Shown here one piece after another: positions 1-64,000 of a DNA stretch of 64,000 nucleotides. The position numbers and the translations under genes are program-made. The notes beneath the pieces were generated by a model. The model was not told the origin of the DNA. It made no database searches and saw only the letters and a list, made by a program, of their open reading frames with translations. The stretch lies in the sequence record PV745554.1; one strand, 5' to 3'. Within the stretch, counting starts at the first letter, position 1. Every line of letters starts with the position of its first letter.

Positions 1-2
1 GC

Positions 3-779
3 GCTCTGGGCGAAGTTTTGTGGGACTACTATGACTTGCATTACTTCAAACGGAAGCGCTCCGAGTGGAAGTACCAAAGATTTACTTTGGTTTATCAACA
101 ACTTGCGGACGCCGCCTCGGACACGTCGATCGCGTCCAAGTTCCAGACCTACCAGCACCTGCCGCACCTGGACCCGAAGGTCCTCAAGGCGCGCATGGAC
201 GCGGGGCATGTTGACGATCGCGGCCGGCCGATCCCGGACCGCAAGGAGCACTTCCGCCGCATCGTGACCTCGGTCGACGCGGCCCAGAAAAAGGGCGCGC
301 GCAACGACTACACGGTCGTCCAGGTGTGGGGCGAGACCCACGATCGCAAGCACTACCTGATCTACCAGGAGCGCAAGAAGGTCGAGATCAACGACCTGAT
401 CGAGATGGTCGAGCGCATCTCCAAGCGCTTCGACGTCGACTCCATCCTGGTCGAGGACAAGGGCAACGGCACCGCCTACATCCAGGCGCGGGGCCAGACC
501 GACAACCAGCGGCGGCTCGCGCCGGCCCCGATCGAGGCGATCCAGGTCCCCAGCACCTACTCCAAGGAGTTCCGCTTCAACGAGGTCATCCCGATGATCG
601 AGGCCCAGGAGGTCTACCTGCCCGACAAGGCGCCGTGGCTCGACCTCTTCATCCGCGAAGTCGGGCAGTTCCCCGAAGGCGCCCACGATGACCAAGTCGA
701 CGCCATGACGCAGTACCTCCGCTGGGCCAAGTCCAAGCGCACGCGGTTCGGCGCGCGCAAGGTCGGCTCGATGGGCTGA
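3..779 (+). CDS. terL: Terminase large subunit, C-terminal nuclease domain (5'-partial)
   Basis: Frame open from the window edge; RNaseH-like terminase motifs VDAAQK...DYTVVQVWG, ILVEDKGNG and FPEGAHDDQVDAMTQ. Confidence 0.93.
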   Translation, partial: ALGEVLWDYYDLHYFKRKRSEWKYQRFTLVYQQLADAASDTSIASKFQTYQHLPHLDPKVLKARMDAGHVDDRGRPIPDRKEHFRRIVTSVDAAQKKGARNDYTVVQVWGETHDRKHYLIYQERKKVEINDLIEMVERISKRFDVDSILVEDKGNGTAYIQARGQTDNQRRLAPAPIEAIQVPSTYSKEFRFNEVIPMIEAQEVYLPDKAPWLDLFIREVGQFPEGAHDDQVDAMTQYLRWAKSKRTRFGARKVGSMG

Positions 780-842
780 TTAACCATCTTCGTTCACCCT
801 GTCCGGGCCTGTTAACCTTAACACAACGAGGGTTAACAGGCC

Positions 843-978
843 AGGGACCCATCGAAATTAACCCTTGGGGACCCAGGGAAATCATCAGCCGGGGACCCTG
901 CCAAATTCAACGCTGGGGACCCACCAAAATCATCCCTCGGGGACCCTAGCAAATCGTGGCTCGGGGACCCTGGCAAAT
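843..978 (+). repeat. Six-copy array of RGGGACCC-N4-AAAT with an exact 24-bp period
   Basis: Copies start at 843, 867, 891, 915, 939 and 963. Confidence 0.92.
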
Positions 979-991
979 CAAGGAGCCGGCG

Positions 992-1225
992 ATGGCCGAA
1001 CTCATGAGCCTGCTGTTCAACCTCGCCCCGTTCCTGCTGCTGGCGATCGTCGTCTACCACGTCCTGGAGGCCTTCTGGGCGGTCTGCCTGTGGGTCTACG
1101 GCCTGCGTACCCTGTGGAAGCTCCACCGCGACGACCTGTGGGAGGCGCTGAGCCTGGAGCGCGCCCTGAGCCCGTTCACCCATCACCGGGACATGAACGG
1201 CAACCTGCCGCGCCCGCCGACCTGA
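992..1225 (+). CDS. Small membrane protein
   Basis: AGGAG RBS; hydrophobic N-terminus LLFNLAPFLLLAIVVYHVLEAFWAVCLWVYGL. Confidence 0.7.
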   Translation: MAELMSLLFNLAPFLLLAIVVYHVLEAFWAVCLWVYGLRTLWKLHRDDLWEALSLERALSPFTHHRDMNGNLPRPPT

Positions 1226-1233
1226 TGCCCCAA

Positions 1234-1257
1234 GTCACGGACTGTAGGTTTCATGAC
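1234..1257. promoter_or_regulatory. 24-bp GTCAC-N14-RTGAC operator-like palindrome
   Basis: GTCACGGACTGTAGGTTTCATGAC; same length and arms as copies at 32699, 38619, 57729 and 59599. Confidence 0.5.
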
Positions 1258-1297
1258 AAGGTGGATTATTCCACAACGAAATCAAAGGCTTATCGCC

Positions 1298-1546
1298 ATG
1301 TCATTCCGCGCGTTCCTCCACGACCTCGCCGTCCGTTTCGTAGTTTTGGGGTGGATTTTTGCCCAAAAACCCCAGAAATGGGCTCCAAAAGGGCATAATT
1401 TTCAGCCCATCCCGCCGGCCCAGGTCGAGCGGCAGGACCTCCGGGGGCGCGTGCTCCTCCTGAGGAGCTTCGGCGTCCTCGCCGCCGCATGCACAACCAT
1501 GGGCCTGTGTCAATACCTGCTCTGGCGCCGCGCGGCCATGTCATAG
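1298..1546 (+). CDS. Hypothetical membrane protein
   Basis: 82-aa ORF with two hydrophobic stretches; weak RBS. Confidence 0.45.
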   Translation: MSFRAFLHDLAVRFVVLGWIFAQKPQKWAPKGHNFQPIPPAQVERQDLRGRVLLLRSFGVLAAACTTMGLCQYLLWRRAAMS

Positions 1547-1563
1547 ACTAGGGCTTTCGTGAC
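1540..1563. promoter_or_regulatory. 24-bp operator-like palindrome (reverse orientation)
   Basis: Reverse complement reads GTCACGAAAGCCCTAGTCTATGAC. Confidence 0.5.
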
Positions 1564-1593
1564 GACCTCACGTTTACGTTACCGGATAACCCC

Positions 1594-1749
1594 TTGCCGC
1601 ACCTGCTCTTCTGGCTCTCGGCCGCCTGCATCGCCCTGGCCTGGGTGATCTGGGCCGCCGCCCGGCTGATCCGCCGCGATCGCCAGCGCCGCGCCGCTGG
1701 AGCGCGCCTGGGCCGGCGCACCGCAGCCGCCCATATGCGCCATATCTGA
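1594..1749 (+). CDS. Tiny membrane protein (51 aa, TTG start)
   Basis: LLFWLSAACIALAWVIWAAA helix followed by an Arg-rich tail. Confidence 0.4.
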   Translation: MPHLLFWLSAACIALAWVIWAAARLIRRDRQRRAAGARLGRRTAAAHMRHI

Positions 1750-1795
1750 GCCCTTATCGCCCTTTAGGGCTCAGATACGCGACATTACGGCCCTC

Positions 1796-1963
1796 TTGAC
1801 GCCCCCGCGTTCTGAGGAACACGGGGGCGTTTTGACGTCGGCGCATTTCAGACTTGACGCGCGAGCATTTCAACGCCGGAGCGTTTTGACGCGGGCGCAT
1901 TTTCGATTCAACGCGCGAGCGTTTTGACGTCCGAACGTTTTTCAACTTGACGTCGTTTCATTT
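1796..1963 (+). repeat. Array of ~8 copies of a 17-bp element T(T/C)(G/A)ACG-N5-(G/A)C(A/G)TTT
   Basis: Starts at 1796, 1832, 1854, 1870, 1886, 1908, 1924 and 1947; preceded by a 12-bp perfect inverted repeat (1743-1777). Confidence 0.85.
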
Positions 1964-1980
1964 ACCACGAGCGCCTTAGG

Positions 1981-2207
1981 GTTAACCGCCGAGCCTGGGA
2001 ATGGTTAAGGCCCGTTAACCATGTTTGTTAACCCTCAGGCCGTTAACCTATCACCCGTTAAGGTTAACGCACCCCGGCCATTAACCCTGAGCGTGTTAAG
2101 GTTAACACCCCGTTAAGGTTAACAATTAAGGTTAACGCCCCCGGTAACCCTGCCGCCGTTAAGGTTAACAAACATGGTTAACGGGCCAGACCGGCGTTAA
2201 CCTTAAC
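1981..2207. repeat. TTAA-dense array: GTTAAGGTTAAC repeats and CtrA-type sites
   Basis: 19 TTAA in ~230 bp; GTTAAGGTTAAC at 2057, 2095, 2112, 2158 and reversed at 2196; TTAA-N7-TTAA at 2102-2116; TTAACCAT or its reverse at 2001, 2015 and 2174. Confidence 0.9.
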
Positions 2208-2220
2208 GGCCAGAGCCCAG

Positions 2221-2260
2221 GCCCTACCGGGTATGACCTGCCGGCCATACCCGGTAGGGC
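2221..2260. repeat. Perfect 15-bp inverted repeat GCCCTACCGGGTATG / CATACCCGGTAGGGC
   Basis: Direct reading; a related GCCCTACC stem recurs at 11062-11100. Confidence 0.85.
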
Positions 2261-2265
2261 GCGCC

Positions 2266-2523
2266 TCACGCGTCCGCGTCGGGCGACGCCGCCGCGCCGT
2301 ATTCGTGGTCATTCCAGAGTATGCCCAGAATTTCGTCAGGCCCGAACGAAGGAAGCAAGGTTTGCAGGGCGTCGTATGTCTCGCGAAAGGCGCTCGCGTC
2401 GTCGTCCTGCATCCAAACCGACTCCTTGCCGGCCTTGTCGCGGAACGTGTACGCCGCGCCGTTCCCGTAGCTGTCGAGGGCGAAGCGTTCGCCCTCAGAA
2501 ATGCGAATCGGTCCTGAATACAT
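2266..2523 (-). CDS. Early hypothetical protein (85 aa)
   Basis: MYSGPIRISEG...; CCTTGGAG RBS and a minus-strand copy of the early promoter at 2580-2596. Confidence 0.75.
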   Translation of the reverse strand: MYSGPIRISEGERFALDSYGNGAAYTFRDKAGKESVWMQDDDASAFRETYDALQTLLPSFGPDEILGILWNDHEYGAAASPDADA

Positions 2524-2579
2524 GGGGCGATCTCCAAGGGCGCGGGGTGCGCCGACCCGTGCAATCTGGACCCCCAATT

Positions 2580-2646
2580 CTTAACAAAACGTAAACGCCA
2601 GAGCCTTTTCCGTGTTTACGTTTTGTTAAGACTTTGCCGCTAGTGT
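2580..2646. promoter_or_regulatory. Divergent pair of CtrA-box-like early promoters
   Basis: CTTAACAAAACGTAAAC (2580-2596) and its reverse complement GTTTACGTTTTGTTAAG (2614-2630), then GCTAGTGT -10-like element. Confidence 0.8.
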
Positions 2647-2686
2647 TCCTTGTGCCGGCGCATCCCGCGCCCTTGGAGCCTGGATC

Positions 2687-2980
2687 ATGTCCAACCGTTA
2701 CGACGTTGAATATACAGACACTTTCGCAGGCGAGGCGAATTATTCTGGGGTCCGCCGCGCGGCCGTGACCATGCCAGAGCTAACCCATTATGGGTACGAT
2801 GGCGGAACAAACTACGCCAAGGCGAACAAGGTTTTTAACCGCGAACTCATGAAGCGCGCCAAGGCCGCCATGGGTCTAACGGGCGTTCGCGGCGTTTCGG
2901 CCGCGCACGGTGACGGGCTGGAATTTCGGCCCTATAGGTCCGCGACGGTGCTTTTCGTGACCTATCGCGACGCCGACTAG
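2687..2980 (+). CDS. Early hypothetical protein
   Basis: TTGGAG RBS; follows an early promoter. Confidence 0.75.
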   Translation: MSNRYDVEYTDTFAGEANYSGVRRAAVTMPELTHYGYDGGTNYAKANKVFNRELMKRAKAAMGLTGVRGVSAAHGDGLEFRPYRSATVLFVTYRDAD

Positions 2981-3140
2981 GCAAGCCGCCCGGCGCCCTC
3001 CAGAGGACGCTGGGCGAACGCTTGCCCAGCGCGTTAACCATGTTTTTGAAAAGCGCCCAGCCCCGCCGTAGCGCCCCTACGGTTCGAAGAGCCCGGCCCT
3101 GCCGGTCCTGCCGGCTACAGGTCCAATCTAGCGGCCAATC

Positions 3141-3217
3141 CTTAACAAAACGTAAACGCCAGAATCTTTTTCGGGGGCTTTCGCGTTTACGTTTTGTTAA
3201 GAAATAGGGTCTAGTGT
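3141..3217. promoter_or_regulatory. Second divergent pair of CtrA-box-like early promoters
   Basis: Same 17-mers at 3141-3157 (-) and 3185-3201 (+); CTAGTGT -10-like element. Confidence 0.8.
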
Positions 3218-3265
3218 CCCTCTTGTCGGGGCCACCCCCGGCGCTCTTTGACATTGTGAGGCAAC

Positions 3266-3454
3266 ATGATTCCCTCTGAAGTTCTGAATCCGCGCGAGCA
3301 CTGGACTCCCGTCGCCTCGCGCGAGGAAGCCGAAAAGATCGCCGCGCGCTGCACCGAAGGCGACCCCGTCGGCCGCTACTACGTCGAGGAAAAGGGCGCC
3401 GGCTACGCTGTCGCCTATGACGACGAGGCGGGCGAATTCGTCGCCTACCTGTAA
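3266..3454 (+). CDS. Early hypothetical protein
   Basis: GAGG RBS; 62-aa acidic ORF. Confidence 0.72.
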   Translation: MIPSEVLNPREHWTPVASREEAEKIAARCTEGDPVGRYYVEEKGAGYAVAYDDEAGEFVAYL

Positions 3455-3519
3455 ACCTTTTGTTAAGACCTGACCTCTAAACCGGGGTCAGGTTCAACCC
3501 CTGGAGGCCCTGCCCCATG
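3452..3519 (+). promoter_or_regulatory. Early promoter plus leader, nearly duplicated at 3900-3968
   Basis: TAAACCTTTTGTTAAGACCTGACCTCTAAA...CCCCTGGAGGCCCTGCCCCATG. Confidence 0.8.
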
Positions 3520-3903
3520 CCCAACCCCGGACTCTTTCGCGCCATGGCCAAAGCCGCCAAGCCGGTGATTAAGGCCTATCACGCCGACTTCGAAATTCAC
3601 GACGCCAAGGTGATTCACGGCCTAAAGGACGGCGATGTCATCTTGTGGGCGCCGGACGCGCACGGAACGACTCTTATCGTCCTGGCGCGGGCTGGACGGC
3701 CCAACCATCGCGCCGCCGAACACTTCGAAGCCGCCAAGGCCCGCAACGCCCCCGCGTGGTTTGTCGCGTCGCTGTACCATGACGGCGAGTCGGGTCACTG
3801 GAGCCTTTCGCCGGCGCCGGACGCGCCCGAAATCGTCGCCCGCTTCGCCGAACAAGCCGCCCGCGACACCGCCCCGGACCCGGTGCGCGAGCTACACCTT
3901 TAA
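3517..3903 (+). CDS. Early hypothetical protein
   Basis: GGAGG RBS; 128 aa. Confidence 0.78.
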   Translation: MPNPGLFRAMAKAAKPVIKAYHADFEIHDAKVIHGLKDGDVILWAPDAHGTTLIVLARAGRPNHRAAEHFEAAKARNAPAWFVASLYHDGESGHWSLSPAPDAPEIVARFAEQAARDTAPDPVRELHL

Positions 3904-3968
3904 CCTTTTGTTAAGACTTGACCTCTAAACAGGGGTCAAGTCCAACCCCCTGGAGGCCCTGCCCCATG
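3900..3968 (+). promoter_or_regulatory. Early promoter with perfect CtrA box TTAACCTTTTGTTAA
   Basis: TTAA-N7-TTAA at 3900-3914; near-copy of 3452-3519. Confidence 0.85.
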
Positions 3969-4505
3969 TCCGTTATCGAAACCGCCAACCTCTCGCGCGG
4001 CCGTGTTCTCACCGTCGAAATCGACGACTGCGCCCAAGAGCCCTACGCCGACGACAAGGGCGTGCGAATCGTCGTCCTGCATCGCCATTGGACGAACCCC
4101 GCCGCCGGCCTGCTGGACTCGGTCGAGGACGTTCAAGCCTTCGAGGCGCAGAACGCCGCGCCCGACTCTGAATGGGCGATCTTTGAGCTATGGGTGATGG
4201 ACCATAGCGGCCGGACCTTCAAGGCCGGCGCGCTGGGCGCCGGAAACCCGTTCGGCGCCGGACCCTACGCCCAATGGGATAGCGGCCGGGTCGGAGTCAT
4301 CGCCCTGGCGCGCGCCGAGTGGCCCGCCGCCGACCTCAAGACCGCCCAAGGCGTCGCCGACACCTACGGCGCATGGGCCGAAGGCGAGGTTTACCAATTC
4401 GTCATTTCGAACCGCCGGGGCGACGTGCTCGACTCGTGCGGCGGGTTCTACAGCGTCGCCGAAGCCCTGGCCGCCGGCCGCGACGCCGCCAAGGTGAAAG
4501 CGTGA
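3966..4505 (+). CDS. Early conserved hypothetical protein
   Basis: GGAGG RBS; WDSGRVGVI...WAEGEVYQF...DSCGGFYS motifs resemble a widespread phage/plasmid hypothetical family (recollection, not searched). Confidence 0.78.
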   Translation: MSVIETANLSRGRVLTVEIDDCAQEPYADDKGVRIVVLHRHWTNPAAGLLDSVEDVQAFEAQNAAPDSEWAIFELWVMDHSGRTFKAGALGAGNPFGAGPYAQWDSGRVGVIALARAEWPAADLKTAQGVADTYGAWAEGEVYQFVISNRRGDVLDSCGGFYSVAEALAAGRDAAKVKA

Positions 4506-4696
4506 GAGTCGCCCGCGAAAGCTTCGCCGTGTTCTGGACCCGCCCCGGCTGGCGCGTCCAGTTTCACGCCGACATGAAACGGGCGCTGTACCCGACCGCC
4601 AAGGCCGCCGCCGACGCCTTCGCCGCCATGTTCCCGGCTGATCAGGTCAAGAGCGTGCGCGACGGCTCCGGCCGCTTCCTGGCCTTCAAGCGCTAG
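4502..4696 (+). CDS. Early hypothetical protein (GTG start)
   Basis: GTGA overlap with the upstream stop; 64 aa. Confidence 0.7.
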   Translation: MRVARESFAVFWTRPGWRVQFHADMKRALYPTAKAAADAFAAMFPADQVKSVRDGSGRFLAFKR

Positions 4697-4701
4697 ACCA
4701 G

Positions 4702-4731
4702 ACGCCCCGGAAAACTTTTCCGGGGCGTTTA
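4702..4731 (+). terminator. Rho-independent terminator
   Basis: ACGCCCCGGAAAA-C-TTTTCCGGGGCGT stem followed by a T-rich tract. Confidence 0.75.
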
Positions 4732-4760
4732 CTTTTTGTTAAGGAATGGCGTCTAGTGTC
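4728..4760 (+). promoter_or_regulatory. Early promoter (CtrA-box variant)
   Basis: TTTACTTTTTGTTAA...CTAGTGT. Confidence 0.75.
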
Positions 4761-4804
4761 CCTCTTGCCGCCGGGCAATCCCGCCCGGCCTTGGAGTTCT
4801 TCCC

Positions 4805-5323
4805 ATGCCGGAATTTGTCCTAGATACGTCGGGCCAAGTCGCCCCGCCCGCCGCCGCCAAGCTTTGGCCGCACCCCCTGGCCTGGAATCAGTTGAGCGAT
4901 TTTGCTCAAGGCTACATCGAGGCCCTGTTTTTCACCGAGTCGTCGCCGGCCTATGACCGCGCCGAATGGTTCGGCGCCGAGTGTCAAGAGGCCCTGGAGG
5001 AAGGCACGGCGGACGGGAACATTCCGGGCGATGTCGGATTCGCCGACCTCGCGCCCGCCACCCTGGCGCGCATCGTCGCCGATTGCGCCGACTTCCAACG
5101 CCAGCACGCCGACGCCCTGGCCAAGGCCTATGACCACGGCGGCGCGTCGGGCGACTATGACGACGCCGCCGCCGGCCGTGATTATTGGTATACCCGCAAC
5201 GGCCATGGCGTCGGGTTCTGGGATCGCGGACTCGGCGCGATCGGTGAGGCCCTGAGCAAGGCCGCCCGCTACAGCGAGCAAAACGCCTCTTTCGAGGATG
5301 ACGAAAAGGTCTATCTCTCTTAA
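4805..5323 (+). CDS. Early hypothetical protein
   Basis: TTGGAG RBS; 172 aa; ...DYWYTRNGHGVGFWDR motif. Confidence 0.8.
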   Translation: MPEFVLDTSGQVAPPAAAKLWPHPLAWNQLSDFAQGYIEALFFTESSPAYDRAEWFGAECQEALEEGTADGNIPGDVGFADLAPATLARIVADCADFQRQHADALAKAYDHGGASGDYDDAAAGRDYWYTRNGHGVGFWDRGLGAIGEALSKAARYSEQNASFEDDEKVYLS

Positions 5324-5352
5324 CCTTTTGTTAAGACTTGGCCTCTAGGGTC
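5320..5352 (+). promoter_or_regulatory. Early promoter with perfect CtrA box
   Basis: TTAACCTTTTGTTAA at 5320-5334. Confidence 0.85.
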
Positions 5353-5415
5353 AGGTTGTCCCGGCGCCGGGGCTGGAACCCCCGGCGCGTCCATTCCGTG
5401 AAAGGAATCCATACC

Positions 5416-6162
5416 GTGTCTTTTGGTCAATTCTCCGCCGACGCCCGCGCCCCGCTGTCGAAATCCGCCATGCTGGACGCCCTCCCCGCCGCGCGCCGTG
5501 ACGCTCTGGTCAAGTCCAGCAAGCCGGCGCGAAACACGCTCGATTACACAACCGCCGACGGCGTGCGCCGCGTGCGCTTGCATGACACCGACGTTTTGAC
5601 GTTCCACGTTAACGGCGCCGTCGAGATCAACACGGGCGGCTGGAATACCCTAACCACGCGCGACCGAATCAACACGTTCGCCCCGCCTCACGTGCGCGTC
5701 TACAGCGACAAGGGCCGCGCCGTGGTTCGCGCCTTGCCGGCCGGTGACGGCGCCGTCACGTGGTCCAGCCCCGCCGCGTCCAAGCCGTTCGCCAAGCGCG
5801 CCACCGTTCACCCGGACGGCCGAATCGAAGTGGACGCGACCGTCAAAGAACTGGAGGCGATTCCTAGCCTCATCCGCCGCTATCTGGAGGCCTTCAAGGC
5901 CGGTTTCCCGTTCAACTCGTCGGGTGACCCGTGGATGACGCCCGGCGCCCTTGTCGCCCCGGAAACCGCCCTTGACTGGCTGGGCGCCGACAGCGGCAAG
6001 CCGTACCTGTTCGACTCGATCCTGTTTCACGCCCATGTCGCGGCCGGCCTGACCGAAGAGGGCGCGGCGTTCTACATGCGCGAGGCCGCCCGGCGCGGCG
6101 TCGACAAATTCAATCTCGGCCGCATCCGGCGTTACCTCAAGCGTTGCCTTCGCGAAGCCTAG
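5416..6162 (+). CDS. Early hypothetical protein (GTG start)
   Basis: AAAGGA RBS; 248 aa. Confidence 0.75.
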   Translation: MSFGQFSADARAPLSKSAMLDALPAARRDALVKSSKPARNTLDYTTADGVRRVRLHDTDVLTFHVNGAVEINTGGWNTLTTRDRINTFAPPHVRVYSDKGRAVVRALPAGDGAVTWSSPAASKPFAKRATVHPDGRIEVDATVKELEAIPSLIRRYLEAFKAGFPFNSSGDPWMTPGALVAPETALDWLGADSGKPYLFDSILFHAHVAAGLTEEGAAFYMREAARRGVDKFNLGRIRRYLKRCLREA

Positions 6163-6171
6163 ACCCTGCCC

Positions 6172-6202
6172 GGCCGCGCCGCCCTGGCGCGGCCTTTCTT
6201 TT
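6172..6202 (+). terminator. Rho-independent terminator
   Basis: GGCCGCGCC-gccct-GGCGCGGCC followed by TTTCTTTT. Confidence 0.8.
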
Positions 6203-6213
6203 CCGTGTACGCG

Positions 6214-6247
6214 TTAACTTCTTGTTAAGACTTTACGCGCTAATGTC
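6214..6247 (+). promoter_or_regulatory. Early promoter with perfect CtrA box
   Basis: TTAACTTCTTGTTAA at 6214-6228, then GCTAATGT. Confidence 0.85.
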
Positions 6248-6298
6248 CCCTTGCCGCCGGGCAATCCCGCCCCGCCGCCTCTCAAAGGATCGCCACCC

Positions 6299-6919
6299 AT
6301 GGCCCGCCTGATCAAAGCCAAGTCCACCGCCGAACAAGCCGAAGCCCTGGCCAGCCTGCAAAAAATGCTCAAGCCGGGCGACACGGTTTATCCCGTGCTG
6401 CGCCACGTCTCGACCTCCGGCATGATGCGAGTCATTGACCTGATTATCCCGGTCACGGTCGAGACGTCGCAAACCCTGCCGGCCGGCGCGCGCGGCTTCA
6501 AGATCGGCGTTCAAGCCTATGCGACCCCGCCGGAGCGCAACGCCCCCCGCGCCTTCTCAACCGGCGCCGTGACGGCTTTCGACGCCGACACCGTGACCAT
6601 TGCCTATCAGGCCACCGCCGACGGCCGGGGCGAGGCGGAATCGGTGACGTGGCCCCGTGGTCAGGTCAAGTTCTACGCCAAGAGCAAGCGCCCTGGCGTC
6701 CGCTCGATCGGCTGGCTTGCCGCGAAGGCTATGGGCGACACTTTCGACGCCGACCGCCAAGGAATCAAGGTCGGCGGGTGCGGTATGGATATGGGCTTTC
6801 ACCTCGTTTACAGCCTGGGCCGCACGCTCTGGCCAAAGGGAACGAAAAAGCCGCACGGCTCGCGCAACGGCGAGCCCGACCGCGACGGCGGTTATGCGCT
6901 GAAACATTCCTGGCTTTAA
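6299..6919 (+). CDS. Early hypothetical protein
   Basis: AAAGGA RBS; motifs LRHVSTSGMMRVID and GIKVGGCGMDMGFHLVYSLG. Confidence 0.8.
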   Translation: MARLIKAKSTAEQAEALASLQKMLKPGDTVYPVLRHVSTSGMMRVIDLIIPVTVETSQTLPAGARGFKIGVQAYATPPERNAPRAFSTGAVTAFDADTVTIAYQATADGRGEAESVTWPRGQVKFYAKSKRPGVRSIGWLAAKAMGDTFDADRQGIKVGGCGMDMGFHLVYSLGRTLWPKGTKKPHGSRNGEPDRDGGYALKHSWL

Positions 6920-6949
6920 CTTTTTGTTAAGAGTTTAGCCGCTAATGTC
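6916..6949 (+). promoter_or_regulatory. Early promoter with perfect CtrA box
   Basis: TTAACTTTTTGTTAA at 6916-6930, then GCTAATGT. Confidence 0.85.
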
Positions 6950-6997
6950 TCCTTGCGGCCGGGCAATCCCGCCCGGCCGCACCCGGAACCAAAGCCC

Positions 6998-7270
6998 ATG
7001 ACCCGCGCTCAAGTCCTCGCCGAAATCGCCGCCCTCGAAGGCGTCCAAGCCCGTTTCGTCACCGAAACCAAGGAATTCCGCGTCACCCTGACTTTTGGCC
7101 CGCTTCCCATGGGGCGCGGCTCGCAAGCCTGGATGAACGCCCGCCGGGAAGCCGTCGCCTACTACACCGAAGACAAGGCCGACGCCCTGGCCACCGCCCG
7201 CGACATGTCGGCCCGTTGGGTCGCCATGACCCCGGCGCAACGTGATCACCTGTACCGCAACGCCGCGTAA
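6998..7270 (+). CDS. Early hypothetical protein
   Basis: 90-aa ORF after promoter and leader motif. Confidence 0.72.
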   Translation: MTRAQVLAEIAALEGVQARFVTETKEFRVTLTFGPLPMGRGSQAWMNARREAVAYYTEDKADALATARDMSARWVAMTPAQRDHLYRNAA

Positions 7271-7308
7271 CCCTTCGTTAAGACCCGGCCGCTAGAGTGG
7301 CCGGGTCA
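7267..7308 (+). promoter_or_regulatory. Early promoter (CtrA-box variant) with -10 inside an inverted repeat
   Basis: GTAACCCTTCGTTAA, then GACCCGGCC-gctagagt-GGCCGGGTC. Confidence 0.75.
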
Positions 7309-7334
7309 TCAACCCCCCGCAAGGATCGCCCGAC

Positions 7335-7613
7335 ATGCGCAAGCCCCTGACCCAAGAGCAAAAGGCCCGCCGCCGCGCGCAACGCCGCGCCGCCCGCCTG
7401 ACCTGGAGCGACGAACGCCGCGCGGCCGAATACGCCCGCCAATCGCGCTTTTTCCTGATGATCGCCGAACGCGCCCAAGTCGCGGGCGACCGCACCGAAG
7501 CCGCCCGCCTCGCCACCGTCGCGCAACGCAAGGTGACCAACTGGCGCATGGCGGAGGCGTGCGCCCGCATCAACGCCCTTTCCGTCCACGCCTGGGCCGC
7601 TGTCGCGGCCTAA
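7335..7613 (+). CDS. Early Arg/Ala-rich hypothetical protein
   Basis: AAGGA RBS; 92 aa. Confidence 0.7.
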   Translation: MRKPLTQEQKARRRAQRRAARLTWSDERRAAEYARQSRFFLMIAERAQVAGDRTEAARLATVAQRKVTNWRMAEACARINALSVHAWAAVAA

Positions 7614-7630
7614 CTGGAGAACCCCGCCCC

Positions 7631-7954
7631 ATGCCCCCGATGACTCACCCTCACGCCCTGGCCTTGATCGCGCTCGCCGAAAAGGTCCTGCCCCTGACCA
7701 AGCTGCACCCGCTGGACCAAAGGGCCGCCGCTGTCGATCTTATCGGCGACCTCTACAGCCTCGCCGACTCCATCGACGCCACCGCCGGCCACTTGGTCGC
7801 CGCTGTCAACGGCGCCTTGCGCGACGGCTGCGAGGGTTACGCGCCCAAGAGCCGCGCCGCCGCCGCTGTCGCCACCGTCCGCGCCGACGAACTGCGCTCC
7901 GCCCTGGAGGCGTACACCGAAGCCGCCGCCCTGGCCCTGCCGAAGGTTGCCTAA
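7631..7954 (+). CDS. Early hypothetical protein
   Basis: TGGAG RBS; 107 aa. Confidence 0.68.
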   Translation: MPPMTHPHALALIALAEKVLPLTKLHPLDQRAAAVDLIGDLYSLADSIDATAGHLVAAVNGALRDGCEGYAPKSRAAAAVATVRADELRSALEAYTEAAALALPKVA

Positions 7955-8112
7955 CGTGACCGCCCTGCAATGCGCCGGCTTCGCCGCTCAACGTCGCGGC
8001 GTCAAATGGTGGAATAACCCGCATCCGGCCGGCTCTCCCGCCGCCTATCAATGGGATCAAGGCCACACTTTCGCCCGCCGCTCGATCACCGCCGCCTAGG
8101 AAAGGCCCCGAC

Positions 8113-8694
8113 ATGTCGCAACGCTACCGCCTCGCGCCCGCCGCCCGCGTCTCCAAGGCGCTTTCGGACCTGCTTTATGCGGCGTCGGAAGTCGTCGCCA
8201 CGGCGGCGCAATATGAGACGACGCCCGCCGGTCAAACCAAGCTCGCCAAGATGCGCGGCGACCTGATCACCGAAAGCGCCGGCGCCCTCGTGCGCAAGCC
8301 GCCTAGCGCCGTCCTCGCAACCCTCGTTTGGGTTGTCGAAATGGCGCAAGCCCGCGCCACGGATGCGGATTTCAATTCCGCCCAAGAGGGGCTGGACGAA
8401 CACGACGCTCTAGCGTTCGTCGCCGATTGGCTGGAAGCCGAAGGCGTGGACGTGACCGTCATTCGCAACGCCGCGCCCTCGGCCGAAGCCTTGGCCGAAC
8501 TCGTCGCCCGCCGCGACGCCGAACAAGAGGCGCTGGACGCCCTGGAAGCCGTCCAGAGCCCCGAAGACCCCGCCGACGTGATCACCGACGCCTTGCGGGG
8601 CTATCTGGGCGCCACGCTGGCGGAAAACCACGCCGACGACGTGCTAGACGCCCTCACGCGCGCCGGCTTCCAAATCACCCGCAAGGAGGCCTAA
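8113..8694 (+). CDS. Early hypothetical protein
   Basis: AGGAAAGG RBS; 193 aa, helical and acidic. Confidence 0.78.
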   Translation: MSQRYRLAPAARVSKALSDLLYAASEVVATAAQYETTPAGQTKLAKMRGDLITESAGALVRKPPSAVLATLVWVVEMAQARATDADFNSAQEGLDEHDALAFVADWLEAEGVDVTVIRNAAPSAEALAELVARRDAEQEALDALEAVQSPEDPADVITDALRGYLGATLAENHADDVLDALTRAGFQITRKEA

Positions 8695-8699
8695 AGCCC

Positions 8700-9527
8700 A
8701 TGACCAAAGCCCGCCACGCCTTCGAGGCCGTCCGCGTCGAATCGGCCGGGGAGTCGATCCTTGATCGCTTCACCGTGACCAAGAAACGCACCGCCGAACA
8801 AGCCTATGACGCGGCCGAAGCCCTTTGCGAGGCCGCCCGCGCCCTCGCGCCGGGTCAAGCCCATTTCGTCCGCGAAGTAAACGCGCCGGGCGAAGAGACG
8901 CCCGCCCAAGCCCTGGACCTCGCCAGCGTCTCGACGGCCGACCTCATCGCCGAACTCTACCGCCGCCCGGTCGCCGTCTGTGTGTTCGAAGGCGTGGACG
9001 TGCTCGCCGAAGCGGGCGGCGCCTTCGATGACGCCGACGACGCCGCCCAATGGCTGGCCAGCAAGTCCAGCTATATCGGCGACGCGATGAGCGGCGCCGG
9101 CTGGGACTCGGTGCGCTATCACCTGACCGCCGACGGCCGCGCCACCGACGAGGGCGACGACGAGGAAGAGCCCGCCGACGCCCTCCCCGTCGCCGTGACC
9201 CTGGAGCAAGGCGACGCCGTCCGCGTGGTCGGGCGCTTCGCCACCGTGGGCGAAGCCGTCGATTTCCTGGCCTCTCCGATCCGCGATCAAGACGCCCTCG
9301 CCGCCGGCCGCTACGGGATCGACGCGCCGCACGGCGTGGCCAGCGACGCGGACGCCGTGACCCTGGCGAACAAGCTGGGCTTTCAAGTATTCCGCTCCAT
9401 GGGGTCGGTCTACTACGCCCCGCCCGGCGTGGCGGTTTCCGGCAACGCCGACGGCCGGGGCTGGAAAGGCGGTTTCGACGACATCGCCGCCGCCGCCCTC
9501 GCCGCCCTGGCCACCGTCGACCCCTAG
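8700..9527 (+). CDS. Early hypothetical protein
   Basis: AAGGAGG RBS; 275 aa, acidic. Confidence 0.78.
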   Translation: MTKARHAFEAVRVESAGESILDRFTVTKKRTAEQAYDAAEALCEAARALAPGQAHFVREVNAPGEETPAQALDLASVSTADLIAELYRRPVAVCVFEGVDVLAEAGGAFDDADDAAQWLASKSSYIGDAMSGAGWDSVRYHLTADGRATDEGDDEEEPADALPVAVTLEQGDAVRVVGRFATVGEAVDFLASPIRDQDALAAGRYGIDAPHGVASDADAVTLANKLGFQVFRSMGSVYYAPPGVAVSGNADGRGWKGGFDDIAAAALAALATVDP

Positions 9528-9714
9528 CCGCCTAAGTCATCATTCCTCGTCTATGACATGTCACGGGCTGAATACTTGGCCCGTGACGACTTCCCCTAGT
9601 AAAGCTCACGCCTGTTTTCGTGACATAGCGCAAGGAACTGAAATCGTTGGAAAAACTCCTAGAGGGTCACAAAGTTCTGGTTTGGCTGCTGCTGCTGGCG
9701 TGCCTCTGGCGCTT

Positions 9715-9750
9715 TTAACCCTTTGTTAAGACTTTACCCGCTAGGGTGAC
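9715..9750 (+). promoter_or_regulatory. Early promoter with perfect CtrA box
   Basis: TTAACCCTTTGTTAA at 9715-9729. Confidence 0.85.
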
Positions 9751-9802
9751 TTTGCGGCCGGGCAATCCCGCCCCGCCGCCTTCCTTCTCTGGAGCCGCTA
9801 CC

Positions 9803-10243
9803 ATGCAAACCGCTTCCGTGATTCTCCCCGCCCAAACCCTGGCCGGCGCCGACCTTGGCCCCGTGCTGATGGTCTTCGCCCTGGAACTGTCGCAGCACTT
9901 CGGCGACGTCGCCCAAGCCCCGACCGTCGAGCGCTGGACCGATGAGGCGACGGGCGCCGAATTCGTCGCCGACTGTGTGGCGTTCACGGTGTCGGCGGAC
10001 TGGACCGCCAAGGGCGGACGCATGGCGCGCCGCCTGGAGAACATGGCCGCCCGCTACGCCGCCCCGTGCGAGGCCCCGGCCCTGACCGTCCAGCACGCCG
10101 ACGGCTCAACCGTCTACGTCGCCGCCCTGGAGGCCCTGGCGCGCCCTGCCCCGGTGCAAGGCCCCTCGCGCATCGCAGACCCGGCTTTCCTGCCCCGCCA
10201 GCGTGAGGACAAGGCCGCCCGCTTCGAGCGCCTGACCGCCTAG
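9803..10243 (+). CDS. Early hypothetical protein
   Basis: TGGAG RBS; 146 aa. Confidence 0.75.
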   Translation: MQTASVILPAQTLAGADLGPVLMVFALELSQHFGDVAQAPTVERWTDEATGAEFVADCVAFTVSADWTAKGGRMARRLENMAARYAAPCEAPALTVQHADGSTVYVAALEALARPAPVQGPSRIADPAFLPRQREDKAARFERLTA

Positions 10244-10267
10244 GCCCTGGCCTAGCCTCTCCCCTTG

Positions 10268-10300
10268 GCGCACCGCCTCGCAAGCGGTGCGCTTTTCTTT
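10268..10300 (+). terminator. Rho-independent terminator
   Basis: GCGCACCGC-N7-GCGGTGCGC followed by TTTTCTTT. Confidence 0.8.
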
Positions 10301-10305
10301 GCGTA

Positions 10306-10339
10306 TTAACTTGTTGTTAAGAGTTTAGCTGATAGTGTC
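10306..10339 (+). promoter_or_regulatory. Early promoter with perfect CtrA box
   Basis: TTAACTTGTTGTTAA at 10306-10320, then ATAGTGT. Confidence 0.85.
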
Positions 10340-10388
10340 TCCTTGTTGGCGGCGCATCCCGCGCCGCTCCTCTCTTGGATCGCTCGAC

Positions 10389-10781
10389 ATGGCCCGCCCT
10401 TCTGACCTGCTCAACGTCAACGCCGCCCGCGTCCTGGCTTGCCTCGAAGCCCTGGCCGGCGTCGTCAAGACCGCCCCGGAAGCCGACCGCGCCGCCTTTT
10501 CCTTCCTGCTGGACGCGGCCGAATTCGTCGCCTCCTGGCGCCGCAACCATACGGAAACCGACCGTCGCCGCGCCTACGGTGCGGCGTGCGCGGCGCAAGC
10601 CCTGGCCCTGACCAATGCCTATCAGCCCGCGACCATGCAAGGCGGGGCGGTGCGCCGCGCCCTGGGCGCCTATGCCGCCGCCCTTAAGCTGCTGCTGGAC
10701 GGCGAGCCGGTGCAAGCCGTGCGCGCGGCCGAAGGCGCCGCCCAAAGCGTGCGCGGGCGCTTCGCTAACACCCGCATCTAG
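10389..10781 (+). CDS. Early Ala-rich hypothetical protein
   Basis: 130-aa ORF after promoter and leader. Confidence 0.72.
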   Translation: MARPSDLLNVNAARVLACLEALAGVVKTAPEADRAAFSFLLDAAEFVASWRRNHTETDRRRAYGAACAAQALALTNAYQPATMQGGAVRRALGAYAAALKLLLDGEPVQAVRAAEGAAQSVRGRFANTRI

Positions 10782-10822
10782 TAACCTTTTGTTAAGACCC
10801 CCTGGCCTATAGTCAGGGGGTC
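10781..10822 (+). promoter_or_regulatory. Early promoter (CtrA-box variant) with -10 inside an inverted repeat
   Basis: GTAACCTTTTGTTAA, then GACCCCCTG-gcctatagt-CAGGGGGTC. Confidence 0.75.
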
Positions 10823-10839
10823 GCAAGGAGACACCCGAC

Positions 10840-11031
10840 ATGACCCGCCCCGGCCCCGCCTCGCTCCTCTCGCCCGCCGCCACCTTCTCGGCGCATAACC
10901 TGACCCTTCCGGGCGCTCGCCCTATGCCCCTGCCCAAGGCGCAAGGCCTGACCTATGGCCAGTGCATCGCCCTGGGCGCGAGCCTGGGCTTGCTGGGCTT
11001 CCTCGCCTTGCGCGTGTTCGGTCTGGTCTGA
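10840..11031 (+). CDS. Small early membrane protein
   Basis: AAGGAG RBS; C-terminal hydrophobic helix. Confidence 0.62.
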   Translation: MTRPGPASLLSPAATFSAHNLTLPGARPMPLPKAQGLTYGQCIALGASLGLLGFLALRVFGLV

Positions 11032-11411
11032 CCAGACCCCCGGCGCCCCCGGTCGCCTCGCGGTAGGGCTGTCCCATATTGAGACGGCCCTACCGGGGTA
11101 GTGTTTCTTTTTGGGACGAGGGACCCAAAGGCCCCCTACGTTAACCATTTTTGGCGGCGCCCCCCGGCGCCTCAGGATAGCATTGAACTTTTCGGTTGAC
11201 ATAATCAGACCCTCAGGCGAAGAAGGGCGCGTTCAGGCCGAGCGGCGCCCCCCGACTAACCGCCGGTCCAGGCCCCATCCCTTCTCCCCACGTCCACGGG
11301 GCCAGGGGGTGGGGCCTTTTTATTTTCCGGCCGGGGGACCCACCGGGAAGGCGTTTTCAAAACCCAAACGCCAAATCGACCCTCAAAAAATTTCCAAAAT
11401 CATAAACCCGG

Positions 11412-11440
11412 TTGACAGAACCAGACTGGCTGCTAAGTGT
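11412..11440 (+). promoter_or_regulatory. sigma70-type promoter
   Basis: TTGACA at 11412 with a GCTAAGT -10-like element, upstream of the 11478 gene. Confidence 0.6.
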
Positions 11441-11477
11441 TGCTCCACGACACGCCAACGCAAGCCCAGGAGGCTCC

Positions 11478-12209
11478 ATGACCGACACCAACACCACCGC
11501 CCGCTTCGCCCCGTTTGACTGGCGCGGCTTCATCGCCTTCCCGGCCGATGTCGACCTTTCCAAGATCGTCCAGAGCGTCTACGCCCGCAGCCAACCGCGC
11601 GGTCTGGGCATGCTCCACTTCCAGGCCGGCCCGCTGGAAGCCGACCGCGTCGCCGGCGCCATCGCCCAGGCGGACGAGAAGTTCACCGCCGAGCAGGCCG
11701 GTCCGACCCTCGACTATTCGGGCGATCCCCGCGAGAGCAAGGCCACCTTCTTCGACTTCGACTATGTCGACGGCCGCTGCGTCAAGTTCCGCCTCTACCG
11801 CGACCTCAACACCGGCGCCTTCTACACCGACGTCGAATGGTACGACCACGTCTTCATCGACGTCCTGGCCCTGGTCGCCGACACCTTCGGCGTCAATGAT
11901 ACGCAGGCCACCCAGATCATCGCCGACACCGAACTCGCCAAGAAGGCCAAGGCCAAGGACGAGTTCGACGTCAAGGCCGCCAAGGCGATGCCGCTGCTGC
12001 GCCAAATCCGCCGCGATGGCCCCTTGCGCTTCCTGCGCGACAGCGACGAGTTCAAGGCCATCGCCGCCAAGCCGAGCATCGAGTTCGCCTACGACCTCGA
12101 CGGCGATCCGCTGCTGGCCACCAAGTACAACTACGACGACAACACCGTCACCTTCAACCTCGATGCCGGCGGCCACAAGCTGCTGGCCGACGACACCGTC
12201 TCGGCCTGA
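11478..12209 (+). CDS. Hypothetical protein
   Basis: AGGAGG RBS; 243 aa; strong GC3 bias. Confidence 0.8.
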   Translation: MTDTNTTARFAPFDWRGFIAFPADVDLSKIVQSVYARSQPRGLGMLHFQAGPLEADRVAGAIAQADEKFTAEQAGPTLDYSGDPRESKATFFDFDYVDGRCVKFRLYRDLNTGAFYTDVEWYDHVFIDVLALVADTFGVNDTQATQIIADTELAKKAKAKDEFDVKAAKAMPLLRQIRRDGPLRFLRDSDEFKAIAAKPSIEFAYDLDGDPLLATKYNYDDNTVTFNLDAGGHKLLADDTVSA

Positions 12210-12223
12210 TCGGAACCCGCCTC

Positions 12224-12982
12224 GTGACCACGACCGCCGCCGACCTGCTCTTCAGCGCTCCAGATCGCTACGCCGCCTACGCGGCGCGCGAGGCCCTGGC
12301 GATGGCTCTGCATCATCAGACGCAGATTTCGCACATCGCCAGCACGCCCTACATGCGCGCGTCGGGCGGCGGCGGTTCGCCCTGCCCCACCCTCTGGACG
12401 CAACTGGCGCCCGAGAAGCGCGAGGAGTACCGCCAGATGGCGGATCGCTCCGTCGCCGAGCAGGCCGGCGATTCCACCGCCCTGACCAAGCACCAGAAGC
12501 GTAATCTGGAGGCCTGGGAGCGCGAGATACTGGCCCTGGCCGAAGGCCACGATCCCGACGGCTATTTCGACGCCAAGGACGACCGCGCCGGCAAGACCAT
12601 CGCCCAGCACTTCAAGCAGGAAGTGGCCTACGACCACAAGCTGGACGATAGTGATCTCCTCCAGGCCTGGGAGACCGCCGACAAGCTCGGGCTCCACCTG
12701 CCCGTCTTCCCAACCGACTATTTCGATCCGATCGTGGTCGAGAAGGTCGCCCGCCGGCAGTTGACCGAGTGGGAGGCCTCGATCATGGCCTTCAAGGTCA
12801 GCGCCTCCGTTAGCTCCTGGCCGGACTACCGGTTTGGCGTGCCGTTTGAGTTTCGCTTCACCCCCGAGGACGTCCAGGCCCACGAGCGGCACCTCATCAC
12901 GCCCGGCGCCATGGTCATCTCGACGCCGGCCATGACCGACGCCGACAAGGTCCGCTATGCCGGCGCCTGGGGCAAGGTCTGA
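12224..12982 (+). CDS. Hypothetical protein (GTG start)
   Basis: 252 aa; coding-like bias. Confidence 0.75.
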   Translation: MTTTAADLLFSAPDRYAAYAAREALAMALHHQTQISHIASTPYMRASGGGGSPCPTLWTQLAPEKREEYRQMADRSVAEQAGDSTALTKHQKRNLEAWEREILALAEGHDPDGYFDAKDDRAGKTIAQHFKQEVAYDHKLDDSDLLQAWETADKLGLHLPVFPTDYFDPIVVEKVARRQLTEWEASIMAFKVSASVSSWPDYRFGVPFEFRFTPEDVQAHERHLITPGAMVISTPAMTDADKVRYAGAWGKV

Positions 12983-13065
12983 TGGATCGTCTCGACCGCG
13001 TCATTCTCGCCGCCTTCGTCATCACCCTCGGCTGTTTCGCCGTTCAAGCCTGGATTCTCATCTGA
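12982..13065 (+). CDS. 27-aa membrane peptide
   Basis: TGATG overlaps on both sides; MDRLDRVILAAFVITLGCFAVQAWILI. Confidence 0.6.
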   Translation: MDRLDRVILAAFVITLGCFAVQAWILI

Positions 13066-13640
13066 TGAACCGTCGCAATTTCCTGACCGCCATCCTCGCC
13101 ACGCCCTTCATCAGCGCGATCGCGCCGGGCGCCCTGGCGGCGGGCCACAAGACCATCGACCTGGGCGGTCAGCCGCTCAGCGTCTCCTTCCTGAAGGAGA
13201 TCAGCCGCGAGCAGGGCGCGCTCGTGATGAACAAGCGCATGCGCAACCTTTTGTCGGCGTCGTCGCGCAATCCCGCGACGGAAGGCCAGATGGTCTGGGA
13301 CAAGAACGAGTTCGGCCAGCGCATCATGAAGCTGGGCGACGTCCCGATCATCCCCACCGACTACACGGGCGGCCCGGTCGTCCAGCAGGTCATCGACTTC
13401 GAAGGCCCCGAGGACGACCTGCGCACGGAAATCCTCGTCCTGTCGCCCGAAGCGGCCAAGCTGGCGCTGTCCTGGGAGACCGATTGGTCCAACCGCGTTG
13501 ACGCGGCGGGCATGACGGACACCAACGAGGGTCCCTATGACTACCGGGGCATGCCGGACGTCGCGGGCATCAACCTGCTCAAGAGCCGCTCCGACGTCCT
13601 TGTCCTCAAGGGCGTTCCGAAGAAGGCTCTGATCGCCTGA
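13065..13640 (+). CDS. Tat-signal-fused paralog of the C-terminal half of the major capsid protein
   Basis: N-terminus MNRRNFLTAILATPFISAIAPGALA; LVMNKRMRNLLSASSRNP...VWDKNEFGQRIMKLGDVPIIPTDY...QQVIDF aligns with MCP LIMSKRMRNLLAQSANNP...TWDKDEFGMRVMRYADLPILVTDY...QQVIDF. Confidence 0.85.
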   Translation: MNRRNFLTAILATPFISAIAPGALAAGHKTIDLGGQPLSVSFLKEISREQGALVMNKRMRNLLSASSRNPATEGQMVWDKNEFGQRIMKLGDVPIIPTDYTGGPVVQQVIDFEGPEDDLRTEILVLSPEAAKLALSWETDWSNRVDAAGMTDTNEGPYDYRGMPDVAGINLLKSRSDVLVLKGVPKKALIA

Positions 13641-13918
13641 TGCGCTTCTTCGGCTTCCTCCTCACCGTGGCCCTGGTCACCCTGCCATTCGCCCTGGCGG
13701 CGTGCGGCGGCCCGATCGAGACCACCGACAGCGTCATCGCCACCACCAAGGAAGGCTGCGCGGTCCACAAGATCGTCCGCCGCCAGGGCATGCTCTCCGA
13801 AGAGGTCTTCACGACCATCTGCCCGAACGGCGCGGCCCGCACCGAGTGGGAGACCACGCGCATGATCGGCAAGACGGTGACCACCGAAAAGCACGCTGTC
13901 GACACCCCGGCCCGCTGA
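13640..13918 (+). CDS. Putative lipoprotein
   Basis: Signal peptide with lipobox LAA-C; TGATG coupling. Confidence 0.75.
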   Translation: MRFFGFLLTVALVTLPFALAACGGPIETTDSVIATTKEGCAVHKIVRRQGMLSEEVFTTICPNGAARTEWETTRMIGKTVTTEKHAVDTPAR

Positions 13919-14376
13919 TGCCCAACCTCCCCTCGCGCTACGATCACGAGCAGGTCATCGCCCTCTACGAGAGCGGCATGACCTTCATGGAGATCGCCGA
14001 CAAGATCGGTGGCCAGCACAACTCGCTGCGCACGATCGTCGCCAAGAAGGCACCGCACCTGCTGCGCCCGGCTGGCCCGCGCCCGAAGTTCGACCACGCC
14101 GAGGCCATCGACCTCTACATGAGCGGCGAGGAGAACTACGAGTCCCTGGCCCAGCGCTACGGCGTGTCGCGCTCGGCGGTCCAGCAGATCGTCAGCGGCA
14201 AGGCCAAGGGCCGCCGCCCATCCAAGCGTCGGCCCTCGCCGCGCGCCAAGATCAGGATCGACGAACTGCTCGCCCTCAAGGCCAAGGGCCTGCGCAACGC
14301 CGATCTGGCGCGCCACTTTGGCTGCTCGCCGGCCGCCATTTCCAACACCTTCAGGAAGCTGGAAGCCAAGGCATGA
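13918..14376 (+). CDS. Triple helix-turn-helix DNA-binding protein
   Basis: Three HTH-like repeats: EIADKIGGQHNSLRTIV, SLAQRYGVSRSAVQQIV, DLARHFGCSPAAISNTF. Confidence 0.8.
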   Translation: MPNLPSRYDHEQVIALYESGMTFMEIADKIGGQHNSLRTIVAKKAPHLLRPAGPRPKFDHAEAIDLYMSGEENYESLAQRYGVSRSAVQQIVSGKAKGRRPSKRRPSPRAKIRIDELLALKAKGLRNADLARHFGCSPAAISNTFRKLEAKA

Positions 14377-14567
14377 ACAGCGATTTCGAGCGCAGCGCGC
14401 AGATCGAGGTCATCGCCATCGGGCTCTACGAGAGCAAGGTGCGCGCCCTGGGTCCCGACAGCGCCAAATACTGGCCCTCCTGGGAGGGGCAAGTCCCCCT
14501 GGAGCGCGCCCGCTGGCGCCAGCAGGCCAAACGCATGATCCTCGAAAGCCGGGACCAGAAAATCTGA
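14373..14567 (+). CDS. Hypothetical protein (LYE...W helical family)
   Basis: ATGA overlap; resembles the next ORF. Confidence 0.7.
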   Translation: MNSDFERSAQIEVIAIGLYESKVRALGPDSAKYWPSWEGQVPLERARWRQQAKRMILESRDQKI

Positions 14568-14806
14568 TGACCGTCACCTGCCCCGCGTGCGCCGCCGTCT
14601 TTGACGGCCTGGACGAAGCCGTCTCCGTCGGCGAGATCGAACTCTTGGCGCTCGGGCTCTACGAGAGCCAGCAGCGCATGTTCGGGCATGATCTGGACCT
14701 GCCCCGCAAGTCCTGGTCCGAAGCGCGCCTGTCCACCCGTCAGACCTTCCGCGCCATGGCCATGAAGCTGATAGACGAGCACCTGGAAAACCGCGAGCCC
14801 GCATGA
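14567..14806 (+). CDS. Hypothetical protein (LYE...W helical family)
   Basis: EIELLALGLYESQQR matches QIEVIAIGLYESKVR of the previous ORF. Confidence 0.7.
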   Translation: MTVTCPACAAVFDGLDEAVSVGEIELLALGLYESQQRMFGHDLDLPRKSWSEARLSTRQTFRAMAMKLIDEHLENREPA

Positions 14807-15015
14807 CCGACCACGCCTACTATTTGCCGGCCCTGCGCCGGATGCGCAACGCCATCCACGAGATCAGGGATCAGGGGCTGCGCTCCTGGGCCGCCATCCA
14901 GTACAAGTTCGTGGAGTCGCGCCTGCGCGATCGGCGCTCTACCGAGGCCGACATCGCCGTGCTCGAACTGCACATGACCGATGAGGACCGCGCCCGGCGG
15001 CCGTTGGCGGCATGA
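14803..15015 (+). CDS. Hypothetical protein
   Basis: Coupled ORF; 70 aa. Confidence 0.65.
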   Translation: MTDHAYYLPALRRMRNAIHEIRDQGLRSWAAIQYKFVESRLRDRRSTEADIAVLELHMTDEDRARRPLAA

Positions 15016-15434
15016 ACATCTTCAAGCGCCTCCTTTACCGGATCGTCGGCGTCGCGCCGATCAGCGTCCCGAAGACCGCCGCCCTGGTCGCCGCCGTCTG
15101 GTGGGCGACCCGGATGGACGTCGACAAGGCCGTCGATCCCGGCACCAGCGACGAGGAGAAGCTGATCATCGTCGACACCTTCCAGGACGAGCTTTGCCGG
15201 CTGATCGACGGGCGGATGCGGCGCTTCAAGCACAAGACCTCCGTGCTCGTCCTCAGTTTCGACTACACGCCCGATCCGCTGCTGGGCGAGGCTCTGCGCA
15301 AGGCCGGCGTTTCCCGCAGCGTCTGGAGCGACCTGTGGCTTCCCAGAACCCGCATGACCCTCCAGCGCCATCAACTCAGCGTCAAGCCCGGCCTGGGCGA
15401 GCAGCGCTATATCATCCCCATCGGAGAATCCTGA
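15012..15434 (+). CDS. Hypothetical protein
   Basis: Coupled ORF; 140 aa. Confidence 0.72.
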   Translation: MNIFKRLLYRIVGVAPISVPKTAALVAAVWWATRMDVDKAVDPGTSDEEKLIIVDTFQDELCRLIDGRMRRFKHKTSVLVLSFDYTPDPLLGEALRKAGVSRSVWSDLWLPRTRMTLQRHQLSVKPGLGEQRYIIPIGES

Positions 15435-15436
15435 GC

Positions 15437-15724
15437 ATGGCCCTCTTCCGCAAGAAGCCCGTCGTCATCGAAGCCATCACCTTCGACGAACTGGTCGCCC
15501 ACGGCCTCGCTGCCGGCGGCAACGTCGTCAACGGCATGCCGTGGTCGTTCACCTACAAGGGCCAGCCAATCACCCACGAGAACGACGACACCTACCTGAT
15601 CCCGACCATGGAGGGCACCATGGCCTTCCGGCGTGGCGACATGCTGATCACCGGAGTCAAGGGTGAAATCTACCCCTGCGAGAAGTCCATCTTCGAGGCT
15701 ACCTATGAGCAAGTCCAAGCCTGA
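15437..15724 (+). CDS. Conserved phage protein (FRKKPVVIEA...IPTMEG...GVKGEIYPC family, PGDYG-like)
   Basis: Recognisable family motifs. Confidence 0.8.
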   Translation: MALFRKKPVVIEAITFDELVAHGLAAGGNVVNGMPWSFTYKGQPITHENDDTYLIPTMEGTMAFRRGDMLITGVKGEIYPCEKSIFEATYEQVQA

Positions 15725-15989
15725 TCTGGTCGCGGTCGGCGAGCGCCGGCACGAGACCTGTCGCTTTGGTCGCCTGACCGAGCAATGGGAAGTCGATCCG
15801 CGCACGGGCAAGGAGACGCCGGGCGCGGCCCCGCTCTGCACCTGGGAGCCGGAGGGCGACGTCCCGCCGGCCCACAAGCGGGTCTGGGGCGGGATCATCG
15901 AACTCGACCGCGACTGCGCCGTCTGCTTCGCCTATCGCGAGTTGCCGGCCGCGCGCTTTGTCATGCCGCCCAAGGATGCCGCCGCGTGA
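15705..15989 (+). CDS. Hypothetical protein with Cys motifs
   Basis: GAGG RBS; 94 aa. Confidence 0.65.
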   Translation: MSKSKPDLVAVGERRHETCRFGRLTEQWEVDPRTGKETPGAAPLCTWEPEGDVPPAHKRVWGGIIELDRDCAVCFAYRELPAARFVMPPKDAAA

Positions 15990-16396
15990 CCCACGAAGAC
16001 GCCGACATGTTCGAGGAGTTCTTCCCCGAGAACCGCCCGCCGGTCAAGTCGTGGGGCTTCTCCAAGCACCCGCGCTACCGCGCCCAGCGCGTGGGCTCGT
16101 CCGGCAGCAGCGCCCCGCCCTTCTTCGACTGGCGCGTCAGCCGGCGCCTGCCGCTGCCGTGGATCAACATCTACGTGCCGCTGCGCCTGTGGGTCGTCGA
16201 CAAGCCGGGCGAGACGCCCGTCAAGCGCTGGGCGCGCTACAACACCCCCGAGGGGGCCGAGAAGTTCATCGCCACCAAGCCGGCCTTCTTTCCGAAGAAA
16301 CCCATCGGCGTCCTCAACGACGTTCTCTACTTCAACGAGCAAGGCGCGGGCGTGATCCTCGGCGCCGCGAAGGTCCGCAAGGAGCGCCTCTATTGA
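15986..16396 (+). CDS. Hypothetical protein (GTG start)
   Basis: GTGA overlap; 136 aa. Confidence 0.68.
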   Translation: MTHEDADMFEEFFPENRPPVKSWGFSKHPRYRAQRVGSSGSSAPPFFDWRVSRRLPLPWINIYVPLRLWVVDKPGETPVKRWARYNTPEGAEKFIATKPAFFPKKPIGVLNDVLYFNEQGAGVILGAAKVRKERLY

Positions 16397-17070
16397 CCCA
16401 TCTTCGCCTCGGCCAGTTCGACCGCGACTACGCCACCCAGAAGACCCAGTGGGTCCCGCGCGGCTTTTCCAAGCAGTCCGACCGCTACGTCTACCCCAAC
16501 ACCGGGTGGTCGTGGACCGACTGGGGCGGCGAGGTCAAGGACACCTACGACACCCTGGAGCAGGCCAAGTCCGCGATCACCTCCGGCTACCTGAAGGACA
16601 TGATCAAGGCCCAGGACATCGTCGACATCGTCTTCCTGGAGGTCAAGGTCGACCGTCAGATCGTCGAGAAGAAGTCGGTCAAGGCCTACACCGCCGCCGG
16701 CAAGCTCAAGGCCCTGACCGAGCCGGTCATGCACGTGGGACCCGGCAAGACGGCGCTCACCATGGGCGACTACGTCTTCCTCAACCTGGGCGGCCGGGCA
16801 GAGCCCGACATCTTCGGCCGCGTGATGGCGATCCACAAGGACATCGCCACCGTCTGGATATTGAACGGCGCCTGGACGCTGCTGATGCGCCTGGACGGCC
16901 TGGACCTCTTCATCGCGGCGGACGATCGCTCGGGCATGGGCGGCAAGCCCATCCATCTCCACTACGTCGGCCCGCTGCCCGATCCCACCATCGCCCCGCG
17001 CGACTACGAAGGCCAGCTTGAGGCCCTGCGCGGCATGCAGGCCAACGGCTGTCACTACAACAAGGTCTGA
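16393..17070 (+). CDS. Hypothetical protein (TTG start)
   Basis: TTGA overlap; AAGGAG RBS; 225 aa. Confidence 0.7.
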   Translation: MTHLRLGQFDRDYATQKTQWVPRGFSKQSDRYVYPNTGWSWTDWGGEVKDTYDTLEQAKSAITSGYLKDMIKAQDIVDIVFLEVKVDRQIVEKKSVKAYTAAGKLKALTEPVMHVGPGKTALTMGDYVFLNLGGRAEPDIFGRVMAIHKDIATVWILNGAWTLLMRLDGLDLFIAADDRSGMGGKPIHLHYVGPLPDPTIAPRDYEGQLEALRGMQANGCHYNKV

Positions 17071-17074
17071 CTCC

Positions 17075-17944
17075 ATGACCCAACAACCCCTCGACCCGCT
17101 CGACCGGGCCATCCTCGACCTTCTCCAGGAGGAGGCCGGCGAGGTCCTGCTGGAGTTCGCGCCGCTGATTGGCCGGCTCATCAAGGTCGCCTCCAAAGTC
17201 AAGCGCTTTGGCAACGCCAAGAACCCGTTCGTCGAGGACGCCAAGCCCAACTTCGAACTGCTCCAGGACGAGGTTGGCGACTTCGAGGCCCTGGTCGACA
17301 TCCTGATCGAACGCGGCGTCCTGACCCGCGAGGGCATCGACGCGCGCAAGGCCTGGAAGCGCGGCATGCTGCGCGAGCACAAGACCCTGCCGGACGCGGC
17401 CTTCTCGGCGGAGAACCTGCCCCCGGTCAGCGTGCCGTCCGCGCTCGACGACTTCCCGCCCGGCAACCCGGTCGTCAAGGCGGCCAAGGCCGCGCGCAAC
17501 GGCGGCTATGTCGCCCTCTTCGGCGGTCACGCCCCGTCGGCCGAGCCGCCCGACCAGGGACTGCCGCCGCTGGCTGCGCGGCGGGTCATCCCGGACGAGC
17601 CGGGCTTCCATTCGACCACCAACGGGATCACCGTCGAGCGCTTCGATGTGCGTCCGCCGAGCCCTGCGGTGACGGGCAAGGACCTCTACGAGGCCTATTA
17701 CACCAAAGCGCGTGTCGCCGACCATCTGCCCTCCTGGGATGATCTGCCGGCTGACAACCAGCGCCTGTGGGACGAAGCAGCCAAGAAGGGGCTGACCAAG
17801 CCGGAGCCGCGCGGCAAGGCCCTCTATACCCGCTACTGCGACTCCCAGGGCATCCACTCCAACCGCTTCCCCGGCTGGAGCGAACTGTCGGCCGAGAACC
17901 AGCGCCTGTGGGACGAAGCCGCGAAAGCCGGAGTGAACCTGTGA
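17075..17944 (+). CDS. MazG-like nucleotide pyrophosphohydrolase domain fused to two W-helical repeats
   Basis: LQEEAGEV...LQDEVGDFEALVDIL pattern; C-terminal duplication LPSWDDLPADNQRLWDEAAK / FPGWSELSAENQRLWDEAAK. Confidence 0.65.
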   Translation: MTQQPLDPLDRAILDLLQEEAGEVLLEFAPLIGRLIKVASKVKRFGNAKNPFVEDAKPNFELLQDEVGDFEALVDILIERGVLTREGIDARKAWKRGMLREHKTLPDAAFSAENLPPVSVPSALDDFPPGNPVVKAAKAARNGGYVALFGGHAPSAEPPDQGLPPLAARRVIPDEPGFHSTTNGITVERFDVRPPSPAVTGKDLYEAYYTKARVADHLPSWDDLPADNQRLWDEAAKKGLTKPEPRGKALYTRYCDSQGIHSNRFPGWSELSAENQRLWDEAAKAGVNL

Positions 17945-18177
17945 TCGAAGAAACCCTCGTCACCGCACCGATCGACCCCGTGGATCGCAAGGAGCGCTTC
18001 CGCAAGTACGCCAAAGCGCGCCACCTGCACGAGACCGACTTCGGCTGCTCGGCCTGGAGCCCTGAGGAGCAGGAGCAGTTCCGCGACGGCGTCAAGGCGC
18101 GCATCGCCAGGATCGAGGCGTCCGATCCGGACTTCCCGGCCCTGTTCGAGGAGACCCGGATGCGGAGGACGCCGTGA
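17941..18177 (+). CDS. Hypothetical protein (GTG start)
   Basis: GTGA overlap; 78 aa. Confidence 0.65.
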   Translation: MIEETLVTAPIDPVDRKERFRKYAKARHLHETDFGCSAWSPEEQEQFRDGVKARIARIEASDPDFPALFEETRMRRTP

Positions 18178-18392
18178 AGCGCGCCCAGTGCAAGGCCGGG
18201 CGGCTGCTGCTGGGCTGGACCCAGGCTGAGCTTGCCGACGCCGCCGGCTGCGCGGTCTCCACCGTCGCCGACTACGAGCGCGGCGCCCGGCGCACCGATG
18301 AGAGCATCATCCGCCGCTTCGTCGACGCCTTCTCCCGCCGGGGCGTGCGCTTTTCCCGCACCTCCGTCATCCACCCTGAGTTTAAGGCCTGA
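18174..18392 (+). CDS. XRE/Cro-family HTH regulator
   Basis: KAGRLLLGWTQAELADAAGCAVSTVADYERG. Confidence 0.9.
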   Translation: MKRAQCKAGRLLLGWTQAELADAAGCAVSTVADYERGARRTDESIIRRFVDAFSRRGVRFSRTSVIHPEFKA

Positions 18393-18394
18393 TC

Positions 18395-18766
18395 ATGTGT
18401 GACGTCTGCATCCGCAAAGAAGGCAAGATCGCCGACGCCCTGCGGCCGTTCCTGCGTCCGGGCATCTCCGTGACCTGGGAGGAGACCGAGGCCGGCGGCG
18501 AGCAGATCATCCTTCGGGGTGGCGATCGCAACCCGCACGACATCCTGGTCCTGCTCGCTGATGGCGACCATGAGCCGACCTTCTTCCACTGGGGCACCGA
18601 GCCGTCCGAGCCCAAGAAGGCCGAACTGAGTGATGCCGACCTCGTCGCCGAGATCGTCGAGAAGCTGCACCGGATGCCGATCAGTCAGATGCAGGGCATG
18701 GACGGCTACCACGTCGACCGGCTGCGCCGCATCGCCGCCAAGCTCAAGCAGGACGAGGATGACTGA
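18395..18766 (+). CDS. Hypothetical protein
   Basis: 123 aa. Confidence 0.68.
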   Translation: MCDVCIRKEGKIADALRPFLRPGISVTWEETEAGGEQIILRGGDRNPHDILVLLADGDHEPTFFHWGTEPSEPKKAELSDADLVAEIVEKLHRMPISQMQGMDGYHVDRLRRIAAKLKQDEDD

Positions 18767-18965
18767 TCCCTACGCCCACATCATGTTGCGCCCGCCGACC
18801 GGGACCTGCGACATGTGCAAGGCCGCGCCGGCGATCCGCTGGTTCGGTCAGACCTCGGTCGCCCACTGCGGCGCCCAGACCTGCATCGACGCCTGCAACG
18901 CCCAGGCGCGGGAGACCCTGGCGCGGATCGAGCGCGAACAGCAGCAGGACGAGGACCAGCCGTGA
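18759..18965 (+). CDS. Small Zn-finger-like protein
   Basis: CDMC...HCGAQTC; GAGG RBS. Confidence 0.62.
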   Translation: MTDPYAHIMLRPPTGTCDMCKAAPAIRWFGQTSVAHCGAQTCIDACNAQARETLARIEREQQQDEDQP

Positions 18966-19174
18966 TTGACCTGCGCGAGCGCTACGAATCCTGGGTGATC
19001 ACCAACACCCTCAAGTCGTGCGAGAAGAAGGGCATGTCCTGGGTCACCGAGGACAGCATCCGCAAGTCCATCCTCATGCGCGCCGCAGAGCGCCCGGAGG
19101 AGTACGAGATCAACGACATCCAGGCCGGCTACGTCGGCTTCCTGGCGGGCTATCGCTTGAGGGACGCCGAGTGA
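18962..19174 (+). CDS. Hypothetical protein (GTG start)
   Basis: GTGA overlap; GAGG RBS. Confidence 0.65.
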   Translation: MIDLRERYESWVITNTLKSCEKKGMSWVTEDSIRKSILMRAAERPEEYEINDIQAGYVGFLAGYRLRDAE

Positions 19175-19368
19175 ACCGCGACGGCATCCTGATCAAGACC
19201 TGGGAGGTCCACTGCCGGGCCTGCCAGCAGCCCAACCTCGGCATCCGGGGCGACAACACGGCCGCGCAGGTGCAACTCCGCAAGGAGGGCTGGCGCATCC
19301 GGGGCGAGCGCTGGGTCTGTGGGGATTGCGTCGACCACGTGCCAATCGGCCACCGGTGGCCAATTTGA
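19171..19368 (+). CDS. Small Zn-ribbon protein (GTG start)
   Basis: HCRAC...VCGDC. Confidence 0.65.
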   Translation: MNRDGILIKTWEVHCRACQQPNLGIRGDNTAAQVQLRKEGWRIRGERWVCGDCVDHVPIGHRWPI

Positions 19369-19417
19369 GGCCGAATGGCTTACCTATCGTCCATATAGGG
19401 CCGATATGCCTTACGTA

Positions 19418-19624
19418 TCAGGCGCCGGCCATGAACCGGCGGACCTGGAGGTAGCGGCCGAGCAGGTCGTGCAACACCTCGGCCTCCTTGAGCGTGATGA
19501 TCTGCTCGCCCAGCGACGTGGGGCCTTCCAGGGCGACCAGCACCTGCTCGTCGACCGCGTCCTCGACCGTGACCAGGATCGGGTTGCCGAGTTCGTTGAT
19601 GAAGGCCTTCTGGATCGTGCGCAT
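19418..19624 (-). CDS. Hypothetical protein
   Basis: MRTIQKAFINELGNP...; GGAG RBS overlapping the upstream stop. Confidence 0.65.
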   Translation of the reverse strand: MRTIQKAFINELGNPILVTVEDAVDEQVLVALEGPTSLGEQIITLKEAEVLHDLLGRYLQVRRFMAGA

Positions 19625-19626
19625 GG

Positions 19627-20367
19627 CTACTCCTTGAGATACCCGGCCTTGATCGCCTCGGCCCGCGTGTCGGCCTTGCTGAGAATCGTGTCGCCGCCCC
19701 GGCGGATGAACTTGACGCCCTCGTAAAGCTGGACCTCCAGCTTGCCGTCCATCTGGATGCGCCCCAGGCGCACCGGGCCGCCGGCGTAGGGCTCGGGCGG
19801 ATCGCCCACGCCGATCTCGATCATGCCCTTGTCGCTGGTCTGCACCAGGAGCGTGGCGTGCCCGCCGATCCACACCGGGTTCCAGATTTCGAGCCACATC
19901 GAGGCCCCGTCAGCGCCCGCGTCGCTCAGCCGGCGCGCCAGGGTCAGCGCGTAGTCCTCGCAGTCGCCGCAGAAGCCGTTTTCGGCGTAGAAATCGCTCC
20001 TCTGGTAGAGGATGTCGTCCGAAACGTAGGTGTAGTGGCTCCGAAGGGCCGAATCCTGCTCCGAAACCTCCGAAAACGTCAATTTTCGGCCGGTTTTTGC
20101 CTTGCAGAGCGGATTTTCGGTGAATTTTTGACAGAATTCAGTGATTCCGTCGATCGAGACCTCGACTTTGCCCCCGTAGTCGCGTTTTTCCTCGCCGGAC
20201 GCGGCGATCAGCTTGACTTGAGGGCAATGACCGGCGTCGCGGGCCGGCGCGGTGACGATCGGGACATCCTGGCCGCCGGCGACGACCTGATGGGCGCTCC
20301 AGGCGAACCAGCCGAGCGGCAGGAGCAGGCCGAGCGAGAAAAAGACGATCGCGATCCAGCGCCACAT
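19627..20367 (-). CDS. Membrane-anchored transglutaminase-like cysteine peptidase (BTLCP / peptidase C93-like)
   Basis: N-terminal TM helix; GDCEDYALTLARRL catalytic Cys motif; GGHATLLVQT His motif. Confidence 0.82.
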   Translation of the reverse strand: MWRWIAIVFFSLGLLLPLGWFAWSAHQVVAGGQDVPIVTAPARDAGHCPQVKLIAASGEEKRDYGGKVEVSIDGITEFCQKFTENPLCKAKTGRKLTFSEVSEQDSALRSHYTYVSDDILYQRSDFYAENGFCGDCEDYALTLARRLSDAGADGASMWLEIWNPVWIGGHATLLVQTSDKGMIEIGVGDPPEPYAGGPVRLGRIQMDGKLEVQLYEGVKFIRRGGDTILSKADTRAEAIKAGYLKE

Positions 20368-20677
20368 GACGACACCCCCGAAATGTCATTAACCATGACA
20401 CAGGATGTCGTGACGCGCAACATTCGCGCATAAGAAGAGCCCCGCCAGTAAGCCTAGCGGGGCTTGTTGCTGCTACAGGAGTTCAGGGAAGAAGAGCGGC
20501 CTCCTGGGTGTTCGGCCGCCCCACTTCTCGTCAAGGCTACTTCATACCGGTCTCCTTCCATGGTCTGTCGTTTTCAAGGGCCTACCCTGGCCCTGCTTGA
20601 GAGATTTCACGCTAGAGCTAGGCGAAACGGCCGTCAAGGGCAAAGTGTGTTGCCAGACCACTTTTCTACCCGCCAAA

Positions 20678-20694
20678 TGTCGTGAATCTTGACA
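20678..20694 (+). promoter_or_regulatory. Late-type promoter motif TGTCGTGAATCTTGACA
   Basis: GANTC directly abutting a TTGACA -35; one of ~10 copies. Confidence 0.75.
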
Positions 20695-20802
20695 ACCGCA
20701 CGTTAACCATGCCATTTTCCGGCTCACCTGCCTCATCCGGCGGGCTTCCCACGTCAAACTTCGGGGAGGATTCGTCCTCCCCGCCTCTTTCTCGGGCGCC
20801 GA

Positions 20803-22710
20803 ATGGCCGGTCAGACTCCGAACTCCACGAACATCTCGCGGGTCGCCCGCGCGACCTCGCAGGCGATCTATCTGGTCACCCATCCCGAGTACCAATACTG
20901 GCGCCCGGAGTGGACGAAGCTGCGCGACGTGATGGCGGGGCAGCGCGAGATCAAGCGCAAGGCCGAAGCCTACCTGCCGGCCATGAAGGGCGCGGACGGC
21001 GACGACTACGCCATCTACCTCCAGCGCGCGACCTTCTTCAACATGCTGGCCCAGACCCGCGACGGCATGACCGGGATGGTTTTCCGCCGCGATCCGATCG
21101 TCAAGAACCTGCCGCCCAAGTTCAAGGACGCCGTGCGGCGCTTTGCCAAGGACGGCTCCTCGCACGCGACGTTCGCCAAGGCCGTGCTGTCCGAGCAGGC
21201 CGGCGTCGGCCGCTTCGGTGTCCTGGTCGACGTGGTCGACAATCCGCGCAAGGGCGCGGTCGCAACCAGCTTCGCCGTTGGCTACTCGGCCGAGAACATC
21301 CTCGACTGGGACGAAGTCGTCGACATGGGCGGCTTCTACGTCCCCAGCCGCGTCCTGCTGCGCGAATTCGTCCGCGACCTGCGCTGGAAGTCCGACATCG
21401 AGCCCCTGACCACCGCCCAGGCCCGCAAGGCGCGCGCGGCGGCCCTGGCCTCGGGTAGCGCCAGCAGCCCGATGGTCCGTCAGACCGCCCGCACCCTGGG
21501 CGGCTACAGCTACATCACCGTCTACCGGGAACTGAAGCTCGAAGAGATCGAGTGGCCGTCCGGCGAGGTCAAGCTCGCCTACGTCCAGTACCTCTACGAA
21601 GAGGACCCCGAGAGCCGGCCGATCGCCCGCATCGTCCCGACCGTCCGGGGCGAGCCGCTCGACTTCATCCCCTTCAAGTTCTTCGGCGCCTCGGGCAACA
21701 CCGCCGACGTCGAAAAGCCGCCGCTTCTCGACATCTGCGATCTGAACCTGTCGCACTACCGCACCTACGCCGAACTCGAATACGGCCGCCTGTTCACCGC
21801 CCTGCCGGTCTACTACGCGCCGGGCACCGACAGCGAGGGCACGGGCGAATACCACATCGGCCCGAACATGGTCTGGGAAGTGCCCCAGGGCTCCGAGCCG
21901 GGCATCCTCGAATACACGGGCCAGGGCCTGAAGGCGCTCGAAACCGCCCTCAACGACAAGGAGCGGCAGATCGCCGCGATCGGCGGCCGGATGATGCCGG
22001 GCGCCTCCAAGTCGGTCTCCGAGAGCAACAACCAGACCGTCCTTCGCGAGGCCAACGAGCAGTCGCTGCTCCTCAACATCATCCAGGCCTGCGAGTCCGG
22101 CATGACCGACGTCGTGCGCTGGTGGCTGATGTGGCGCGACGTGCCGCTGGCCGACACCGAGAACCTGCGCTACGAGGTCAACACCGACTTCCTGTCGACG
22201 CCGATCGGCGCGCGCGAGATGCGCGCCATCCAGCTTATGGCCAACGACGGCCTGCTGCCCGACCCGGTCTTCTACGAGTACATGCGCAAGGCCGAGGTCA
22301 TCTCGTCCGACATGACCTTCGAGGAATTCCAGGCCCTGCGCGCCGACGAGAACTCGTTCATCAACAACCCCGACGCCCAGGCCCGCCAGCGCGGTTACAC
22401 CAACCGTGGCCAGGAACTGGAGCAGTCGCGCATGGCGCGCGAAGCCGACTTCACCCAGCAGAAGATCGACATCCAGGAGCGCAGTGTCGCGGTCCAGGAA
22501 GGTCACGCCGAGGTGGCGCACGCCGCTGGCTCGACCTCGATCTCTGGCTCGCGCAAGCTGGGCGACCCCGAGCAGGCCAAGCCCGCCGTGGCCGATCAGG
22601 CAACCATCGACAACGCCAAGAAGCAGACGGCGAACGCGGCGAAGGTCGCCGCCCAGCCGCCGGCTCCGGCCGCGCCGGGCGCTCCGCCCACCAATCGTCG
22701 CCCGACCTGA
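20803..22710 (+). CDS. Portal protein
   Basis: 635 aa; HPEY...WTKLRDVMAGQREIK...YLP...YLQRATFFN N-terminus (DUF4055-type portal); head-module position. Confidence 0.85.
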   Translation: MAGQTPNSTNISRVARATSQAIYLVTHPEYQYWRPEWTKLRDVMAGQREIKRKAEAYLPAMKGADGDDYAIYLQRATFFNMLAQTRDGMTGMVFRRDPIVKNLPPKFKDAVRRFAKDGSSHATFAKAVLSEQAGVGRFGVLVDVVDNPRKGAVATSFAVGYSAENILDWDEVVDMGGFYVPSRVLLREFVRDLRWKSDIEPLTTAQARKARAAALASGSASSPMVRQTARTLGGYSYITVYRELKLEEIEWPSGEVKLAYVQYLYEEDPESRPIARIVPTVRGEPLDFIPFKFFGASGNTADVEKPPLLDICDLNLSHYRTYAELEYGRLFTALPVYYAPGTDSEGTGEYHIGPNMVWEVPQGSEPGILEYTGQGLKALETALNDKERQIAAIGGRMMPGASKSVSESNNQTVLREANEQSLLLNIIQACESGMTDVVRWWLMWRDVPLADTENLRYEVNTDFLSTPIGAREMRAIQLMANDGLLPDPVFYEYMRKAEVISSDMTFEEFQALRADENSFINNPDAQARQRGYTNRGQELEQSRMAREADFTQQKIDIQERSVAVQEGHAEVAHAAGSTSISGSRKLGDPEQAKPAVADQATIDNAKKQTANAAKVAAQPPAPAAPGAPPTNRRPT

Positions 22711-22736
22711 TGACCATCCAGCAAGCCTGAGTTCAG

Positions 22737-22919
22737 ATGCCGCGTTCCTACGATTCCTTCGAAGACCTGATCCATGACCTCGACCACGAGGGGATCGTCG
22801 ACGCTGACGGCATCGCCGAACTGGACGACGAGGACCTGTCCTTGCTCGCCCCGCCGGTGATCCGCAAGGCCCCCGCCGCCCCGGCCAAGAAGCGCGGGCG
22901 CCCGAAGAAAGCGGCCTGA
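22737..22919 (+). CDS. Small acidic protein with an AT-hook-like tail
   Basis: KKRGRPKK C-terminus. Confidence 0.65.
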   Translation: MPRSYDSFEDLIHDLDHEGIVDADGIAELDDEDLSLLAPPVIRKAPAAPAKKRGRPKKAA

Positions 22920-23344
22920 TGCGCCACGCCACCGCCTGCTGGAACGTCCTGACCGTCCGCCTGGACGGCATCGCCCACTGGGTCGACGAGGTCGACGTCT
23001 CCATCATCGACCTGGAGACGGGCGAGCACCCGCGCGGCGACGACGGCGTGTTCCTGCCGATCCTGTCGGCCACCGAGACGACCATCAACCTCTACGGCGG
23101 TCAGACCATCGACGGCCGCTACGAGATCACCTCCAGCCTGCCCGAGGCTTCCATGACCGACCCCGTCCTGATCGGCGACCCCGCCGCCGAGCGCACCATC
23201 GAAGTCCTGGCCCTGCACCCCGACGAGGCCGCCGAGTTCGTGCCCTCGCCCGAGCAGGCCGCCAAGATCGCGGCCGGCGACATGATCATCGGCATCATCC
23301 GCTACGCCATGCCCGAGGACCTGGAGCAAATCCTCACGTCGTGA
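22919..23344 (+). CDS. Hypothetical protein
   Basis: TGATG coupling; 141 aa. Confidence 0.7.
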   Translation: MRHATACWNVLTVRLDGIAHWVDEVDVSIIDLETGEHPRGDDGVFLPILSATETTINLYGGQTIDGRYEITSSLPEASMTDPVLIGDPAAERTIEVLALHPDEAAEFVPSPEQAAKIAAGDMIIGIIRYAMPEDLEQILTS

Positions 23345-23353
23345 ATCTTGACA
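23337..23353 (+). promoter_or_regulatory. Late-type promoter motif
   Basis: CGTCGTGAATCTTGACA. Confidence 0.72.
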
Positions 23354-23404
23354 CCCAGAGTCAGGTGTGATGACATCGCCCTCGTTAACCACGAGGGCTT
23401 TTTC

Positions 23405-23665
23405 ATGACCACCGCCGTCTCCATCACCGCTGCCGGTCACAACCTCATCGTCTACCTGAACGATGCCTACGAGCCCTCGAACGGCGGCGAACTGGTCGAG
23501 ACCGAGACCATCGAGTTCGTGACCAAGAGCACCCAGCGCACCTTCCACGTCCACCAGACGCGCGACCTCTACGTCACCGAGGTCCGCGATGGCGAGACCG
23601 ATCTCAACGGCCTGATCGACGCCGGCGACTTCGACGCCGCGCGCGCGTACATCCAGGCCGGCTAA
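23405..23665 (+). CDS. Hypothetical protein
   Basis: GAGG RBS; 86 aa. Confidence 0.68.
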   Translation: MTTAVSITAAGHNLIVYLNDAYEPSNGGELVETETIEFVTKSTQRTFHVHQTRDLYVTEVRDGETDLNGLIDAGDFDAARAYIQAG

Positions 23666-23851
23666 AGTTCTACGGCGCCCTAATTGCCAGCCGGCGCATA
23701 CGGACACGGGCTGGATAAATCGGCAGCGATGCGAAGCGCTTGGGGCGAGGGGCCACGGGCGTGAGTCACAGGAGGGGGCGCCGCTGGGTCACCGGCCCGG
23801 TCCTTTCACCTCCCAATCGCCGCAAGTCCGCACCCTTCCAAGAGGCCCTCG

Positions 23852-24490
23852 ATGAGCGACGATTTCGACAAGCAGTTCGACGACAAGGTCCGCGCGCGTG
23901 ACGCCGCCGCCGTCGACGAGCAGCTTCGCCTTGCCCTGCCCGAGCCGGGCGTCTCCAGTAAGACGGTGGCGGAGTTGATTCAGCGCATCGCCCTGGGGCA
24001 GAGCGGGGAAGTCATCTTCGAGGTGAACGATCCGCCCTACGAGGCCGAGGTCGAACAGGCCGTGGAGATCGAGACCGCCCAGCGCCGCGACGGCAAGCCG
24101 GACGCGGTCTTCACCGAGCAGGACTACCTCGACCAGTCGGTCGACAAGTGCGCGGCCAAGTTCCTCGACACGCCGCTGGGCGGCCTGCCGTTCAAGCCGA
24201 CGCCGGACGGCAAGGGCTACGTCTACGCGCGCGAGTTGGCCGGGCAAGCGGCGCCCAAGATCACGATCTCGGTCTACCTCAACAACGGCACGGTCCGCGA
24301 GTACGACGTCGCCGACGCGGCGACCGCGCGCGAGCATGCCTTCGAGATCATCCAGACCGGCTACCGCAGCGTCGACCAGGATGCGCCCAACGTGCTCGTC
24401 CACTGGCCGCCGCACGAGATCAAGAAGGTCAAGCTGACCGCCAGCGAGCCGCTCAAAACCACCTACTTCGACCGCGTCCGGGGGACCTGA
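23852..24490 (+). CDS. Hypothetical protein
   Basis: GAGG RBS; 212 aa. Confidence 0.75.
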   Translation: MSDDFDKQFDDKVRARDAAAVDEQLRLALPEPGVSSKTVAELIQRIALGQSGEVIFEVNDPPYEAEVEQAVEIETAQRRDGKPDAVFTEQDYLDQSVDKCAAKFLDTPLGGLPFKPTPDGKGYVYARELAGQAAPKITISVYLNNGTVREYDVADAATAREHAFEIIQTGYRSVDQDAPNVLVHWPPHEIKKVKLTASEPLKTTYFDRVRGT

Positions 24491-24493
24491 CCC

Positions 24494-24886
24494 ATGCCCA
24501 CCATCCAATTTGATTCGATCGGCCTCGTGCCGGAAGGCCTTCGTGCATATGCCAAGGTCGCCGGCGACTACGAAGGTGAAGCCGTCTCGGTCGACGTCGT
24601 GCCGGCCGTCAGGATCGACGAATTCCGCGAAGCCAACATCCGCCTGGGCAAGGAGCGCGACGAGCTTGCCGAGCGCCTCGTCCAGGCTGACCGCCACGCC
24701 CAGGCCCTGGCCCAGGAACTCGTCGAGGCCGACGAGCGCATCCAGGTCCTTACCGACGATCTGGCTGCGAGCACCCGGCAGACGACGGTCCTGGCGGAAT
24801 ACATCGACGCCAACATCGATCTCGAAGCCGTGCGCAGCCATGTCAACGAGGTGATCATGATCGTCGACACCTGCGTCGAGGCCTGA
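24494..24886 (+). CDS. Truncated paralog of the scaffold protein N-terminus plus coiled coil
   Basis: MPTIQFDSIGLVPEGLRAYAK...VSVDVVPAVRIDEFREANIRLGKERDELAERL vs scaffold MPVLTYDTLDMVPEGLREVAK...FSVNVVPAKTIDEFRDNNIKISKERDSLLERL. Confidence 0.8.
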   Translation: MPTIQFDSIGLVPEGLRAYAKVAGDYEGEAVSVDVVPAVRIDEFREANIRLGKERDELAERLVQADRHAQALAQELVEADERIQVLTDDLAASTRQTTVLAEYIDANIDLEAVRSHVNEVIMIVDTCVEA

Positions 24887-24888
24887 TC

Positions 24889-25254
24889 ATGTGCGTCGTC
24901 TCCGCCGTTATGGATCACGGCCGCCAGCAGTGGCCTGATCTGATGGAGCCCAAGTTCTGGCCGCTCCCCACCCCGGTCGTCCCGGCGCATCCGGGCATGA
25001 AGCTCTGGCCGCCGCAGGAGCCCAAGCTCCCGACCAAGGCGGAGATCGAAGCGTTCCTGGCGCTCTACAAGGCCGCCCAGGAATACGACGCCAAGACCGG
25101 CCAGCCGCACTGCGAGGACCCCGAGAAGATCAAGCTCCTCGACGCCATCAACCGGCTCGCCGATCGCCTGGAGGCGATTGAAAAGCGCCTCGGCGCCCAG
25201 GACGCGGCAGAGGCCGAGGACGCGGCGGCGATCGCCGCCTCCGTCAAGACGTGA
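24889..25254 (+). CDS. Hypothetical protein
   Basis: 121 aa. Confidence 0.7.
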   Translation: MCVVSAVMDHGRQQWPDLMEPKFWPLPTPVVPAHPGMKLWPPQEPKLPTKAEIEAFLALYKAAQEYDAKTGQPHCEDPEKIKLLDAINRLADRLEAIEKRLGAQDAAEAEDAAAIAASVKT

Positions 25255-25499
25255 GCGTCTTCGACCTGCCGGCCGACGGCTTTGACCGCCGCAAGCCGCT
25301 CTTCCGCGTCTTCGACATCGACGGCGAGACCCAGTGGTGGACGGTGATCGCCGCGCTCAACGCGCCCGGCCGCCGCTGCACCCCCGAGGAGGAAGCGCGG
25401 ATCGTCGAGCGCCTCCAGGCCAAGTCCTGGGCCGACAAGTTCTGGACCTGCTACCACCTGAGCGGCAAGGCCACCATCTACGAAAGCACCCCGGAATGA
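25251..25499 (+). CDS. Hypothetical protein
   Basis: GTGA overlap; 82 aa. Confidence 0.68.
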   Translation: MSVFDLPADGFDRRKPLFRVFDIDGETQWWTVIAALNAPGRRCTPEEEARIVERLQAKSWADKFWTCYHLSGKATIYESTPE

Positions 25500-25780
25500 A
25501 GCTGACCATCAGCGGCCAGGACATGAGTGGCGAGGCCACCGTCTATTTGATGCTGGTCCCGCGCGCGGGCGTGCGCATGCAGAATGACGTGCCCGTCGCC
25601 CTCACCTTCGAGGCTCTGCCGGGCGCGGCCGGCGATGTGCGCCTGGACGCCATGACCGAGGTCTCCCTGTCGGACGCGCCGCCGCCGGGCACGCTCGTCT
25701 TCCTGCCGGGGGAGGCCGAGAAGGTCTTCTTCATCAACACCGCCGGCCCGTGGAAGCTCACGTTCCGGGAGACGCCGTGA
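25496..25780 (+). CDS. Hypothetical protein
   Basis: ATGA overlap; 94 aa. Confidence 0.66.
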   Translation: MKLTISGQDMSGEATVYLMLVPRAGVRMQNDVPVALTFEALPGAAGDVRLDAMTEVSLSDAPPPGTLVFLPGEAEKVFFINTAGPWKLTFRETP

Positions 25781-26016
25781 ACGCCAACCAGCACATGCCC
25801 GACAACATGCCGTTCGGCCTCAAGGGGTTCCCCAAGGTCGAGCGGATCGACGGCGTGCGCAACATCGTCTACCTGACCTGCGGCGACAGCGTGCCGATCG
25901 TCCACTACATGGCGGGCGGCGAGGAGTGCGGCAATCCGCTGCGGGCCGACACCCTGGTCGCCGGCCCCTATCAGGACAAGTGGCTGGTCCTGCCGATCCC
26001 GGACGGCGCCCTGTGA
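25777..26016 (+). CDS. Hypothetical protein (GTG start)
   Basis: GGGAG RBS; GTGA overlap. Confidence 0.65.
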   Translation: MNANQHMPDNMPFGLKGFPKVERIDGVRNIVYLTCGDSVPIVHYMAGGEECGNPLRADTLVAGPYQDKWLVLPIPDGAL

Positions 26017-26255
26017 CCCGGCCGCTCAACGCCACCGAGGTCCTCTGCGACGCCTTCCGCGACCTTTTGACCAAGGGCTTCTACGTCACCGACGAGCACG
26101 GCGAGGTTCACGGACCGGGCACCCCGCTGGGCGATGCGGCCCTGGCGGCGACCAAGGCGTGGCGCGGCGACCTGTGGAAGGCCTTCCGCCCGATCGACGA
26201 CAGCATGTGCCCGGTGCGGGTTCACGAGCGCGAAGCGGCCAAGCGCGCGGGCTGA
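26013..26255 (+). CDS. Hypothetical protein (GTG start)
   Basis: GTGA overlap; 80 aa. Confidence 0.62.
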   Translation: MTRPLNATEVLCDAFRDLLTKGFYVTDEHGEVHGPGTPLGDAALAATKAWRGDLWKAFRPIDDSMCPVRVHEREAAKRAG

Positions 26256-26257
26256 AC

Positions 26258-26407
26258 ATGTCCGGATATGTCCGGATTTGGCCGGCAAATGTCCGGCAAG
26301 CACCACCGCTCATTGATTTCATTGAACTTTTAGTCTCGACCGGTGTCCAGCAAATGTCCGGCAATGGCCGGATTAAGGTTTGGCCGGATGACCGGATCGC
26401 CGGCCGG
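26258..26407. repeat. CCGG-core short repeat array, partly helically phased
   Basis: ATGTCCGG/TGGCCGG units; CCGG at 26262, 26272, 26282, 26293, 26340, 26358, 26368, 26384, 26392, 26400 and 26404. Confidence 0.7.
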
Positions 26408-26419
26408 TTTCGAAAGTGG

Positions 26420-26436
26420 TGTCGTGATTCTTGACA
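26420..26436 (+). promoter_or_regulatory. Late-type promoter motif (GATTC variant)
   Basis: TGTCGTGATTCTTGACA; GANTC is retained. Confidence 0.72.
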
Positions 26437-26487
26437 CCCCATGTCGTCTGTGGTGACATCCCCTCGTTAACCACGACGGGCTCTCCG

Positions 26488-26829
26488 ATGATCCGCCTGA
26501 CCCAGACCAAGCACATGAGCAACGAGGCCTCCAGCGACCAGCGTTGGTTCCTCGACCACACCCTGCGGTTCGAGGTGCATCCGATCCGCAACGAGGCCCA
26601 GGTCAAGGCTTGGCCGGGTGCCAGGGCGGCGGTCGTGGTCCACGGCGAAGCCCACTACGTCGACGAGACGCCCGAGCAGGTCATGTCTCTGCTGAAGGTC
26701 GTGCGCCATCCGCACGCCTACCGGCTTCAGGACGAAGCAGGTCACCTGATCGCGCCGGACGATCTGATCTGGATCGGCATGGACGGCGAGGGCGTCCTGG
26801 AATTCGGTCTGACCGAGATCAAGGGGTAG
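26488..26829 (+). CDS. Hypothetical protein
   Basis: 113 aa. Confidence 0.68.
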   Translation: MIRLTQTKHMSNEASSDQRWFLDHTLRFEVHPIRNEAQVKAWPGARAAVVVHGEAHYVDETPEQVMSLLKVVRHPHAYRLQDEAGHLIAPDDLIWIGMDGEGVLEFGLTEIKG

Positions 26830-26832
26830 GCC

Positions 26833-27513
26833 ATGACCTTCAATCTCGTCAACCAGCGCGAGTACGAGGCGCTGACCTACGCCAAGATCGTGGCCGACGG
26901 CGGCGTGCTGGCGGAGAGCGAGGTCAGGGTCCTGGCCAACGCCCTGCTGCGCGAGGAAGCGCGCTACGAGGACCGGCGCCTTGCCTTCATGCACCCGTCG
27001 ATCCTCTGCGCGAACGGCGAGTATTACGACTTCACCAACCCGGACGCCTTCTCCTGGGACATCCAGGTGATCGCCGCCGGCCTGCGCGCGCCGCGCTTCA
27101 CGGCCCAGACCCGCAGCAAGGGCACCTACTCGATCGCCCAGCACTCGCTTCTGGCCAGCTACATCGTGCCCAAGGGCTTCGAACTGGAGGCCCTGCTGCA
27201 TGACGCTCAGGAGAGCGTGCTGGGCGACAAGGCCACGCCGTTCAAAATCCTGCTGCCCGACTACAAGCACTACGAGGACATCGCCGAGGCCTCCGTGCGG
27301 CGCCGGTACGGCCTGCCGCCGACGATGAGCCCGGAGGTCAAGCACGCCGACCTCGTCATGCTCGCCACCGAGAAGCGCGACATCATGCCCAACCCCGAGG
27401 ACGAGTGGGCGATGCTCAAGGGCGTCGAGACCCTGCCCTTCGAGATCGAGGTCTGGGACGTCGAGCGCGCCCGCGACGCCTTCATCGCCCGCTTCGCCGA
27501 CCTGACGGCCTGA
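26833..27513 (+). CDS. HD-domain phosphohydrolase (YfbR-like 5'-deoxynucleotidase family)
   Basis: RFTAQT...YSIAQHSLL...ALLHDAQESVLGD...VKHADLVMLATE. Confidence 0.88.
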   Translation: MTFNLVNQREYEALTYAKIVADGGVLAESEVRVLANALLREEARYEDRRLAFMHPSILCANGEYYDFTNPDAFSWDIQVIAAGLRAPRFTAQTRSKGTYSIAQHSLLASYIVPKGFELEALLHDAQESVLGDKATPFKILLPDYKHYEDIAEASVRRRYGLPPTMSPEVKHADLVMLATEKRDIMPNPEDEWAMLKGVETLPFEIEVWDVERARDAFIARFADLTA

Positions 27514-27545
27514 CGTCCGCTCCTGACGTAGAACGATACGAGAAC

Positions 27546-27887
27546 ATGCCCATGATCCCCGCCCTGACCGACCAGCCTGCGATCCTTTCCGCCGAGCAGG
27601 CCCGCGAATTGACGGCCGGCATTTCGACCGACCGCCTGATCGAGGCGATCAAGAACGCGGTGATCGCCGCCGCGACCGCCGGCCTGAGCCGTGCGGTGAT
27701 CGGCAAGGACGTTGTGCGCGGCGTGCCTGACTGGAACGGCGACGCCGACGACACCGTGATCGGCCGGGCCGCCAAGCAGGCGCGCGCCGCCGGCTACACG
27801 GTCAAGAAAGGCATGGACGGCGACCTCGTCATCGAGTGGAAGGCCGCTTCTCGCCCGACGGGCGGGCTGGGCTATCTCGACCGCTGA
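27546..27887 (+). CDS. Hypothetical protein
   Basis: 113 aa. Confidence 0.68.
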   Translation: MPMIPALTDQPAILSAEQARELTAGISTDRLIEAIKNAVIAAATAGLSRAVIGKDVVRGVPDWNGDADDTVIGRAAKQARAAGYTVKKGMDGDLVIEWKAASRPTGGLGYLDR

Positions 27888-27891
27888 TCCG

Positions 27892-28095
27892 ATGTCCACC
27901 CGCGTCCAGCCCCATGACCTGCGCCTGGAGTCGGCCTTCGCCGACTTCCACGAGCGCAACCTGATGTGTCCGGAGCCGGATTGCGACTGGGGCGTGATCG
28001 ACACCGGCGAGACCGACCCCGACACCTGCATCCCCATCACCAAGTCCTGCCCGGTCTGCGACGGCAAGGGCTTCATGACTAGGAAGGCCGCCTGA
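27892..28095 (+). CDS. Zn-finger protein
   Basis: CPEPDC...CPVCDGKG. Confidence 0.72.
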   Translation: MSTRVQPHDLRLESAFADFHERNLMCPEPDCDWGVIDTGETDPDTCIPITKSCPVCDGKGFMTRKAA

Positions 28096-28535
28096 TGGTG
28101 GAGGTGGATCGGGCCTACCTCGCCGGCCTTATTGATGGCGAGGGGTGTATTTCCGTCAGTCGGACGCACTCGAACGCCTCGGCTAAGGGGTGCCGTCGGG
28201 GTTACGCGTACAGGTCGAGTGTCTCGGTAGCGATGACCAACAAGGAGGTTCTGCTCTGGGCGTCTGAGACTACGGGCTTTGGTAAGATTTGCCCCAAGAA
28301 AACTAAACCGCACCACCGTCCAGCATGGACTTGGACGGTTTGGAGCAAGCAGGCGGCAGAGCTTTTGAAGGCTCTTCAACCCTACCTCAGGATCAAGGCT
28401 GAACAGGCCAAGGCCCTGATCGAGTTCCAGCAAGCTATGCGTCAGCCGGGAAGCAAGGGCCTCTCGGATGAAGAATGGGAAAATCGGGAGCGCTCTTATG
28501 AGGCCTTCCGTCAAATGAACAAGAGAGGCCTATAA
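28095..28535 (+). mobile_element. Free-standing single-motif LAGLIDADG homing endonuclease gene
   Basis: YLAGLIDGEGCISV; LKALQPYLRIKAEQA; visibly lower GC than flanking genes. Confidence 0.88.
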
Positions 28536-29584
28536 TGACCGATGCTTACGCCCCCGATCTTTGCCTCTATCACGGGTCGTGCGCCGACGGCTTCACCGCC
28601 GCCTGGGCGGTTTACCAGCGCTTCGGCGGCCTGACCCAGTACCTGCCGGCGACCTACGGCCGGCCGATCAGCGACGACGTCGTCCTGGGCCGCCACATCC
28701 TGCTGGTCGACTTCTCCTTCAAGAAGGAGGAGTTGAAGCGCATCGCCCGGATCGCCGCCTCGGTGACCATCATCGACCACCACAAGTCGGCGGCCGAGGA
28801 CCTGCGCGAGTTCATCGTCAGCGACGCGCTGATGGACCTGACCCCGAACGAGTACGCCGAACTGAGCCACTTCGCCGGCAAGCTGCCGATCCGCGCCATG
28901 TTCGACATGGACCGCTCGGGCGCGGGCATGGCCTGGGACTTCTTCATGCGCTCCAGCCCGCGCATGAAGATCATCAACTACGTCGAGGACCGCGACCTCT
29001 GGCGCTTCGACCAGGAAGGCTCGCGCGAGGTCTCGGCCTACATCTTCGCCCACGACTACACGTTCGACAACTGGAACGCCCTGGCCGGCGAGATCGAGAT
29101 CGACCTGCCCACGGTGATCTCCGCCGGCGCGGCGATCGAGAAGAAGCACCACAAGGACATCGGCGAGCTTCTGCGCCAGACCAAGCGCGAGATGATCATC
29201 GGCGGCTACCGCGTGCCGGTCGCCAACATGCCCTACACCCTGGCCAGCGACGCGGCCAATAAGATGGCCTCGACCCCGAACGAGGACGGCACCATGCCGG
29301 CCTTCGCCGCCTGCTACTTCGACAACAACGCCGGCAAGCGGGCCTTCTCGCTGCGGGCGATCGACGGCGGCGCCGACGTGTCCCAGGTGGCGTCCAGCTA
29401 CGGCGGCGGCGGCCATGCCAAGGCTGCTGGCTTCTCGGCCCCGCAGGGCTGGGAAGGCGAGGACGGTGACGACCACATCACCGCCCAGATCAAGCGCGCC
29501 CTGGCCGACCCGCGTCCGGGCATCCCCGCCGCCCAGGTCGAAGCCGAGTTCGCCGCCCGTCGCGCGGGCAAGACCAATGCCTGA
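28535..29584 (+). CDS. DHH/DHHA1-family phosphoesterase
   Basis: YHGSCADG, LLVDFS, IIDHHKS and GGGHAKAAGF motifs. Confidence 0.9.
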   Translation: MTDAYAPDLCLYHGSCADGFTAAWAVYQRFGGLTQYLPATYGRPISDDVVLGRHILLVDFSFKKEELKRIARIAASVTIIDHHKSAAEDLREFIVSDALMDLTPNEYAELSHFAGKLPIRAMFDMDRSGAGMAWDFFMRSSPRMKIINYVEDRDLWRFDQEGSREVSAYIFAHDYTFDNWNALAGEIEIDLPTVISAGAAIEKKHHKDIGELLRQTKREMIIGGYRVPVANMPYTLASDAANKMASTPNEDGTMPAFAACYFDNNAGKRAFSLRAIDGGADVSQVASSYGGGGHAKAAGFSAPQGWEGEDGDDHITAQIKRALADPRPGIPAAQVEAEFAARRAGKTNA

Positions 29585-29747
29585 CGCCGTCCCCGCGCTC
29601 TCGGACGCCTCCAAGGCGGTGCTGGTCCTGGAGGACCGCTATGCCTGCTCCGAGGCCAAGAAGGTGGCGCTGCGGCAGTTCCGCAGCGCGATCGGCGAAC
29701 TCGGCCGGGTCGCCAACCAGTTTGAGCAGGAGGTCGGCGGTGGCTGA
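29577..29747 (+). CDS. Hypothetical protein
   Basis: 56-aa coupled ORF. Confidence 0.55.
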   Translation: MPDAVPALSDASKAVLVLEDRYACSEAKKVALRQFRSAIGELGRVANQFEQEVGGG

Positions 29748-30204
29748 CGAAAGCACCCTGCCGGCGCCGCCCGAGCCGCCGGCCTACGATTTCCGCAAGG
29801 ACGTCCTCCTGGTCGACCGCGCCCGGATGATCGCCAACGGCCTGCTCTCGGGCCAGCGCATCCTCCACGGGGACGAGCACACCCTGGCGCGCGCCTTGAT
29901 CGTCCTGCTGGAAGATCGCGAAGCGCGCGCCAACCCGCCTTGCACCTTGCTGGTGGTCGAGGGCGTCGTAGAACGCGATCGGCTCCAGTGGATGCTCGAT
30001 CCGACCGCCAGGGCCGTCCACGTCATCACGCCGATGCAGCGCGGACACGCCACGGTCGGCCGGCGCTACGCCGCGATCTTCGTTCGCTATCCCACCGCCG
30101 CGTGGTTCGAGGCCAAGAAGGTCGAGACCCACGAGTTCCAGCAATGGGAACGCGAACACCTCTATCCCCGCCTGACCAAGGGCGGCCACTTCCAGCACAT
30201 CTGA
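29740..30204 (+). CDS. Hypothetical protein (GTG start)
   Basis: AGGAGG RBS; 154 aa. Confidence 0.7.
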   Translation: MADESTLPAPPEPPAYDFRKDVLLVDRARMIANGLLSGQRILHGDEHTLARALIVLLEDREARANPPCTLLVVEGVVERDRLQWMLDPTARAVHVITPMQRGHATVGRRYAAIFVRYPTAAWFEAKKVETHEFQQWEREHLYPRLTKGGHFQHI

Positions 30205-30210
30205 GGTCCC

Positions 30211-30372
30211 ATGGAACCCGAAGTCTTCACCGTCGACGCCGCCCCGGCTGACATCCCCGCCCCGAAGCCCAAGCCGCGCGCCCGGCCCTACGAGCCCCAG
30301 CGCTTCAACAGCTTCAAGGCTGCGCTGTTCGGCACCTCGTCGCTGGTCCAGATCACCTTCTACGCCGGATGA
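30211..30372 (+). CDS. Hypothetical protein (53 aa)
   Basis: GAGG RBS; ATGA overlap with the next gene. Confidence 0.55.
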   Translation: MEPEVFTVDAAPADIPAPKPKPRARPYEPQRFNSFKAALFGTSSLVQITFYAG

Positions 30373-30638
30373 CCCCGTCCCGCCGCAAGGCGCTCCAAGC
30401 CCAGATCGAGACGTGCAAGGAGTCGAGCTTGGTGGTCGAGGAGTCCACCAAGCACTGGCGGCGCGACTACGAGGCCTACCATCACATCATGGTCTCGGGC
30501 GAGGTGGGGCGCTATTCCGACGAGGCCCTGAAGGCGATCAGCCTGAGGGCCTCGGCCACCTACGAGGCGCTCTTGGACGCGCTCCGTGTACACGCCAACA
30601 ACCTGGACCGCCTGAGGTCCATCAAGGGCTCCTTCTGA
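30369..30638 (+). CDS. Hypothetical protein
   Basis: 89 aa. Confidence 0.65.
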   Translation: MTPSRRKALQAQIETCKESSLVVEESTKHWRRDYEAYHHIMVSGEVGRYSDEALKAISLRASATYEALLDALRVHANNLDRLRSIKGSF

Positions 30639-31081
30639 TGCGCTACTTCCTGGACACCGAGTTCAACGCGTTCGGCGGCGACCTGATCTCGCTGGCCCTG
30701 GTCCGCGAGGACGGGGCCTACATCTACCTCATCTACCCCAAGCTCGACGAGTACGATCCCTGGGTCGCCGAGAACGTCCTGCCCAAGCTGCGCCCGACCG
30801 GCATCGCCTGCACCGAGGTCGACCAGCAGCAGGGGGCCGTCCACATCGCCGAGTTCCTGAAGGGCGATCCCTCGCCGATGATCGTCACCGACTGGCCCGA
30901 CGACATCCGCTACTTCTGCGCCGCGATCATCACCGGCCCTGGGCAGATGGCGCCGATCCCCGGTCTGGCCTTCCAGATGATCCGCATCGACGCCTACCCG
31001 ACCAAGCTGGCGGGCGCGACCGAGATGCAGCACAACGCCCTGTGGGATGCGCGCGCCCTGCGCTATCTGCTGCTGTCGTGA
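30638..31081 (+). CDS. DEDD-type 3'-5' exoribonuclease (Rv2179c-like)
   Basis: YFLDTEF...LISLALV...HNALWDARAL. Confidence 0.85.
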   Translation: MRYFLDTEFNAFGGDLISLALVREDGAYIYLIYPKLDEYDPWVAENVLPKLRPTGIACTEVDQQQGAVHIAEFLKGDPSPMIVTDWPDDIRYFCAAIITGPGQMAPIPGLAFQMIRIDAYPTKLAGATEMQHNALWDARALRYLLLS

Positions 31082-31128
31082 GGCCGACCAGCCGGCGGGG
31101 GCGCAAGAAGCCCCCGCGCAACTACCGG

Positions 31129-31611
31129 ATGATGGCGGCGACCTCGACGGTCGGGGCGTCCGCCACCCACCGTACCTATCCGGGCAAGCTGGTCGCGCCC
31201 GCGCCGGGCCACTGCCGCTGGTGCAACGCCGGCATCTTCAAGCCGGACGGCACGATCAATCGCCGCAAGACCTTCTGCTCGCAGGTCTGCGTCTCCCACT
31301 ACCTCCTGCGGGCCGATCCCTCCGAGATGCGCCGCCACGTCTTCTTCCGCGACCAGGGGGTCTGCGGCATGTGCGGACAGCGCTGGCTCTACCTGGACGA
31401 TAAGTGGCAAGCCGACCACATCGAGCCGTTGTTTATGGCCTTCGGGGACATCTCCTACTGGGAGCCCGAGAACGTCCAGGTCCTCTGCACCGACCCCTGC
31501 CACAAGGAAAAGTCGGCCTCCGACATGCGGAAATACGGCTTCGTCCTGAAGATGACCAAGCCTGCCAAGCAGGCCCAGCCCCACCGGCGCCTAGCCGAAA
31601 GGTTGGGGTGA
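31129..31611 (+). CDS. HNH endonuclease
   Basis: RDQGVCGMCG...WQADHIEPL...ENVQVLC...CHKEKS, plus an N-terminal CRWC...FCSQVC zinc motif. Confidence 0.85.
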   Translation: MMAATSTVGASATHRTYPGKLVAPAPGHCRWCNAGIFKPDGTINRRKTFCSQVCVSHYLLRADPSEMRRHVFFRDQGVCGMCGQRWLYLDDKWQADHIEPLFMAFGDISYWEPENVQVLCTDPCHKEKSASDMRKYGFVLKMTKPAKQAQPHRRLAERLG

Positions 31612-31624
31612 GTCAAGCGCGAAA

Positions 31625-31641
31625 AGTCGTGAATCTTGACA
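31625..31641 (+). promoter_or_regulatory. Late-type promoter motif
   Basis: AGTCGTGAATCTTGACA upstream of the scaffold gene. Confidence 0.75.
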
Positions 31642-31771
31642 TTCCACGAATTTTTTGCTAGAACTCCCAGCATCCCGATTGAGGCTGGCGCCCATCCCCG
31701 ACAAAGCCAGTCGTCTCGCAACGCGACGGGTCGTCGCCCACTCCACGGGGTCCGTGGAAAGAGAGAAACCT

Positions 31772-32563
31772 ATGCCTGTTCTTACGTATGATACCCTCGA
31801 CATGGTCCCCGAGGGCCTGCGCGAGGTGGCGAAGCAAGTCGATGGCAGCGACAAGTTCAGCGTGAACGTCGTTCCGGCCAAGACGATCGACGAGTTCCGC
31901 GACAACAACATCAAGATTTCGAAGGAGCGTGACTCGCTCCTGGAACGGCTGGGCGTTCTGGAGCCCATCGTCGGGGAAGACCCCGCCGGCTTCCAGGCCA
32001 AGCTCGCCGAACTTCAGTCGATCGCCCAACGGGTGGCCGACGGTGACCTGAAGGAAGGCCGCACCCTCGAAGAAGCGCTTCAGAAGCGCACCGAGGAAAT
32101 GCGGAAGCAGTACGACGAGCAGCTTCAGAAGACGGGCAAGGACCGCGCCGCGTGGCAGTCCAAGCACGACGACCTGGAGCGCCGCTTCAAGCAGTCGCTG
32201 GTGTCGAACGCGATCACCGCCGCTGCGATGGCGCAGGGCTCGGGCGTCGATCCGACGGCCATCGGCGACGTGGTCCGCTCGGGCCTCGACGTCTTCAAGG
32301 TCGACGATCAGGGCCGCCTGACCCCCTATGCGGGCGATGCTCCGATCTACGGCGCCGACGGCGTCACGCCGATGACCGCCAAGGAGTGGCTGGCCAAGCT
32401 GAAGGAGGAGAAGCCCTACTTCTTCCTCAACAGCAGCGGCGGCGGCGCCGGTGGCGACAAGACCAAGACGGTCCATGGCGTCTCGGCCGAGAAGCTGAAG
32501 GGCATGTCGGCGGCCGAACGGCTGGCGATCGCCAACAACGAGAAGTCGGCGCGTCTGCGCTAA
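31772..32563 (+). CDS. Putative capsid scaffolding protein
   Basis: 263 aa, coiled-coil rich; ends PYFF...GGGAGG; immediately upstream of the MCP. Confidence 0.72.
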   Translation: MPVLTYDTLDMVPEGLREVAKQVDGSDKFSVNVVPAKTIDEFRDNNIKISKERDSLLERLGVLEPIVGEDPAGFQAKLAELQSIAQRVADGDLKEGRTLEEALQKRTEEMRKQYDEQLQKTGKDRAAWQSKHDDLERRFKQSLVSNAITAAAMAQGSGVDPTAIGDVVRSGLDVFKVDDQGRLTPYAGDAPIYGADGVTPMTAKEWLAKLKEEKPYFFLNSSGGGAGGDKTKTVHGVSAEKLKGMSAAERLAIANNEKSARLR

Positions 32564-32587
32564 GTCACGAAACCCTGGTTTTGTGAG
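32564..32587. promoter_or_regulatory. 24-bp operator-like palindrome
   Basis: GTCACGAAACCCTGGTTTTGTGAG. Confidence 0.65.
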
Positions 32588-32698
32588 ATGCGCCCTTCGG
32601 GGCAGGAGTTGCCGGGCTCTCCTAAAAGCCCGGAGCCAATTCGCCTGAACGGGCATCGGAGCTTGAGCGCCTAGCTGGCGATCGCTCGCACAAGTCAA

Positions 32699-32722
32699 GT
32701 CACGAAACCAGGGTTTCGTGAC
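32699..32722. promoter_or_regulatory. 24-bp operator-like palindrome (perfect 11-bp arms)
   Basis: GTCACGAAACC-AG-GGTTTCGTGAC. Confidence 0.75.
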
Positions 32723-32821
32723 AAGAGAATTCCCTCGGTGACTGCCGGTCGACCGAGGGACAGACCGAGACGGGGTCCGTCTCTCAACACGGCCGGCGCG
32801 AACACCAAAAGGAGCAAGCCA

Positions 32822-33757
32822 ATGGCTGCTGTGACCCTGCTGCAAGCGTCCGAAATGGCGCTCGGCAACGACGAAGTCAAGCGCGCCGCGATCATCGAGC
32901 TTTTCGCGACGCCCGACATCCTGCGCGTGATCCCGTTCCTGGACATCCAGGGCGGCGCGTACACCTACCTGCAAGAAGGCCAGCTCTCGGGCGTCGCCTT
33001 CCGGGGCATCAACGAGTCCTACGACACGTCGACCGGCGTGATCAACCCGCAAGTCGAGCGCCTGCGCATCGTCGGCGGTGACCTGGACGTCGACAAGGCC
33101 CTGCTGAAGACCCACGGCGCCAACGTCCGCTCGCAGCAGGAGCGCATGAAGGTCAAGGCTCTGAGCCTGTACCTCGCCGGCAAGATCGTCAACGGCGACT
33201 CGGAAAACGACCCGCGTGAGTTCGACGGTCTGCGCAAGCGCATCACCGGCTCGCAACTCTTCCCGGCCGGCAACACCTCGGGCGGCGACGCCCTGTCGCT
33301 GGCCGTCCTGGACGAAGCCATCGACGCGGTCGACGGTGCGACGCACCTGATCATGTCGAAGCGCATGCGTAACCTGCTCGCGCAGTCGGCCAACAACCCC
33401 AACGTCACCGGCTACGTGACCTGGGACAAGGACGAGTTCGGCATGCGCGTCATGCGCTACGCCGACCTGCCGATCCTGGTGACCGACTACGACGACAAGA
33501 ACCAGCAGGTCATCGACTTCAACGAAGCCAACCCCGGCGGTGGCGCCGCTGTCGGCACCTCGATCTACGTCGTCAACATCGGCGACGAAGGCGTGGTCGG
33601 CCTCCAGAACGGCATCATGGAGATCGAAGACCTCGGCGAGATCGACGCCAAGCCGGTTCTGCGTACCCGCGTGGAATGGCTGGTTTCGCTGGCCGTCCTG
33701 AGCGGCCGTGCTGCCGCTCGCGTCTGGGGCATCAAGAAGGCCGCTGTCACCCGCTAA
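32822..33757 (+). CDS. Major capsid protein (HK97 fold)
   Basis: 311 aa; AGGAG RBS; very strong codon bias; VAFRGINESY...LRIVGGDLDVD...EFDGLRK motifs; position after scaffold. Confidence 0.9.
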   Translation: MAAVTLLQASEMALGNDEVKRAAIIELFATPDILRVIPFLDIQGGAYTYLQEGQLSGVAFRGINESYDTSTGVINPQVERLRIVGGDLDVDKALLKTHGANVRSQQERMKVKALSLYLAGKIVNGDSENDPREFDGLRKRITGSQLFPAGNTSGGDALSLAVLDEAIDAVDGATHLIMSKRMRNLLAQSANNPNVTGYVTWDKDEFGMRVMRYADLPILVTDYDDKNQQVIDFNEANPGGGAAVGTSIYVVNIGDEGVVGLQNGIMEIEDLGEIDAKPVLRTRVEWLVSLAVLSGRAAARVWGIKKAAVTR

Positions 33758-33768
33758 GGGTGATGGCT

Positions 33769-33788
33769 CAGGGGGCTTCGGCCCCCTG
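33769..33788 (+). other. UUCG-capped hairpin after the MCP gene
   Basis: CAGGGGGC-TTCG-GCCCCCTG with no U-tract. Confidence 0.6.
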
Positions 33789-33833
33789 ACCTTCCTGGAC
33801 CTCGTCAACCCCATCTAAGCAGGAACTCCCCAG

Positions 33834-34280
33834 ATGGAATCCAAGATTCGTCACCAGTACGACGCGCTCCTGGCGCTTCAGCCGGTCGGCACCGCTGCGG
33901 TCACCGCTGACGGTTCGTCCGTGAATTCGGTCGACCTGTACCGCATCGCCAACGGTCGCGGCGACATCGCCGGCCGCTACGGCATCGGTTCGTTCGACAT
34001 CGTCTTCAACTTCAAGGCGATCACCACCGGCGGCACCGTCGCTGAGACCTACTCGGTCTCGGTCGTGACCACCGACGCGGCCGGCGCCAACCCGGTTGTC
34101 CAGCACACCTTCACGGTGGACGCTGGTCTGATCGGCGACCCCTACGTCCTGGCCTTCCACCCGGCTTCGCTGAAGCTGAAGGATGCCGACGCGGCCAAGG
34201 TGAAGCTGACCATCGACGTCGCGGGCACCGCCCCGTCGCTCGACTTCTTCGCCTTCGTGGCTCCGCACTCGCACCAGTAA
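33834..34280 (+). CDS. Minor capsid / decoration protein
   Basis: 148 aa, beta-rich; AGGA RBS; directly after the MCP. Confidence 0.7.
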   Translation: MESKIRHQYDALLALQPVGTAAVTADGSSVNSVDLYRIANGRGDIAGRYGIGSFDIVFNFKAITTGGTVAETYSVSVVTTDAAGANPVVQHTFTVDAGLIGDPYVLAFHPASLKLKDADAAKVKLTIDVAGTAPSLDFFAFVAPHSHQ

Positions 34281-34315
34281 TGGGCGAGCCGGACCACCGG
34301 CAAGTCGACCAAGTC

Positions 34316-34349
34316 AAACCCCGGACCTCGCGGTCCGGGGTTTTTCTTT
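34316..34349 (+). terminator. Rho-independent terminator
   Basis: CCCCGGACC-tcgc-GGTCCGGGG followed by TTTTTCTTT. Confidence 0.88.
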
Positions 34350-34375
34350 GGACCCAGCCCGGAAGCTCTCCGGAC

Positions 34376-34392
34376 TGTCGTGAATCTTGACA
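34376..34392 (+). promoter_or_regulatory. Late-type promoter motif
   Basis: TGTCGTGAATCTTGACA. Confidence 0.75.
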
Positions 34393-34479
34393 CAAGGCCC
34401 GTTTCATGCCAGAAGTCAAGGTCTCTTTTGCGCGCGTCTTTTTAGGCGCGCCGGCCTTCCCCGAAACGGATATTTCCCC

Positions 34480-34839
34480 ATGAGCAACAAGAACCTCGTC
34501 GAAGTCTTCTCGCCCGAAGGCAAGCGCGAACTGCACTCCCGCCTGAACGCCAACGATCTGGTCAACGGCGCCGGCTGGACCTGGAAGAAGAACGCCAGCC
34601 CGGACGTCACGCCGGCCGCGCACGCGCCCTACCGCTCGACCGCCAAGAACGGTCCCGAGCCGGCCCAGGCCGTCCTCGACATGGCGGGTCACCGCAACGA
34701 TCGCACGATCGAAGAAGTCACCGGCGCCGCCGACGCTGACGACACCGAAGTCGAGGACGAAGTCGTCGAGCCGGCCGCCGAGGAAGAAGCCCCGGCCGCT
34801 GCTCCGGCGCGCGGTCGCGGTCGCAAGGCGGGCGCCTAA
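34480..34839 (+). CDS. Hypothetical virion-associated protein with acidic region and RGRGRK tail
   Basis: 119 aa; resembles the 48721 ORF. Confidence 0.7.
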   Translation: MSNKNLVEVFSPEGKRELHSRLNANDLVNGAGWTWKKNASPDVTPAAHAPYRSTAKNGPEPAQAVLDMAGHRNDRTIEEVTGAADADDTEVEDEVVEPAAEEEAPAAAPARGRGRKAGA

Positions 34840-34842
34840 GCC

Positions 34843-35124
34843 ATGCTGGAACTCGGCTACTTCGCAAAGACCTGGGTGCTCGACGTGACGTCGGCCTCGG
34901 ACGCGTTCGACAATCCGGGCAACGGCCAGACGTTCGTCGTCCGCGCCGACCGCAAGGTGCATCTGGCGCGCTCGAACGATGCGGGGGCCGAGGCGACCAC
35001 GGACGATTGTCCGCTGCTGGAAAACGAAGCCGCGCGCTTTGCGATGGAGGCTGGCGGCTCGCTGGCCTTCATCCTGGCGGACGGCGAGACCGACGGCAAA
35101 ATCTACATCACCCAGGTGAACTAA
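34843..35124 (+). CDS. Hypothetical structural protein
   Basis: 93 aa in the structural operon. Confidence 0.7.
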   Translation: MLELGYFAKTWVLDVTSASDAFDNPGNGQTFVVRADRKVHLARSNDAGAEATTDDCPLLENEAARFAMEAGGSLAFILADGETDGKIYITQVN

Positions 35125-35127
35125 CCC

Positions 35128-35520
35128 GTGGCCAACCAGTCCTACAAGCTCCACGACGTCATCATCGCCTACGTCAAGGCCGGCAACCCGGAACTCGGGT
35201 TGCTGACCGCTGCCCCTAACCCGGACGGCACTGGCGTGGTCGAGCCCAACAGCGTCTTCGGCTATGGACGCCAAGCCATCTCCTTCGGCTCGACCGTCCG
35301 CATGACGGGCGTCGACGCCGGCAAGTCCTCGATCTCCAACACCGTGCCGATCGTCTTCGGCCCGACCGTCACCGATGGCTGGCCCACCGTCACCCACTGG
35401 GGCGTGTTCAACGAAGACGGCGACCTGCTCGATTACGGCCCGCTGCCGGCCACCCGCACCCTGCCGGTCGGGGACTCGATCTCGTTCGGCGTGGGCGCGG
35501 TGCAACTGCGCTACGCCTAA
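35128..35520 (+). CDS. Virion structural protein (fibre-associated beta family)
   Basis: GYGRQAISF...WPTVTHWGVFNEDGDLLDYGPL...GDSISFGVGAVQL. Confidence 0.75.
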   Translation: MANQSYKLHDVIIAYVKAGNPELGLLTAAPNPDGTGVVEPNSVFGYGRQAISFGSTVRMTGVDAGKSSISNTVPIVFGPTVTDGWPTVTHWGVFNEDGDLLDYGPLPATRTLPVGDSISFGVGAVQLRYA

Positions 35521-35523
35521 CCC

Positions 35524-37467
35524 ATGGCTCGCGTCTGGACTGCACGCGCCGGCGCCGTTGTCCGCTCCGAAGCGGTCATGGTGTCGAACATCGAGCAGGC
35601 GACTTCGTTCGTCGGCGAGATCGCGTTCGAGTCCACGCTCAAGCCGCTGGCGGGCCAGACCGCCGCTTTCGTCGCCGAGTTCGGCATCGACGGCGACTCG
35701 GTCTGGTGGCCCGGCTACCCGGTCGCCTTTGATCCGCCGTTCCGGATCATCGGCGAGTTCGGGCTTAGCCTGTCCAAGAGCGGCGGCTCGATCTTCCCGT
35801 TCGAGTTCGACCGGGGCATCGACGACAAGGACGCCCTGGTCCAGGCCCTCAACGACGCGGGCTATGAGGGCGGAGGCGGCGGCACCCCGTTCGACGACAG
35901 CTTCGACATCGTCCTGAGCGACGGCGACGAGGATGTCTCGCAAGGGGCCATTGATCTGACGGGGCTGTCGGTCGGCGAGTCGATCGTCAACCTCGACGTC
36001 CTCCTGGGCAAGCTGATCCCGCCGCAGCCGCCGGCCTTCCCGAACGGCACGCTCTCGATCAGCAACGTCTCGGGCAACGACCCGCGACTGGCGATCGGGT
36101 TCACCGACAACACCGCCTCGGGCCTGACGGCGGGGACTTCGGTCTCCCGGATCACGGCCTCGGGGGTTTCGACCTTCACGTTCAACGACATCGGTCCGGG
36201 CACCGAAGGCACGCTCGCCGCGCTCCTCAACGGCGCCGAGGCCGCCAGCCGGGTCCTGACGGGCACGGACGAGGGCACCTACTCGGGTCTGGTCATCGCC
36301 GACCAGAAGGACTACCCGGCCGATCGCCCCGGCTTCTGGAAGTCGATGGACGTCAGCCTGAACCTCCTGGCGGTCCCGGTCGGCGTCAACAAGATCAAGC
36401 TGACCCATTCGGCGGCGGGGCAGACCAACGAAGCGGTGTTCATCCGCGACACCCTGACGGCGGTCCCGACGGTCTCGGCCGGCAGCGTCGTCCAGGAAGT
36501 CGCCGGTGCCCTGGCCTACTCGTCGAGCGTCCCACACTACGGCACGGGCGCCTCGCTGACGGTGGGGATGTCCTACAACAACCTCGCGGGCGAGACCTAC
36601 TATGGCGGGTCGGACCCGGTGACGATCTCGGGCTCCAACTCGATCATCGCCGCCAAGTCTCTGAGCTACGGCTCGATCGGCTTCGTCACGCCGTTCGCGC
36701 GTAACACCACCGCCGCCCAGGCGATCAGCGCTCAGTCGATCGCCATCGACGGGACCAACGTCCACACCTCGGGCGTCATCCAGGGCGTGGCGCGTAACGT
36801 CAACGGCGCATCCGCCACGGTCACCCTGTCGTCGACCATCATCCTGGTCAAGCGCGGGACCGCGACGGGCAAGATCGACGAGCTTTCGGTGCCGGTCACC
36901 GGCATGGGCTCGACCCCCAACGGCCTCAACGCCCTGCGCGTGGGCCTGGGGGCGGGCGACACGCCGGCGGGCACGCCCCAGTCCTGGGATCAGACGGCGG
37001 CTCTGGCGACCCATGAAGCGGCCTGCGTCGCCGGCATCATGGGGCACAACCAGAACAACTACGCCACCGGCTATCTGCCCCAGGGGCCGAACCTGTCGGT
37101 GGGGCGCTCGGGCGCCCAGTACGTCACCCTGTCGTTCAAGCGCGCGGCGCGCTCGACCTTCAGGATCGCCATCACCGGCTCCTACGCCGGCTGCTGGGTC
37201 AAGCTGCCGGGCGTCTCCACCGCCCAGCCCAACGCCCCGAACGGCTGGTGGAACGGTTTCCAGGCCTACGACGGCGCCGGTATTCCGGGCGAGGCCGGGG
37301 ACCCCAACGCCGGCTGCGCCCTGGGCGCGGTCATGAACGGGACCTCCGGGACCTTCCAGATCACCTTCGGCACGGAGTCGTCGACCAACGCGACCAACAA
37401 CGAAATCCTGGTCCGCCTGAAGTTCGTCGCCGGGCAGACGCTCACGGCGCTGAGCTTCACGAACTAA
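35524..37467 (+). CDS. Virion structural protein (647 aa)
   Basis: Gly/Ser/Thr-rich, beta-rich long ORF in the structural operon. Confidence 0.78.
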   Translation: MARVWTARAGAVVRSEAVMVSNIEQATSFVGEIAFESTLKPLAGQTAAFVAEFGIDGDSVWWPGYPVAFDPPFRIIGEFGLSLSKSGGSIFPFEFDRGIDDKDALVQALNDAGYEGGGGGTPFDDSFDIVLSDGDEDVSQGAIDLTGLSVGESIVNLDVLLGKLIPPQPPAFPNGTLSISNVSGNDPRLAIGFTDNTASGLTAGTSVSRITASGVSTFTFNDIGPGTEGTLAALLNGAEAASRVLTGTDEGTYSGLVIADQKDYPADRPGFWKSMDVSLNLLAVPVGVNKIKLTHSAAGQTNEAVFIRDTLTAVPTVSAGSVVQEVAGALAYSSSVPHYGTGASLTVGMSYNNLAGETYYGGSDPVTISGSNSIIAAKSLSYGSIGFVTPFARNTTAAQAISAQSIAIDGTNVHTSGVIQGVARNVNGASATVTLSSTIILVKRGTATGKIDELSVPVTGMGSTPNGLNALRVGLGAGDTPAGTPQSWDQTAALATHEAACVAGIMGHNQNNYATGYLPQGPNLSVGRSGAQYVTLSFKRAARSTFRIAITGSYAGCWVKLPGVSTAQPNAPNGWWNGFQAYDGAGIPGEAGDPNAGCALGAVMNGTSGTFQITFGTESSTNATNNEILVRLKFVAGQTLTALSFTN

Positions 37468-37477
37468 GGGGGCGGCC

Positions 37478-38176
37478 ATGGCGATCAATAGCACTGAACT
37501 CGTCGACCGCCTGATCAAGCTGGTCGCCTTCGGGGTCACCAAGACCGGCAAGGCGTCCGACAAGAGCGGCTCGAACGAATCGATCCCCTCTCCGTCCGTG
37601 GTGTTCCCCGAGAACATCTGGAACGAGAAGGGCCTCCTGCCGGCGCTGCCGCCGACCAGCGACAGCGCCCAGGTCAAGGTCTACTCGGGCGCCACGCGCA
37701 TCCGGGCGACCGCCGATCCCACGGCCCAGCCCAACGAGACGTGGCTGGCCACCTCGACCTTCGGAACGCCGTCGACGCGGCTGACCAATTTCATCGCCCC
37801 CTCGGTGGGTGGCTCGGGCTACGCCGCCCGCGTCTTCATCGGGGACCCCAACACCGGCCCGGCCGCCCGCATCTTTCCCGACACCACCGGGGAAGAGTGG
37901 ACCTTCGACTACATGGCCGGCGTCCTCAACTTCCCGACCGCCGTGCCGGGAGCCAAGACCGCAACCATCGGCTCCGGCTCCGTCAGCATCGCGGCCAACG
38001 GCATCTATCTCGAACTCTACCGCTACATCGGCGCGACCGGCGGCGGCGGAGGCGGGGTCGACCCCGACAGCCTGGGCACCATGGCGTACCAGGATGCCGA
38101 TGACGTCGACATCACCGGCGGAGCGATCCGCAACGTCGTCTTCACCAACGTCACCATCGACGGCGGTACGTTCTAA
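37478..38176 (+). CDS. Virion structural protein
   Basis: 232 aa; AAGGGG RBS. Confidence 0.75.
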   Translation: MAINSTELVDRLIKLVAFGVTKTGKASDKSGSNESIPSPSVVFPENIWNEKGLLPALPPTSDSAQVKVYSGATRIRATADPTAQPNETWLATSTFGTPSTRLTNFIAPSVGGSGYAARVFIGDPNTGPAARIFPDTTGEEWTFDYMAGVLNFPTAVPGAKTATIGSGSVSIAANGIYLELYRYIGATGGGGGGVDPDSLGTMAYQDADDVDITGGAIRNVVFTNVTIDGGTF

Positions 38177-38194
38177 CCCTCAGGAGCCCCAACC

Positions 38195-38611
38195 ATGGCC
38201 TCGCTCGTCTACAACTCCATGCTGCACGATCTGGTCAATGGCGACATCGCCTTTGACACCGACACCTTCAAGGTCATGCTGGTGACCTCGGCCTACACGC
38301 CGAACAAGGACACCCACACCCGCAAGAACCAAGTCACCAACGAAGTGACCGGCGCGGGCTACACCGCCGGCGGTCAGGCCTCGGCCGTGACCATCACGCC
38401 CGACACCGCCAACGACCGCGAGGACCTGTCGTTCGCGACCGTGACCTGGACCAGCGCCACCATCACCGCCCGCGCGGCCGTGATCTACAAGGACACCGGC
38501 ACGGCCTCGACCTCGCCGCTGGTCGCCTACGTCGACTTCGGCACGGACGTGTCGTCGACCAACGCGAACTTCGCCGTGTCGTTCTCGTCGCCGCTGCGCT
38601 TCCAGAACTAA
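38195..38611 (+). CDS. Virion structural protein (fibre-associated beta family)
   Basis: AGGAG RBS; GYTAGG...SFATVTWTSATITARAAVIYKDTG...LVAYVDFG. Confidence 0.8.
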   Translation: MASLVYNSMLHDLVNGDIAFDTDTFKVMLVTSAYTPNKDTHTRKNQVTNEVTGAGYTAGGQASAVTITPDTANDREDLSFATVTWTSATITARAAVIYKDTGTASTSPLVAYVDFGTDVSSTNANFAVSFSSPLRFQN

Positions 38612-38618
38612 TCACTAG

Positions 38619-38642
38619 GTCACGAAACCAGGGTTTTGTGAC
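38619..38642. promoter_or_regulatory. 24-bp operator-like palindrome
   Basis: GTCACGAAACCAGGGTTTTGTGAC flanked by CTAG on both sides. Confidence 0.72.
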
Positions 38643-38682
38643 CTAGCCCTCCCGTCCATCCTCCCGTCAAAGGTCTCCCGCG

Positions 38683-41600
38683 TTGGTCGATCTCGTCGCC
38701 GGCACGCCCGCTTCCGTTGCCTATTCCGGCAGCGCGGTGGAGTATGTCGTCAAGGCTGCGGGTCAGGTCGACATCTACCTGTGGGGTGGCGCGGGCTCGG
38801 GCGGCTACTATGCCAACGGTTCGGGCAACGCCAACAAGTTCGGCGGCGCGGGCGGCTACACCAATGCCCGCTTCATGGTCGATGTCGGCGACATCATCAC
38901 CGTCGAGGTGGGCCAGGGCGGGCGCGTCCCGACCGGCTCGGGCACCACCGCGTCTGCCGGTGGCCTGGGCGGCTGGCCTGATGGCGGCTTCGGGGCGATC
39001 AACTCTGGCGCGGCTTGGGTTGCTCCTGGCGGCGGCGGCGGTTCGACCCGCATCTATAAGAACGGCGATCTGGTCGCCGTCGCGGGCGGCGGCGGCGGCG
39101 CCACGGGCTTCTACAGCGGCGGCAACGGCGGCGGCGCGCTCGGCATGGCGTCGACCGACGCCTCGTCCGGCGCGGGCGGCACGCAGCTTGCCGGCGGCGT
39201 GGCCGGCTCGGGCACGCTGGCTGTCCAGTCCGGCGGCTACTTCCGGGGCGGTCAAGCCAGCACCGCCGCGAACGTCTCCAACGCCTACACGGGCGGCGGC
39301 GGCGGCGGCGGCTTCTATGGCGGCGCGTCCAACGGCGGCGGCTCGGGCGCGCACGGCTCGGGCGGCGGCGGCTCGGGCTGGCTGTCCCAGGCCACCGACG
39401 TCGCGGGCGCGTGCCGTGTTGCGCCGCAGGACGGCACGGGCGCTCCGATCAACCCGGCGGGCATCACCATTCCGGCCGGCACCGCGCAAGGCGGGGTCGG
39501 CCCCACGGTCGCAAGCACGGGCTGGGCCTCGATCACGCCGGGCGGCAACGGCTTTGCCTACCTCGCCCTGACCGACATCGGGGCCACGGCCTCGGCCCTG
39601 CCGTCGGGCAGTAGCACGCTCAGCTATACCGGAACCCGGCAGGTCTACGAGGTCACCGACATCTGCTCGGTCGACTTCGAGATGTGGGGCGGCGGCGGCG
39701 GCGGCGGCTTCTATACCTCTGGCGGCAACGCCGCGCGCTTCGGCGGCGCGGCCGGCTACACCAAGCTCACCCGCATCCTCTATCCGGGCGACATCGTCGA
39801 GGTCGAGGTCGCCCAGGGCGGTCAGGCCCCGAGCGGCGTCAGCCAGACCGGCGGCGCGGGCGGCTGGCCCAATGGGGGCTCCGGCGGACGCCCGGCGGCG
39901 GCGGCGCCCAACTTTGGTGGCGGCGGCGGCTCGACCAACGTCTGGGTCAACGGACGTCTGCTGGCGATCGCGGCCGGCGGCGGCGGCTCGACCGGCTTCT
40001 ACTACGGCGGTGTGGGCGGCGGGCGCTTTGGCCTCCAGTCGACCGACCAGACGACCAACAACGGCACCGGCGGCACCTGGGGCGGCGTCAACGCGGTCAG
40101 CAGCCAGGGTCGCGGCTATTTCCTGCAAGGCGGCCACGGCTCGCCGATCGAATCCCCGACCGTCGCGATCGCCACGGCTGGCGCGGGCGGCGGCGGCGGC
40201 TATTACGGCGGCGGGGGCGCCAAGGGCGGCTCGGGCACGCACGGCTCGGGCGGCGGCGGCTGCGGCTACACCTCGGGCGATAACACCTACAACCGCGTTA
40301 TGCAGGCGGGGACGCCTGCCACCGGCGCGCCCTACGATCCGGGCACCAAGCCGGCTGGCGTGGGCGTGGGCGGAACGGGCGGCTCGTCGGCTGGCACCAC
40401 CGGCCCTGGCGGCGACGGTGCGATCAACCTGACCGTCACCCCCCTGACGAGTCTGCCGACCCTGCCGACTGGCAAGACGGTCTTCAGCTTCACCAACGCG
40501 GCTGAGCATTACGTCGCCGGAACCACGGGCCTGATGGCCCTGAAGGTCTGGGGCGCGGGCGGTGGCGGCTGCACGCGCTCGTCTGGCACGCTGCGGCGCG
40601 GCGGCGGCGGCGGCTTCTTCAAGGTCGACATCGTCAAGATCAACCAGGGTGACATCGTCACCTTCGTGGTCGGCGAGGGCGGCAAGGGCATGCCCGGCCC
40701 GAACCTGGGCGGACGCGGTGGCTTCCCGAACGGCGAATACGGCAACGCCGGCGACGCCACGGGTGGCAACGCCGGCGGCGGCGGCTCCTCCCACGTCTAC
40801 ATCAACGGCAAGCTTGTTGGGGTCGCGGGTGGCGGTGGCGGTGGCGCGATCTCGTTCGACGGCGGCACGGCGGGTCTGGCGTCCTATCCGCCCAGCGGCT
40901 ACGGCTTTGGCCCCTCCGGCTCGTCCCTCTTCTATGGCGGCTTCTCGCCCCAGCGCGGCGCGGAAGGCAACAACCGTGGCGTCTTTATGCTGGCCGGCAT
41001 CGGTCAGATTGACGGCGGCACGATCGACACGCCCAACAACCTCGCGGGCGGCGGCGGTGGCGGCGGCTACTGGGGCGGCGCCGGCTCGGCGCCCAACAAC
41101 TCCCGCTTCCAGCCCGGCGGCCCTGGCTCCACCTACATCACCGCCAACTATGTGGGCACCCAGCAGGCGGGCACCACCAGCGGCACCAACCTGTCCGATC
41201 CCGATTGGGGGTCCTCGGCCAGCGTGGGTGGCCAGGGCTCTAACACGCCCGGCAACTCCGTCACCAATGGTGGGCACGGGCGCATCGTCTGCTCGTTCGA
41301 CATCCCGACTCTGCTGAACGAAAGCGTCAGCGCCAACGTCCCCGTGGCCTCGGCGGTCCAGACCTTCATGGTCGGCAACGACGGCACCATCACGCTCAAG
41401 GCCTGGGGCGCGGGCGGCGGCGGCTCGATGATGACCGCCAACAGCGGCTCGGAACTGGCCGGCGGCGGCGGCTATGCGGCGGCGACGCTCGACCTCAAGA
41501 AGGGCCAAATCCTGCGCGTCTATAACGGCGCGGGCGGCAATGGCGCGGTCTATACCAGCGGCGTCTCTGGGGCCTTCGTTGGCACCGGCGGTCCCGGCGG

Positions 41601-44600
41601 CTGGCCCGATGGTGGTCAGGGCGGCATGCACGTCTCGGGCATCTTCGGCGGCGGCGGCGGCTCCTCGCGCGTCTATGTCGACGACATCCTGCTTCTGGTC
41701 GCGGGCGGCGGCGGCGGCGGCGGCATCCATACGGCCACGACCACCGCCGGCGGCGGCGGTGGCACGACGGGCGGCAACTCCGACACCGTCACGGTCTTCA
41801 ACACCGGCGGCCAGACCTATCGCGGCGGCTGGAACACCGGCCGCACGACCGACGCGACCACCTCGGGCAGCGGTTTCAAGGGCGGCGCGGGCTATCTGGC
41901 AGGCAGCACGGCCTCGACCAGCAACATCGCCCATGGTGGCGGTGGCGGCGGCGGCCTCTATGGCGGTTCGGGCTCCGGTTCCACCAACGCCTCCTCGACC
42001 GGCTGGCTGGGCGGCGCCGGCGGCTCGGGCTTCGTCGCGGACGGCTGGGACGTCACCGAGTACGACTACCTGCGCGACTACGTGGTCTTGCAGTATAGCT
42101 TCGACACGCCCAGCGGCGTGGCCGACGATGCGCGCAAGCTGAACACCCTGCTGCTCAATACGGCCCCGACGACGACGACCTCCGGCCCGAAGTTCGGCAC
42201 CACCTGCCTGACCATGTCTGCCGGCCACTTGACGACGGACATCCCGGCGATCGGCCAGCAGGACTTCACCCTGGAAGGTTGGTTCAACCCCGCGTCCTTG
42301 ACGACCGGGGTCATGATGATCATCGGGGACCAGAGCATCAACGGCCTGTCCCTGCACTACTACCCCTCGGCCACGGTCCTGGGCCTGCGGTACAACAACG
42401 CCGATCCCTCGGGCGCCACGCTCGACACCAAGTACACCGACTCTGCGCGCGCCGCCAACGTCTGGGCGCACTATGCGATCTCGCGCGACATCAACGGCAC
42501 GCGCGTCTACAAGGACGGCATCCTCGTCTCGACGACGACCGGCTCGCCGTTCTCGATCACCGCCACCACCCTGACCCTGGGCAACTACCGGTCGATCGCG
42601 GGGGCCAGCACGCGCTTCGTCGGCAAGATCGACGAGGTGCGCCTGACGGTGGGTGTCGCCCGCTACCGCCAGAACTTCAAGCCCCAGCAGTTCCGCAACA
42701 AGCGCACCCTGGGCCTGACGGGTGCGAGCACGGTCCAGGCCGGCAGCAGCGGCAACGGCCTGCCGGCCTCCACGGGCGTCTCGGGCTATGCCGCCGGTCG
42801 CGGTGTCGGCGCGGCCGTCAAGACCACGCCCGCCAATGGCAACCCTGGCGGCGACGGGCAGATCAACTATTTCCTGGCGACCTCGACGGTCGCGGCGACG
42901 GGTCCGATCGGCACCGTCCAGGTCGGTGGACTGATCACGGCCGCCGCCGGCGCCTTCTATCCGCTGCCGGCGGCCGGCACCACCGTCGTCCATCCCTATA
43001 CCGGCTCGCGCTACAACTACTCGGTCGACGATCCGGGTGGGGCGCGCATCAAGGTCGAGATGTGGGGCGCGGGCGGCGGCGGCTGCTCGGCGACCAACTC
43101 CAGCACCTCGACGGGTGGCGGCGGCGGCGGCTATACCGTCTACGAGATGGACCTTGTCCAGGGTGACAAGATCACGCTCCAGACGCCGTCCGGGGGCTTC
43201 GGCTCCAACACCGCCGGCGGCAGCGACGCCTCGGGCATCAATGCCGGCGGCTATCCCGACGGTGGCAACGGCTATCGCCCCGCCTTCACCGCGTTCAACG
43301 GCGGCGGCGGCGGCTCTGCGCGCATGTGGGCGGGCGGCGATCTGGCGGCCGTGGCGGGCGGCGGCGGCGGCGGCGCCTATGGCTCGGTCGCCTATGACTT
43401 CGCGGGCGGCCCCGGTGGCGGTTCGTCGGGCGGCTCGGGTGGCTACGACGGCGTCAACGCGACCTTCCCCAACACCGGCGGCACCCAAAGCGTCGGTGGC
43501 ACGGGCACGCCCAACGGTGTCTCGGGCTCGTTCATGCAAGGCGGCGTGGGCGGCACCACGATCAGCGTCGCCAACAACGGCCCCGGCGGCGGCGGTGGCT
43601 ATTACGGCGGCGGCGGCGGCGGCGCCTACAAGGCGGCCGGCGGCGGCTCGGGCTACATCAACACCACCCTGAGCGGCTATCGCACCGGCTCGACCTCGGG
43701 CGGCTCGGGCAACCTGCCGGGCGGCATGGGCTCGCCCAACTACGCCTCGGGCATCGGGGTCGGTTCGAACGGCAAGGCGGGCGTTCGCGTCGGCGGCAAC
43801 GGCCGGATCGTCCTGACGGTCATCACGCCCACGCCCGGCAACGCCGCCGGTCTGATCGGCACCGTCAACGTCTCGGGCCTGAACACCTTCGGCACCCTGG
43901 TCGGCACCCCGACCGGCGCGATCGGCACGGTCAATGTCGTCGTCCCGGTCGGCACGTCCGGTCAGCCGGCCTTTGCGTCGGGCGTCCTGCCGGTCATCGG
44001 GCTGGGTCCGCCCGAGACGATCCCGCAGGCCCAGGCGATCGTCATCGTTCCGATCAACGACCAGACCTCGCTCCTGGTCAGCCCGCCCGATCACGCGCCG
44101 TTCGCCATCGACGCCGAGGGCACGGGTGATCTGGGCACGATCACCGTCACGTCGTTCAACTCGACCCAGACGGCCGCCGCCAACGCCACCCCCGCCCTGC
44201 CGACGGTCACGCTCACCGCGCCCGAGGCTGACGCGGTCGAAATCCCGCCGGTCCTGGCGTCGGGCGCGCTCGTCACCATCCCGGTCACCGCGCCCGAGGC
44301 GTCCACCCAGGTCATCCCCCCGGTCGAGACCAGCGGCGACATCGGCACGATCACGCTCGTCACGCTCAACGGCGACGCCTCGACCAACAACAACGTCGCC
44401 ACCTCGGGCGACATCGGCACGATCACGCTCACCGCGCTGGATGGCAGCGCCCAGGGTGATGATCTGGCCGAGGGCCTGATCGGTACGATCACGGTCACCG
44501 TCCCCACGGCGGTCGTTCAGCAGAGCGCCGAGGCGACCGGCGACATTGGCACCATCTCGGTCTACGCGATCGAAGGGGGTCAACCGGCTGACGCCAGCGG

Positions 44601-47100
44601 CGACATCGGCACGATCCAGATCGTCCCGCTGGGCGTCTCGGTCAACGCCAGCAGCGGCGACGACGTCAACCTCTACGTCGATCCGGGCCTGATCTATGTC
44701 GTGGCCCCGTTCGGCCAGGGCTTCTGGATTTCCGAGGACAACTTCGTCCACGCCCTGCCCGATCCGCTGGTCGTGTCGGTCACCACGCCGACCGGCAGCG
44801 CGCGCGGCGACGTGCGCATGGTCGGCTCGTTCGCGCCGATCATCCTGTCCAAGCTGGATGGATCGGCTGGCGGCGACGGCCTCGCCGAGCCCTATACGGG
44901 CGACTGGATCATCCTGGTCTCGCCGCCGGTTCCGCAAACGGAACTGAACGCCAACGTCAACGTGGCGATGCCGCCGCCGATCGTCATCAACGGCAACGAC
45001 GCGGAAGCCTCGCTCGACATCACCGTGCCGTTCAGCGACACGGCGGTGTTCATCACCGGCCCCGAGGCGTTGGGTCTGGGCTTCCACGGCGGGCAACTGG
45101 GTCCGCCGATCCTGGTCACGCCCCCGGCGGGCGGCCCGGAGATCAGCGCCAACGGCATCGGCCAGATCGGCACGATCGGCGTTGAGCCGCCGCGCTTCCA
45201 CTACATCCCGCCGATCACCGTCATCCCGCCCGAAGGCGTGGCGCTGGACGCCAAGTCGGCCCAGGCCTCCGGCTCGCTGGGCACGATCACCATCGGCGTG
45301 CCGACGGGCGGCTATCAGGCCGCTGTCGCCATCAACCTGCCGCTGCCGACGATCTTCGTCACCACGCCGCAGGCCATGGTCTTCGCCTCGGTCGCCATCA
45401 GCGGCGCCCTGAGCACGATCACGCTCACCCCGCCCGTCGCCAGCCTGACGGCCGGCGCGAACGCGTCCTTCACTCTGCCCGGTCCCATCGTCCTGACCTC
45501 GCCCGAGGCGACGGCGACGGCCGGCACGGCGGCCTCGACCTCCGGCGCACTGACCACCATCACCCTGACGGCGCCGACTGGTTCGGTCGCGACCGGCAGC
45601 GCCGCCTCGGCCACCGGCTCGATCGGCACGATCACGGTCACGCCGTTCGACGGCAGCGTCTTCATCTCCTACCCCGGTTTTGCCACGGGCGCGATCGGCA
45701 CGATCACCCTGACGCCGCCGGCCGCGACCGTCAGCAACGGCCGTAACCTCTCGCTCGCTTTCCCCGGCCCGATCGTCGTCACCTCGCCGGTCGCCGTACC
45801 GCGCGGCTCGGTCGCCATCACCGGCACCATCGGCACGATCACGCTCACCGCGCCCATCGGCACGGCGACCGGCGACACCATCTTCGGCACCGGCGACATC
45901 GGCACGATCACCGTCACGGGGATCAATGGCGCGGCGACCGGGCGCGGCCTGGGCACGGGCGCGATCGGCACGATCGTCGTCACCCCGCCGGCCGCGACGC
46001 TCACCACCGGCGCCAACAAGTCCGTCGCCCTGCCCGGCCCGATCGTCGTCACCGCCCCGACGGGCGTGGGCCGCGTGCCCAGCGCTACCTCGGGCGCGCT
46101 CGGCACGATCACGATCACCAGCACGCCCGAGGCTACGGTCTCGGCCGGGCAGGGTCTGTCGGGTCAGATCGGCACGATCACGATCACCCCGCCCGAGGCG
46201 CAAGGCCAGGGCGCGGTCTTCATCCAGGCGACCGACGAACTCGTCGTTCAGACCCTGCCGCCGCAGGCGATCCTCTTCCAGGAAGCCACGGTCATCGTCG
46301 GCTTCCCGACGATCTACCTTGTCGCGCCCGAGGCGATCACCTACTCGCTGGCCGAGTTCGCCTCGATCACCCTGCTGCCGCCGGACGCCTATGTGACCGT
46401 GCCGCTGCCGCTGGGCAAGAACCGCATCCGCTATCGCCGCAACAACACGGCGGGACATGCGCCCGCGAGCCTGCTGCCCCACGAGATCGCGCTGAACGAG
46501 ACCGACGGCCTGCTGTTCACCCGCGACGGCGCGGGCGCGGTCAAGTCCACGCCGCTGGGCTTCATGCACGGCGAAGGCCTTCCGCCGCCGGCCACCGACG
46601 ATGGCAAGGTGCTGTCGGGCGGGATGTCCTGGGAGACGCCGTTCACCCAGTACCTGCTCCCGGTCCGCAACGCCCCGCCGGCCGGCGCGCGCATCGCCCT
46701 GGCCGAGGGCGTGGTCGGCACCACGACCTTCACGCCGACGCTCGACGTCACCTACACCCGTCCGTTCTTCGTGGCCAAGACCATCGACATCCAGGCGCTG
46801 TCGATCGAGGTCGTGGGCACCGCCGTCTCGACGGCCGAACTGGGCCTGATCGGCTGGTCGCTCACCGGCACGCCGGGCGCGGCGATCGTCACCGGCACGG
46901 TCAGCACCAGCACGGCGGGCGTCAAGTCCGCCGCCGGCACGGCCACGGTCTTGACGCCGGGCTGGTACGCCGCCACCTTCAAGGTCACCGGCGCGGCGGG
47001 GGCTTCGTTCCGGGCTCCCACCACCCCGACGGCGATCGCGCCGGACTTCACCACCGCGCCGGGCGCGCCCGCGCCGGTCATGGCGACCCTGGAGACCTAA
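38683..47100 (+). CDS. Giant Gly-rich fibre / receptor-binding-like protein (2805 aa) with a LamG-like domain
   Basis: Five Gly-rich modules opening with (L/M/V/A)WG(G/A)xG; lectin-like FTLEGWF...WAHYAISR...GKIDEVRLTVGVARY; many ASGxIGTITxTxP repeats. Confidence 0.85.
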   Translation: MVDLVAGTPASVAYSGSAVEYVVKAAGQVDIYLWGGAGSGGYYANGSGNANKFGGAGGYTNARFMVDVGDIITVEVGQGGRVPTGSGTTASAGGLGGWPDGGFGAINSGAAWVAPGGGGGSTRIYKNGDLVAVAGGGGGATGFYSGGNGGGALGMASTDASSGAGGTQLAGGVAGSGTLAVQSGGYFRGGQASTAANVSNAYTGGGGGGGFYGGASNGGGSGAHGSGGGGSGWLSQATDVAGACRVAPQDGTGAPINPAGITIPAGTAQGGVGPTVASTGWASITPGGNGFAYLALTDIGATASALPSGSSTLSYTGTRQVYEVTDICSVDFEMWGGGGGGGFYTSGGNAARFGGAAGYTKLTRILYPGDIVEVEVAQGGQAPSGVSQTGGAGGWPNGGSGGRPAAAAPNFGGGGGSTNVWVNGRLLAIAAGGGGSTGFYYGGVGGGRFGLQSTDQTTNNGTGGTWGGVNAVSSQGRGYFLQGGHGSPIESPTVAIATAGAGGGGGYYGGGGAKGGSGTHGSGGGGCGYTSGDNTYNRVMQAGTPATGAPYDPGTKPAGVGVGGTGGSSAGTTGPGGDGAINLTVTPLTSLPTLPTGKTVFSFTNAAEHYVAGTTGLMALKVWGAGGGGCTRSSGTLRRGGGGGFFKVDIVKINQGDIVTFVVGEGGKGMPGPNLGGRGGFPNGEYGNAGDATGGNAGGGGSSHVYINGKLVGVAGGGGGGAISFDGGTAGLASYPPSGYGFGPSGSSLFYGGFSPQRGAEGNNRGVFMLAGIGQIDGGTIDTPNNLAGGGGGGGYWGGAGSAPNNSRFQPGGPGSTYITANYVGTQQAGTTSGTNLSDPDWGSSASVGGQGSNTPGNSVTNGGHGRIVCSFDIPTLLNESVSANVPVASAVQTFMVGNDGTITLKAWGAGGGGSMMTANSGSELAGGGGYAAATLDLKKGQILRVYNGAGGNGAVYTSGVSGAFVGTGGPGGWPDGGQGGMHVSGIFGGGGGSSRVYVDDILLLVAGGGGGGGIHTATTTAGGGGGTTGGNSDTVTVFNTGGQTYRGGWNTGRTTDATTSGSGFKGGAGYLAGSTASTSNIAHGGGGGGGLYGGSGSGSTNASSTGWLGGAGGSGFVADGWDVTEYDYLRDYVVLQYSFDTPSGVADDARKLNTLLLNTAPTTTTSGPKFGTTCLTMSAGHLTTDIPAIGQQDFTLEGWFNPASLTTGVMMIIGDQSINGLSLHYYPSATVLGLRYNNADPSGATLDTKYTDSARAANVWAHYAISRDINGTRVYKDGILVSTTTGSPFSITATTLTLGNYRSIAGASTRFVGKIDEVRLTVGVARYRQNFKPQQFRNKRTLGLTGASTVQAGSSGNGLPASTGVSGYAAGRGVGAAVKTTPANGNPGGDGQINYFLATSTVAATGPIGTVQVGGLITAAAGAFYPLPAAGTTVVHPYTGSRYNYSVDDPGGARIKVEMWGAGGGGCSATNSSTSTGGGGGGYTVYEMDLVQGDKITLQTPSGGFGSNTAGGSDASGINAGGYPDGGNGYRPAFTAFNGGGGGSARMWAGGDLAAVAGGGGGGAYGSVAYDFAGGPGGGSSGGSGGYDGVNATFPNTGGTQSVGGTGTPNGVSGSFMQGGVGGTTISVANNGPGGGGGYYGGGGGGAYKAAGGGSGYINTTLSGYRTGSTSGGSGNLPGGMGSPNYASGIGVGSNGKAGVRVGGNGRIVLTVITPTPGNAAGLIGTVNVSGLNTFGTLVGTPTGAIGTVNVVVPVGTSGQPAFASGVLPVIGLGPPETIPQAQAIVIVPINDQTSLLVSPPDHAPFAIDAEGTGDLGTITVTSFNSTQTAAANATPALPTVTLTAPEADAVEIPPVLASGALVTIPVTAPEASTQVIPPVETSGDIGTITLVTLNGDASTNNNVATSGDIGTITLTALDGSAQGDDLAEGLIGTITVTVPTAVVQQSAEATGDIGTISVYAIEGGQPADASGDIGTIQIVPLGVSVNASSGDDVNLYVDPGLIYVVAPFGQGFWISEDNFVHALPDPLVVSVTTPTGSARGDVRMVGSFAPIILSKLDGSAGGDGLAEPYTGDWIILVSPPVPQTELNANVNVAMPPPIVINGNDAEASLDITVPFSDTAVFITGPEALGLGFHGGQLGPPILVTPPAGGPEISANGIGQIGTIGVEPPRFHYIPPITVIPPEGVALDAKSAQASGSLGTITIGVPTGGYQAAVAINLPLPTIFVTTPQAMVFASVAISGALSTITLTPPVASLTAGANASFTLPGPIVLTSPEATATAGTAASTSGALTTITLTAPTGSVATGSAASATGSIGTITVTPFDGSVFISYPGFATGAIGTITLTPPAATVSNGRNLSLAFPGPIVVTSPVAVPRGSVAITGTIGTITLTAPIGTATGDTIFGTGDIGTITVTGINGAATGRGLGTGAIGTIVVTPPAATLTTGANKSVALPGPIVVTAPTGVGRVPSATSGALGTITITSTPEATVSAGQGLSGQIGTITITPPEAQGQGAVFIQATDELVVQTLPPQAILFQEATVIVGFPTIYLVAPEAITYSLAEFASITLLPPDAYVTVPLPLGKNRIRYRRNNTAGHAPASLLPHEIALNETDGLLFTRDGAGAVKSTPLGFMHGEGLPPPATDDGKVLSGGMSWETPFTQYLLPVRNAPPAGARIALAEGVVGTTTFTPTLDVTYTRPFFVAKTIDIQALSIEVVGTAVSTAELGLIGWSLTGTPGAAIVTGTVSTSTAGVKSAAGTATVLTPGWYAATFKVTGAAGASFRAPTTPTAIAPDFTTAPGAPAPVMATLET

Positions 47101-47103
47101 GGC

Positions 47104-47772
47104 ATGTCGACCGACATCACCATGCCGCCTGACACGACGATCTTCGCGGACGTCAAGCTCAATGGCGGAGCCGGCGCGCCCGTCGATCTGGCCGATGGCG
47201 AACTCTACATCGACGAGGCTGGACGCAAGCTCTATGTCGAGACCGTGGTCGGCGTCCAGCCGATCCCGCTCGACGTCGGCTACATCCCGCGCCGGCCCAG
47301 CGGCACGCCGCTCGACCACGTGGTCACCAAGACCGCCACCGGCTCCGAGTGGGGGCCGCTCCAGGGCGGCGCGGGCGGCTCTCCGTTCGACGCGGCTGAG
47401 TTCCGCGTGCCGGGCATCGCGCCCACGGGCCTGGACACGGTCGTTCTGCCGGGCGCGTCCGGTGGCATGGCTCTCTTCGAGATGCCGCTCCAGGACGTCC
47501 TCCTGAGCGTGCGTGTACACGCCTCCGCCGGCGTCGGCGCGGTAACCCTGGGACTCTACCCGTTCAACGGCTCCCTGGGCTCGGAAATCTTCGCCCAGAC
47601 CCTGACGTTCACCGCGCCCGAGACCCAACTGGTGCCCGTCTCCCTGGCCTTGACGCCGGGGGTGTACGCCTGGGTGTGGACGGGGGCGTCCTCCGTGACT
47701 CTGGACGCGGTCAAGGGCTCCCTGCCCTGGGCGACGAGCGAGCAGGTCCACCCCGTGGCGATGAAGTTCTAA
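47104..47772 (+). CDS. Fibre-associated protein
   Basis: 222 aa; LADGELYIDE motif like the fibre C-terminus. Confidence 0.75.
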   Translation: MSTDITMPPDTTIFADVKLNGGAGAPVDLADGELYIDEAGRKLYVETVVGVQPIPLDVGYIPRRPSGTPLDHVVTKTATGSEWGPLQGGAGGSPFDAAEFRVPGIAPTGLDTVVLPGASGGMALFEMPLQDVLLSVRVHASAGVGAVTLGLYPFNGSLGSEIFAQTLTFTAPETQLVPVSLALTPGVYAWVWTGASSVTLDAVKGSLPWATSEQVHPVAMKF

Positions 47773-48548
47773 TGGCTATCCAGAACCCCCACTCCACCAC
47801 GCCGGGCGTCATGCCCCACCTGACGCCGGGCGAGATCGGCGTCAACAAGGCCGATGACATCCTCTGGTTCCGGTCCGAGGGCCGCCGCGTGCCGATCATC
47901 CTGAGCGATCTGGATCGGGCGCCGCCGCTCGACGGCCTGACCGGCGCGCCGCTGACCCTGGAAGGTGGCCAGCCGATCTGGAACGCGCATCTGGCCCCGT
48001 CCTCCGTGGTCAATGGGCAGGTCAAGGTCGATCTGCCGCCGGCGACGGGCCTGCACGCCATGCCCAGCGTCCTGCTGCAAGGCCTGGGAGCCGATCGCGC
48101 CCTGGCGGCCAACGATCTGGACCTCTCGCCCTTCTACGTCCGGTCCGACTCCATCACCCTGACCCAGTTGGCGTTCAGCGTCCGCTCGGCGGGCGCGCCG
48201 GCCATGCGGGTGGGGATCGTCGACAGCTTCGGCGTGGTCCAGGCCGACATTCTGGTCGCCGCGCCCGTGGTGGGCGCCAACGTGGTCAACCTCTCGCCGG
48301 TGCTGACGCTCCAGCGCGGCGTCTACCGCACGATCCTGGCAACCACCGGCGCGGTGACGATCGGGGTGGTCACGGGCGCGCGCATGGAGCAGGGCTGGGA
48401 CATCATCGGGGACACGCCCTCCTTCATCCACGGCTACAGCGGCTCGAAGAACACCGGCGGGGGGATCGGCAGTTTGCCGGGCCTGACCGCGCGGCGCTCG
48501 GGCGTGCCGGGTCAGGATCATTCGGTCCTGATGCGCTGGACGGCGTAG
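47772..48548 (+). CDS. Fibre-associated protein
   Basis: TAATG coupling; LTPGEIGVNKAD motif like the fibre C-terminus. Confidence 0.75.
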   Translation: MAIQNPHSTTPGVMPHLTPGEIGVNKADDILWFRSEGRRVPIILSDLDRAPPLDGLTGAPLTLEGGQPIWNAHLAPSSVVNGQVKVDLPPATGLHAMPSVLLQGLGADRALAANDLDLSPFYVRSDSITLTQLAFSVRSAGAPAMRVGIVDSFGVVQADILVAAPVVGANVVNLSPVLTLQRGVYRTILATTGAVTIGVVTGARMEQGWDIIGDTPSFIHGYSGSKNTGGGIGSLPGLTARRSGVPGQDHSVLMRWTA

Positions 48549-48650
48549 TGGGGAGAGCCGGGTGGGGCTTTGTATCGCTGGGGGAGCGAGGGACGGGCCG
48601 CTCCCCGGCGGCCCACCCGCTCTTTATAGACGGCCCTTTCCCGGCCCGCA

Positions 48651-48667
48651 AGACGTGAATCTTGACA
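48651..48667 (+). promoter_or_regulatory. Late-type promoter motif
   Basis: AGACGTGAATCTTGACA. Confidence 0.7.
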
Positions 48668-48720
48668 TGGTGGAAGATCGGGGTTAACCTGCGCGCTCAT
48701 CTGGAGTTTCGAGCGCCACC

Positions 48721-48984
48721 ATGGCTGAGCTTGTCCGCATCTATCACCCTGAGACGAACGAGCCGTTCGACGTGATCCCGTCGACCGCCGAACGTCTGCG
48801 CCTGGGTGATGGTCCCGACGGGCTGGTCTGGCTCTCGCAGCCCTTCGAGCGCGTCGCTGTCGAAGCCGCGCCGGAAGCCCCCAAGGGGCGAGGTCGTAAG
48901 CGCGTCAGCGCGCCCGTCTCGGAAGAAGCCGAAGACGACGGGTGGCGTGACGTGCCGACCGAGGAAGATCGCGAAGCCGCGTAA
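48721..48984 (+). CDS. Hypothetical protein with KGRGRKR motif and acidic tail
   Basis: TGGAG RBS; 87 aa. Confidence 0.7.
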   Translation: MAELVRIYHPETNEPFDVIPSTAERLRLGDGPDGLVWLSQPFERVAVEAAPEAPKGRGRKRVSAPVSEEAEDDGWRDVPTEEDREAA

Positions 48985-49028
48985 GGCGCTTCGTCTTCCA
49001 CTCTGCTGAAATTCGGTCTCAGTCCCAT

Positions 49029-49104
49029 GTCGGTCTAGCTCATGGGGTAGAGCGGCGGTCTCCAAAACCGCGCGTGGCAGGTTCGAGTCCTGCGTCCGGC
49101 GCCA
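49029..49104 (+). tRNA. trnW: tRNA-Trp(CCA)
   Basis: Cloverleaf; GCGGT-CTCCAAA-ACCGC; TTCGAGT T-loop; encoded CCA. Confidence 0.92.
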
Positions 49105-49108
49105 TTTC

Positions 49109-49183
49109 GCATCCGTAGTATATAGGTGATTACAGCGCGTTGCCAACGCGTAGAGTCGGGTTCGAGTCCCGACGGATGCTCCA
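49109..49183 (+). tRNA. trnG: tRNA-Gly(GCC)
   Basis: GCGCG-TTGCCAA-CGCGT; acceptor GCATCCG/CGGATGC; CCA. Confidence 0.92.
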
Positions 49184-49187
49184 TTTC

Positions 49188-49261
49188 GCGGGTATAGCTC
49201 AAAGGGAGAGTTGCTGCCTTCCAAGCAGAAGATGCGAGTTCGAGCCTCGCTATCCGCTCCA
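49188..49261 (+). tRNA. trnG: tRNA-Gly(TCC)
   Basis: CTGC-CTTCCAA-GCAG; CCA. Confidence 0.92.
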
Positions 49262-49555
49262 ACCTCGTGGTGAGGTGAGAACGCCCTCCTCATGCACCGC
49301 TTCGGCGGTAAAGTAGGCTCCAGCCGAAGAGATGCGGGACCAGGGGACCCCGCCACCACGAACGAAGTGCGCCCCAGGTACGCCTCTGACCGAGAAAGCC
49401 CGCTGGCCGTGGGTGAAGTGTATGGTCAAGCGTCTGGGTCCCCGTCCGCCAGGACCGGCGAAGGCCATATGCGCCGAATTCCTGGACCGGATCGTAGGAG
49501 GGGAGCGTTGGCGCCGGCCCAGCAGGGAAGGGTGAAGAGCCCAGCCGGCAATTTT
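49262..49555 (+). ncRNA. Candidate structured non-coding RNA
   Basis: No credible ORF; ACCGC-TTCG-GCGGT hairpin; GGGGACCC/GGGTCCCC long-range pair; CCAGGA/TCCTGG stem. Confidence 0.35.
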
Positions 49556-49569
49556 CTTCAACAACAAGC

Positions 49570-49598
49570 TTGACAGCCGTCGAGTTTCGTGAGAGCCT
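49570..49598 (+). promoter_or_regulatory. tRNA sub-operon promoter 1
   Basis: TTGACA-17nt-GAGCCT; near-identical layout to the promoter at 50186. Confidence 0.72.
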
Positions 49599-49608
49599 CC
49601 TCAACATT

Positions 49609-49671
49609 ATGACGCACCTCCTCACCCGTTACGAACGCGAGGCCACCGGCCTCGATACCACCACCGCCTAA
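49609..49671 (+). CDS. Putative leader peptide 1 (MTHLLTRYEREATGLDTTTA)
   Basis: Starts ~4 nt after the predicted TSS; carries GAA, GAG and GAT codons upstream of tRNA-Glu and tRNA-Asp; overlaps alternative hairpins. Confidence 0.55.
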   Translation: MTHLLTRYEREATGLDTTTA

Positions 49672-49703
49672 AAGCGGTTTTGGTCCGAGGCCTCTTGTGA
49701 TGT

Positions 49704-49781
49704 GGCCCGGTCGTCTAGCGGTTTGCAGGATTCCTGACTTTCAATCAGGAGAGCGGAGTTCGAGTCTCCGTCGGGCTTCCA
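49704..49781 (+). tRNA. trnE: tRNA-Glu(TTC)
   Basis: CCTGA-CTTTCAA-TCAGG; CCA. Confidence 0.92.
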
Positions 49782-49806
49782 CACCCCCAACTCATCTCTG
49801 AGCTTT

Positions 49807-49881
49807 GGTGCCGTCGTATATGGGTTATTATCACCGGCTGTCTCCCGGTGGAAACGGGTTCGAGTCCCGTCGGCATCGCCA
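49807..49881 (+). tRNA. trnD: tRNA-Asp(GTC)
   Basis: ACCGG-CTGTCTC-CCGGT; acceptor GGTGCCG/CGGCATC; CCA. Confidence 0.92.
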
Positions 49882-49944
49882 GCCCTCGCAGCAAATCCAG
49901 GTTCCAGCGCGGCTGTTCCGCGCGCCTGCATGCACGAGGCTACC

Positions 49945-50166
49945 ATGTTTTTCGATCCCTCCTCGCAGTCGAGCGACGCGCTCCTGCGCCACGTCTCCAC
50001 CCAATCTCCGTATGCGGAAGCGGCTCGCACCGAGTTGCTGTCCCGAGGCCTCGTTCCGCTCCTGACGCGGTTCAACGGCTGGCGCCTCGCCCCGAGCGCG
50101 CCGTTTCCGCAGCACCTCATCCCGCGCCCCGATCCGCTCGCGAAGTACACGTGGCGGGCGGGATGA
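49945..50166 (+). CDS. Hypothetical protein within the tRNA cluster
   Basis: GAGG RBS; 73 aa. Confidence 0.55.
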   Translation: MFFDPSSQSSDALLRHVSTQSPYAEAARTELLSRGLVPLLTRFNGWRLAPSAPFPQHLIPRPDPLAKYTWRAG

Positions 50167-50185
50167 AAAATATTCACCACGACGC

Positions 50186-50214
50186 TTGACATCCGTCGGG
50201 AGTTGTGAGAGCTT
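50186..50214 (+). promoter_or_regulatory. tRNA sub-operon promoter 2
   Basis: TTGACA-17nt-GAGCTT. Confidence 0.75.
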
Positions 50215-50307
50215 ATGGACTGTCACGGATCACGACACTCCTCGGAGTGCAAAAGCGTGATCCTTCGTTTTTCACGGCCGCCAGCGGGTGGCCAGTCGAG
50301 AGTTGTC

Positions 50308-50445
50308 ATGTTCGCCTTGTCGCATCTCAGCCTGAGCACGAAAGCCGCCTCCCCGGCGACGCTTTCGCTTGCCCTGCTGGCGACGGCCGCGAAGCCCTCG
50401 ACCAAGCCGACCACCTCGGCCTCGCACTCGACGGAGACCCACTAG
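50308..50445 (+). CDS. Leader peptide 2 (45 aa; 42 codons are A/L/S/H/T/K/P)
   Basis: MFALSHLSLSTKAASPATLSLALLATAAKPSTKPTTSASHSTETH; the residue set equals the downstream tRNA set. Confidence 0.85.
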   Translation: MFALSHLSLSTKAASPATLSLALLATAAKPSTKPTTSASHSTETH

Positions 50446-50547
50446 GGCTCTCGTCTCGGGTGCAGGCCTTGGAGCCGCACCCGCTACCTACATCCTGTAG
50501 ACCTAGCGCAAGGCGGCTCCTCACCAGGGAGACCGCCTTTTCTTTTT
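50419..50547 (+). promoter_or_regulatory. Attenuator 2 (alternative hairpins plus terminator)
   Basis: Hairpin 50419-50467 around the stop codon; CGGGTGC/GCACCCG (50457-50483); antiterminator GGAGCCGC(50471-78):GCGGCTCC(50513-20); terminator 50510-50547. Confidence 0.82.
50510..50547 (+). terminator. Rho-independent terminator between leader 2 and its tRNA operon
   Basis: AAGGCGGCTCC...GGAGACCGCCTT followed by TTCTTTTT. Confidence 0.88.
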
Positions 50548-50559
50548 CGCGTTGATCAT

Positions 50560-50635
50560 CGGGGTGTAGCTCAGTCGGTAGAGCGCTCGGTTCGGGACCG
50601 AGAGGCCGTGGGTTCGAGTCCCGCCACCCAGACCA
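50560..50635 (+). tRNA. trnP: tRNA-Pro(CGG)
   Basis: CTCGG-TTCGGGA-CCGAG; CCA. Confidence 0.93.
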
Positions 50636-50642
50636 ACGCCAT

Positions 50643-50719
50643 CGGGATGTAGCTCAGTTTGGGAGAGCGCGCGGCTGGGGGCCGCGAGGCCGCAGGTTCA
50701 AGTCCTGCCACCCCGACCA
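50643..50719 (+). tRNA. trnP: tRNA-Pro(GGG)
   Basis: CGCGG-CTGGGGG-CCGCG; CCA. Confidence 0.93.
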
Positions 50720-50724
50720 ACAAC

Positions 50725-50797
50725 GCTGTTGCGCGTGGCTTCGCGCCCACCCCTTGGTATGGGGCGGTAGAAGGTTCAATTCCTTCCAGCAGCACCA
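50725..50797 (+). tRNA. trnT: tRNA-Thr(GGT), atypical D-arm
   Basis: CCCC-TTGGTAT-GGGG; acceptor GCTGTTG/CAGCAGC; TTCAATT T-loop; CCA. Confidence 0.78.
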
Positions 50798-50802
50798 ACA
50801 AC

Positions 50803-50872
50803 GCCGATGCCTCTGGGAGGACGCGCCTTTCGTAAGGGTGCGAGGTGGGTTCAATCCCCACTTTCGGCTCCA
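50803..50872 (+). tRNA. trnT: tRNA-Thr(CGT), short D-arm
   Basis: CGCCT-TTCGTAA-GGGTG; CCA; 70 nt. Confidence 0.78.
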
Positions 50873-50927
50873 TCAAACAGCCTGCGGGCTATATCGGAGA
50901 TCAAGTTTCATAGCCTCCAGGCTATAT

Positions 50928-51014
50928 GGATGTGTCACCTCAGTGGCGAGAGGAACGGGCTCTTAATCCGTCAGCGCAAGCTCACCGTGGGTTCGAGTCC
51001 CACCACATCCTCCA
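50928..51014 (+). tRNA. trnK: tRNA-Lys(CTT) with long variable arm
   Basis: ACGGG-CTCTTAA-TCCGT; acceptor GGATGTG/CACATCC; 87 nt. Confidence 0.88.
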
Positions 51015-51019
51015 ACAAT

Positions 51020-51109
51020 GCACAAGTGACCCGAGCGGCGAAGGGCGTCGACTTTTAATCGACTAGGCGTCCAGCCTCACCGAGGGTTCGAGTCCCTCCT
51101 TGTGCTCCA
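51020..51109 (+). tRNA. trnK: tRNA-Lys(TTT) with long variable arm
   Basis: GTCGA-CTTTTAA-TCGAC; acceptor GCACAAG/CTTGTGC; 90 nt. Confidence 0.88.
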
Positions 51110-51112
51110 TGT

Positions 51113-51199
51113 GCGAATGTGGCGGAACTGGTAGACGCGCCGGCCTCAGGTGCCGGTGCCCTTCGGGGCGTGTGGGTTCGAGTCCCACCTTTCGTACCA
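51113..51199 (+). tRNA. trnL: tRNA-Leu(CAG)
   Basis: CCGGC-CTCAGGT-GCCGG; class II variable arm; CCA. Confidence 0.93.
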
Positions 51200-51206
51200 A
51201 CGACAT

Positions 51207-51294
51207 GCCTTGCTGGCGGAAGTGGTAGACGCACTGTTCTCAAAAAGCAGGCCGGGCGACCGGGCTCTGGGTTCGATCCCCAGGTGAGGCACCA
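51207..51294 (+). tRNA. trnL: tRNA-Leu(CAA)
   Basis: CTGTT-CTCAAAA-AGCAG; CCA. Confidence 0.92.
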
Positions 51295-51301
51295 AGACTG
51301 A

Positions 51302-51389
51302 TGCGAAGTGGCGGAAACTGGTAGACGCACCGGCATGAGAGGCCGGCGCCCTTCGGGGCGTGAGGGTTCGAGTCCCTTCTTCGCGACCA
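51302..51389 (+). tRNA. trnL: tRNA-Leu(GAG)
   Basis: CCGGC-ATGAGAG-GCCGG; CCA. Confidence 0.92.
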
Positions 51390-51392
51390 ATG

Positions 51393-51454
51393 TCCCGATC
51401 GGGAAGATTCCAGGCGGCGCGGCGCTCGCGACACCCGGATTTTCCCGATCGGGA
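51393..51454. repeat. Two copies of the palindrome TCCCGATCGGGA in a tRNA spacer
   Basis: 51393-51404 and 51443-51454. Confidence 0.8.
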
Positions 51455-51469
51455 AGACGACGAGATTAT

Positions 51470-51540
51470 GCTGATCGCCGCTGGGCGGGGAGCGGGTTGT
51501 GTCCCCGCTAGGCACGGTTCGATCCCGTGGGTCAGTACCA
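51470..51540 (+). tRNA. trnH: tRNA-His(GTG), atypical D-arm, A73
   Basis: GCGGG-TTGTGTC-CCCGC; acceptor GCTGATC/GGTCAGT; ACCA. Confidence 0.8.
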
Positions 51541-51545
51541 GATAC

Positions 51546-51616
51546 GGGGTATGCGCAGGGCGCAGGCATCCTTTGCAAGGAAGTCGGGGTGGGTTCGAGT
51601 CCCACATACTCCACCA
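51546..51616 (+). tRNA. trnA: tRNA-Ala(TGC), atypical D-arm
   Basis: TTTGCAA loop; G3:U70 in GGGGTAT/ATACTCC; ACCA. Confidence 0.85.
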
Positions 51617-51620
51617 ACAT

Positions 51621-51710
51621 GGAAGGTCAACCGGACAGGCGCGCCGGGACTGCCTCGAAAGCAGATCGCACTCTCCGGGGTGTGGGGATCGAGACCTCGG
51701 CCTTCCTCCA
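51621..51710 (+). tRNA. trnS: tRNA-Ser(CGA)
   Basis: CTGC-CTCGAAA-GCAG; long variable arm; CCA. Confidence 0.9.
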
Positions 51711-51714
51711 ATAT

Positions 51715-51804
51715 GGTGAGCGAACGGGACAGGCGTGCCCGGTCCGCCTGGAAAGCGCGACGCACTCTCCGGGGTGTGGGATTCGAGTTCTCCGCTCACC
51801 GCCA
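51715..51804 (+). tRNA. trnS: tRNA-Ser(GGA)
   Basis: CTGGAAA loop; long variable arm; GCCA. Confidence 0.9.
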
Positions 51805-51808
51805 ACAG

Positions 51809-51898
51809 GGTAGGCGAACCGGACAGGCGCGCCGGCGCCGTTTGCTAAACGAGCGGCACTCTCCGGGGTGTGGGATTCAAGCTCTCCGCCTACCGCCA
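51809..51898 (+). tRNA. trnS: tRNA-Ser(GCT)
   Basis: TTGCTAA loop; long variable arm; GCCA. Confidence 0.9.
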
Positions 51899-52174
51899 TT
51901 TTGATGTTGACGCCGGCCAGCACCGATGTCATACGTCACGACAGAGCCAACGCCCTCGGCCGGGTTGGTGGATGTGCCGGTTGCATCGCGCCCCGTCGAG
52001 CCCTAGTAGCTCTTGCCGTGGAGTTTTCCGCCTCCCTCCCAGACAAGGAGGCGGACCCCTACATCGCGATCCAGTGATCGTCGGCGACGGGCGCCGTCAG
52101 AGCCCCTTGCGCGCGGGAACGCTGCGGAGGGGATCGTCCCGACCACATTTTTCGACCCACGTTAACTTTTCTTC

Positions 52175-52203
52175 TTGACCTTCCCGAAAACGTAGTGTAG
52201 CTT
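52175..52203 (+). promoter_or_regulatory. tRNA sub-operon promoter 3 (leaderless transcript predicted)
   Basis: TTGACC-17nt-TAGCTT; ATG 8 nt after the -10 and no Shine-Dalgarno. Confidence 0.72.
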
Positions 52204-52210
52204 TCCCGTC

Positions 52211-52306
52211 ATGAGCAAGTCGTACCGTCAATTCGTGCAGATTCAGGTCGTCCGGAATTTCCGGGCGGGCCGTTCGCGCATGGATGATGGCGGGACCTTT
52301 ATCTAG
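52211..52306 (+). CDS. Leader peptide 3 (MSKSYRQFVQIQVVRNFRAGRSRMDDGGTFI)
   Basis: Codons 5-18 are all decoded by tRNAs of the downstream operon. Confidence 0.85.
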   Translation: MSKSYRQFVQIQVVRNFRAGRSRMDDGGTFI

Positions 52307-52372
52307 GTCCAGACACCTCAACCCAATTCGCGAAAGGCCCGCCTGGACACCCAGGCGGGCCTTTTTCTTTTT
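52261..52372 (+). promoter_or_regulatory. Attenuator 3 (antiterminator vs terminator)
   Basis: 52261-52278 pairs 17/18 with 52329-52346, overlapping the terminator 5' arm. Confidence 0.87.
52333..52372 (+). terminator. Rho-independent terminator between leader 3 and its tRNA operon
   Basis: AAAGGCCCGCCTGG-acac-CCAGGCGGGCCTTT followed by TTCTTTTT. Confidence 0.92.
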
Positions 52373-52429
52373 CCGTTTCGCTGATCCGCAGGAGATCGCA
52401 GATGAACAACGGGGGCTAGTCCTCCACAT

Positions 52430-52514
52430 GGATGCTTAAAGCTGGAGGGCTCCAGCCGGGGGCTGTAAACCCCCTCTCTTCGGAGGAGTGGTTCGATCCC
52501 ACAAGCATCCACCA
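52430..52514 (+). tRNA. trnY: tRNA-Tyr(GTA)
   Basis: GGGGG-CTGTAAA-CCCCC; variable arm; ACCA. Confidence 0.92.
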
Positions 52515-52519
52515 ATCAT

Positions 52520-52595
52520 GGACTCGTAGCTCAGCAGGTAGAGCGCCGGCTTGAAACCCCGGAGGTCGGAGGTTCGATTCCTCCCGTTTCCACCA
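52520..52595 (+). tRNA. trnF: tRNA-Phe(GAA)
   Basis: TTGAAAC loop; ACCA. Confidence 0.9.
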
Positions 52596-52600
52596 ACAAC

Positions 52601-52676
52601 GCCCGATGAGCCAGATGGGAAGGCACCGCTTTGACATGGCGGCATTGAGAAGGTTCGATTCCTTCATCAGGCACCA
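52601..52676 (+). tRNA. trnV: tRNA-Val(GAC)
   Basis: CCGCT-TTGACAT-GGCGG; ACCA. Confidence 0.9.
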
Positions 52677-52681
52677 ACCAC

Positions 52682-52757
52682 GCAAGTGTAGCTCAGTTGG
52701 TAGAGCAGCGGACCGATAATCCGCCCGTCCCTGGTTCGAGTCCAGGCATTTGCACCA
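52682..52757 (+). tRNA. trnI: tRNA-Ile(GAT)
   Basis: GCGGA-CCGATAA-TCCGC; ACCA. Confidence 0.92.
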
Positions 52758-52764
52758 TTTCTGA

Positions 52765-52840
52765 TGTGGCATAGCTCAGGGGTCAGAGCGCGCGCTTGAT
52801 AAGCGTGAGGTCGGTGGTTCGAGACCACCTGTCACTACCA
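52765..52840 (+). tRNA. trnI: tRNA-Ile(GAT), second copy
   Basis: CGCGC-TTGATAA-GCGTG; ACCA. Confidence 0.9.
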
Positions 52841-52874
52841 ATTCCCAGGCCCGGTGGAGATGCGCCGGTTCTGT

Positions 52875-52948
52875 AGGCGATTAGCTCAATGGTAGAGCAG
52901 GGGTGCCACATACCTCGGTCGTAGGTTCGATTCCTACATCGCCCACCA
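52875..52948 (+). tRNA. trnV: tRNA-Val(CAC)
   Basis: GGGGT-GCCACAT-ACCTC; ACCA. Confidence 0.88.
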
Positions 52949-52954
52949 ACATGT

Positions 52955-53028
52955 TGAGGGTTCGTCTAACGGTAGGACGCCTGGGTCTGGTCCAGGTAAT
53001 CTAGGTTCGAGTCCTAGCCCCTCATCCA
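52955..53028 (+). tRNA. trnQ: tRNA-Gln(CTG)
   Basis: CCTGG-GTCTGGT-CCAGG; TCCA. Confidence 0.9.
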
Positions 53029-53034
53029 AGTTGT

Positions 53035-53108
53035 TCTCGGGTCGTCTAATGGTAAGACATCTGGTTTTGGTCCAGAGGATTGGGGTTCGATTCCTTGGCC
53101 GAGAGCCA
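53035..53108 (+). tRNA. trnQ: tRNA-Gln(TTG)
   Basis: TCTGG-TTTTGGT-CCAGA; GCCA. Confidence 0.9.
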
Positions 53109-53125
53109 ACTGCTTTAGAGTTCAT

Positions 53126-53200
53126 TCCAGTCAATGCACAAGGTGTGCAGCGGCACTGTTAATGCCTGTGAGCCCGGTTCGATTCCGGGGTCTGGAGCCA
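53126..53200 (+). tRNA. trnN: tRNA-Asn(GTT)
   Basis: GGCA-CTGTTAA-TGCC; GCCA. Confidence 0.9.
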
Positions 53201-53225
53201 ACACGCCGGCCAAGGCCGGTCATGC

Positions 53226-53308
53226 GCCCTGGTAACCGAGGGGGATTACGAATCCCTTAGTCGTAGCAGGAGTTGAAAAGGGTGGTTCGAATCCACTCCA
53301 GGGTGCCA
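53226..53308 (+). tRNA. trnR: tRNA-Arg(ACG)-like, lacking a normal D-arm, long variable region
   Basis: GGGGA-TTACGAA-TCCCT; acceptor GCCCTGG/CCAGGGT; TTCGAAT T-loop; GCCA. Confidence 0.68.
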
Positions 53309-53315
53309 AATCTAT

Positions 53316-53398
53316 AGCGCGCAGGCCGATCAGGATCATCGTCAGGCGTCGCCCTCCGAAGGCGAAGAGGCCCGGTTCGAGTCCGGGGCGCGCTGCCA
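53316..53398 (+). tRNA. trnR: tRNA-Arg(CCG) with enlarged D region
   Basis: TCGCC-CTCCGAA-GGCGA; acceptor AGCGCGC/GCGCGCT; GCCA. Confidence 0.82.
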
Positions 53399-53401
53399 AC
53401 T

Positions 53402-53479
53402 GCGCGGGTAGCTCAACGGAACCAGAGCAGCCGTCTTCTACACGGTGGGTTGGGGGTTCGAGTCCCTCCCCGTGCGCCA
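53402..53479 (+). tRNA. trnR: tRNA-Arg(TCT)
   Basis: GCCGT-CTTCTAC-ACGGT; GCCA. Confidence 0.92.
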
Positions 53480-53816
53480 AAACTTGACGGGCAATGCCGA
53501 ATCGCCCAACTTCGACCCTGGCTCTCGGTGGGCCACGATTGCACGCCGTCGGTGCCCTGGCCGTACACCCAGGGAGCAGCCCGGCGGCGTTCCAACACGG
53601 TTTCTGGACGATCTTCGAACGCGGCTTGCCGTGGAGGGGTGCTGGATAGGGCCGAGGTAGGAGGAACCATCGAGCATCTCCTAATCCCGGCCTGGGCCTC
53701 CTGGGGGCTCCGCTGGGTCGATCAGGGCCTGACCCGACCCCGGAGATGCGCCGACCTAGATCACCCAGGATCGCTGGGTCGGTTGAAAGGGTCTGAAATT
53801 TTCTGGCTCCTATGTG

Positions 53817-53946
53817 TTGACACGCATTTCGGAGCCGGCTACAACCCTCCTCGTAGAGCGGCGCTGGGGCCTGAAGGCCCCAATCGTTGAGCCTCTGCGT
53901 TGTCGTCAGAAACGGCCCGCCGGCATCCCGCCGCGCGGGCCGTTTC
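53817..53946 (+). ncRNA. Candidate small RNA with its own promoter and a terminal hairpin
   Basis: TTGACA at 53817; TGGGGCC-TGAA-GGCCCCA hairpin; GAAACGGCCCGC...GCGGGCCGTTTC hairpin (53909-53946). Confidence 0.4.
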
Positions 53947-53985
53947 GTCATGGGCGTCATGCGACCTTGAGTCCACCGTGGGTAG

Positions 53986-54002
53986 TGTCGTGAATCTTGA
54001 CT
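53986..54002 (+). promoter_or_regulatory. Late-type promoter motif
   Basis: TGTCGTGAATCTTGACT. Confidence 0.72.
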
Positions 54003-54070
54003 TTCGACCACCTTTCCGGTAGCTTCCCCTTCATCACCAACGCTCATAAGTCGGGGACTAGAGAGCCGAT

Positions 54071-54469
54071 ATGTCGCAAGACCACACCGGCTCCGCAACG
54101 CAGAGCCAAGAACACATCTTTCGTAAGCTGGATGAGCTTGGCGCAATGCACATGCGTACCCGCGAGGACATGGCCGAAGTCAAGGAGAAGGTGAAGACCA
54201 TCGCCTCCTCTCAGGAGCGCTTTGAGCGCGACGTTTGGCGCGAGATGGACATTCGCCACGCCGAGACCAAGGAGCAACTGGCCGCCATCAAGAATCAAAC
54301 CGCCGATCGGATCGACGAGATCGAGGCCAAGGTGAACACCATTCGCGAGGAGCGGATCGCCGAAAAAGCCCAGTGGCGTGGCCCCGAGAAGGTCATTGCC
54401 GGCATCGTCGCCCTGGCGGGCGGCGTCACCGCGATCGGCGTTCTCTGGAGCATCTTCAAACCCCACTAA
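54071..54469 (+). CDS. Coiled-coil protein with a C-terminal TM helix (holin-like candidate)
   Basis: Heptad-rich body; VIAGIVALAGGVTAIGVLWSIF. Confidence 0.7.
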   Translation: MSQDHTGSATQSQEHIFRKLDELGAMHMRTREDMAEVKEKVKTIASSQERFERDVWREMDIRHAETKEQLAAIKNQTADRIDEIEAKVNTIREERIAEKAQWRGPEKVIAGIVALAGGVTAIGVLWSIFKPH

Positions 54470-54574
54470 GCCTACAGTCAAGCTTGTTCGCCTGCGGCCA
54501 GAAGTCGCGGTTCTTGACACCCCCCAGCGGCCCGAGCTAACCATAGGGTCATCTGTTCCTGGGGAGTTTCCTAG

Positions 54575-54796
54575 ATGGCTGCTGCGCTTACCCTCGTCTC
54601 CTGCGAGACGAACTTTTCGACCACCACGGACACCGATCCGGACGCGGCGCACGAGCGCCTCATTCTGGTCCTCAACACCGCCTCAGAAGCGGGCCTTGGT
54701 GAAATGACGTTGGAAGTCAAAGAAGAGATCGAGGCCCTGCTCAAGCAGGCGTCTATCGAACTCTCGAACTGCCGGATCGTGGGGGGAGTTCCTTAA
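54575..54796 (+). CDS. Hypothetical protein
   Basis: GGGGAG RBS; 73 aa. Confidence 0.62.
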   Translation: MAAALTLVSCETNFSTTTDTDPDAAHERLILVLNTASEAGLGEMTLEVKEEIEALLKQASIELSNCRIVGGVP

Positions 54797-54818
54797 TCGC
54801 CATCCCAGAGGGAGCGAC

Positions 54819-55685
54819 GTGTCCGAGTCTTCCGAATTCAACCCGCTCGACCAATCCCAGTTCCCTCCTCGCCTCACCAAGGCTGCTGCGCGTCAGGCGC
54901 GGCGCCAGGAGCGCAGCCAGAAAAAGGACCCCACGGCGAACAAGCCCAACTACAAGGCGCTCGAAGCCAAGACTGAACGCCAGAAGCGCTACATCCAGGC
55001 GCTGAAGGCCGGCGAGAGCGCCATCGCCATCGGCGGGGCCGGCACGGGGAAGACCTACATCCCGTCCCGGCTCTTCGCCAAGAAGCTGATCGAAGGCAAG
55101 ACCGAACGCCTGATCATCGCCCGCGTCACCGCCTCGCGGGCCAAGCACGCCCTGGGCTTCCTGCCCGGCAAGCTCGAAGCCAAGCTGGCCCCGTGGCTGG
55201 TGCCGGTGATCGAGGGCGTCAAGGCGGAAATGAACGCCCAGACCTATACGCAGTTGCAGGAGGCCGGCAAGATCGAGTTCGCCTCCTTCGAGCACATGCG
55301 CGGCCGGACCTTCGGCGAGTGCTGCGTCCTGCTGGACGAGGCCCAGAACGCCGACTACAAGGACCTGAAGATGGTCCTGACCCGTTGGGGTGAGAACGCC
55401 CAGTACGCGGTCACCGGCGACGTCGACCAGATCGACGTGGACGACTCCGGGCTGGACACGGTCATCGACATCGTCGAGGCCAACGACATCCCCATCCACG
55501 TCATCGAGTTCACCGACGAAGACGTCGTGCGCTCGCCCATGGCCAAGGCCTGGGTCAAGGCCTTCTCCGCCCACGAGGGCAAGGACGGCCGGCCCCGGCG
55601 CTTCCACCGCCCGGCTGTCAGGAATCTTGACGCTTTGCCGGCGTTCATCGATAATGGCCATGTCACGAAACCCGTGGCATCGTGA
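54819..55685 (+). CDS. phoH: PhoH-family ATPase
   Basis: GGAGTGKT Walker A; LGFLPG; HMRGRTF; LLDEAQN; GDVDQID; DVVRSP. Confidence 0.95.
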   Translation: MSESSEFNPLDQSQFPPRLTKAAARQARRQERSQKKDPTANKPNYKALEAKTERQKRYIQALKAGESAIAIGGAGTGKTYIPSRLFAKKLIEGKTERLIIARVTASRAKHALGFLPGKLEAKLAPWLVPVIEGVKAEMNAQTYTQLQEAGKIEFASFEHMRGRTFGECCVLLDEAQNADYKDLKMVLTRWGENAQYAVTGDVDQIDVDDSGLDTVIDIVEANDIPIHVIEFTDEDVVRSPMAKAWVKAFSAHEGKDGRPRRFHRPAVRNLDALPAFIDNGHVTKPVAS

Positions 55686-55686
55686 C
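55616..55686 (+). promoter_or_regulatory. Late-type promoter motif plus a 25-bp palindrome variant inside the phoH 3' end
   Basis: TGTCAGGAATCTTGACG (55616-32); GTCACGAAACCCGTGGCATCGTGAC (55662-86). Confidence 0.62.
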
Positions 55687-55702
55687 AAAGACGTAGAGCA
55701 CC

Positions 55703-56224
55703 ATGGCCTTCACCTTCGTTGTTGAGACCGGCGCCGGCGACCCGGCCGCGAACTCGTACTGCGACGTGCAGTTCGCGGACGACTACATCTACGCCAACGT
55801 CTACTCGAACACCGCCTGGGCCGCCTTGGAGGACGAGGACAAGGAACGCTTCCTGGTCCGCGCCTCCAAGTACCTGGACCGGACGGTGCAATGGGCGGGG
55901 GAGAAGATCGAGGAGGACTCCGGCCTGCGCTGGCCGCGCGCCGGGGTCTATGACGTCGACGGCTTCCTGATCCCCAGCGACGCCATCCCGCAGCAGTTGA
56001 TGGAGGCCACCGCCGAAATGGCGGCGGCGCTCCTCAACAACGACTGGACCTCGCCGCAGACCACGCGCGGCATGAAGGAAATCCAGGTCGACGTCATCGA
56101 ACTGAAGTTCGACACCGAGGTCCAGCGCGGCTCGATGCCGGACATCGTCATGCAAATCCTGGAGGGCCTGGGCGTGGTCAAGACCGGCCAGCGCCCGGCC
56201 TTCAAGAAGATCATCCGGCACTAA
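55703..56224 (+). CDS. Head-tail adaptor (DnaT-like phage neck family)
   Basis: ANSYCDV...RASKYLD...WAG...GLRWPRAGV...IPQQLMEATAEMA. Confidence 0.85.
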   Translation: MAFTFVVETGAGDPAANSYCDVQFADDYIYANVYSNTAWAALEDEDKERFLVRASKYLDRTVQWAGEKIEEDSGLRWPRAGVYDVDGFLIPSDAIPQQLMEATAEMAAALLNNDWTSPQTTRGMKEIQVDVIELKFDTEVQRGSMPDIVMQILEGLGVVKTGQRPAFKKIIRH

Positions 56225-56616
56225 TGGCGCTCGAAGCGTTCATCCAGTCGCAGGTCCTGGTTGCCTTCAACCAGCTTGACGACCTCTGCAAGCGCTGGAC
56301 CTATGTCCAGCGTTCGGGGACTGGCGTGCGCGACGTCGAGAGCGGCAAGACCGTCTACCCCACGACCGAGATCGACATCCCCAAGGCCGTGCGGGTGCGC
56401 TTCAAGAAGGACGAGAAGGACAAGACCGGGCAGGTCCTGGTCGGCGAGAAGCTCCTCTTCCCGCGCGTCTACCTGCCCAAGGGCTTCGAGACCAAGACGT
56501 CCGACTACCTCATCGACGAGGCGGACGTGATCTGGGAGATCATGAGCGACCTGTCGGACCCGGCCAAGGCCGTGGCGATCCTCCAGGTGCGCACCTCCCG
56601 GATCGTGACGCCGTGA
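56224..56616 (+). CDS. Putative head-closure protein
   Basis: TAATG coupling; neck gene position. Confidence 0.7.
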   Translation: MALEAFIQSQVLVAFNQLDDLCKRWTYVQRSGTGVRDVESGKTVYPTTEIDIPKAVRVRFKKDEKDKTGQVLVGEKLLFPRVYLPKGFETKTSDYLIDEADVIWEIMSDLSDPAKAVAILQVRTSRIVTP

Positions 56617-57086
56617 AGGTAGGCGGCGCCAAGCTCAACTTCTACACCGACGGGAACCTGGAGGCGGCGTTCAAGCGCTTCTTCGCCACCGCCGAGAAGC
56701 GTTACGACGAGCGCGCCGACCGGTTGCTGATCCGGCTGAACGAACTGATCCTCTCGCGCACCCCGGTGTGGGAGGGCGACACGATCCACAACTGGCGCTG
56801 GTCGACCCGCGCGCCGGACATGCGTCACGAAGACCCGATCGGCGGCGTCGACCCTGGCCGCACCAACGACATGCCCCTGGGCGTGGAGCCCCGGCGCCGC
56901 GCCAACGAGGCCCGCCCCCGCCAGTCGCTGGCCGGCGCGCTGCGGGCCAAGGAGCCGATCGACATCTACCTGACCAACACCGCCGAGAGCGCGGTCGATC
57001 TCGAATACGGGCTGCTGCCGACCAAGGCCCAGAGCCGTAACAGCATGGGGATGGTCCGAATCTCGGTTAAAGAGGTGTTCGGGTGA
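56613..57086 (+). CDS. Putative tail completion protein (HK97 gp10-like)
   Basis: RTPVWEG...NW...IYLTNTAESAVDLEYG. Confidence 0.75.
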   Translation: MKVGGAKLNFYTDGNLEAAFKRFFATAEKRYDERADRLLIRLNELILSRTPVWEGDTIHNWRWSTRAPDMRHEDPIGGVDPGRTNDMPLGVEPRRRANEARPRQSLAGALRAKEPIDIYLTNTAESAVDLEYGLLPTKAQSRNSMGMVRISVKEVFG

Positions 57087-57157
57087 TCCCCGCGTTCATC
57101 ATTCTGCCGCGCGTCTATCTCGCGGCGTGGCTTTCGTTCTGGCTCGGGGAGGACTAG
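57083..57157 (+). CDS. 24-aa hydrophobic peptide
   Basis: GTGA overlap; its 3' end supplies the GGAGG RBS of the next gene. Confidence 0.4.
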   Translation: MIPAFIILPRVYLAAWLSFWLGED

Positions 57158-57613
57158 ATGCTCGAACACGACATGCTCCGTCAAGTCCTGGAACAGCAGG
57201 CGCTCGCCGCCGCCGTCCTGGCCAACCTCGACCTGAAGTTCGACAACTCCCAGTTCGTCCAGCCGACCGACGGACGCCACTGGGCGGAGTTCTGGCACAA
57301 GACCGGCGCGACCAAGGCCTGCGAGGTCGCTGGGCCGAAGGGCTATGAGAAGACCGCTGGGCTGCTGCAATTCACCCTCAAGGCCCCCGAGGAGGAAGGC
57401 AACGGCGCGATCATCCGCGCCGGCGGTCTCGTCAAGCGGGCGCTGAACCGCAAGCAGTTGGTGATCCCGCCCGACGGCTGGGTCACGCTCGATCCGATCT
57501 CGGTCGACATGCACGGCAAGCCGATCGACGGCTTCTTCAACGTCATCGTCTGGGCGACGTTCGACTTCTACCACCGCGATCCCGACGCGCCCGATCACTG
57601 GCTCCGGGGTTGA
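57158..57613 (+). CDS. Putative tail terminator protein
   Basis: GGAGG RBS; FDNSQFVQP...GLLQFTL...pattern; position before the tail tube gene. Confidence 0.72.
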   Translation: MLEHDMLRQVLEQQALAAAVLANLDLKFDNSQFVQPTDGRHWAEFWHKTGATKACEVAGPKGYEKTAGLLQFTLKAPEEEGNGAIIRAGGLVKRALNRKQLVIPPDGWVTLDPISVDMHGKPIDGFFNVIVWATFDFYHRDPDAPDHWLRG

Positions 57614-57636
57614 CGGCGGAGCTTCACGGCTGCTAT

Positions 57637-57653
57637 AGTCGTGAATCTTGACA
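57637..57653 (+). promoter_or_regulatory. Late-type promoter motif
   Basis: AGTCGTGAATCTTGACA upstream of the tail tube gene. Confidence 0.75.
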
Positions 57654-57728
57654 TTCCGCGAAGTCTAGGGTAGGTTCACCACACTTGCGATGCAGGGCCG
57701 GGTCGGCGCGCTCGCTACCCTTCCTTTT

Positions 57729-57752
57729 GTCACAAAACCCTGGATTGGTGAC
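57729..57752. promoter_or_regulatory. 24-bp operator-like palindrome
   Basis: GTCACAAAACCCTGGATTGGTGAC, 6 nt before the tail tube ATG. Confidence 0.65.
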
Positions 57753-57758
57753 CTGCAC

Positions 57759-59591
57759 ATGGCTGCATCGTTCTTCGCCGACTCCAACCGCGCGCGGATG
57801 CGCTACATCAAGGAAAACAACGTCATCTGGGGTGTCACCCCGGCGACGGGCGTTTCCCGCGAACTGCGGTACACCGGCTCCACCGTCAACGCCCAGAAGG
57901 ACACGACCCTCTCGGAAGAAATCCGTGCTGACCGCATGGTGTCCGAGATCGTCGAGGTCGCTGCGCGCACCACTGGCGAAATCAACGTCGAATTCTCGGC
58001 TGGCTCGCACGACGACCTGCTCGAAGCCTTCATGTACGGCGCGTGGACGCGCCCGATGACCTTCGACTCGGTCCAGGGCGTCTCGCTCGAATGGTCCGAC
58101 ACCGACACCCTGTACGTCAAGGGCAAGGACGTCACCCCCTACTTCTTCGCGGGCCGCCGCGTCCGCACGCAGGGCTTCATCAACGTCGCGAACAACGGCT
58201 ACTGGCAGATCGCCACGATCACGTTCAACGCCGGCGCCAACCGCACCGAGATCAACATGTCCGCGTCGACGGCTGTCGCCGAGCGCGGCACCGCCTACTC
58301 GGCGATGTATGACGCCAACGACGTCATCGTCCTGAACAACGTCGCGATCCGCGCGGGCACCTCGGGCGAAGCTGCGTTCGACTCCAACGGCACCAACGCC
58401 TTCGCCGCCGCGATCGCTGCCGGCCAACTGCTGGTCGGTCAGAAGATTTTCGTCGAGGGCCTGGGCTTCGAGACGGGCACCGTCACCCTGGCTGATCTGC
58501 CGGCGGCTGGCGCGCGCGTCAAGATCGCCGACGGCGCCAAGGACGTCACCTTCCAATTCGGCGGCAGCGCCTCCCAGCCGATCGTCGTCGTGCCCCTGGG
58601 CACCGACGAAATCGACACCGCCCAGAACCTCGCTGACGCCATCAACAAGCTGCGCGTCCGCAAGCAACTGGAAGTGGGGGCCTCGGCCGCTGCCGGCGTC
58701 GTGACGCTGCGCAACCTGCTGGTGACGGGCGGCTCGGTCACCGAGACCGTCGCCGACGCCAACGTGACCGTCGCCAACTTCTCGGGCGGCAACGCCACGG
58801 TGCGCGGCATCTTCACCATCGAGTCGCTGACCGATGACAAGATCGGCGTCAACCCGGCTCCGACCACGCTGAACAACTCGACGGCCAAGGTCAACATCAA
58901 GGCCTCGACCCTGCGCAACCCGTCCGACCCGGACGTCATCACCGCGCAGTCGTTCACCTTCGAGACCGGCTTCGAAGACGTCGACCAATACTACCTCGCC
59001 GACGGCATGCGGATCGGTACGATCGGCCTGAACATCGCGGCCAACTCGATCCTGACGGGCTCCTACGGCCTGCAAGGTCGCGCCTCGACCCGCCAGAACG
59101 AGACCAAGCTGGGCGCTTCGCCCTACGTTGCGCTCCAGACGACCGCGACCCCGGTGGCCAACGCCACGGTCAACGTCGGCAAGATCGCGATGAACGGCGA
59201 GGAACTCTCGACGGCCGTCCAGTCGATCGCCATCAACGGCACGAACAACCTGCGCGACCAGATGGCCGTGGGCTACAAGTTCCCCGCCGGCATCGGCGCG
59301 GGCCGGATGGAAATCTCGGGCTCGCTGGTCGCCTACTTCGCTGACGGCAACCTGTGGGACAAGTTCATCAACCACGAGACCGTCTCGGTGAGCTTCCCGC
59401 TGACCGACGTGCTGGGCAACCACTACGAGTTCACGATCCCGGCGGCGAACTTCTCGACCGACACCGTGAACCCGGCCGGCGGCAACCAGGACATCATGGA
59501 GAACCTGGAGTACACCGCCAAGCGCGACCCGGTCACCGACTGCCAGTTCCAGATCGACCGCTACTCCTCGATCTTCGCGAACACGAACTAA
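57759..59591 (+). CDS. Major tail tube protein
   Basis: 610 aa; RYIKE...WGVTP...LRYTGSTVN...SEEIRADR...GEINVEFS N-terminus and GRMEISGSLVAYF C-terminus (Phage_tube_2-like). Confidence 0.88.
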   Translation: MAASFFADSNRARMRYIKENNVIWGVTPATGVSRELRYTGSTVNAQKDTTLSEEIRADRMVSEIVEVAARTTGEINVEFSAGSHDDLLEAFMYGAWTRPMTFDSVQGVSLEWSDTDTLYVKGKDVTPYFFAGRRVRTQGFINVANNGYWQIATITFNAGANRTEINMSASTAVAERGTAYSAMYDANDVIVLNNVAIRAGTSGEAAFDSNGTNAFAAAIAAGQLLVGQKIFVEGLGFETGTVTLADLPAAGARVKIADGAKDVTFQFGGSASQPIVVVPLGTDEIDTAQNLADAINKLRVRKQLEVGASAAAGVVTLRNLLVTGGSVTETVADANVTVANFSGGNATVRGIFTIESLTDDKIGVNPAPTTLNNSTAKVNIKASTLRNPSDPDVITAQSFTFETGFEDVDQYYLADGMRIGTIGLNIAANSILTGSYGLQGRASTRQNETKLGASPYVALQTTATPVANATVNVGKIAMNGEELSTAVQSIAINGTNNLRDQMAVGYKFPAGIGAGRMEISGSLVAYFADGNLWDKFINHETVSVSFPLTDVLGNHYEFTIPAANFSTDTVNPAGGNQDIMENLEYTAKRDPVTDCQFQIDRYSSIFANTN

Positions 59592-59598
59592 GGGCTAT

Positions 59599-59622
59599 GT
59601 CACGATTCCCCCGGATCGTGAC
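59599..59622. promoter_or_regulatory. 24-bp operator-like palindrome
   Basis: GTCACGATTCCCCCGGATCGTGAC. Confidence 0.62.
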
Positions 59623-59730
59623 AGCCCCCTCCAGCTTCCCCCGATAGACGAACGTCCACAGGACAGTTGTCTCAGCGCTGAGCACGGGCCGCCCGGAAAT
59701 CGGGGCCGGGCGGCCCACCCTCCCCGATAC

Positions 59731-60174
59731 ATGGACTCCCCGAAAATGACCGACAAGATCAAGATCGACATGCTGGACCTCTTCTCGACCGACCGCGAGT
59801 CGGAAGAAGCCGGCACCTGGATTTTCCTGGACGAGGCCGAGGAAGTCGGCTTCAAGATTCGCGCTCTGGGCGCCAAGGCCGTCCTGGACCTGCGCGACGA
59901 CCTGACCAAGAAGTACCAGTCCCTGCTCCGGGCCGGCGGCAAGCTGCCCGACGAGAAGGTCGAAGAAATCAACCTGAAGGTCATCGCCGGCGGCGTGCTG
60001 GCGGACTGGAAGGGCATCGTGGTCGGTGGGGAGGAAGTTCCCTACAGCCCCGACAACGCCTATGCGGTCCTGAGCAACCCGAAGCTGGGCAAGATGGCCG
60101 GCTTCATCGCCCAGCACTCGACGGACGCCCAGAACTATCGTGACGGCACCCGCGAGGACGCCGCAAAAAACTAA
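59731..60174 (+). CDS. Tail assembly chaperone (G-like)
   Basis: Between tube and tape measure genes; LADWKGIV...VPYSPDNA; ends at a slippery site. Confidence 0.85.
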   Translation: MDSPKMTDKIKIDMLDLFSTDRESEEAGTWIFLDEAEEVGFKIRALGAKAVLDLRDDLTKKYQSLLRAGGKLPDEKVEEINLKVIAGGVLADWKGIVVGGEEVPYSPDNAYAVLSNPKLGKMAGFIAQHSTDAQNYRDGTREDAAKN

Positions 60175-60626
60175 CGGCGGCTCTTGAGTTCGCGCTGAAC
60201 CAGAAGCAGGGCGGGAGCGGCCGAGTCAAATCGGCCGCCAAGTCCAACGAGTCCACCGACGATTGGCTCGCCCGCTTCAAGCAGCAGAAGGCTTCGGTCC
60301 CTGACCCCGAGGATGAAGCCGAGGACTCCGAGCCGCAGGGGGTCCAGCCCTATCCCGACCTGATGTGGGTCTGGGACGGCTTCTGGCGCCTCTCCAACAA
60401 ACGCCCTCAAGGCATGGCCGGCCCGGCGCGGATTCCCACCTCGGAGATCGAGGCTTTCACCCGCATCCGCCGCTGGGGCTACGCCAAAAGCAACGAGTTC
60501 CTCTACTTCGTTGACCTGATGGATGAGGTCTACATGGCCTACGTCGCAAAGGTCCTCGAAGAGCAGGAGCGGCAACGAGAAACCGCCAGCCAGAAGCCCC
60601 AGACCCATAGACGGGGCCGCCGATAG
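60165..60626 (+). CDS. Tail assembly chaperone -1 frameshift extension (GT-like)
   Basis: A-AAA-AAC heptamer at 60165-60171; the -1 frame is open from there to 60626 (...WDGFWRLSNKR...IPTSEIEAF). Confidence 0.85.
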   Translation, partial: KKLTAALEFALNQKQGGSGRVKSAAKSNESTDDWLARFKQQKASVPDPEDEAEDSEPQGVQPYPDLMWVWDGFWRLSNKRPQGMAGPARIPTSEIEAFTRIRRWGYAKSNEFLYFVDLMDEVYMAYVAKVLEEQERQRETASQKPQTHRRGRR

Positions 60627-60631
60627 GATCA

Positions 60632-63600
60632 ATGGACAGCGAAGCCCTCAAGCTTAAGATCGACTCTTCGCAGGCGCGCCAGGACCTGGATGCGCTTGCG
60701 CGGAGCCTCGACCGTGCTTCCAAGGCCGCCGGCTCCATGCAGTCGAACCTCGCCAAGGGGGTCGACAAGTCCAACGACGCGCTGGTGCGCGGCGCCAAGA
60801 ACATCGAGAAGTTCGCCCGCGTCACCGCCGAACTCTCGAAGGTCAAGCTCTCGGGCGATCCCGCCAAGCAGTTGACCGAATTCGCCAACGCCGTCTCGGC
60901 CGTGGCGCGCGCGCGGGAAATCTCCGCCGCCAAGCTGACCGGCCTGTCGAAGTTTGTCCAGGTCGGCGCCCAAATCTCCAAGCTCAAGTTCAGCGCCGAG
61001 TCGTTCTCGGGGCTGCGCGCCTTCACCCAGGCGATGGACGAGGCCGGCCGCGCGCGCGCCGTCTCGGGCGCCAAGCTGAAGGCCTGGGTCGATTTCATCG
61101 ACGTCTCGGCGCGCGCCTCGCGCCTGCGCTTCCCCTCTCAGACCACCTCGTCGATCAAGGCGCTGGCCGAGGCCATGGACGCCATCGCCAAGGTGCGCAC
61201 GCTCAGCCCCTCGCGGCTGGCCTCGATCAAGGAAATGTTCACCGTCCTGGCTTCGGCCAAGGGCATCAACGGCGCCAACGGCATCGCTCGGGACCTCGAC
61301 GCCATCGCCGGCGCGGCGACGCGCGCGGCCAAGGCGATGAACGAACTGAAGGGCGCGCGCTCGGGCATGGGCGGCGCGCGCGGCTCGGGTGGTGGAAGTG
61401 GCGGGATCAGCGCCGGCTCGGCCGCGACCGTCAAGCGCTTCAACGAAGAGGTCGCCAAGACCTCCCAGCACACCGCCACCGCCAAGAAGGGCCTCACGGG
61501 TCTGGGCGAGGGCCTGACGGGTCTGTCGGGCCGGTTCAACCTCGCCTATCAGGCCGGGACGCTGTTCAGCGCCATGTTCTCCTCGTTCACCTTCGGCGGG
61601 CTGATCAAGGGCATCTACGACACCTCGGTCTCGTTCCAGAAGCTGAACAAGGCCATGCTGTTCGTCACCGGCACCTATGACGGCGCCAAGAAGGCGTCGC
61701 AGGACTTCATCGACATCTCGGTGCAACTGGGCGCATCCGTCGAGGACAACGCCGACGCCTACTCGCGCTTCGCCATCTCGTCGGCCGCCGCCGGCCTGAA
61801 GCTGAACGACGTCAACAAGATTTACAAGTCGACCCAACTCGCCCTGACCGCCGTCGGCGCGAATAGCGAACAGGTCGGCTACGCCTTCTACGGCCTGTCG
61901 CAAGCCATGGCCAAGGGCAAGATTTCGTCCGAAGAGTTCAACCGCCAGATCGGCGAGCAAATCCCCGGCAACGCCCAGGCGGGTGCGCGCGCCCTGTCGA
62001 AGCTGACGGGCCAGCAGAAGTCGGTCGCCGACCTCTTCGACGAGATGCGCAAGGGCACGCTCCAGTCCGCGCCGTTCCTGAAGGCCTGGGCCGATGAAGT
62101 CAGCCGCATGTTCGCGCCGCTGCTGCCGGAAGCTGAGAAGCGCCCCGACTTCCAACTGAACAAGGTCAAGACCGCCTTCTCCCTGTGGAAGAAGGAAGTG
62201 GGCCAGTCGCAGTTCATCGGCGCCCTCACCACGCAGTTCAAGCGCCTGTCGGACATGCTCATCGTGGTCAAGGGCGACCACTACGTCCTGACCGATCGCG
62301 GCAAGAAGCTGGCTGACTCGTTCGGCAAGGGTCTGGCCCAGGCCGTCAACATCCTGGGCAACGCCCTGGCGTGGCTGGCGGACAACATGGACAAGGTCGT
62401 GTCGGTGATCAAGGTCATCGGCGCCCTGGCGATCGGCAATGAGTTCGCCAAGTGGGGCTCCCAGGTCGCCAAGTTCGCCGACAACATGCTGGGCGTGAAG
62501 AAGGCGATCGAGGAAGTCTCGGCCGCTGAGTCGACCGCCCAGGCCAAGCGCGCCGTCGTCAACAAGTCCGGCGCGGTCAACACCGCCGCGTCGCTGGCGA
62601 CCGATCGCATGGCGATGGCGACCAACCGCAGCCGTGACGCCGTCATGGGCGGCACCTTCGTGGGCTCGGCCGCCGCGCCGGCCGTGCGTCAGGCTCCGGC
62701 CTTCTCGCAACTGTCCTACCTGACCGGCGCTCCGACGGAGGCTGCGCGCGGACGCGCGACCTTCGGCCAGCGCCAGCCCTTCACCGGCAACTCCACCTTC
62801 GACGCGCGCCCGGCCGCGCGCGGTAACATGCTGGGCGGCCTGATGGGCGCGGCAAGCGCCGGCGCTGCCACGGCGGCGACCACCGCGTTCAGCGGCCTGC
62901 GTAAGGTCATCAACCTCCTGCCCGGCGTTGCGCTGACGGCGGCCGTTGCCCTGGCGATCTTCGGCAACAGCATGACCAAGCTGAACGACAAGGCCGTCTC
63001 CTACAACAACATCGCCGCCGGCGCCCTGGGCACGGCAGGCGATCAGGTTGGCATGGGCCTGACCGGGCTGTTCAACGGCATCCGGGGCCTGCTGGGCGCC
63101 CAGCAGAAGGCCGCCGGCACCGGCGACTGGCTGGTCGACATCTCCGCCTCGCTGATCGTCTTCGGCAAGACCATCTTCACCCTGGCCTCGACCCTGGGCA
63201 AAATCCTCGGCACGATGATGTCCAACATCATCATCCCCTGGATCGACCTGGGTCAGAAGCTGTCCTCGGGCGACCTGAAGGGCGCTGCGGCGGCCTCGGG
63301 TGAAATCCTGCTGGGTCAGTTCGGCAAGGAGAGCCGCAAGCGCTGGGGTGACCTGGGCAAGGAACTGGGTCAGGACTGGGGCAAGGCCCTGGACTACGCG
63401 GGCACGCGCAAGTCGATCGTCGACGGCGCCCTGAAGTCGGCCGCCGGCGACACGGCCGCCACGCAAGGCGCCAACGCCGCCCAGAAGATGACGGAAGCGG
63501 CCCTCGCCCAGATGAAGGCCGCCGACGATCAGGCCCTGGCTGCGGCTGACCTGAAGGACGCCACGGCGAACTTCAAGAAGGACCTCGCGCCGCTCAACTT

Positions 63601-64000
63601 CAACGACCTCTTCAAGCGCGCCCAGGCCCTGGCCGACGGCACCTTCCAGCGCACGGCCGCCGCCTCCAAGCCGGGCAGCGCGCTGATGGCTCCGTCGCCG
63701 GCGCAGACCCAGGCCAATGCCGCTGCCGTCAAGGCGACCATCGCCTCGATGGGCGATCGCGTGTACGCGACGGCTGGCCAGCACATGGGGCAGACCGCCG
63801 CCAAGGACGGCGCCTCGCTGCAAGCCTACTTCAAGGCCAACGGCGTCACCATCGACCCCAAGAAGTTGTCCTGGTGCGCGGCCTTCGTCAACGCGGTCCT
63901 GGCTCAAAACGGTCTCTCGGGCACGGGCTCGCTCGCGGCGTCGTCGTTCAAGGACTACGGCTCGGAAGTCAGCCGCGCCGACGCCAAGAAGGGCGACATC
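60632..64000 (+). CDS. Tape measure protein (3'-partial) with a CHAP-like domain starting at the edge
   Basis: MDSEALKLKIDSSQA...; tape-measure motif LSQAMAKGKISSEEFNRQIGEQIPG; SWCAAFVNAVLAQNGLSGTGSLAASSF near 63870; no stop before the window end. Confidence 0.92.
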   Translation, partial: MDSEALKLKIDSSQARQDLDALARSLDRASKAAGSMQSNLAKGVDKSNDALVRGAKNIEKFARVTAELSKVKLSGDPAKQLTEFANAVSAVARAREISAAKLTGLSKFVQVGAQISKLKFSAESFSGLRAFTQAMDEAGRARAVSGAKLKAWVDFIDVSARASRLRFPSQTTSSIKALAEAMDAIAKVRTLSPSRLASIKEMFTVLASAKGINGANGIARDLDAIAGAATRAAKAMNELKGARSGMGGARGSGGGSGGISAGSAATVKRFNEEVAKTSQHTATAKKGLTGLGEGLTGLSGRFNLAYQAGTLFSAMFSSFTFGGLIKGIYDTSVSFQKLNKAMLFVTGTYDGAKKASQDFIDISVQLGASVEDNADAYSRFAISSAAAGLKLNDVNKIYKSTQLALTAVGANSEQVGYAFYGLSQAMAKGKISSEEFNRQIGEQIPGNAQAGARALSKLTGQQKSVADLFDEMRKGTLQSAPFLKAWADEVSRMFAPLLPEAEKRPDFQLNKVKTAFSLWKKEVGQSQFIGALTTQFKRLSDMLIVVKGDHYVLTDRGKKLADSFGKGLAQAVNILGNALAWLADNMDKVVSVIKVIGALAIGNEFAKWGSQVAKFADNMLGVKKAIEEVSAAESTAQAKRAVVNKSGAVNTAASLATDRMAMATNRSRDAVMGGTFVGSAAAPAVRQAPAFSQLSYLTGAPTEAARGRATFGQRQPFTGNSTFDARPAARGNMLGGLMGAASAGAATAATTAFSGLRKVINLLPGVALTAAVALAIFGNSMTKLNDKAVSYNNIAAGALGTAGDQVGMGLTGLFNGIRGLLGAQQKAAGTGDWLVDISASLIVFGKTIFTLASTLGKILGTMMSNIIIPWIDLGQKLSSGDLKGAAAASGEILLGQFGKESRKRWGDLGKELGQDWGKALDYAGTRKSIVDGALKSAAGDTAATQGANAAQKMTEAALAQMKAADDQALAAADLKDATANFKKDLAPLNFNDLFKRAQALADGTFQRTAAASKPGSALMAPSPAQTQANAAAVKATIASMGDRVYATAGQHMGQTAAKDGASLQAYFKANGVTIDPKKLSWCAAFVNAVLAQNGLSGTGSLAASSFKDYGSEVSRADAKKGDI

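Follow-up and report, generated by a model that had tools for sequence, protein, structure and literature searches.

Results

A One-Gene Cassette in the Left Arm of Phage BL64

The 64-kb window, i.e., the whole stretch of DNA that was analysed, is the left 64 kb of the genome of Caulobacter phage BL64 (PV745554.1, 100% identity), a phiCbK-like jumbo siphophage with a laboratory model organism as its host. On the plus strand, positions 13065..13640 (stop codon included) code for a 191-amino-acid protein. Its start codon is overlapped by the stop of a gene for a 27-amino-acid membrane peptide (MDRLDRVILAAFVITLGCFAVQAWILI; 12982..13065, +), and its stop codon is overlapped by the start of a gene for a 92-amino-acid lipoprotein with the lipobox L-A-A-C (phrog_902; 13640..13918, +). 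The three genes are chained by ATGA stop/start overlaps, and the middle one is predicted to be translationally coupled within an operon. A strong terminator-like site is located at 10267-10293 (+); from there to 17 kb, no other was found on the plus strand except for a weak 5-pair match at 11087. The operon is taken to start near 11.4 kb. The major capsid protein (MCP) gene lies 19.2 kb downstream. An earlier note on this DNA had placed the gene 19 kb from the head genes, between a membrane peptide and a lipoprotein, and this location is accurate.

The product is 99.5% identical in amino acid sequence to gp023 of phage CcrRogue (AFU86505.1/YP_006989052.1), whose gene has the same position and neighbours, and which is named "putative TAT signal protein" in GenBank, RefSeq, and UniProt. 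A search of 50,697 phage records revealed full-length matches in BL64 (100%) and Rogue only; all remaining matches were MCPs, over residues 34-112. The gene is sporadic, with 2 of 39 Caulobacter phage matches carrying this type. It is absent from RBC8, RBC11, RBC63, BL10, and phiCbK, and both the membrane-peptide and the lipoprotein genes are present in relatives that lack it. The difference from RBC8 is an indel of 576 bp that corresponds precisely to the gene and lies between two CTGATG repeats, and in RBC8 the membrane-peptide gene stop directly overlaps the lipoprotein start. The same slot in BL10 is filled by a different membrane ORF of 31 amino acids. The flanks are mosaic: the upstream gene of BL64 is like that of RBC8, and the one of Rogue is like that of BL10. 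We conclude that BL64 and CcrRogue share a precise cassette of one gene, which is missing in their nearest relatives. The comparison supports the view that the gene is situated in a variable, non-structural part of the genome, surrounded by genes for envelope proteins.

The BL64 and Rogue copies differ by nine synonymous substitutions and one non-synonymous substitution, giving a dN/dS of 0.035, the lowest among seven neighbouring genes. The gene at 13065..13640 is therefore a real one, under strong purifying selection, yet dispensable. Pseudogene status is ruled out by this ratio together with the intact distant homologs described below.

A Predicted Tat-Type Signal Peptide at the N-Terminus

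The N-terminus of the protein reads MNRRNFLTAILATPFISAIAPGALA|AGHK (it opens with MNRRNFLT). Based on a reading of the sequence, its hydrophobicity, and sub-threshold matches to Tat models, residues 1-25 (13065..13139, +) are predicted to form a Tat-type signal peptide. The RR pair (codons at 13071-13076, +) is part of N-R-R-N-F-L at residues 2-7, i.e., a polar residue followed by R-R-x-hydrophobic-hydrophobic. It is followed by a moderately hydrophobic, uncharged h-region and a small-x-small site, A23-L24-A25, with cleavage predicted before A26. The uncharged run comprises 24 residues, and its best 12-residue window has a Kyte-Doolittle value of 2.02, which is lower than those of the adjacent lipoprotein signal (2.43) and of the upstream membrane peptide (2.73). 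Tat signals typically have such a moderately hydrophobic h-region, and RR-x-F-L together with the low hydrophobicity fits Tat better than Sec. All three elements pointed out in the earlier note, the twin-arginine motif, the hydrophobic core, and the ALA site, are indeed present.

Since a loose Tat-like pattern was found at only 4 of 1,894 candidate starts in the window (six frames, GC-rich), and the other three belong to antisense ORFs, the RR motif is not an artefact of base composition. When the N-terminus alone was compared to family models, the only ones that matched were Tat-signal models, TIGR01409 (11.4 bits; cut-off 16.7) and PF10518 (12.6 bits; cut-off 22.7), both below threshold; the whole 191-amino-acid protein matched neither. 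In the AlphaFold model, residues 1-26 are disordered, with pLDDT values below 50.

A derivation of the signal from the MCP N-arm was suggested by a MAFFT pairing of ..LATPFISAIAP with ..FATPDILRVIP. It is ruled out, as the MCP profile had no N-terminal match in the 191-amino-acid protein and the full-length paralogs described below carry the signal ahead of an intact N-arm (..PTS-MTLLQMA..).

Homology to the Major Capsid Protein

The genuine BL64 MCP, which served as the homology reference, is a 311-amino-acid protein with an epsilon15 gp7-type HK97 fold encoded at 32822..33757 (+; phrog_212, E 1e-85; NF045672 (MCP_gp7_epsi_15), E 7.5e-65). A tblastn search of the window with the 191-amino-acid protein placed residues 34-112 on this MCP (51% identity, E 2e-19), and a profile built from 17 MCPs matched residues 33-113 (E 2e-21). 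With hhalign, residues 33-128 were aligned to MCP residues 153-253 with a probability of 99.3%. This A-domain core (13161..13448, +), also seen in the AlphaFold models, retains the motifs LVMNKRMRNLL, WDKNEFGQR, DVPIIPTDY, and QVIDF. The next segment, residues 129-165 (13449..13559, +), is divergent: neither hhalign nor the structure models detected MCP similarity in it, and a long helix is predicted at residues 128-148 in place of the P-domain beta hairpin of the MCP. The C-terminal tail, residues 166-191 (13560..13637, +), contains the predicted final A-domain strand and a GxxKxxxxA end, as in the MCP. These last ca. 26 residues (..LLKSRSDVLVLKGVPKKALIA) pair with the MCP C-terminus (..VLSGRAAARVWGIKKAAVTR) only in a family alignment that includes relatives.

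The protein produced no match in Pfam or NCBIfam, and phrog_212 covered it only at profile positions 148-225 of 301 (E 9.5e-8). Thus, at the sequence level, the protein lacks a full-length match to the epsilon15 gp7-type MCP models (PF20911, NF045672, and phrog_212). Solved structures were also searched by sequence with MCP and fragment profiles, and no matches were obtained for either.

Every MCP motif pair named in the earlier note is present in our alignments. The alignment to MCP residues ca. 160-311 that it proposed can be followed over residues 33-128 and, in the family alignment, over the tail; it breaks down over residues 129-165, and only the A-domain core, rather than the whole C-terminal half, is retained. 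The further claim that the gene is a copy of the phage's own MCP half does not hold. The core is 45% identical to the BL64 MCP, 42-49% identical to other phiCbK-group MCPs, and 33-48% identical to signal-bearing paralogs. With its own MCP no closer than those of other phiCbK-group phages, a recent duplication is ruled out, and phylogenetic analysis places the protein among older signal-bearing paralogs (see below).

A Predicted A-Domain without Lattice Contacts

AlphaFold models were obtained for both proteins. The model of the 191-amino-acid protein, built on a 17-sequence alignment, has a mean pLDDT of 75.6 and a pTM of 0.75, and past residue 26 it forms a compact alpha/beta domain. The model of the BL64 MCP has a mean pLDDT of 66, with the N-terminal third poorly predicted; its long spine helix spans residues 92-124. 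Up to residue 126 of the fragment and residue 250 of the MCP, the secondary structure elements of the two models correspond one-for-one, with an offset of ca. +123. MCP helix 160-169 corresponds to fragment helix 40-47, strand 175-178 to strand 52-56, and helix 180-190 to helix 57-66. They are followed by MCP strands 199-203, 209-213, and 216-220 (fragment strands 76-80, 86-90, and 93-98) and by strand 244-251 (fragment strand 120-126). The final MCP strand, 298-304, is matched by fragment strand 178-185. The P-domain strands of the MCP (258-292) are replaced in the fragment by helices 128-148 and 166-174. According to the alignment and the two models, the N-arm, E-loop, and spine helix are absent from the BL64 protein and the P-domain sheet is replaced.

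The only confident Foldseek matches of the fragment were HK97-fold proteins (probability 1.0). The best ones were family 2 encapsulins (E 2e-4, TM ca. 0.40) and phage MCPs in BFVD, with TM-scores normalised to the query of only ca. 0.37-0.45. Together with the collinear elements, these matches lead us to describe the product as an A-domain core devoid of the N-arm, E-loop, spine helix, and P-domain sheet. Judging from the missing elements, such a protein would be incapable of joining the capsid lattice.

A Family of Signal-Bearing Capsid Protein Paralogs

Relatives of the BL64 protein were collected by a word-indexed search, an exhaustive profile search (1.84 billion representatives), and two further searches. 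In total, 15 signal-bearing MCP paralogs were obtained, ten with an RR and five with a KR pair; eight are full-length and seven are fragments of 157-214 amino acids. All seven fragment clusters are intact ORFs. The word-indexed search revealed P0002, a 196-amino-acid protein that is homologous to the fragment over its full length (49% identity), starts with MDRRSFLT.., and is encoded on a phage-like contig with small genes. Another fragment, P0003 (214 amino acids), starts with MDRRSFLS... The KR fragments are P0008, P0142, and P0013 (157-159 amino acids; ..LTKRGLF.. or ..LTKRALL.., and ..LTKRALF.. in the case of P0142) and P0151 (200 amino acids; MDLTKRGVL..).

The full-length members, in which a complete MCP follows the signal, comprise six metagenomic proteins and two from cultured phages. 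The metagenomic ones are P0006 (MNRREVFKLGG..AQA), P0007 (MPTRRDMM..), P0009 (MNRRNFLTV..), P0010 (MHRRDLLKT..), P0011 (MNRRSFLL..), and P0051 (MKLTKRGFFKG..); metagenomic members of the family are mostly found on short contigs. The cultured ones are gp036 of CcrColossus, which starts with (M)QRRNFFKSLL.., and gp025 of BL57, which starts with MNRRTFFRSV.. and whose gene, at 12.4 kb, belongs to the left-arm variable region that also contains the BL64 gene. An E-loop region shorter by about 17-25 residues is seen in five of the eight full-length proteins.

When seven full-length RR members were aligned, both R3 and R4 proved to be invariant; compared with the first sequence in this alignment, the mature parts show 35-48% identity. 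The h-regions are less hydrophobic than the neighbouring Sec/Lol signal and the membrane peptide. Over all 15 proteins, the RR or KR pair, the uncharged stretch, and the small-x-small site are kept, with mature parts only 30-57% identical. P0009, whose MNRRNFLT start is the same as that of the BL64 protein, exceeds the TIGR01409 cut-off (17.6 versus 16.7); P0003, P0006, and P0010 fall just short of the Tat-model thresholds. The earlier note had made the export reading depend on retention of the RR motif in homologs. Ten of the 15 members have RR-x-hydrophobic-hydrophobic, and the other five, with K-R, keep the second arginine, so that the export reading withstands this check. Because these five have K-R rather than R-R, some members of the family may use Sec.

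The presence of a second, normal MCP was checked for the cultured carriers and for the 266-kb contig that encodes P0151, wherever the sequence sufficed. A signal-less MCP is also encoded by Colossus, BL57, BL64, Rogue, and the 266-kb contig (P0151 and P0041). As judged from their sequences, BL64, Colossus, BL57, and the 266-kb contig each have an MCP-derived gene with a predicted RR or KR signal located apart from the normal MCP gene. MCP paralogs without a signal also occur (such as P0012 and the split paralog in L059), and MCP paralogs that are broken are known from elsewhere. One scan of species-representative genomes revealed no relatives, and a scan of metagenome contigs revealed true MCPs only. 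CcrPW, BL9, and two Brevundimonas phages have also been reported to possess second MCP-like places. In CcrPW, none was found within the first 45 kb; a BTLCP gene is present there and a gp036 homolog is absent.

The gene of CcrColossus gp036 adjoins that of gp037, a BTLCP/Peptidase_C93-family lipoprotein, and the two genes are oriented divergently to the portal gene. On the 266-kb contig, P0151 is preceded by three consecutive RR-signal genes unrelated to MCP and followed, again next to the portal gene, by membrane peptides and signal-bearing Trypsin_2 and Peptidase_C93 genes. These two neighbourhoods indicate that the phages cluster genes of exported proteins, MCP paralogs among them. No partner gene was found to be conserved across the loci of the family.

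Origin of the Fragments

A phylogenetic tree was built from ca. 120 shared columns of fast-evolving sequences. All fragments fell into one clade with most of the signal-bearing full-length paralogs (support 93/87 and 87/90), and this clade was nested among phiCbK-group MCPs. A single origin of the signal-bearing set was neither rejected nor demonstrated (AU p 0.17), and a single origin of the fragments was likewise not rejected (AU p 0.46); independent truncations are neither shown nor excluded by the latter test. The grouping could partly reflect long-branch attraction, since, in plain percent identity, the core resembles true MCPs (45-49%) as closely as it does the paralogs (33-48%).

Because the signal is shared and BL57 gp025 is located in the same genomic region, we consider it fairly probable that the BL64 protein descended from a full-length signal-bearing MCP paralog. 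The most likely route would be the loss of the N-terminal half of such a paralog, and BL57 gp025, in the same hypervariable region, may exemplify the parent type.

Discussion

The best explanation of the data is that the product of 13065..13640 is an accessory, non-structural phage protein consisting of a minimal HK97-fold A-domain behind a predicted twin-arginine signal. The central proposal of the earlier note, a capsid-derived domain placed behind an export signal, is thus upheld by both the homology and the anatomy of the signal. We lean towards the view that the protein is exported by Tat as a periplasmic A-domain, reduced from a signal-bearing MCP paralog, and plays a role in the envelope. 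More generally, these phages probably send signal-bearing copies of their capsid proteins into the host periplasm.

The alternative that survives best, though we regard it as unlikely, is that the RR N-terminus fails to drive export or escapes cleavage. The protein would then be cytoplasmic or tethered to the inner membrane, and could act as a dominant-negative MCP piece against the capsid assembly of related co-infecting phages or as a modulator of its own phage's head assembly. Retention of the most conserved MCP core motifs agrees with such a function, as do the scores of the BL64 signal below the curated TIGR01409 and PF10518 thresholds and the existence of the signal-less paralogs (P0012 and the split one). 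However, the conservation of all signal elements over 15 proteins with such divergent mature parts speaks against this alternative. In addition, the lattice-contact elements (N-arm, E-loop, spine helix, and P-domain hairpin) are all missing. Finally, the closest relatives, with the same type of head, do without the gene.

A rather remote alternative is that the protein is exported as a decoy for capsid-sensing host defences, or that it leaves the cytoplasm via Sec instead of Tat. Its derivation from MCP fits the former, and the K-R variants leave the pathway open; on the other hand, RR-x-F-L combined with the low hydrophobicity of the h-region favours Tat over Sec in the case of BL64. As to the decoy, capsid-sensing defences are, to our knowledge, based on cytoplasmic sensors, and no matches to PADLOC defence or anti-defence models were found. 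With such sensors acting, as far as is known, in the cytoplasm, and with a protein that is designed for export and devoid of most MCP surfaces, the decoy is the least likely among the functions proposed in the earlier note.

It is very improbable that the gene is a functionless, decaying remnant of a duplicated capsid gene: the sporadic distribution (2 of 39) and the existence of broken MCP paralogs elsewhere would be expected of a remnant, but the dN/dS of 0.035, the 49%-identical homolog P0002 with its full length and signal retained, the intact ORFs in seven fragment clusters, the confident compact fold predicted by AlphaFold, and the translational coupling in an operon would not. An equally small chance is given to a minor virion component (at a vertex, as a decoration, or as a head-filament anchor) with the N-terminus as a processed assembly signal; the protein is capsid-derived and processed MCP forms occur in phiCbK heads (Gill 2012, PMC3556154), but the gene lies 19 kb outside the structural module among genes of small envelope proteins, is absent from RBC8, RBC11, RBC63, BL10, and phiCbK, and encodes an N-terminus with the form of a classical signal peptide.

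Under the preferred reading, i.e., Tat-dependent export, the BL64 protein would fold in the cytoplasm, as capsid domains do, and would be carried in the folded state over the inner membrane by host TatABC. Signal peptidase I would cleave it after A-L-A, at residue 25, and the product would be a soluble periplasmic protein of ca. 166 amino acids, unable to enter the capsid lattice. The use of Tat over Sec makes sense for a domain that was selected for fast folding in the cytoplasm. Our leading guess about function, which is weakly held and drawn from analogy, is that the protein binds a component of an incoming virion or of the envelope in the periplasm, leading to superinfection exclusion or blocked entry. 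Being derived from a virion protein, the domain could plausibly bind virion components that arrive in the periplasm. The setting in a variable region among lipoprotein and membrane-peptide genes is suggestive, as it resembles that of superinfection-exclusion genes; the data of this analysis contain no pointers specific to superinfection exclusion.

Superinfection-exclusion and envelope accessory proteins of phages include Imm and Sp of T4 and Llp of T5. The likeness of the BL64 protein to these small, signal-bearing products of variable, non-essential genes near lipoprotein or membrane-peptide genes is one of a possible way of working only, and there is no relationship in sequence or fold. With the phiCbK-type MCP (phiCbK gp68; BL64 32822..33757), the BL64 protein shares the A-domain core, i.e., helix-strand-helix, four strands, and the final strand, at 45-51% identity over ca. 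80-95 residues. Unlike this MCP, it has a signal peptide, its gene is located apart from the head module, and relatives can dispense with it. CcrColossus gp036 and BL57 gp025 are, like the BL64 protein, MCP-derived, with an RR signal, and encoded in variable regions away from the MCP gene, but they keep the whole fold (321-339 amino acids). Family 2 encapsulins, the best solved-structure match, also represent the capsid fold outside of virions. They are, however, complete shell proteins that assemble in the cytoplasm, whereas the BL64 protein comprises only one domain, preceded by an export signal, and the TM-score between them is only ca. 0.40.

Two parts of the picture are already on record, separately: the Tat-like signal in the case of Rogue gp023, and the similarity to MCP in the case of Colossus gene 36. 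The database name of gp023, the same gene as in BL64, records the signal only and not the capsid homology. The genome paper (Gill 2012, PMC3556154) contains no occurrence of "TAT" and leaves the capsid homology of gp023 unmentioned; its only remark on Colossus gene 36 is that it is a diverged and translocated duplicate of MCP, located 21 kb upstream of it. In RefSeq, Colossus gp036 is named "major head protein". We found no literature or annotation that links a Tat signal to capsid paralogs, reports capsid paralogs with signals, or notes a reduction to the A-domain. What is new is the family of MCP paralogs with predicted signals, full-length and reduced, in which the BL64 gene is no one-off.

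A broader and more tentative reading is that phiCbK-like and related uncultured jumbo phages export one family of Tat-borne, HK97-fold MCP paralogs that work in the periplasm. Its members may then form a series, from complete proteins through forms without an E-loop to bare A-domains. They may, for example, bind parts of incoming virions or ejected head proteins, so as to exclude or sense superinfection, or may form capsomer-like rings on the envelope.

Capsid proteins are usually viewed as building blocks that stay in the cytoplasm, and the same holds for proteins known to have put the HK97 fold to other uses, e.g., encapsulins. If export is true, phages that keep a normal capsid gene would have adopted the fold for a function in the envelope, and if the exported family is true, it would provide the first case of a capsid-fold protein that works outside the cytoplasm. 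The series of reductions points to the A-domain as the working part. The family is also further evidence for the export of a whole set of periplasmic proteins by jumbo Caulobacter phages, among them several RR-signal proteins, LapG-like peptidases, and proteases, which may have roles in host takeover, exclusion, or persistence.

The site of the Tat gene

The slot at window 13065..13640 differs among phages. The Tat gene, coding for a signal-bearing fragment of the major capsid protein (MCP), is present there in BL64 and Rogue, a different ORF coding for a 31-aa membrane peptide (MPKTLPGRIAAVIIALAVGGFAGYLTGLAFR) takes exactly its place in CcrBL10 (L003), and the slot is empty in RBC8. The slot is a hot spot at which small envelope-protein genes are exchanged between ATGA overlaps.

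Genes of putative exported proteins near the portal gene

A homolog of BTLCP/Peptidase_C93 proteins, LapG-like transglutaminase-fold cysteine peptidases, is encoded in BL64 at window 19627..20367 (-), divergently from the portal gene (window 20803..22710), and carries an N-terminal membrane or signal segment. Its CcrColossus homolog, gp037 (L005:3535-4176, (-)), is a lipoprotein, and the gp037 gene directly adjoins that of gp036, the Tat-signal MCP paralog.

A run of related genes adjoining the portal gene was also found on a 266-kb metagenomic contig, L059 (NCBI GCA_030012885.1 JASCQV010009068.1; locus coordinates 2760-9965). The run opens with an MCP paralog that lacks a signal and is divided between two ORFs (2760-3221 and 3274-3837), followed by three successive genes whose products have an arginine-pair (RR) signal and no kinship to MCP; two of these three proteins are paralogous. 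Next comes the gene of P0151, an MCP fragment with a KR variant of the signal, and, downstream, genes for membrane peptides and then signal-bearing Trypsin_2 and Peptidase_C93 genes. The run appears to group genes for exported proteins of this uncultured jumbo phage.

Other features of the window and of BL57

A giant ORF of 2,805 aa (window 38683..47100, (+)), located in a stretch of 70-72% GC, codes for a product with 21% glycine, probably the head-filament-type protein reported from phiCbK. An open frame of 3,043 codons also runs antisense to it, an effect of composition. Twenty-four tRNA genes are clustered at window 49029..53479 (+). In BL57, the annotated product of BL57_023 (L049 11238-12125) turns into an Arg/Pro-rich tail in its final third; the gene looks like a frameshifted fusion of a gp021 homolog and downstream sequence.

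Further MCP-like proteins

In a PHROG library search, phrog_31318 (147 positions, unknown function) matched residues 188-333 of the BL64 MCP ORF (E 6.6e-10; numbering of ORF 32738..33754, equal to residues 160-305 of the 311-aa MCP). There is thus a further family of short proteins that resemble the C-terminal half of the MCP. The 191-aa Tat-gene protein gave no match to phrog_31318. A tblastn search revealed two MCP-like places per genome in CcrPW, CcrBL9, and the Brevundimonas phages Kabachok and Papperlapapp; no MCP paralog was found within the first 45 kb of CcrPW. Given the doubled places, additional MCP paralogs are probably present in cultured jumbo phages.

Follow-up and report, generated by a model that had tools for sequence, protein, structure and literature searches.

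Ribosome-mediated attenuation is a known type of switch, and attenuators of the trp, his, leu and ilv kind sense charged tRNA, and a lack of tRNA and a lack of amino acid are indistinguishable to them. We examined a tRNA-rich region of a CcrRogue-like Caulobacter phage within a window of 64,000 nt (PV745554.1), where tRNA genes follow short open reading frames and hairpins. From sequence comparison and modelled folding, we consider it likely that two of the tRNA blocks (blocks 3 and 2), and perhaps a third (block 1), are sub-operons that each lie behind a ribosome-mediated transcription attenuator, with tRNA supply probably setting the amount of tRNA transcribed.

tRNA blocks, leaders and promoters

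The window contains 31 tRNA genes, all on the + strand, as determined with ARAGORN at default and relaxed settings and by direct reading of anticodon loops. Default settings called 24 tRNAs; relaxed settings additionally called Thr-CGU, Ser-CGA, Ser-GGA and Ser-GCU, and placed genes at 53126-53200, 53226-53308 and 53316-53398, whose anticodon loops read Asn-GUU (ARAGORN's own call, Ile-aat), Arg-ACG (Arg-cct) and Arg-CCG (undetermined), respectively. Tyr-GUA at 52430-52515 was added by direct anticodon-loop reading, and the block 3 orthologues in relatives are also called by ARAGORN.

49029-49261, +: block 0; Trp, Gly, Gly (3 tRNAs)
49570-49598, +: promoter of leader 1; -35 TTGACA (49570-49575), 17-nt spacer, -10-like GAGCCT (49593-49598)
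49609-49671, +: leader ORF L1, 20 codons; MTHLLTRYEREATGLDTTTA
49704-49881, +: block 1; Glu(UUC), Asp(GUC) (2 tRNAs; ARAGORN)
50186-50214, +: promoter of leader 2; TTGACA, 17 nt, GAGCTT
50308-50445, +: leader ORF L2, 45 codons, annotated CcrRogue_gp083; MFALSHLSLSTKAASPATLSLALLATAAKPSTKPTTSASHSTETH
50560-51898, +: block 2; Pro CGG, Pro GGG, Thr GGU, Thr CGU, Lys CUU, Lys UUU, Leu CAG, Leu CAA, Leu GAG, His, Ala UGC, Ser CGA, Ser GGA, Ser GCU (14 tRNAs; ARAGORN default and relaxed)
52175-52203, +: promoter of leader 3; TTGACC, 17 nt, TAGCTT
52211-52306, +: leader ORF L3, 31 codons; MSKSYRQFVQIQVVRNFRAGRSRMDDGGTFI
52430-53479, +: block 3; Tyr GUA, Phe, Val GAC, Ile GAU (two), Val CAC, Gln CUG, Gln UUG, Asn GUU, Arg ACG, Arg CCG, Arg UCU (12 tRNAs; ARAGORN default and relaxed, and direct anticodon loops)

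This anatomy bears out the initial annotation, which had placed 28 of the 31 tRNAs in three blocks (2 + 14 + 12 in blocks 1-3, the other three forming block 0), each preceded by a promoter, a short ORF and a hairpin, with similar TTGAC-17-nt promoters at 49570, 50186 and 52175. A/T-rich DNA lies upstream of all three promoters, which are unlike the phage's other promoter class, 'GTCGTGAATCTTGACA'. The ATG of L1 lies 10 nt past the -10-like element, so that its mRNA would be leaderless or nearly so, and the -35/17/-10 arrangement with 6-10 nt to the ATG was found in nine phages. In all L3 loci, exactly 7 nt separate the -10 element from the ATG, and a leaderless mRNA is therefore predicted; the promoter geometry is identical in phiCbK, Colossus, RB23, CcrSC, Kikimora, Bajun and one metagenome contig. 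L2 has a 5' UTR of ∼87 nt that includes a hairpin (50231-50262), and every L2 locus has a TTGAC-17-nt promoter at a comparable spacing. In the host, mRNAs without a leader are translated as well as those with one (PMC4117421).

Separate tRNA promoters downstream of the terminators, which the annotation had named as evidence against its model, were not found: a promoter scan returned no sigma-70-like site on the + strand between 48000 and 55000. Further, the T-run after L2 ends 12 nt ahead of tRNA-Pro, so that block 2 has no space for a promoter of its own behind the terminator; between the L1 hairpin and tRNA-Glu there are 11 nt. Rho-independent terminators have been annotated independently directly ahead of each block in phiCbK and Swift, the L1 hairpin among them.

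Codon content of the leaders

The claim that each leader's codons match its own block holds far beyond chance for L3 and L2, and is not confirmed for L1, where Glu and Asp account for only 3 of 19 codons, which is not above background, and 10-12 codons specify block 2 amino acids. L3 contains 14 consecutive codons for the seven amino acids of block 3 (14/14 in Rogue); across 11 phage sequences, 161 of 163 residues in this tract belong to the block 3 set, against 38 of 173 in the rest of the peptide. The longest such run elsewhere is nine codons in real ORFs and eight among 532 short ORFs in the window, of which L3 ranks first for codon match. In L2, 42 of 44 residues fall in {P,T,K,L,H,A,S}, a codon score reached by 0 of 8120 same-size windows in real ORFs. 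A/P/S/T-rich ORFs are common in the off-frames of GC-rich DNA, which makes the L2 composition alone less striking than that of L3.

In five or six lineages of Dolichocephalovirinae, the leader ORFs have kept their reading frame (L1 is intact in 9/9 relatives), and their amino-acid composition is kept though the peptide sequences diverge. Consistent with this, 26-30 of the first 30 L2 codons belong to the block 2 set across lineages with peptide identity of only 9-33%. That the small ORFs encode functional micro-proteins whose tRNA neighbourhood is incidental is extremely improbable: several genomes list L2 as a hypothetical protein, but it is composition and position that are kept between lineages, the peptides are of low complexity, and their codon sets match the adjoining tRNAs.

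A second possibility is that nothing is regulated, the hairpins being leaky terminators, insulators or elements of tRNA-precursor processing or stability, and the ORFs incidental to conserved RNA structure in GC-rich DNA and not translated. RNA structure clearly constrains part of each ORF (AGRS in L3; the ERE/GRD region in L1), and variability at the three codon positions is only weakly periodic (0.28, 0.25, 0.32), as this explanation would have it. The codon signal is nevertheless restricted to one frame, with an in-frame match of 14/14 in L3 versus 2-8 in the other five frames, and of 26-30 in L2 versus 5-20. Indels within the leaders, which the annotation had required to stay in frame, are multiples of 3 only, whereas those downstream are of 1, 2 or 4 nt. 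Since the tracts also vary in sequence yet keep their block's amino-acid set, and the -10-to-ATG distance is constant, we regard this explanation as very improbable.

The leaders sample individual isoacceptors beyond what composition predicts: L3 covers 10 of 11 isoacceptor classes in 14 codons (P ∼0.008), and all 14 block 2 isoacceptors have a readable codon within 42 codons of L2 (P ∼0.016). Rare codons are included (as a fraction of synonymous usage: CGT 0.08, CAA 0.17, ATT 0.03, AAT 0.08, TTG 0.05, CTT 0.06, AAA 0.08); in host ribosome profiling, there was no preferential pausing at rare codons (PMC4117421). In the comparison that the annotation had suggested as a check, leader codons co-vary with downstream anticodons, although the cases represent no more than about 5-6 independent lineages. 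AAA is present in L2 of all phages with tRNA-Lys(UUU) (Rogue, BL57, phiCbK, Ccr10, Kikimora, Gurke, Bambus and Domovoi) and absent from L2 of all phages with Lys(CUU) only (Colossus, PW, CcrSC, CcrBL9 and Bajun). In Bertelyviruses, tRNA-Trp is located in block 2 and TGG lies within the L2 tract; TGG is not confined to the expected lineage, since the L2 tail of Bambus and L3 of PW contain it too.

These observations bear on what such attenuators would sense. The same devices could respond to amino-acid starvation or general translation capacity, which would tie the phage's tRNA transcription to the charging state of the host; attenuators are blind to the difference, and a tract for seven amino acids would report broad starvation. 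Extra tRNA, however, gives no relief from amino-acid starvation, and the sampling of isoacceptors together with the tracking of tRNA-Lys(UUU) by AAA points to tRNA species as the controlled variable. We therefore consider starvation an unlikely input.

Predicted structures and polarity

The elements of the L3 attenuator are as follows.

52223-52264, +: control tract; YRQFVQIQVVRNFR
52246-52255, +: segment 1
52261-52278, +: segment 2, copy of the terminator 3' arm
52292-52311, +: stop-codon hairpin
52329-52346, +: segment 3
52332-52372, +: terminator; 5' arm 52332-52346, loop, 3' arm (segment 4) 52351-52365, T-run to 52372

In the alignment of relatives, compensatory changes occur in each of the 1:2, 2:3 and 3:4 pairings. 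The terminator helix is 94% paired with 4 compensatory pairs, and the 2:3 antiterminator helix is paired to 83%, with both partners changed in 6 pairs; the terminated state is 84% paired with 9 pairs changed on both sides, a value reached by 0 of 500 shuffles. In CcrSC and Bajun, for example, GGGCGGG in segment 2 has become GGACGGG, and segment 3 carries the corresponding C to T change. A segment that copies and co-varies with the terminator 3' arm would be purposeless in a plain terminator, which further argues against hairpins without regulation. In predicted folds without a ribosome, P(terminator) is 0.94-0.99 in 7/8 phages and 0.16 in CcrSC. When the A site is placed on any of several tract codons, it falls to 0-0.2 in 7/8 phages, while in Colossus it stays at ∼0.7 or above (0.7-0.8 at tract codons); beyond codon 14 and with the ribosome at the stop, it is ∼1.0. 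For most stall positions, the equilibrium favors the terminator over the antiterminator, and the model thus relies on co-transcriptional kinetics. By its co-variation and modelled folding, L3 is a textbook four-segment attenuator on a predicted leaderless mRNA. An independent environmental metagenome copy has promoter, leader, attenuator and tRNA order all as in this locus.

At L2, predicted folds suggest a hairpin relay ending in a strong terminator just before the first tRNA.

50418-50430, +: alpha, within the ORF
50430-50455, +: stop-codon hairpin
50457-50484, +: hairpin H
50457-50468, +: beta, 5' arm and loop of H, able to pair with alpha in predicted folds
50472-50479, +: gamma, GGAGCCGC of H, able to pair with the terminator 5' arm in predicted folds
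50510-50547, +: intrinsic terminator; stem 50510-50539, then TTTTCTTTTT

The relay is drawn from minimum-free-energy and partition-function folds, without compensatory changes; over its stretch (50418-50484), Rogue, BL57 and phiCbK do not differ. An analogous mimic, CCGGGTGC, is present twice in CcrSC/BL9, and in Colossusvirus the hairpin after L2 is without a U tract. In the ribosome scan, P(terminator) is 0-0.6 while the ribosome is still at upstream codons, and 0.8-0.9 once it occupies the final 12 codons or the stop.

L1 differs in geometry from L2 and L3, its ORF overlapping the 5' arm of the hairpin, which the final third of the ORF makes up, with the stop codon in the apical loop.

49633-49635 and 49639-49641, +: Glu codons of L1
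49654-49656, +: Asp codon of L1
49638-49654, +: mini-hairpin; CGAGGCC (copy of the hairpin 3' arm) and GGCCTCG (hairpin 5' arm)
49648-49703, +: two-tier terminator-like hairpin (49648-49692) with a poor U tail, TCTTGTGATGT, abutting tRNA-Glu

E-x-E and D are conserved in all relatives, with a single E in the Bertelyvirus CcrSC, and the hairpin's inner stem is 95% paired with 3 compensatory pairs. The mini-hairpin, a candidate antiterminator or pause hairpin, is 91% paired with one compensatory pair, a weak signal, reached in 59 of 500 shuffles; in CcrSC the mini-hairpin persists with its register shifted. With a ribosome placed at either Glu codon, the hairpin stays intact, so that polarity for Glu would be reversed or null; it is occluded from ∼3 codons before Asp through the stop, and the Asp codon alone is placed such that a stall would block the hairpin and give readthrough. 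The case for codon-matched attenuation at block 1 is accordingly weak.

This geometry would suit a reversed polarity, or gating by translation competence, in which a ribosome closely coupled to RNA polymerase blocks the hairpin, only smooth translation gives readthrough and a stall gives termination. As a general reading, we find it quite improbable: from the stop codon to the terminator stem there are 26 nt in L3 and 64 nt in L2, P(terminator) is 0.8-1.0 when the ribosome sits at either stop, and the L3 layout is classical. Moving the ribosome codon by codon in the modelled folds gives classical polarity for L3 and L2, where a tract stall favors the antiterminator and the stop favors the terminator. 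Leader-peptide attenuation with codons for the downstream tRNAs, as first proposed, is thus upheld in silico for blocks 3 and 2; for block 1, where the leader is not codon-enriched and a Glu stall would leave the hairpin intact, it is not.

Proposed circuit and known attenuators

In the attenuation model that we favor, each sub-operon would be transcribed from a host-type promoter, and the leader ORF would act as a test strip, its codons limited to the amino acids of the downstream tRNAs and sampling almost every isoacceptor. Were charged tRNA scarce for any tract codon, the ribosome would stall in the tract, leaving the leader copy of the terminator 3' arm free to pair with the terminator 5' arm, and RNA polymerase would continue past this antiterminator into the tRNA genes. 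With fast decoding, the ribosome would reach the stop, the anti-antiterminator would re-form (or the relay would be masked), and the terminator would fold and end transcription. The tRNA products, charged by host synthetases, would speed translation of their own leader, making a negative feedback circuit that may keep the combined supply of each tRNA group, from host and phage together, at a set point. We infer leader translation, regulated termination and the physiological trigger, and the same holds for the suggestions that the tRNA genes would be off until stalling and that host anticodon nucleases may be linked to it.

In the literature, we found no prior description of leader-peptide attenuation controlling tRNA genes. 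L3 has the arrangement of a classical attenuator, with alternative, mutually exclusive pairings (1:2/2:3/3:4) and with its control codons placed ahead of and inside segment 1, and L1, if read with reversed polarity, resembles pyrBI-type control. What would be new is the application of a known mechanism, ribosome-mediated attenuation, to tRNA genes.

Organization of the tRNA blocks and leader regions

Between 49500 and 53500, the sequence is matched without mismatch by the Caulobacter phages BL64 and RBC8 and near-perfectly by CcrRogue, all three of which belong to Poindextervirus, subfamily Dolichocephalovirinae. The window carries 31 tRNA genes, all on the + strand, as counted in the initial annotation: default ARAGORN returned 24; relaxed thresholds added four, as well as the positions of three mis-typed ones; and direct reading of the anticodon loops identified these three as Arg-ACG, Arg-CCG, and Asn-GUU and added Tyr-GUA. 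Default ARAGORN and Rfam at gathering score both miss seven of the 31. The three promoters of the initial annotation were located at its coordinates, each ahead of a short leader ORF (L1, L2, or L3) and a tRNA block (B1, B2, or B3).

tRNA blocks, leader promoters, and leader ORFs
49029-49261, + strand: block B0, Trp/Gly/Gly tRNAs
49570: promoter of L1, TTGACA, 17 nt, GAGCCT
49609-49671, + strand: L1, short ORF
49704-49881, + strand: block B1, Glu/Asp tRNAs
50186: promoter of L2, TTGACA, 17 nt, GAGCTT
50308-50445, + strand: L2, short ORF annotated as CcrRogue_gp083
50560-51898, + strand: block B2, 14 tRNAs for Pro, Thr, Lys, Leu, His, Ala, and Ser
52175: promoter of L3, TTGACC, 17 nt, TAGCTT
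52211-52306, + strand: L3, short ORF
52430-53479, + strand: block B3, 12 tRNAs for Tyr, Phe, Val, Ile, Gln, Asn, and Arg

Several of these tRNAs are long, namely Lys(CUU) and Lys(UUU) (87 and 90 nt; 50928-51109, + strand) and Arg(ACG) and Arg(CCG) (83 nt each; 53226-53398, + strand), and all four have long variable arms, which are unusual outside Leu, Ser, and Tyr tRNAs. Directly 3' of tRNA-Gly(UCC) lies a skipping-rope RNA (Rfam RF02924; 49265-49361, + strand; 45.8 bits against a gathering score of 36.7), within an insert of ~290 nt that is absent from phiCbK and Swift, where the gap between B0 and tRNA-Glu is 157 nt. Past the last tRNA, ~660 nt (53480-54146) are without an annotated + strand gene in CcrRogue; this stretch holds promoter-like sites at 53817 and 53997, and its equivalent in phiCbK contains an annotated terminator.

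The three leader promoters have A/T-rich upstream DNA in common and are distinct from the recurrent promoter class of the phage, which carries the conserved upstream motif GTCGTGAATCTTGACA and is found on the + strand at 20689, 23348, 26431, 31636, 34387, 48662, 53997, and 57648 (and 55627). One GTCGTGAATCTTGACA promoter drives the gene ahead of B0; a conserved gene of 87 aa lies upstream of this block, where other genera have an NTPase gene instead. A leader for B0 itself was considered and rejected, because no attenuator was seen and the promoter class differs. Elsewhere, six TTGACG motifs, 22-38 nt apart, occur within imperfect repeats (gcgttTTGACG...) at 1796-1952 (+ strand), and this array near the genome end could be an iteron set or a regulatory repeat.

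Each leader has a credible translation start between its promoter and the tRNA genes. In L1, the -10 element is followed after 6-10 nt by ATG in all relatives, a layout by which its mRNA would be leaderless or nearly so; in L3, the -10 hexamer is followed after exactly 7 nt by ATG in all loci, and this fixed spacing implies that the mRNA should be leaderless. The Caulobacter host translates leaderless mRNAs as efficiently as led ones (PMC4117421). The L2 promoter lies ~95 nt upstream of its ORF, which would give a structured 5' UTR of ~87 nt, and the L2 start, ATG or GTG, is preceded at 8-13 nt by GAGAG or AGGA, a weak Shine-Dalgarno (SD) sequence. A 76-aa in-frame extension of L2 from ATG 50215 was discarded, since this ATG directly abuts the -10 hexamer, placing it upstream of the likely transcription start, and the extension is closed in phiCbK.

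Homologous leaders precede the same blocks in Shapirovirus (phiCbK, Swift, and Ccr10), Poindextervirus (Rogue, BL10, and BL57), Colossusvirus (Colossus and PW), Bertelyvirus (CcrSC, CcrBL9, and RB23), and three Brevundimonas phage groups (Kikimora/Gurke, Bambus/Domovoi, and Bajun). An IMG/VR search for further relatives returned known isolates only, a metagenome scan one new contig only, and a scan of bacterial genomes with the L3 pattern no match. This contig, from freshwater, has the same promoter, a leader (MSKSYRQFVQIRVRRNFRAGRLRMGDVSTETV), the attenuator, and, as in B3, the tRNA order Tyr-Phe-Val-Ile-Val-Gln-Asn..Arg. The leader ORFs are intact and kept in frame in every relative examined: indels within them are multiples of three, and those downstream are of 1, 2, or 4 nt.

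Codon content of the leaders

The initial annotation held that the codons of each leader match its own tRNA block, which is borne out for L2 and L3 and fails for L1. In L2, 42 of 44 residues are among the seven amino acids of B2, 36 of the 44 codons are readable under strict wobble, and the codon score was reached by none of 8120 same-length windows in the real ORFs of the phage. L3 contains 14 consecutive codons (YRQFVQIQVVRNFR) that all fall within the seven amino acids of B3, and the longest such run elsewhere is nine in real ORFs and eight in the 531 remaining short ORFs that the window contains. Both signals are specific to the reading frame, with 14/14 for L3 in the ORF frame versus 2-8 in the five other frames, and 26-30 of 30 for L2 versus 5-20 in every lineage. 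Moreover, simulations preserving composition and phage codon usage indicated that the leaders sample isoacceptors more broadly than expected (10 of 11 classes in 14 codons of L3, P about 0.008; 14 of 14 classes in 42 codons of L2, P about 0.016), a breadth attained through codons that are rare in the phage, namely ATT, TTG, CTT, and CAA (3, 5, 6, and 17% of their synonymous sets, respectively), as well as AAA, CGT, and AAT (8% each). L1, by comparison, has only three Glu/Asp codons among 19, and more of its codons belong to B2 amino acids. Taken over real ORFs, all short ORFs, the five other frames, and codon-usage simulation, these tests rule out a chance or compositional artefact for L2 and L3; for L1 they do not.

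The match persists as the peptides diverge. Across 11 sequences the L3 tract varies (for example, YRNNVRQIRVRQFN and YRQNVQNIRVVRFY), and 161 of its 163 residues lie in the B3 set, versus 38 of 173 in the remaining peptide; L2 peptides are 9-33% identical between lineages, and their first 30 codons still include 26-30 in the set. Co-variation of leader codons with downstream anticodons, proposed as a check in the initial annotation, was then examined. Every phage encoding tRNA-Lys(UUU) has one AAA in L2, phages with tRNA-Lys(CUU) only have AAG alone, and no UUU anticodon loop is present in the loci of the latter. In Bertelyviruses, further, tRNA-Trp has been relocated to the end of B2, and TGG is found within the L2 tract. 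TGG also occurs, however, in Bambus L2 and in PW L3, there within the structural tail, and the cases amount to five or six independent lineages, so we regard the co-variation as suggestive. The Bertelyvirus tRNA blocks are also rearranged (CcrSC (L017), 4841-5010 and 9328-9400; CcrBL9 (L046), 3109-3182), with a B0 of Gly(GCC) and Thr(GGU) and with tRNA-Phe at the end of block 3.

Predicted attenuator structures

In both phiCbK and Swift, a rho-independent terminator is annotated at the corresponding position after each of L1, L2, and L3; the intrinsic terminators after L2 and L3 are strong, and the U tail after L1 is weak. Transcription of the tRNAs from promoters downstream of these terminators was an alternative named in the initial annotation, and no separate promoter was found in the gaps between the L1 hairpin and tRNA-Glu (11 nt), between the L2 terminator and tRNA-Pro (12 nt), or after L3 (57 nt), the last of which contains only an SD sequence and a mini-ORF. 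This mini-ORF (52386-52415, + strand; AGGAG, 7 nt, ATG AAC AAC GGG GGC TAG, encoding MNNGG and a stop) lies between the L3 terminator and tRNA-Tyr. An SD sequence and mini-ORF are also found in BL57, Colossus (MNNGG and a stop), Kikimora (MTGGD and a stop), RB23, CcrSC, and the metagenome contig, and are absent before tRNA-Tyr in phiCbK and Bajun.

Of the three mechanisms, that of L3 is the best supported. It involves four RNA segments with alternative pairings, in which segments 3 and 4 form the terminator.

Elements of the proposed L3 attenuator
52246-55: segment 1 (codons V V R), partner of segment 2
52261-78: segment 2 (codons R A G R S R), nearly identical to the terminator 3' arm
52329-46: segment 3, able to pair with segment 2 over 18 positions
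52332-52372, + strand: terminator, 15-bp stem (52332-65), then TCTTTTT

All three pairings (1:2, 2:3, and 3:4) show compensatory changes. When 10 phages are aligned, 84% of the terminated state is paired and nine pairs are changed on both sides (equalled by 0 of 500 shuffles); for the 2:3 helix that competes with it, the figures are 83% and six pairs. For instance, GGGCGGG in segment 2 becomes GGACGGG in CcrSC and Bajun, and a C to T change in segment 3 matches it. We then folded the RNA 3' of a ribosome positioned codon by codon, in an equilibrium model that does not treat kinetics, and recorded the probability of the terminator. With no ribosome, this probability was 0.94-0.99 in seven of eight phages, CcrSC being the exception at 0.16; at several tract positions it fell to 0-0.2 in seven of eight; and from codon 14 to the stop it was about 1.0. 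These equilibrium folds give the polarity in which a stall favors the antiterminator and arrival at the stop favors the terminator in seven of eight phages. In Colossus, the value is never under about 0.7, so that the switch would have to depend on the order in which the RNA folds co-transcriptionally, as it does in classical attenuators. An equilibrium measure of pre-pairing did not separate the no-ribosome from the stalled state of L3, because 2:3 is longer than 1:2, and it was kept only as evidence that segments 2 and 3 are partners.

Rogue-type L2 gives the same polarity in equilibrium folds, and L2 appears to use a relay of predicted pairings (alpha:beta, beta:gamma, gamma:delta, and delta:epsilon).

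Elements of the predicted L2 attenuator
50418-30: alpha, codons S A S H S, predicted to pair with beta
50457-68: beta, predicted to pair with alpha, or with gamma as hairpin H (50457-84)
50472-79: gamma, GGAGCCGC, predicted to pair with delta
50513-20: delta, GCGGCTCC, within the terminator 5' arm
50510-50547, + strand: terminator, stem 50510-39, then TTTTCTTTTT, ending 12 nt before tRNA-Pro

With a ribosome placed anywhere in the first ~32 codons, alpha would remain free, and the terminator probability is 0-0.6 (0-0.4 in phiCbK); on the last 12 codons or the stop, the ribosome would mask alpha, and the probability is 0.8-0.9. Bertelyviruses show the same logic with other sequences, CCGGGTGC being present in both H and the terminator 5' arm. 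No compensatory changes support the relay, and the Colossus L2 hairpin is without a U tract. The L2 5' UTR contains a further hairpin (50231-50270, + strand; GGATCACG...CGTGATCC, then TTCGTTTTT in Rogue), which is kept in BL57 and phiCbK; its T-run is not kept, so it is probably not a terminator.

L1 is built otherwise. Its hairpin is two-tiered and adjoins tRNA-Glu, the last third of the ORF forms the hairpin 5' arm, and the apical loop contains the stop codon. Since the ORF overlaps the hairpin, a closely following ribosome would prevent its formation. In ribosome-positioned folding, the hairpin can still form when either Glu codon is in the A site and is blocked from ~3 codons before Asp through the stop; a ribosome on the last ~8 codons removes it. 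In nine of nine phages, the fraction of hairpin pairs that can form is ~1.0 at codon 11 and has dropped to 0 by the Asp codon. The stall/stop polarity fails for the Glu codons, and, because these leave the hairpin formable while the Asp region blocks it, only an Asp stall would give readthrough, a Glu stall giving none. On this modeling, L1 resembles pyrBI-type ribosome occlusion more than a trp-type attenuator. There is also a conserved, weakly supported mini-hairpin (5-7 bp), in which a copy of the 3' arm, located in the R-E-A codons, pairs with the 5' arm, and the conserved E-x-E of L1 may be in part a structural constraint.

Proposed function and comparison with known systems

We put forward, as a tentative and rather doubtful reading, that the leaders are test strips of the usable host tRNA pool, each block being transcribed only when one of its members is depleted, as an on-demand and self-limiting counter-measure. 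Each leader would gauge multiple isoacceptors, codon by codon, and depletion could arise from host shut-off, tRNA degradation in infection, or an anticodon nuclease or other tRNA-targeting defence, the link to anticodon nucleases being hypothetical. If true, this would be the first instance of tRNA genes that regulate themselves by way of the translation of the codons their products read. The reasons for which phages carry large tRNA sets are under debate, as is the question of whether the sets are used constitutively or only on demand; a conserved sensor of tRNA-served codons would mean that demand sets tRNA expression, and would make the debate experimentally direct, with one codon stalled and one block switched on. 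It would also extend leader-peptide attenuation to non-coding products, in a closed loop where tRNA acts on the translation of the leader and this in turn on the transcription of tRNA, as well as to leaderless mRNAs, seven-amino-acid tracts, and phages, and the leaders would serve as compact natural reporters of individual tRNA availability in Caulobacter.

Phage tRNA arrays are seen as codon-usage helpers or as counter-measures to tRNA-targeting defences. In the phiCbK group, each phage has 23-28 tRNAs by the count of Gill et al. 2012 (PMC3556154), who proposed, for phiCbK, that they supplement codons common in phage genes; the words "leader" and "attenuation" are absent from that paper, which describes no control element. 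The genes are the same here, and the proposed demand-dependent transcription is the difference. Full-text literature searches found no description of demand-dependent, leader-controlled phage tRNA transcription, and tRNAs are not mentioned in the text of the phiCbK RNA-seq paper (PMC10688885). The E. coli tRNA-Phe genes, considered as a precedent for their supposed Phe leader, were set aside, as the copy by yqgA has a plain promoter. Nor did the leaders belong by sequence to a known Rfam family: cmscan of 48500-54500 (E up to 1) gave no match to T-box (RF00230), to leader families (Trp, His, Leu, Thr, etc.), or to riboswitches, and returned tRNAs, the skipping-rope RNA, and sub-threshold chance matches only.

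On this computational evidence, the working principle is probably leader-peptide attenuation, closest to the multivalent ilv/thr leaders and to the his-type relay. In enterobacteria, ilvGMEDA (Leu/Val/Ile) and thr (Thr/Ile) have multivalent attenuators, and ribosome stalling at any point of their tracts leads to readthrough. The phage leaders share with them (i) a short ORF with codons for several amino acids and (ii) a terminator, a rival antiterminator, and an anti-antiterminator, but would control the tRNAs that read the sensor codons rather than biosynthetic enzymes; moreover, their tracts sample seven amino acids and 10-14 isoacceptors with about one codon each, L1 and L3 appear leaderless, and the element sits in a phage. 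In the his and leu leaders, more than four hairpins alternate in a relay, and rare CUA codons set the sensitivity of leuL. The predicted L2 relay and the preference for rare, wobble-read codons recall these leaders, whereas the L2 tract is heterogeneous instead of one repeated codon. Aminoacyl-tRNA synthetase genes are controlled by pheST attenuation (pheM leader) and T-box riboswitches, which likewise target the translation apparatus and respond to the charging state of cognate tRNA; T-boxes, however, bind uncharged tRNA directly, without an ORF, and pheM responds to a single amino acid, with a synthetase rather than tRNA genes under its control. In pyrBI-type attenuation, the translating ribosome occludes the terminator, to which the predicted loss of the L1 hairpin under a ribosome in its 5' arm is comparable, except that L1 ends within the hairpin loop, where its stop codon is located, and not beyond the hairpin. 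Relative to known attenuators, what would be new is the tRNA target, whose decoding of the sensor codons would close a feedback loop, the breadth of the tract with about one codon per isoacceptor, the leaderless start, and the phage context.
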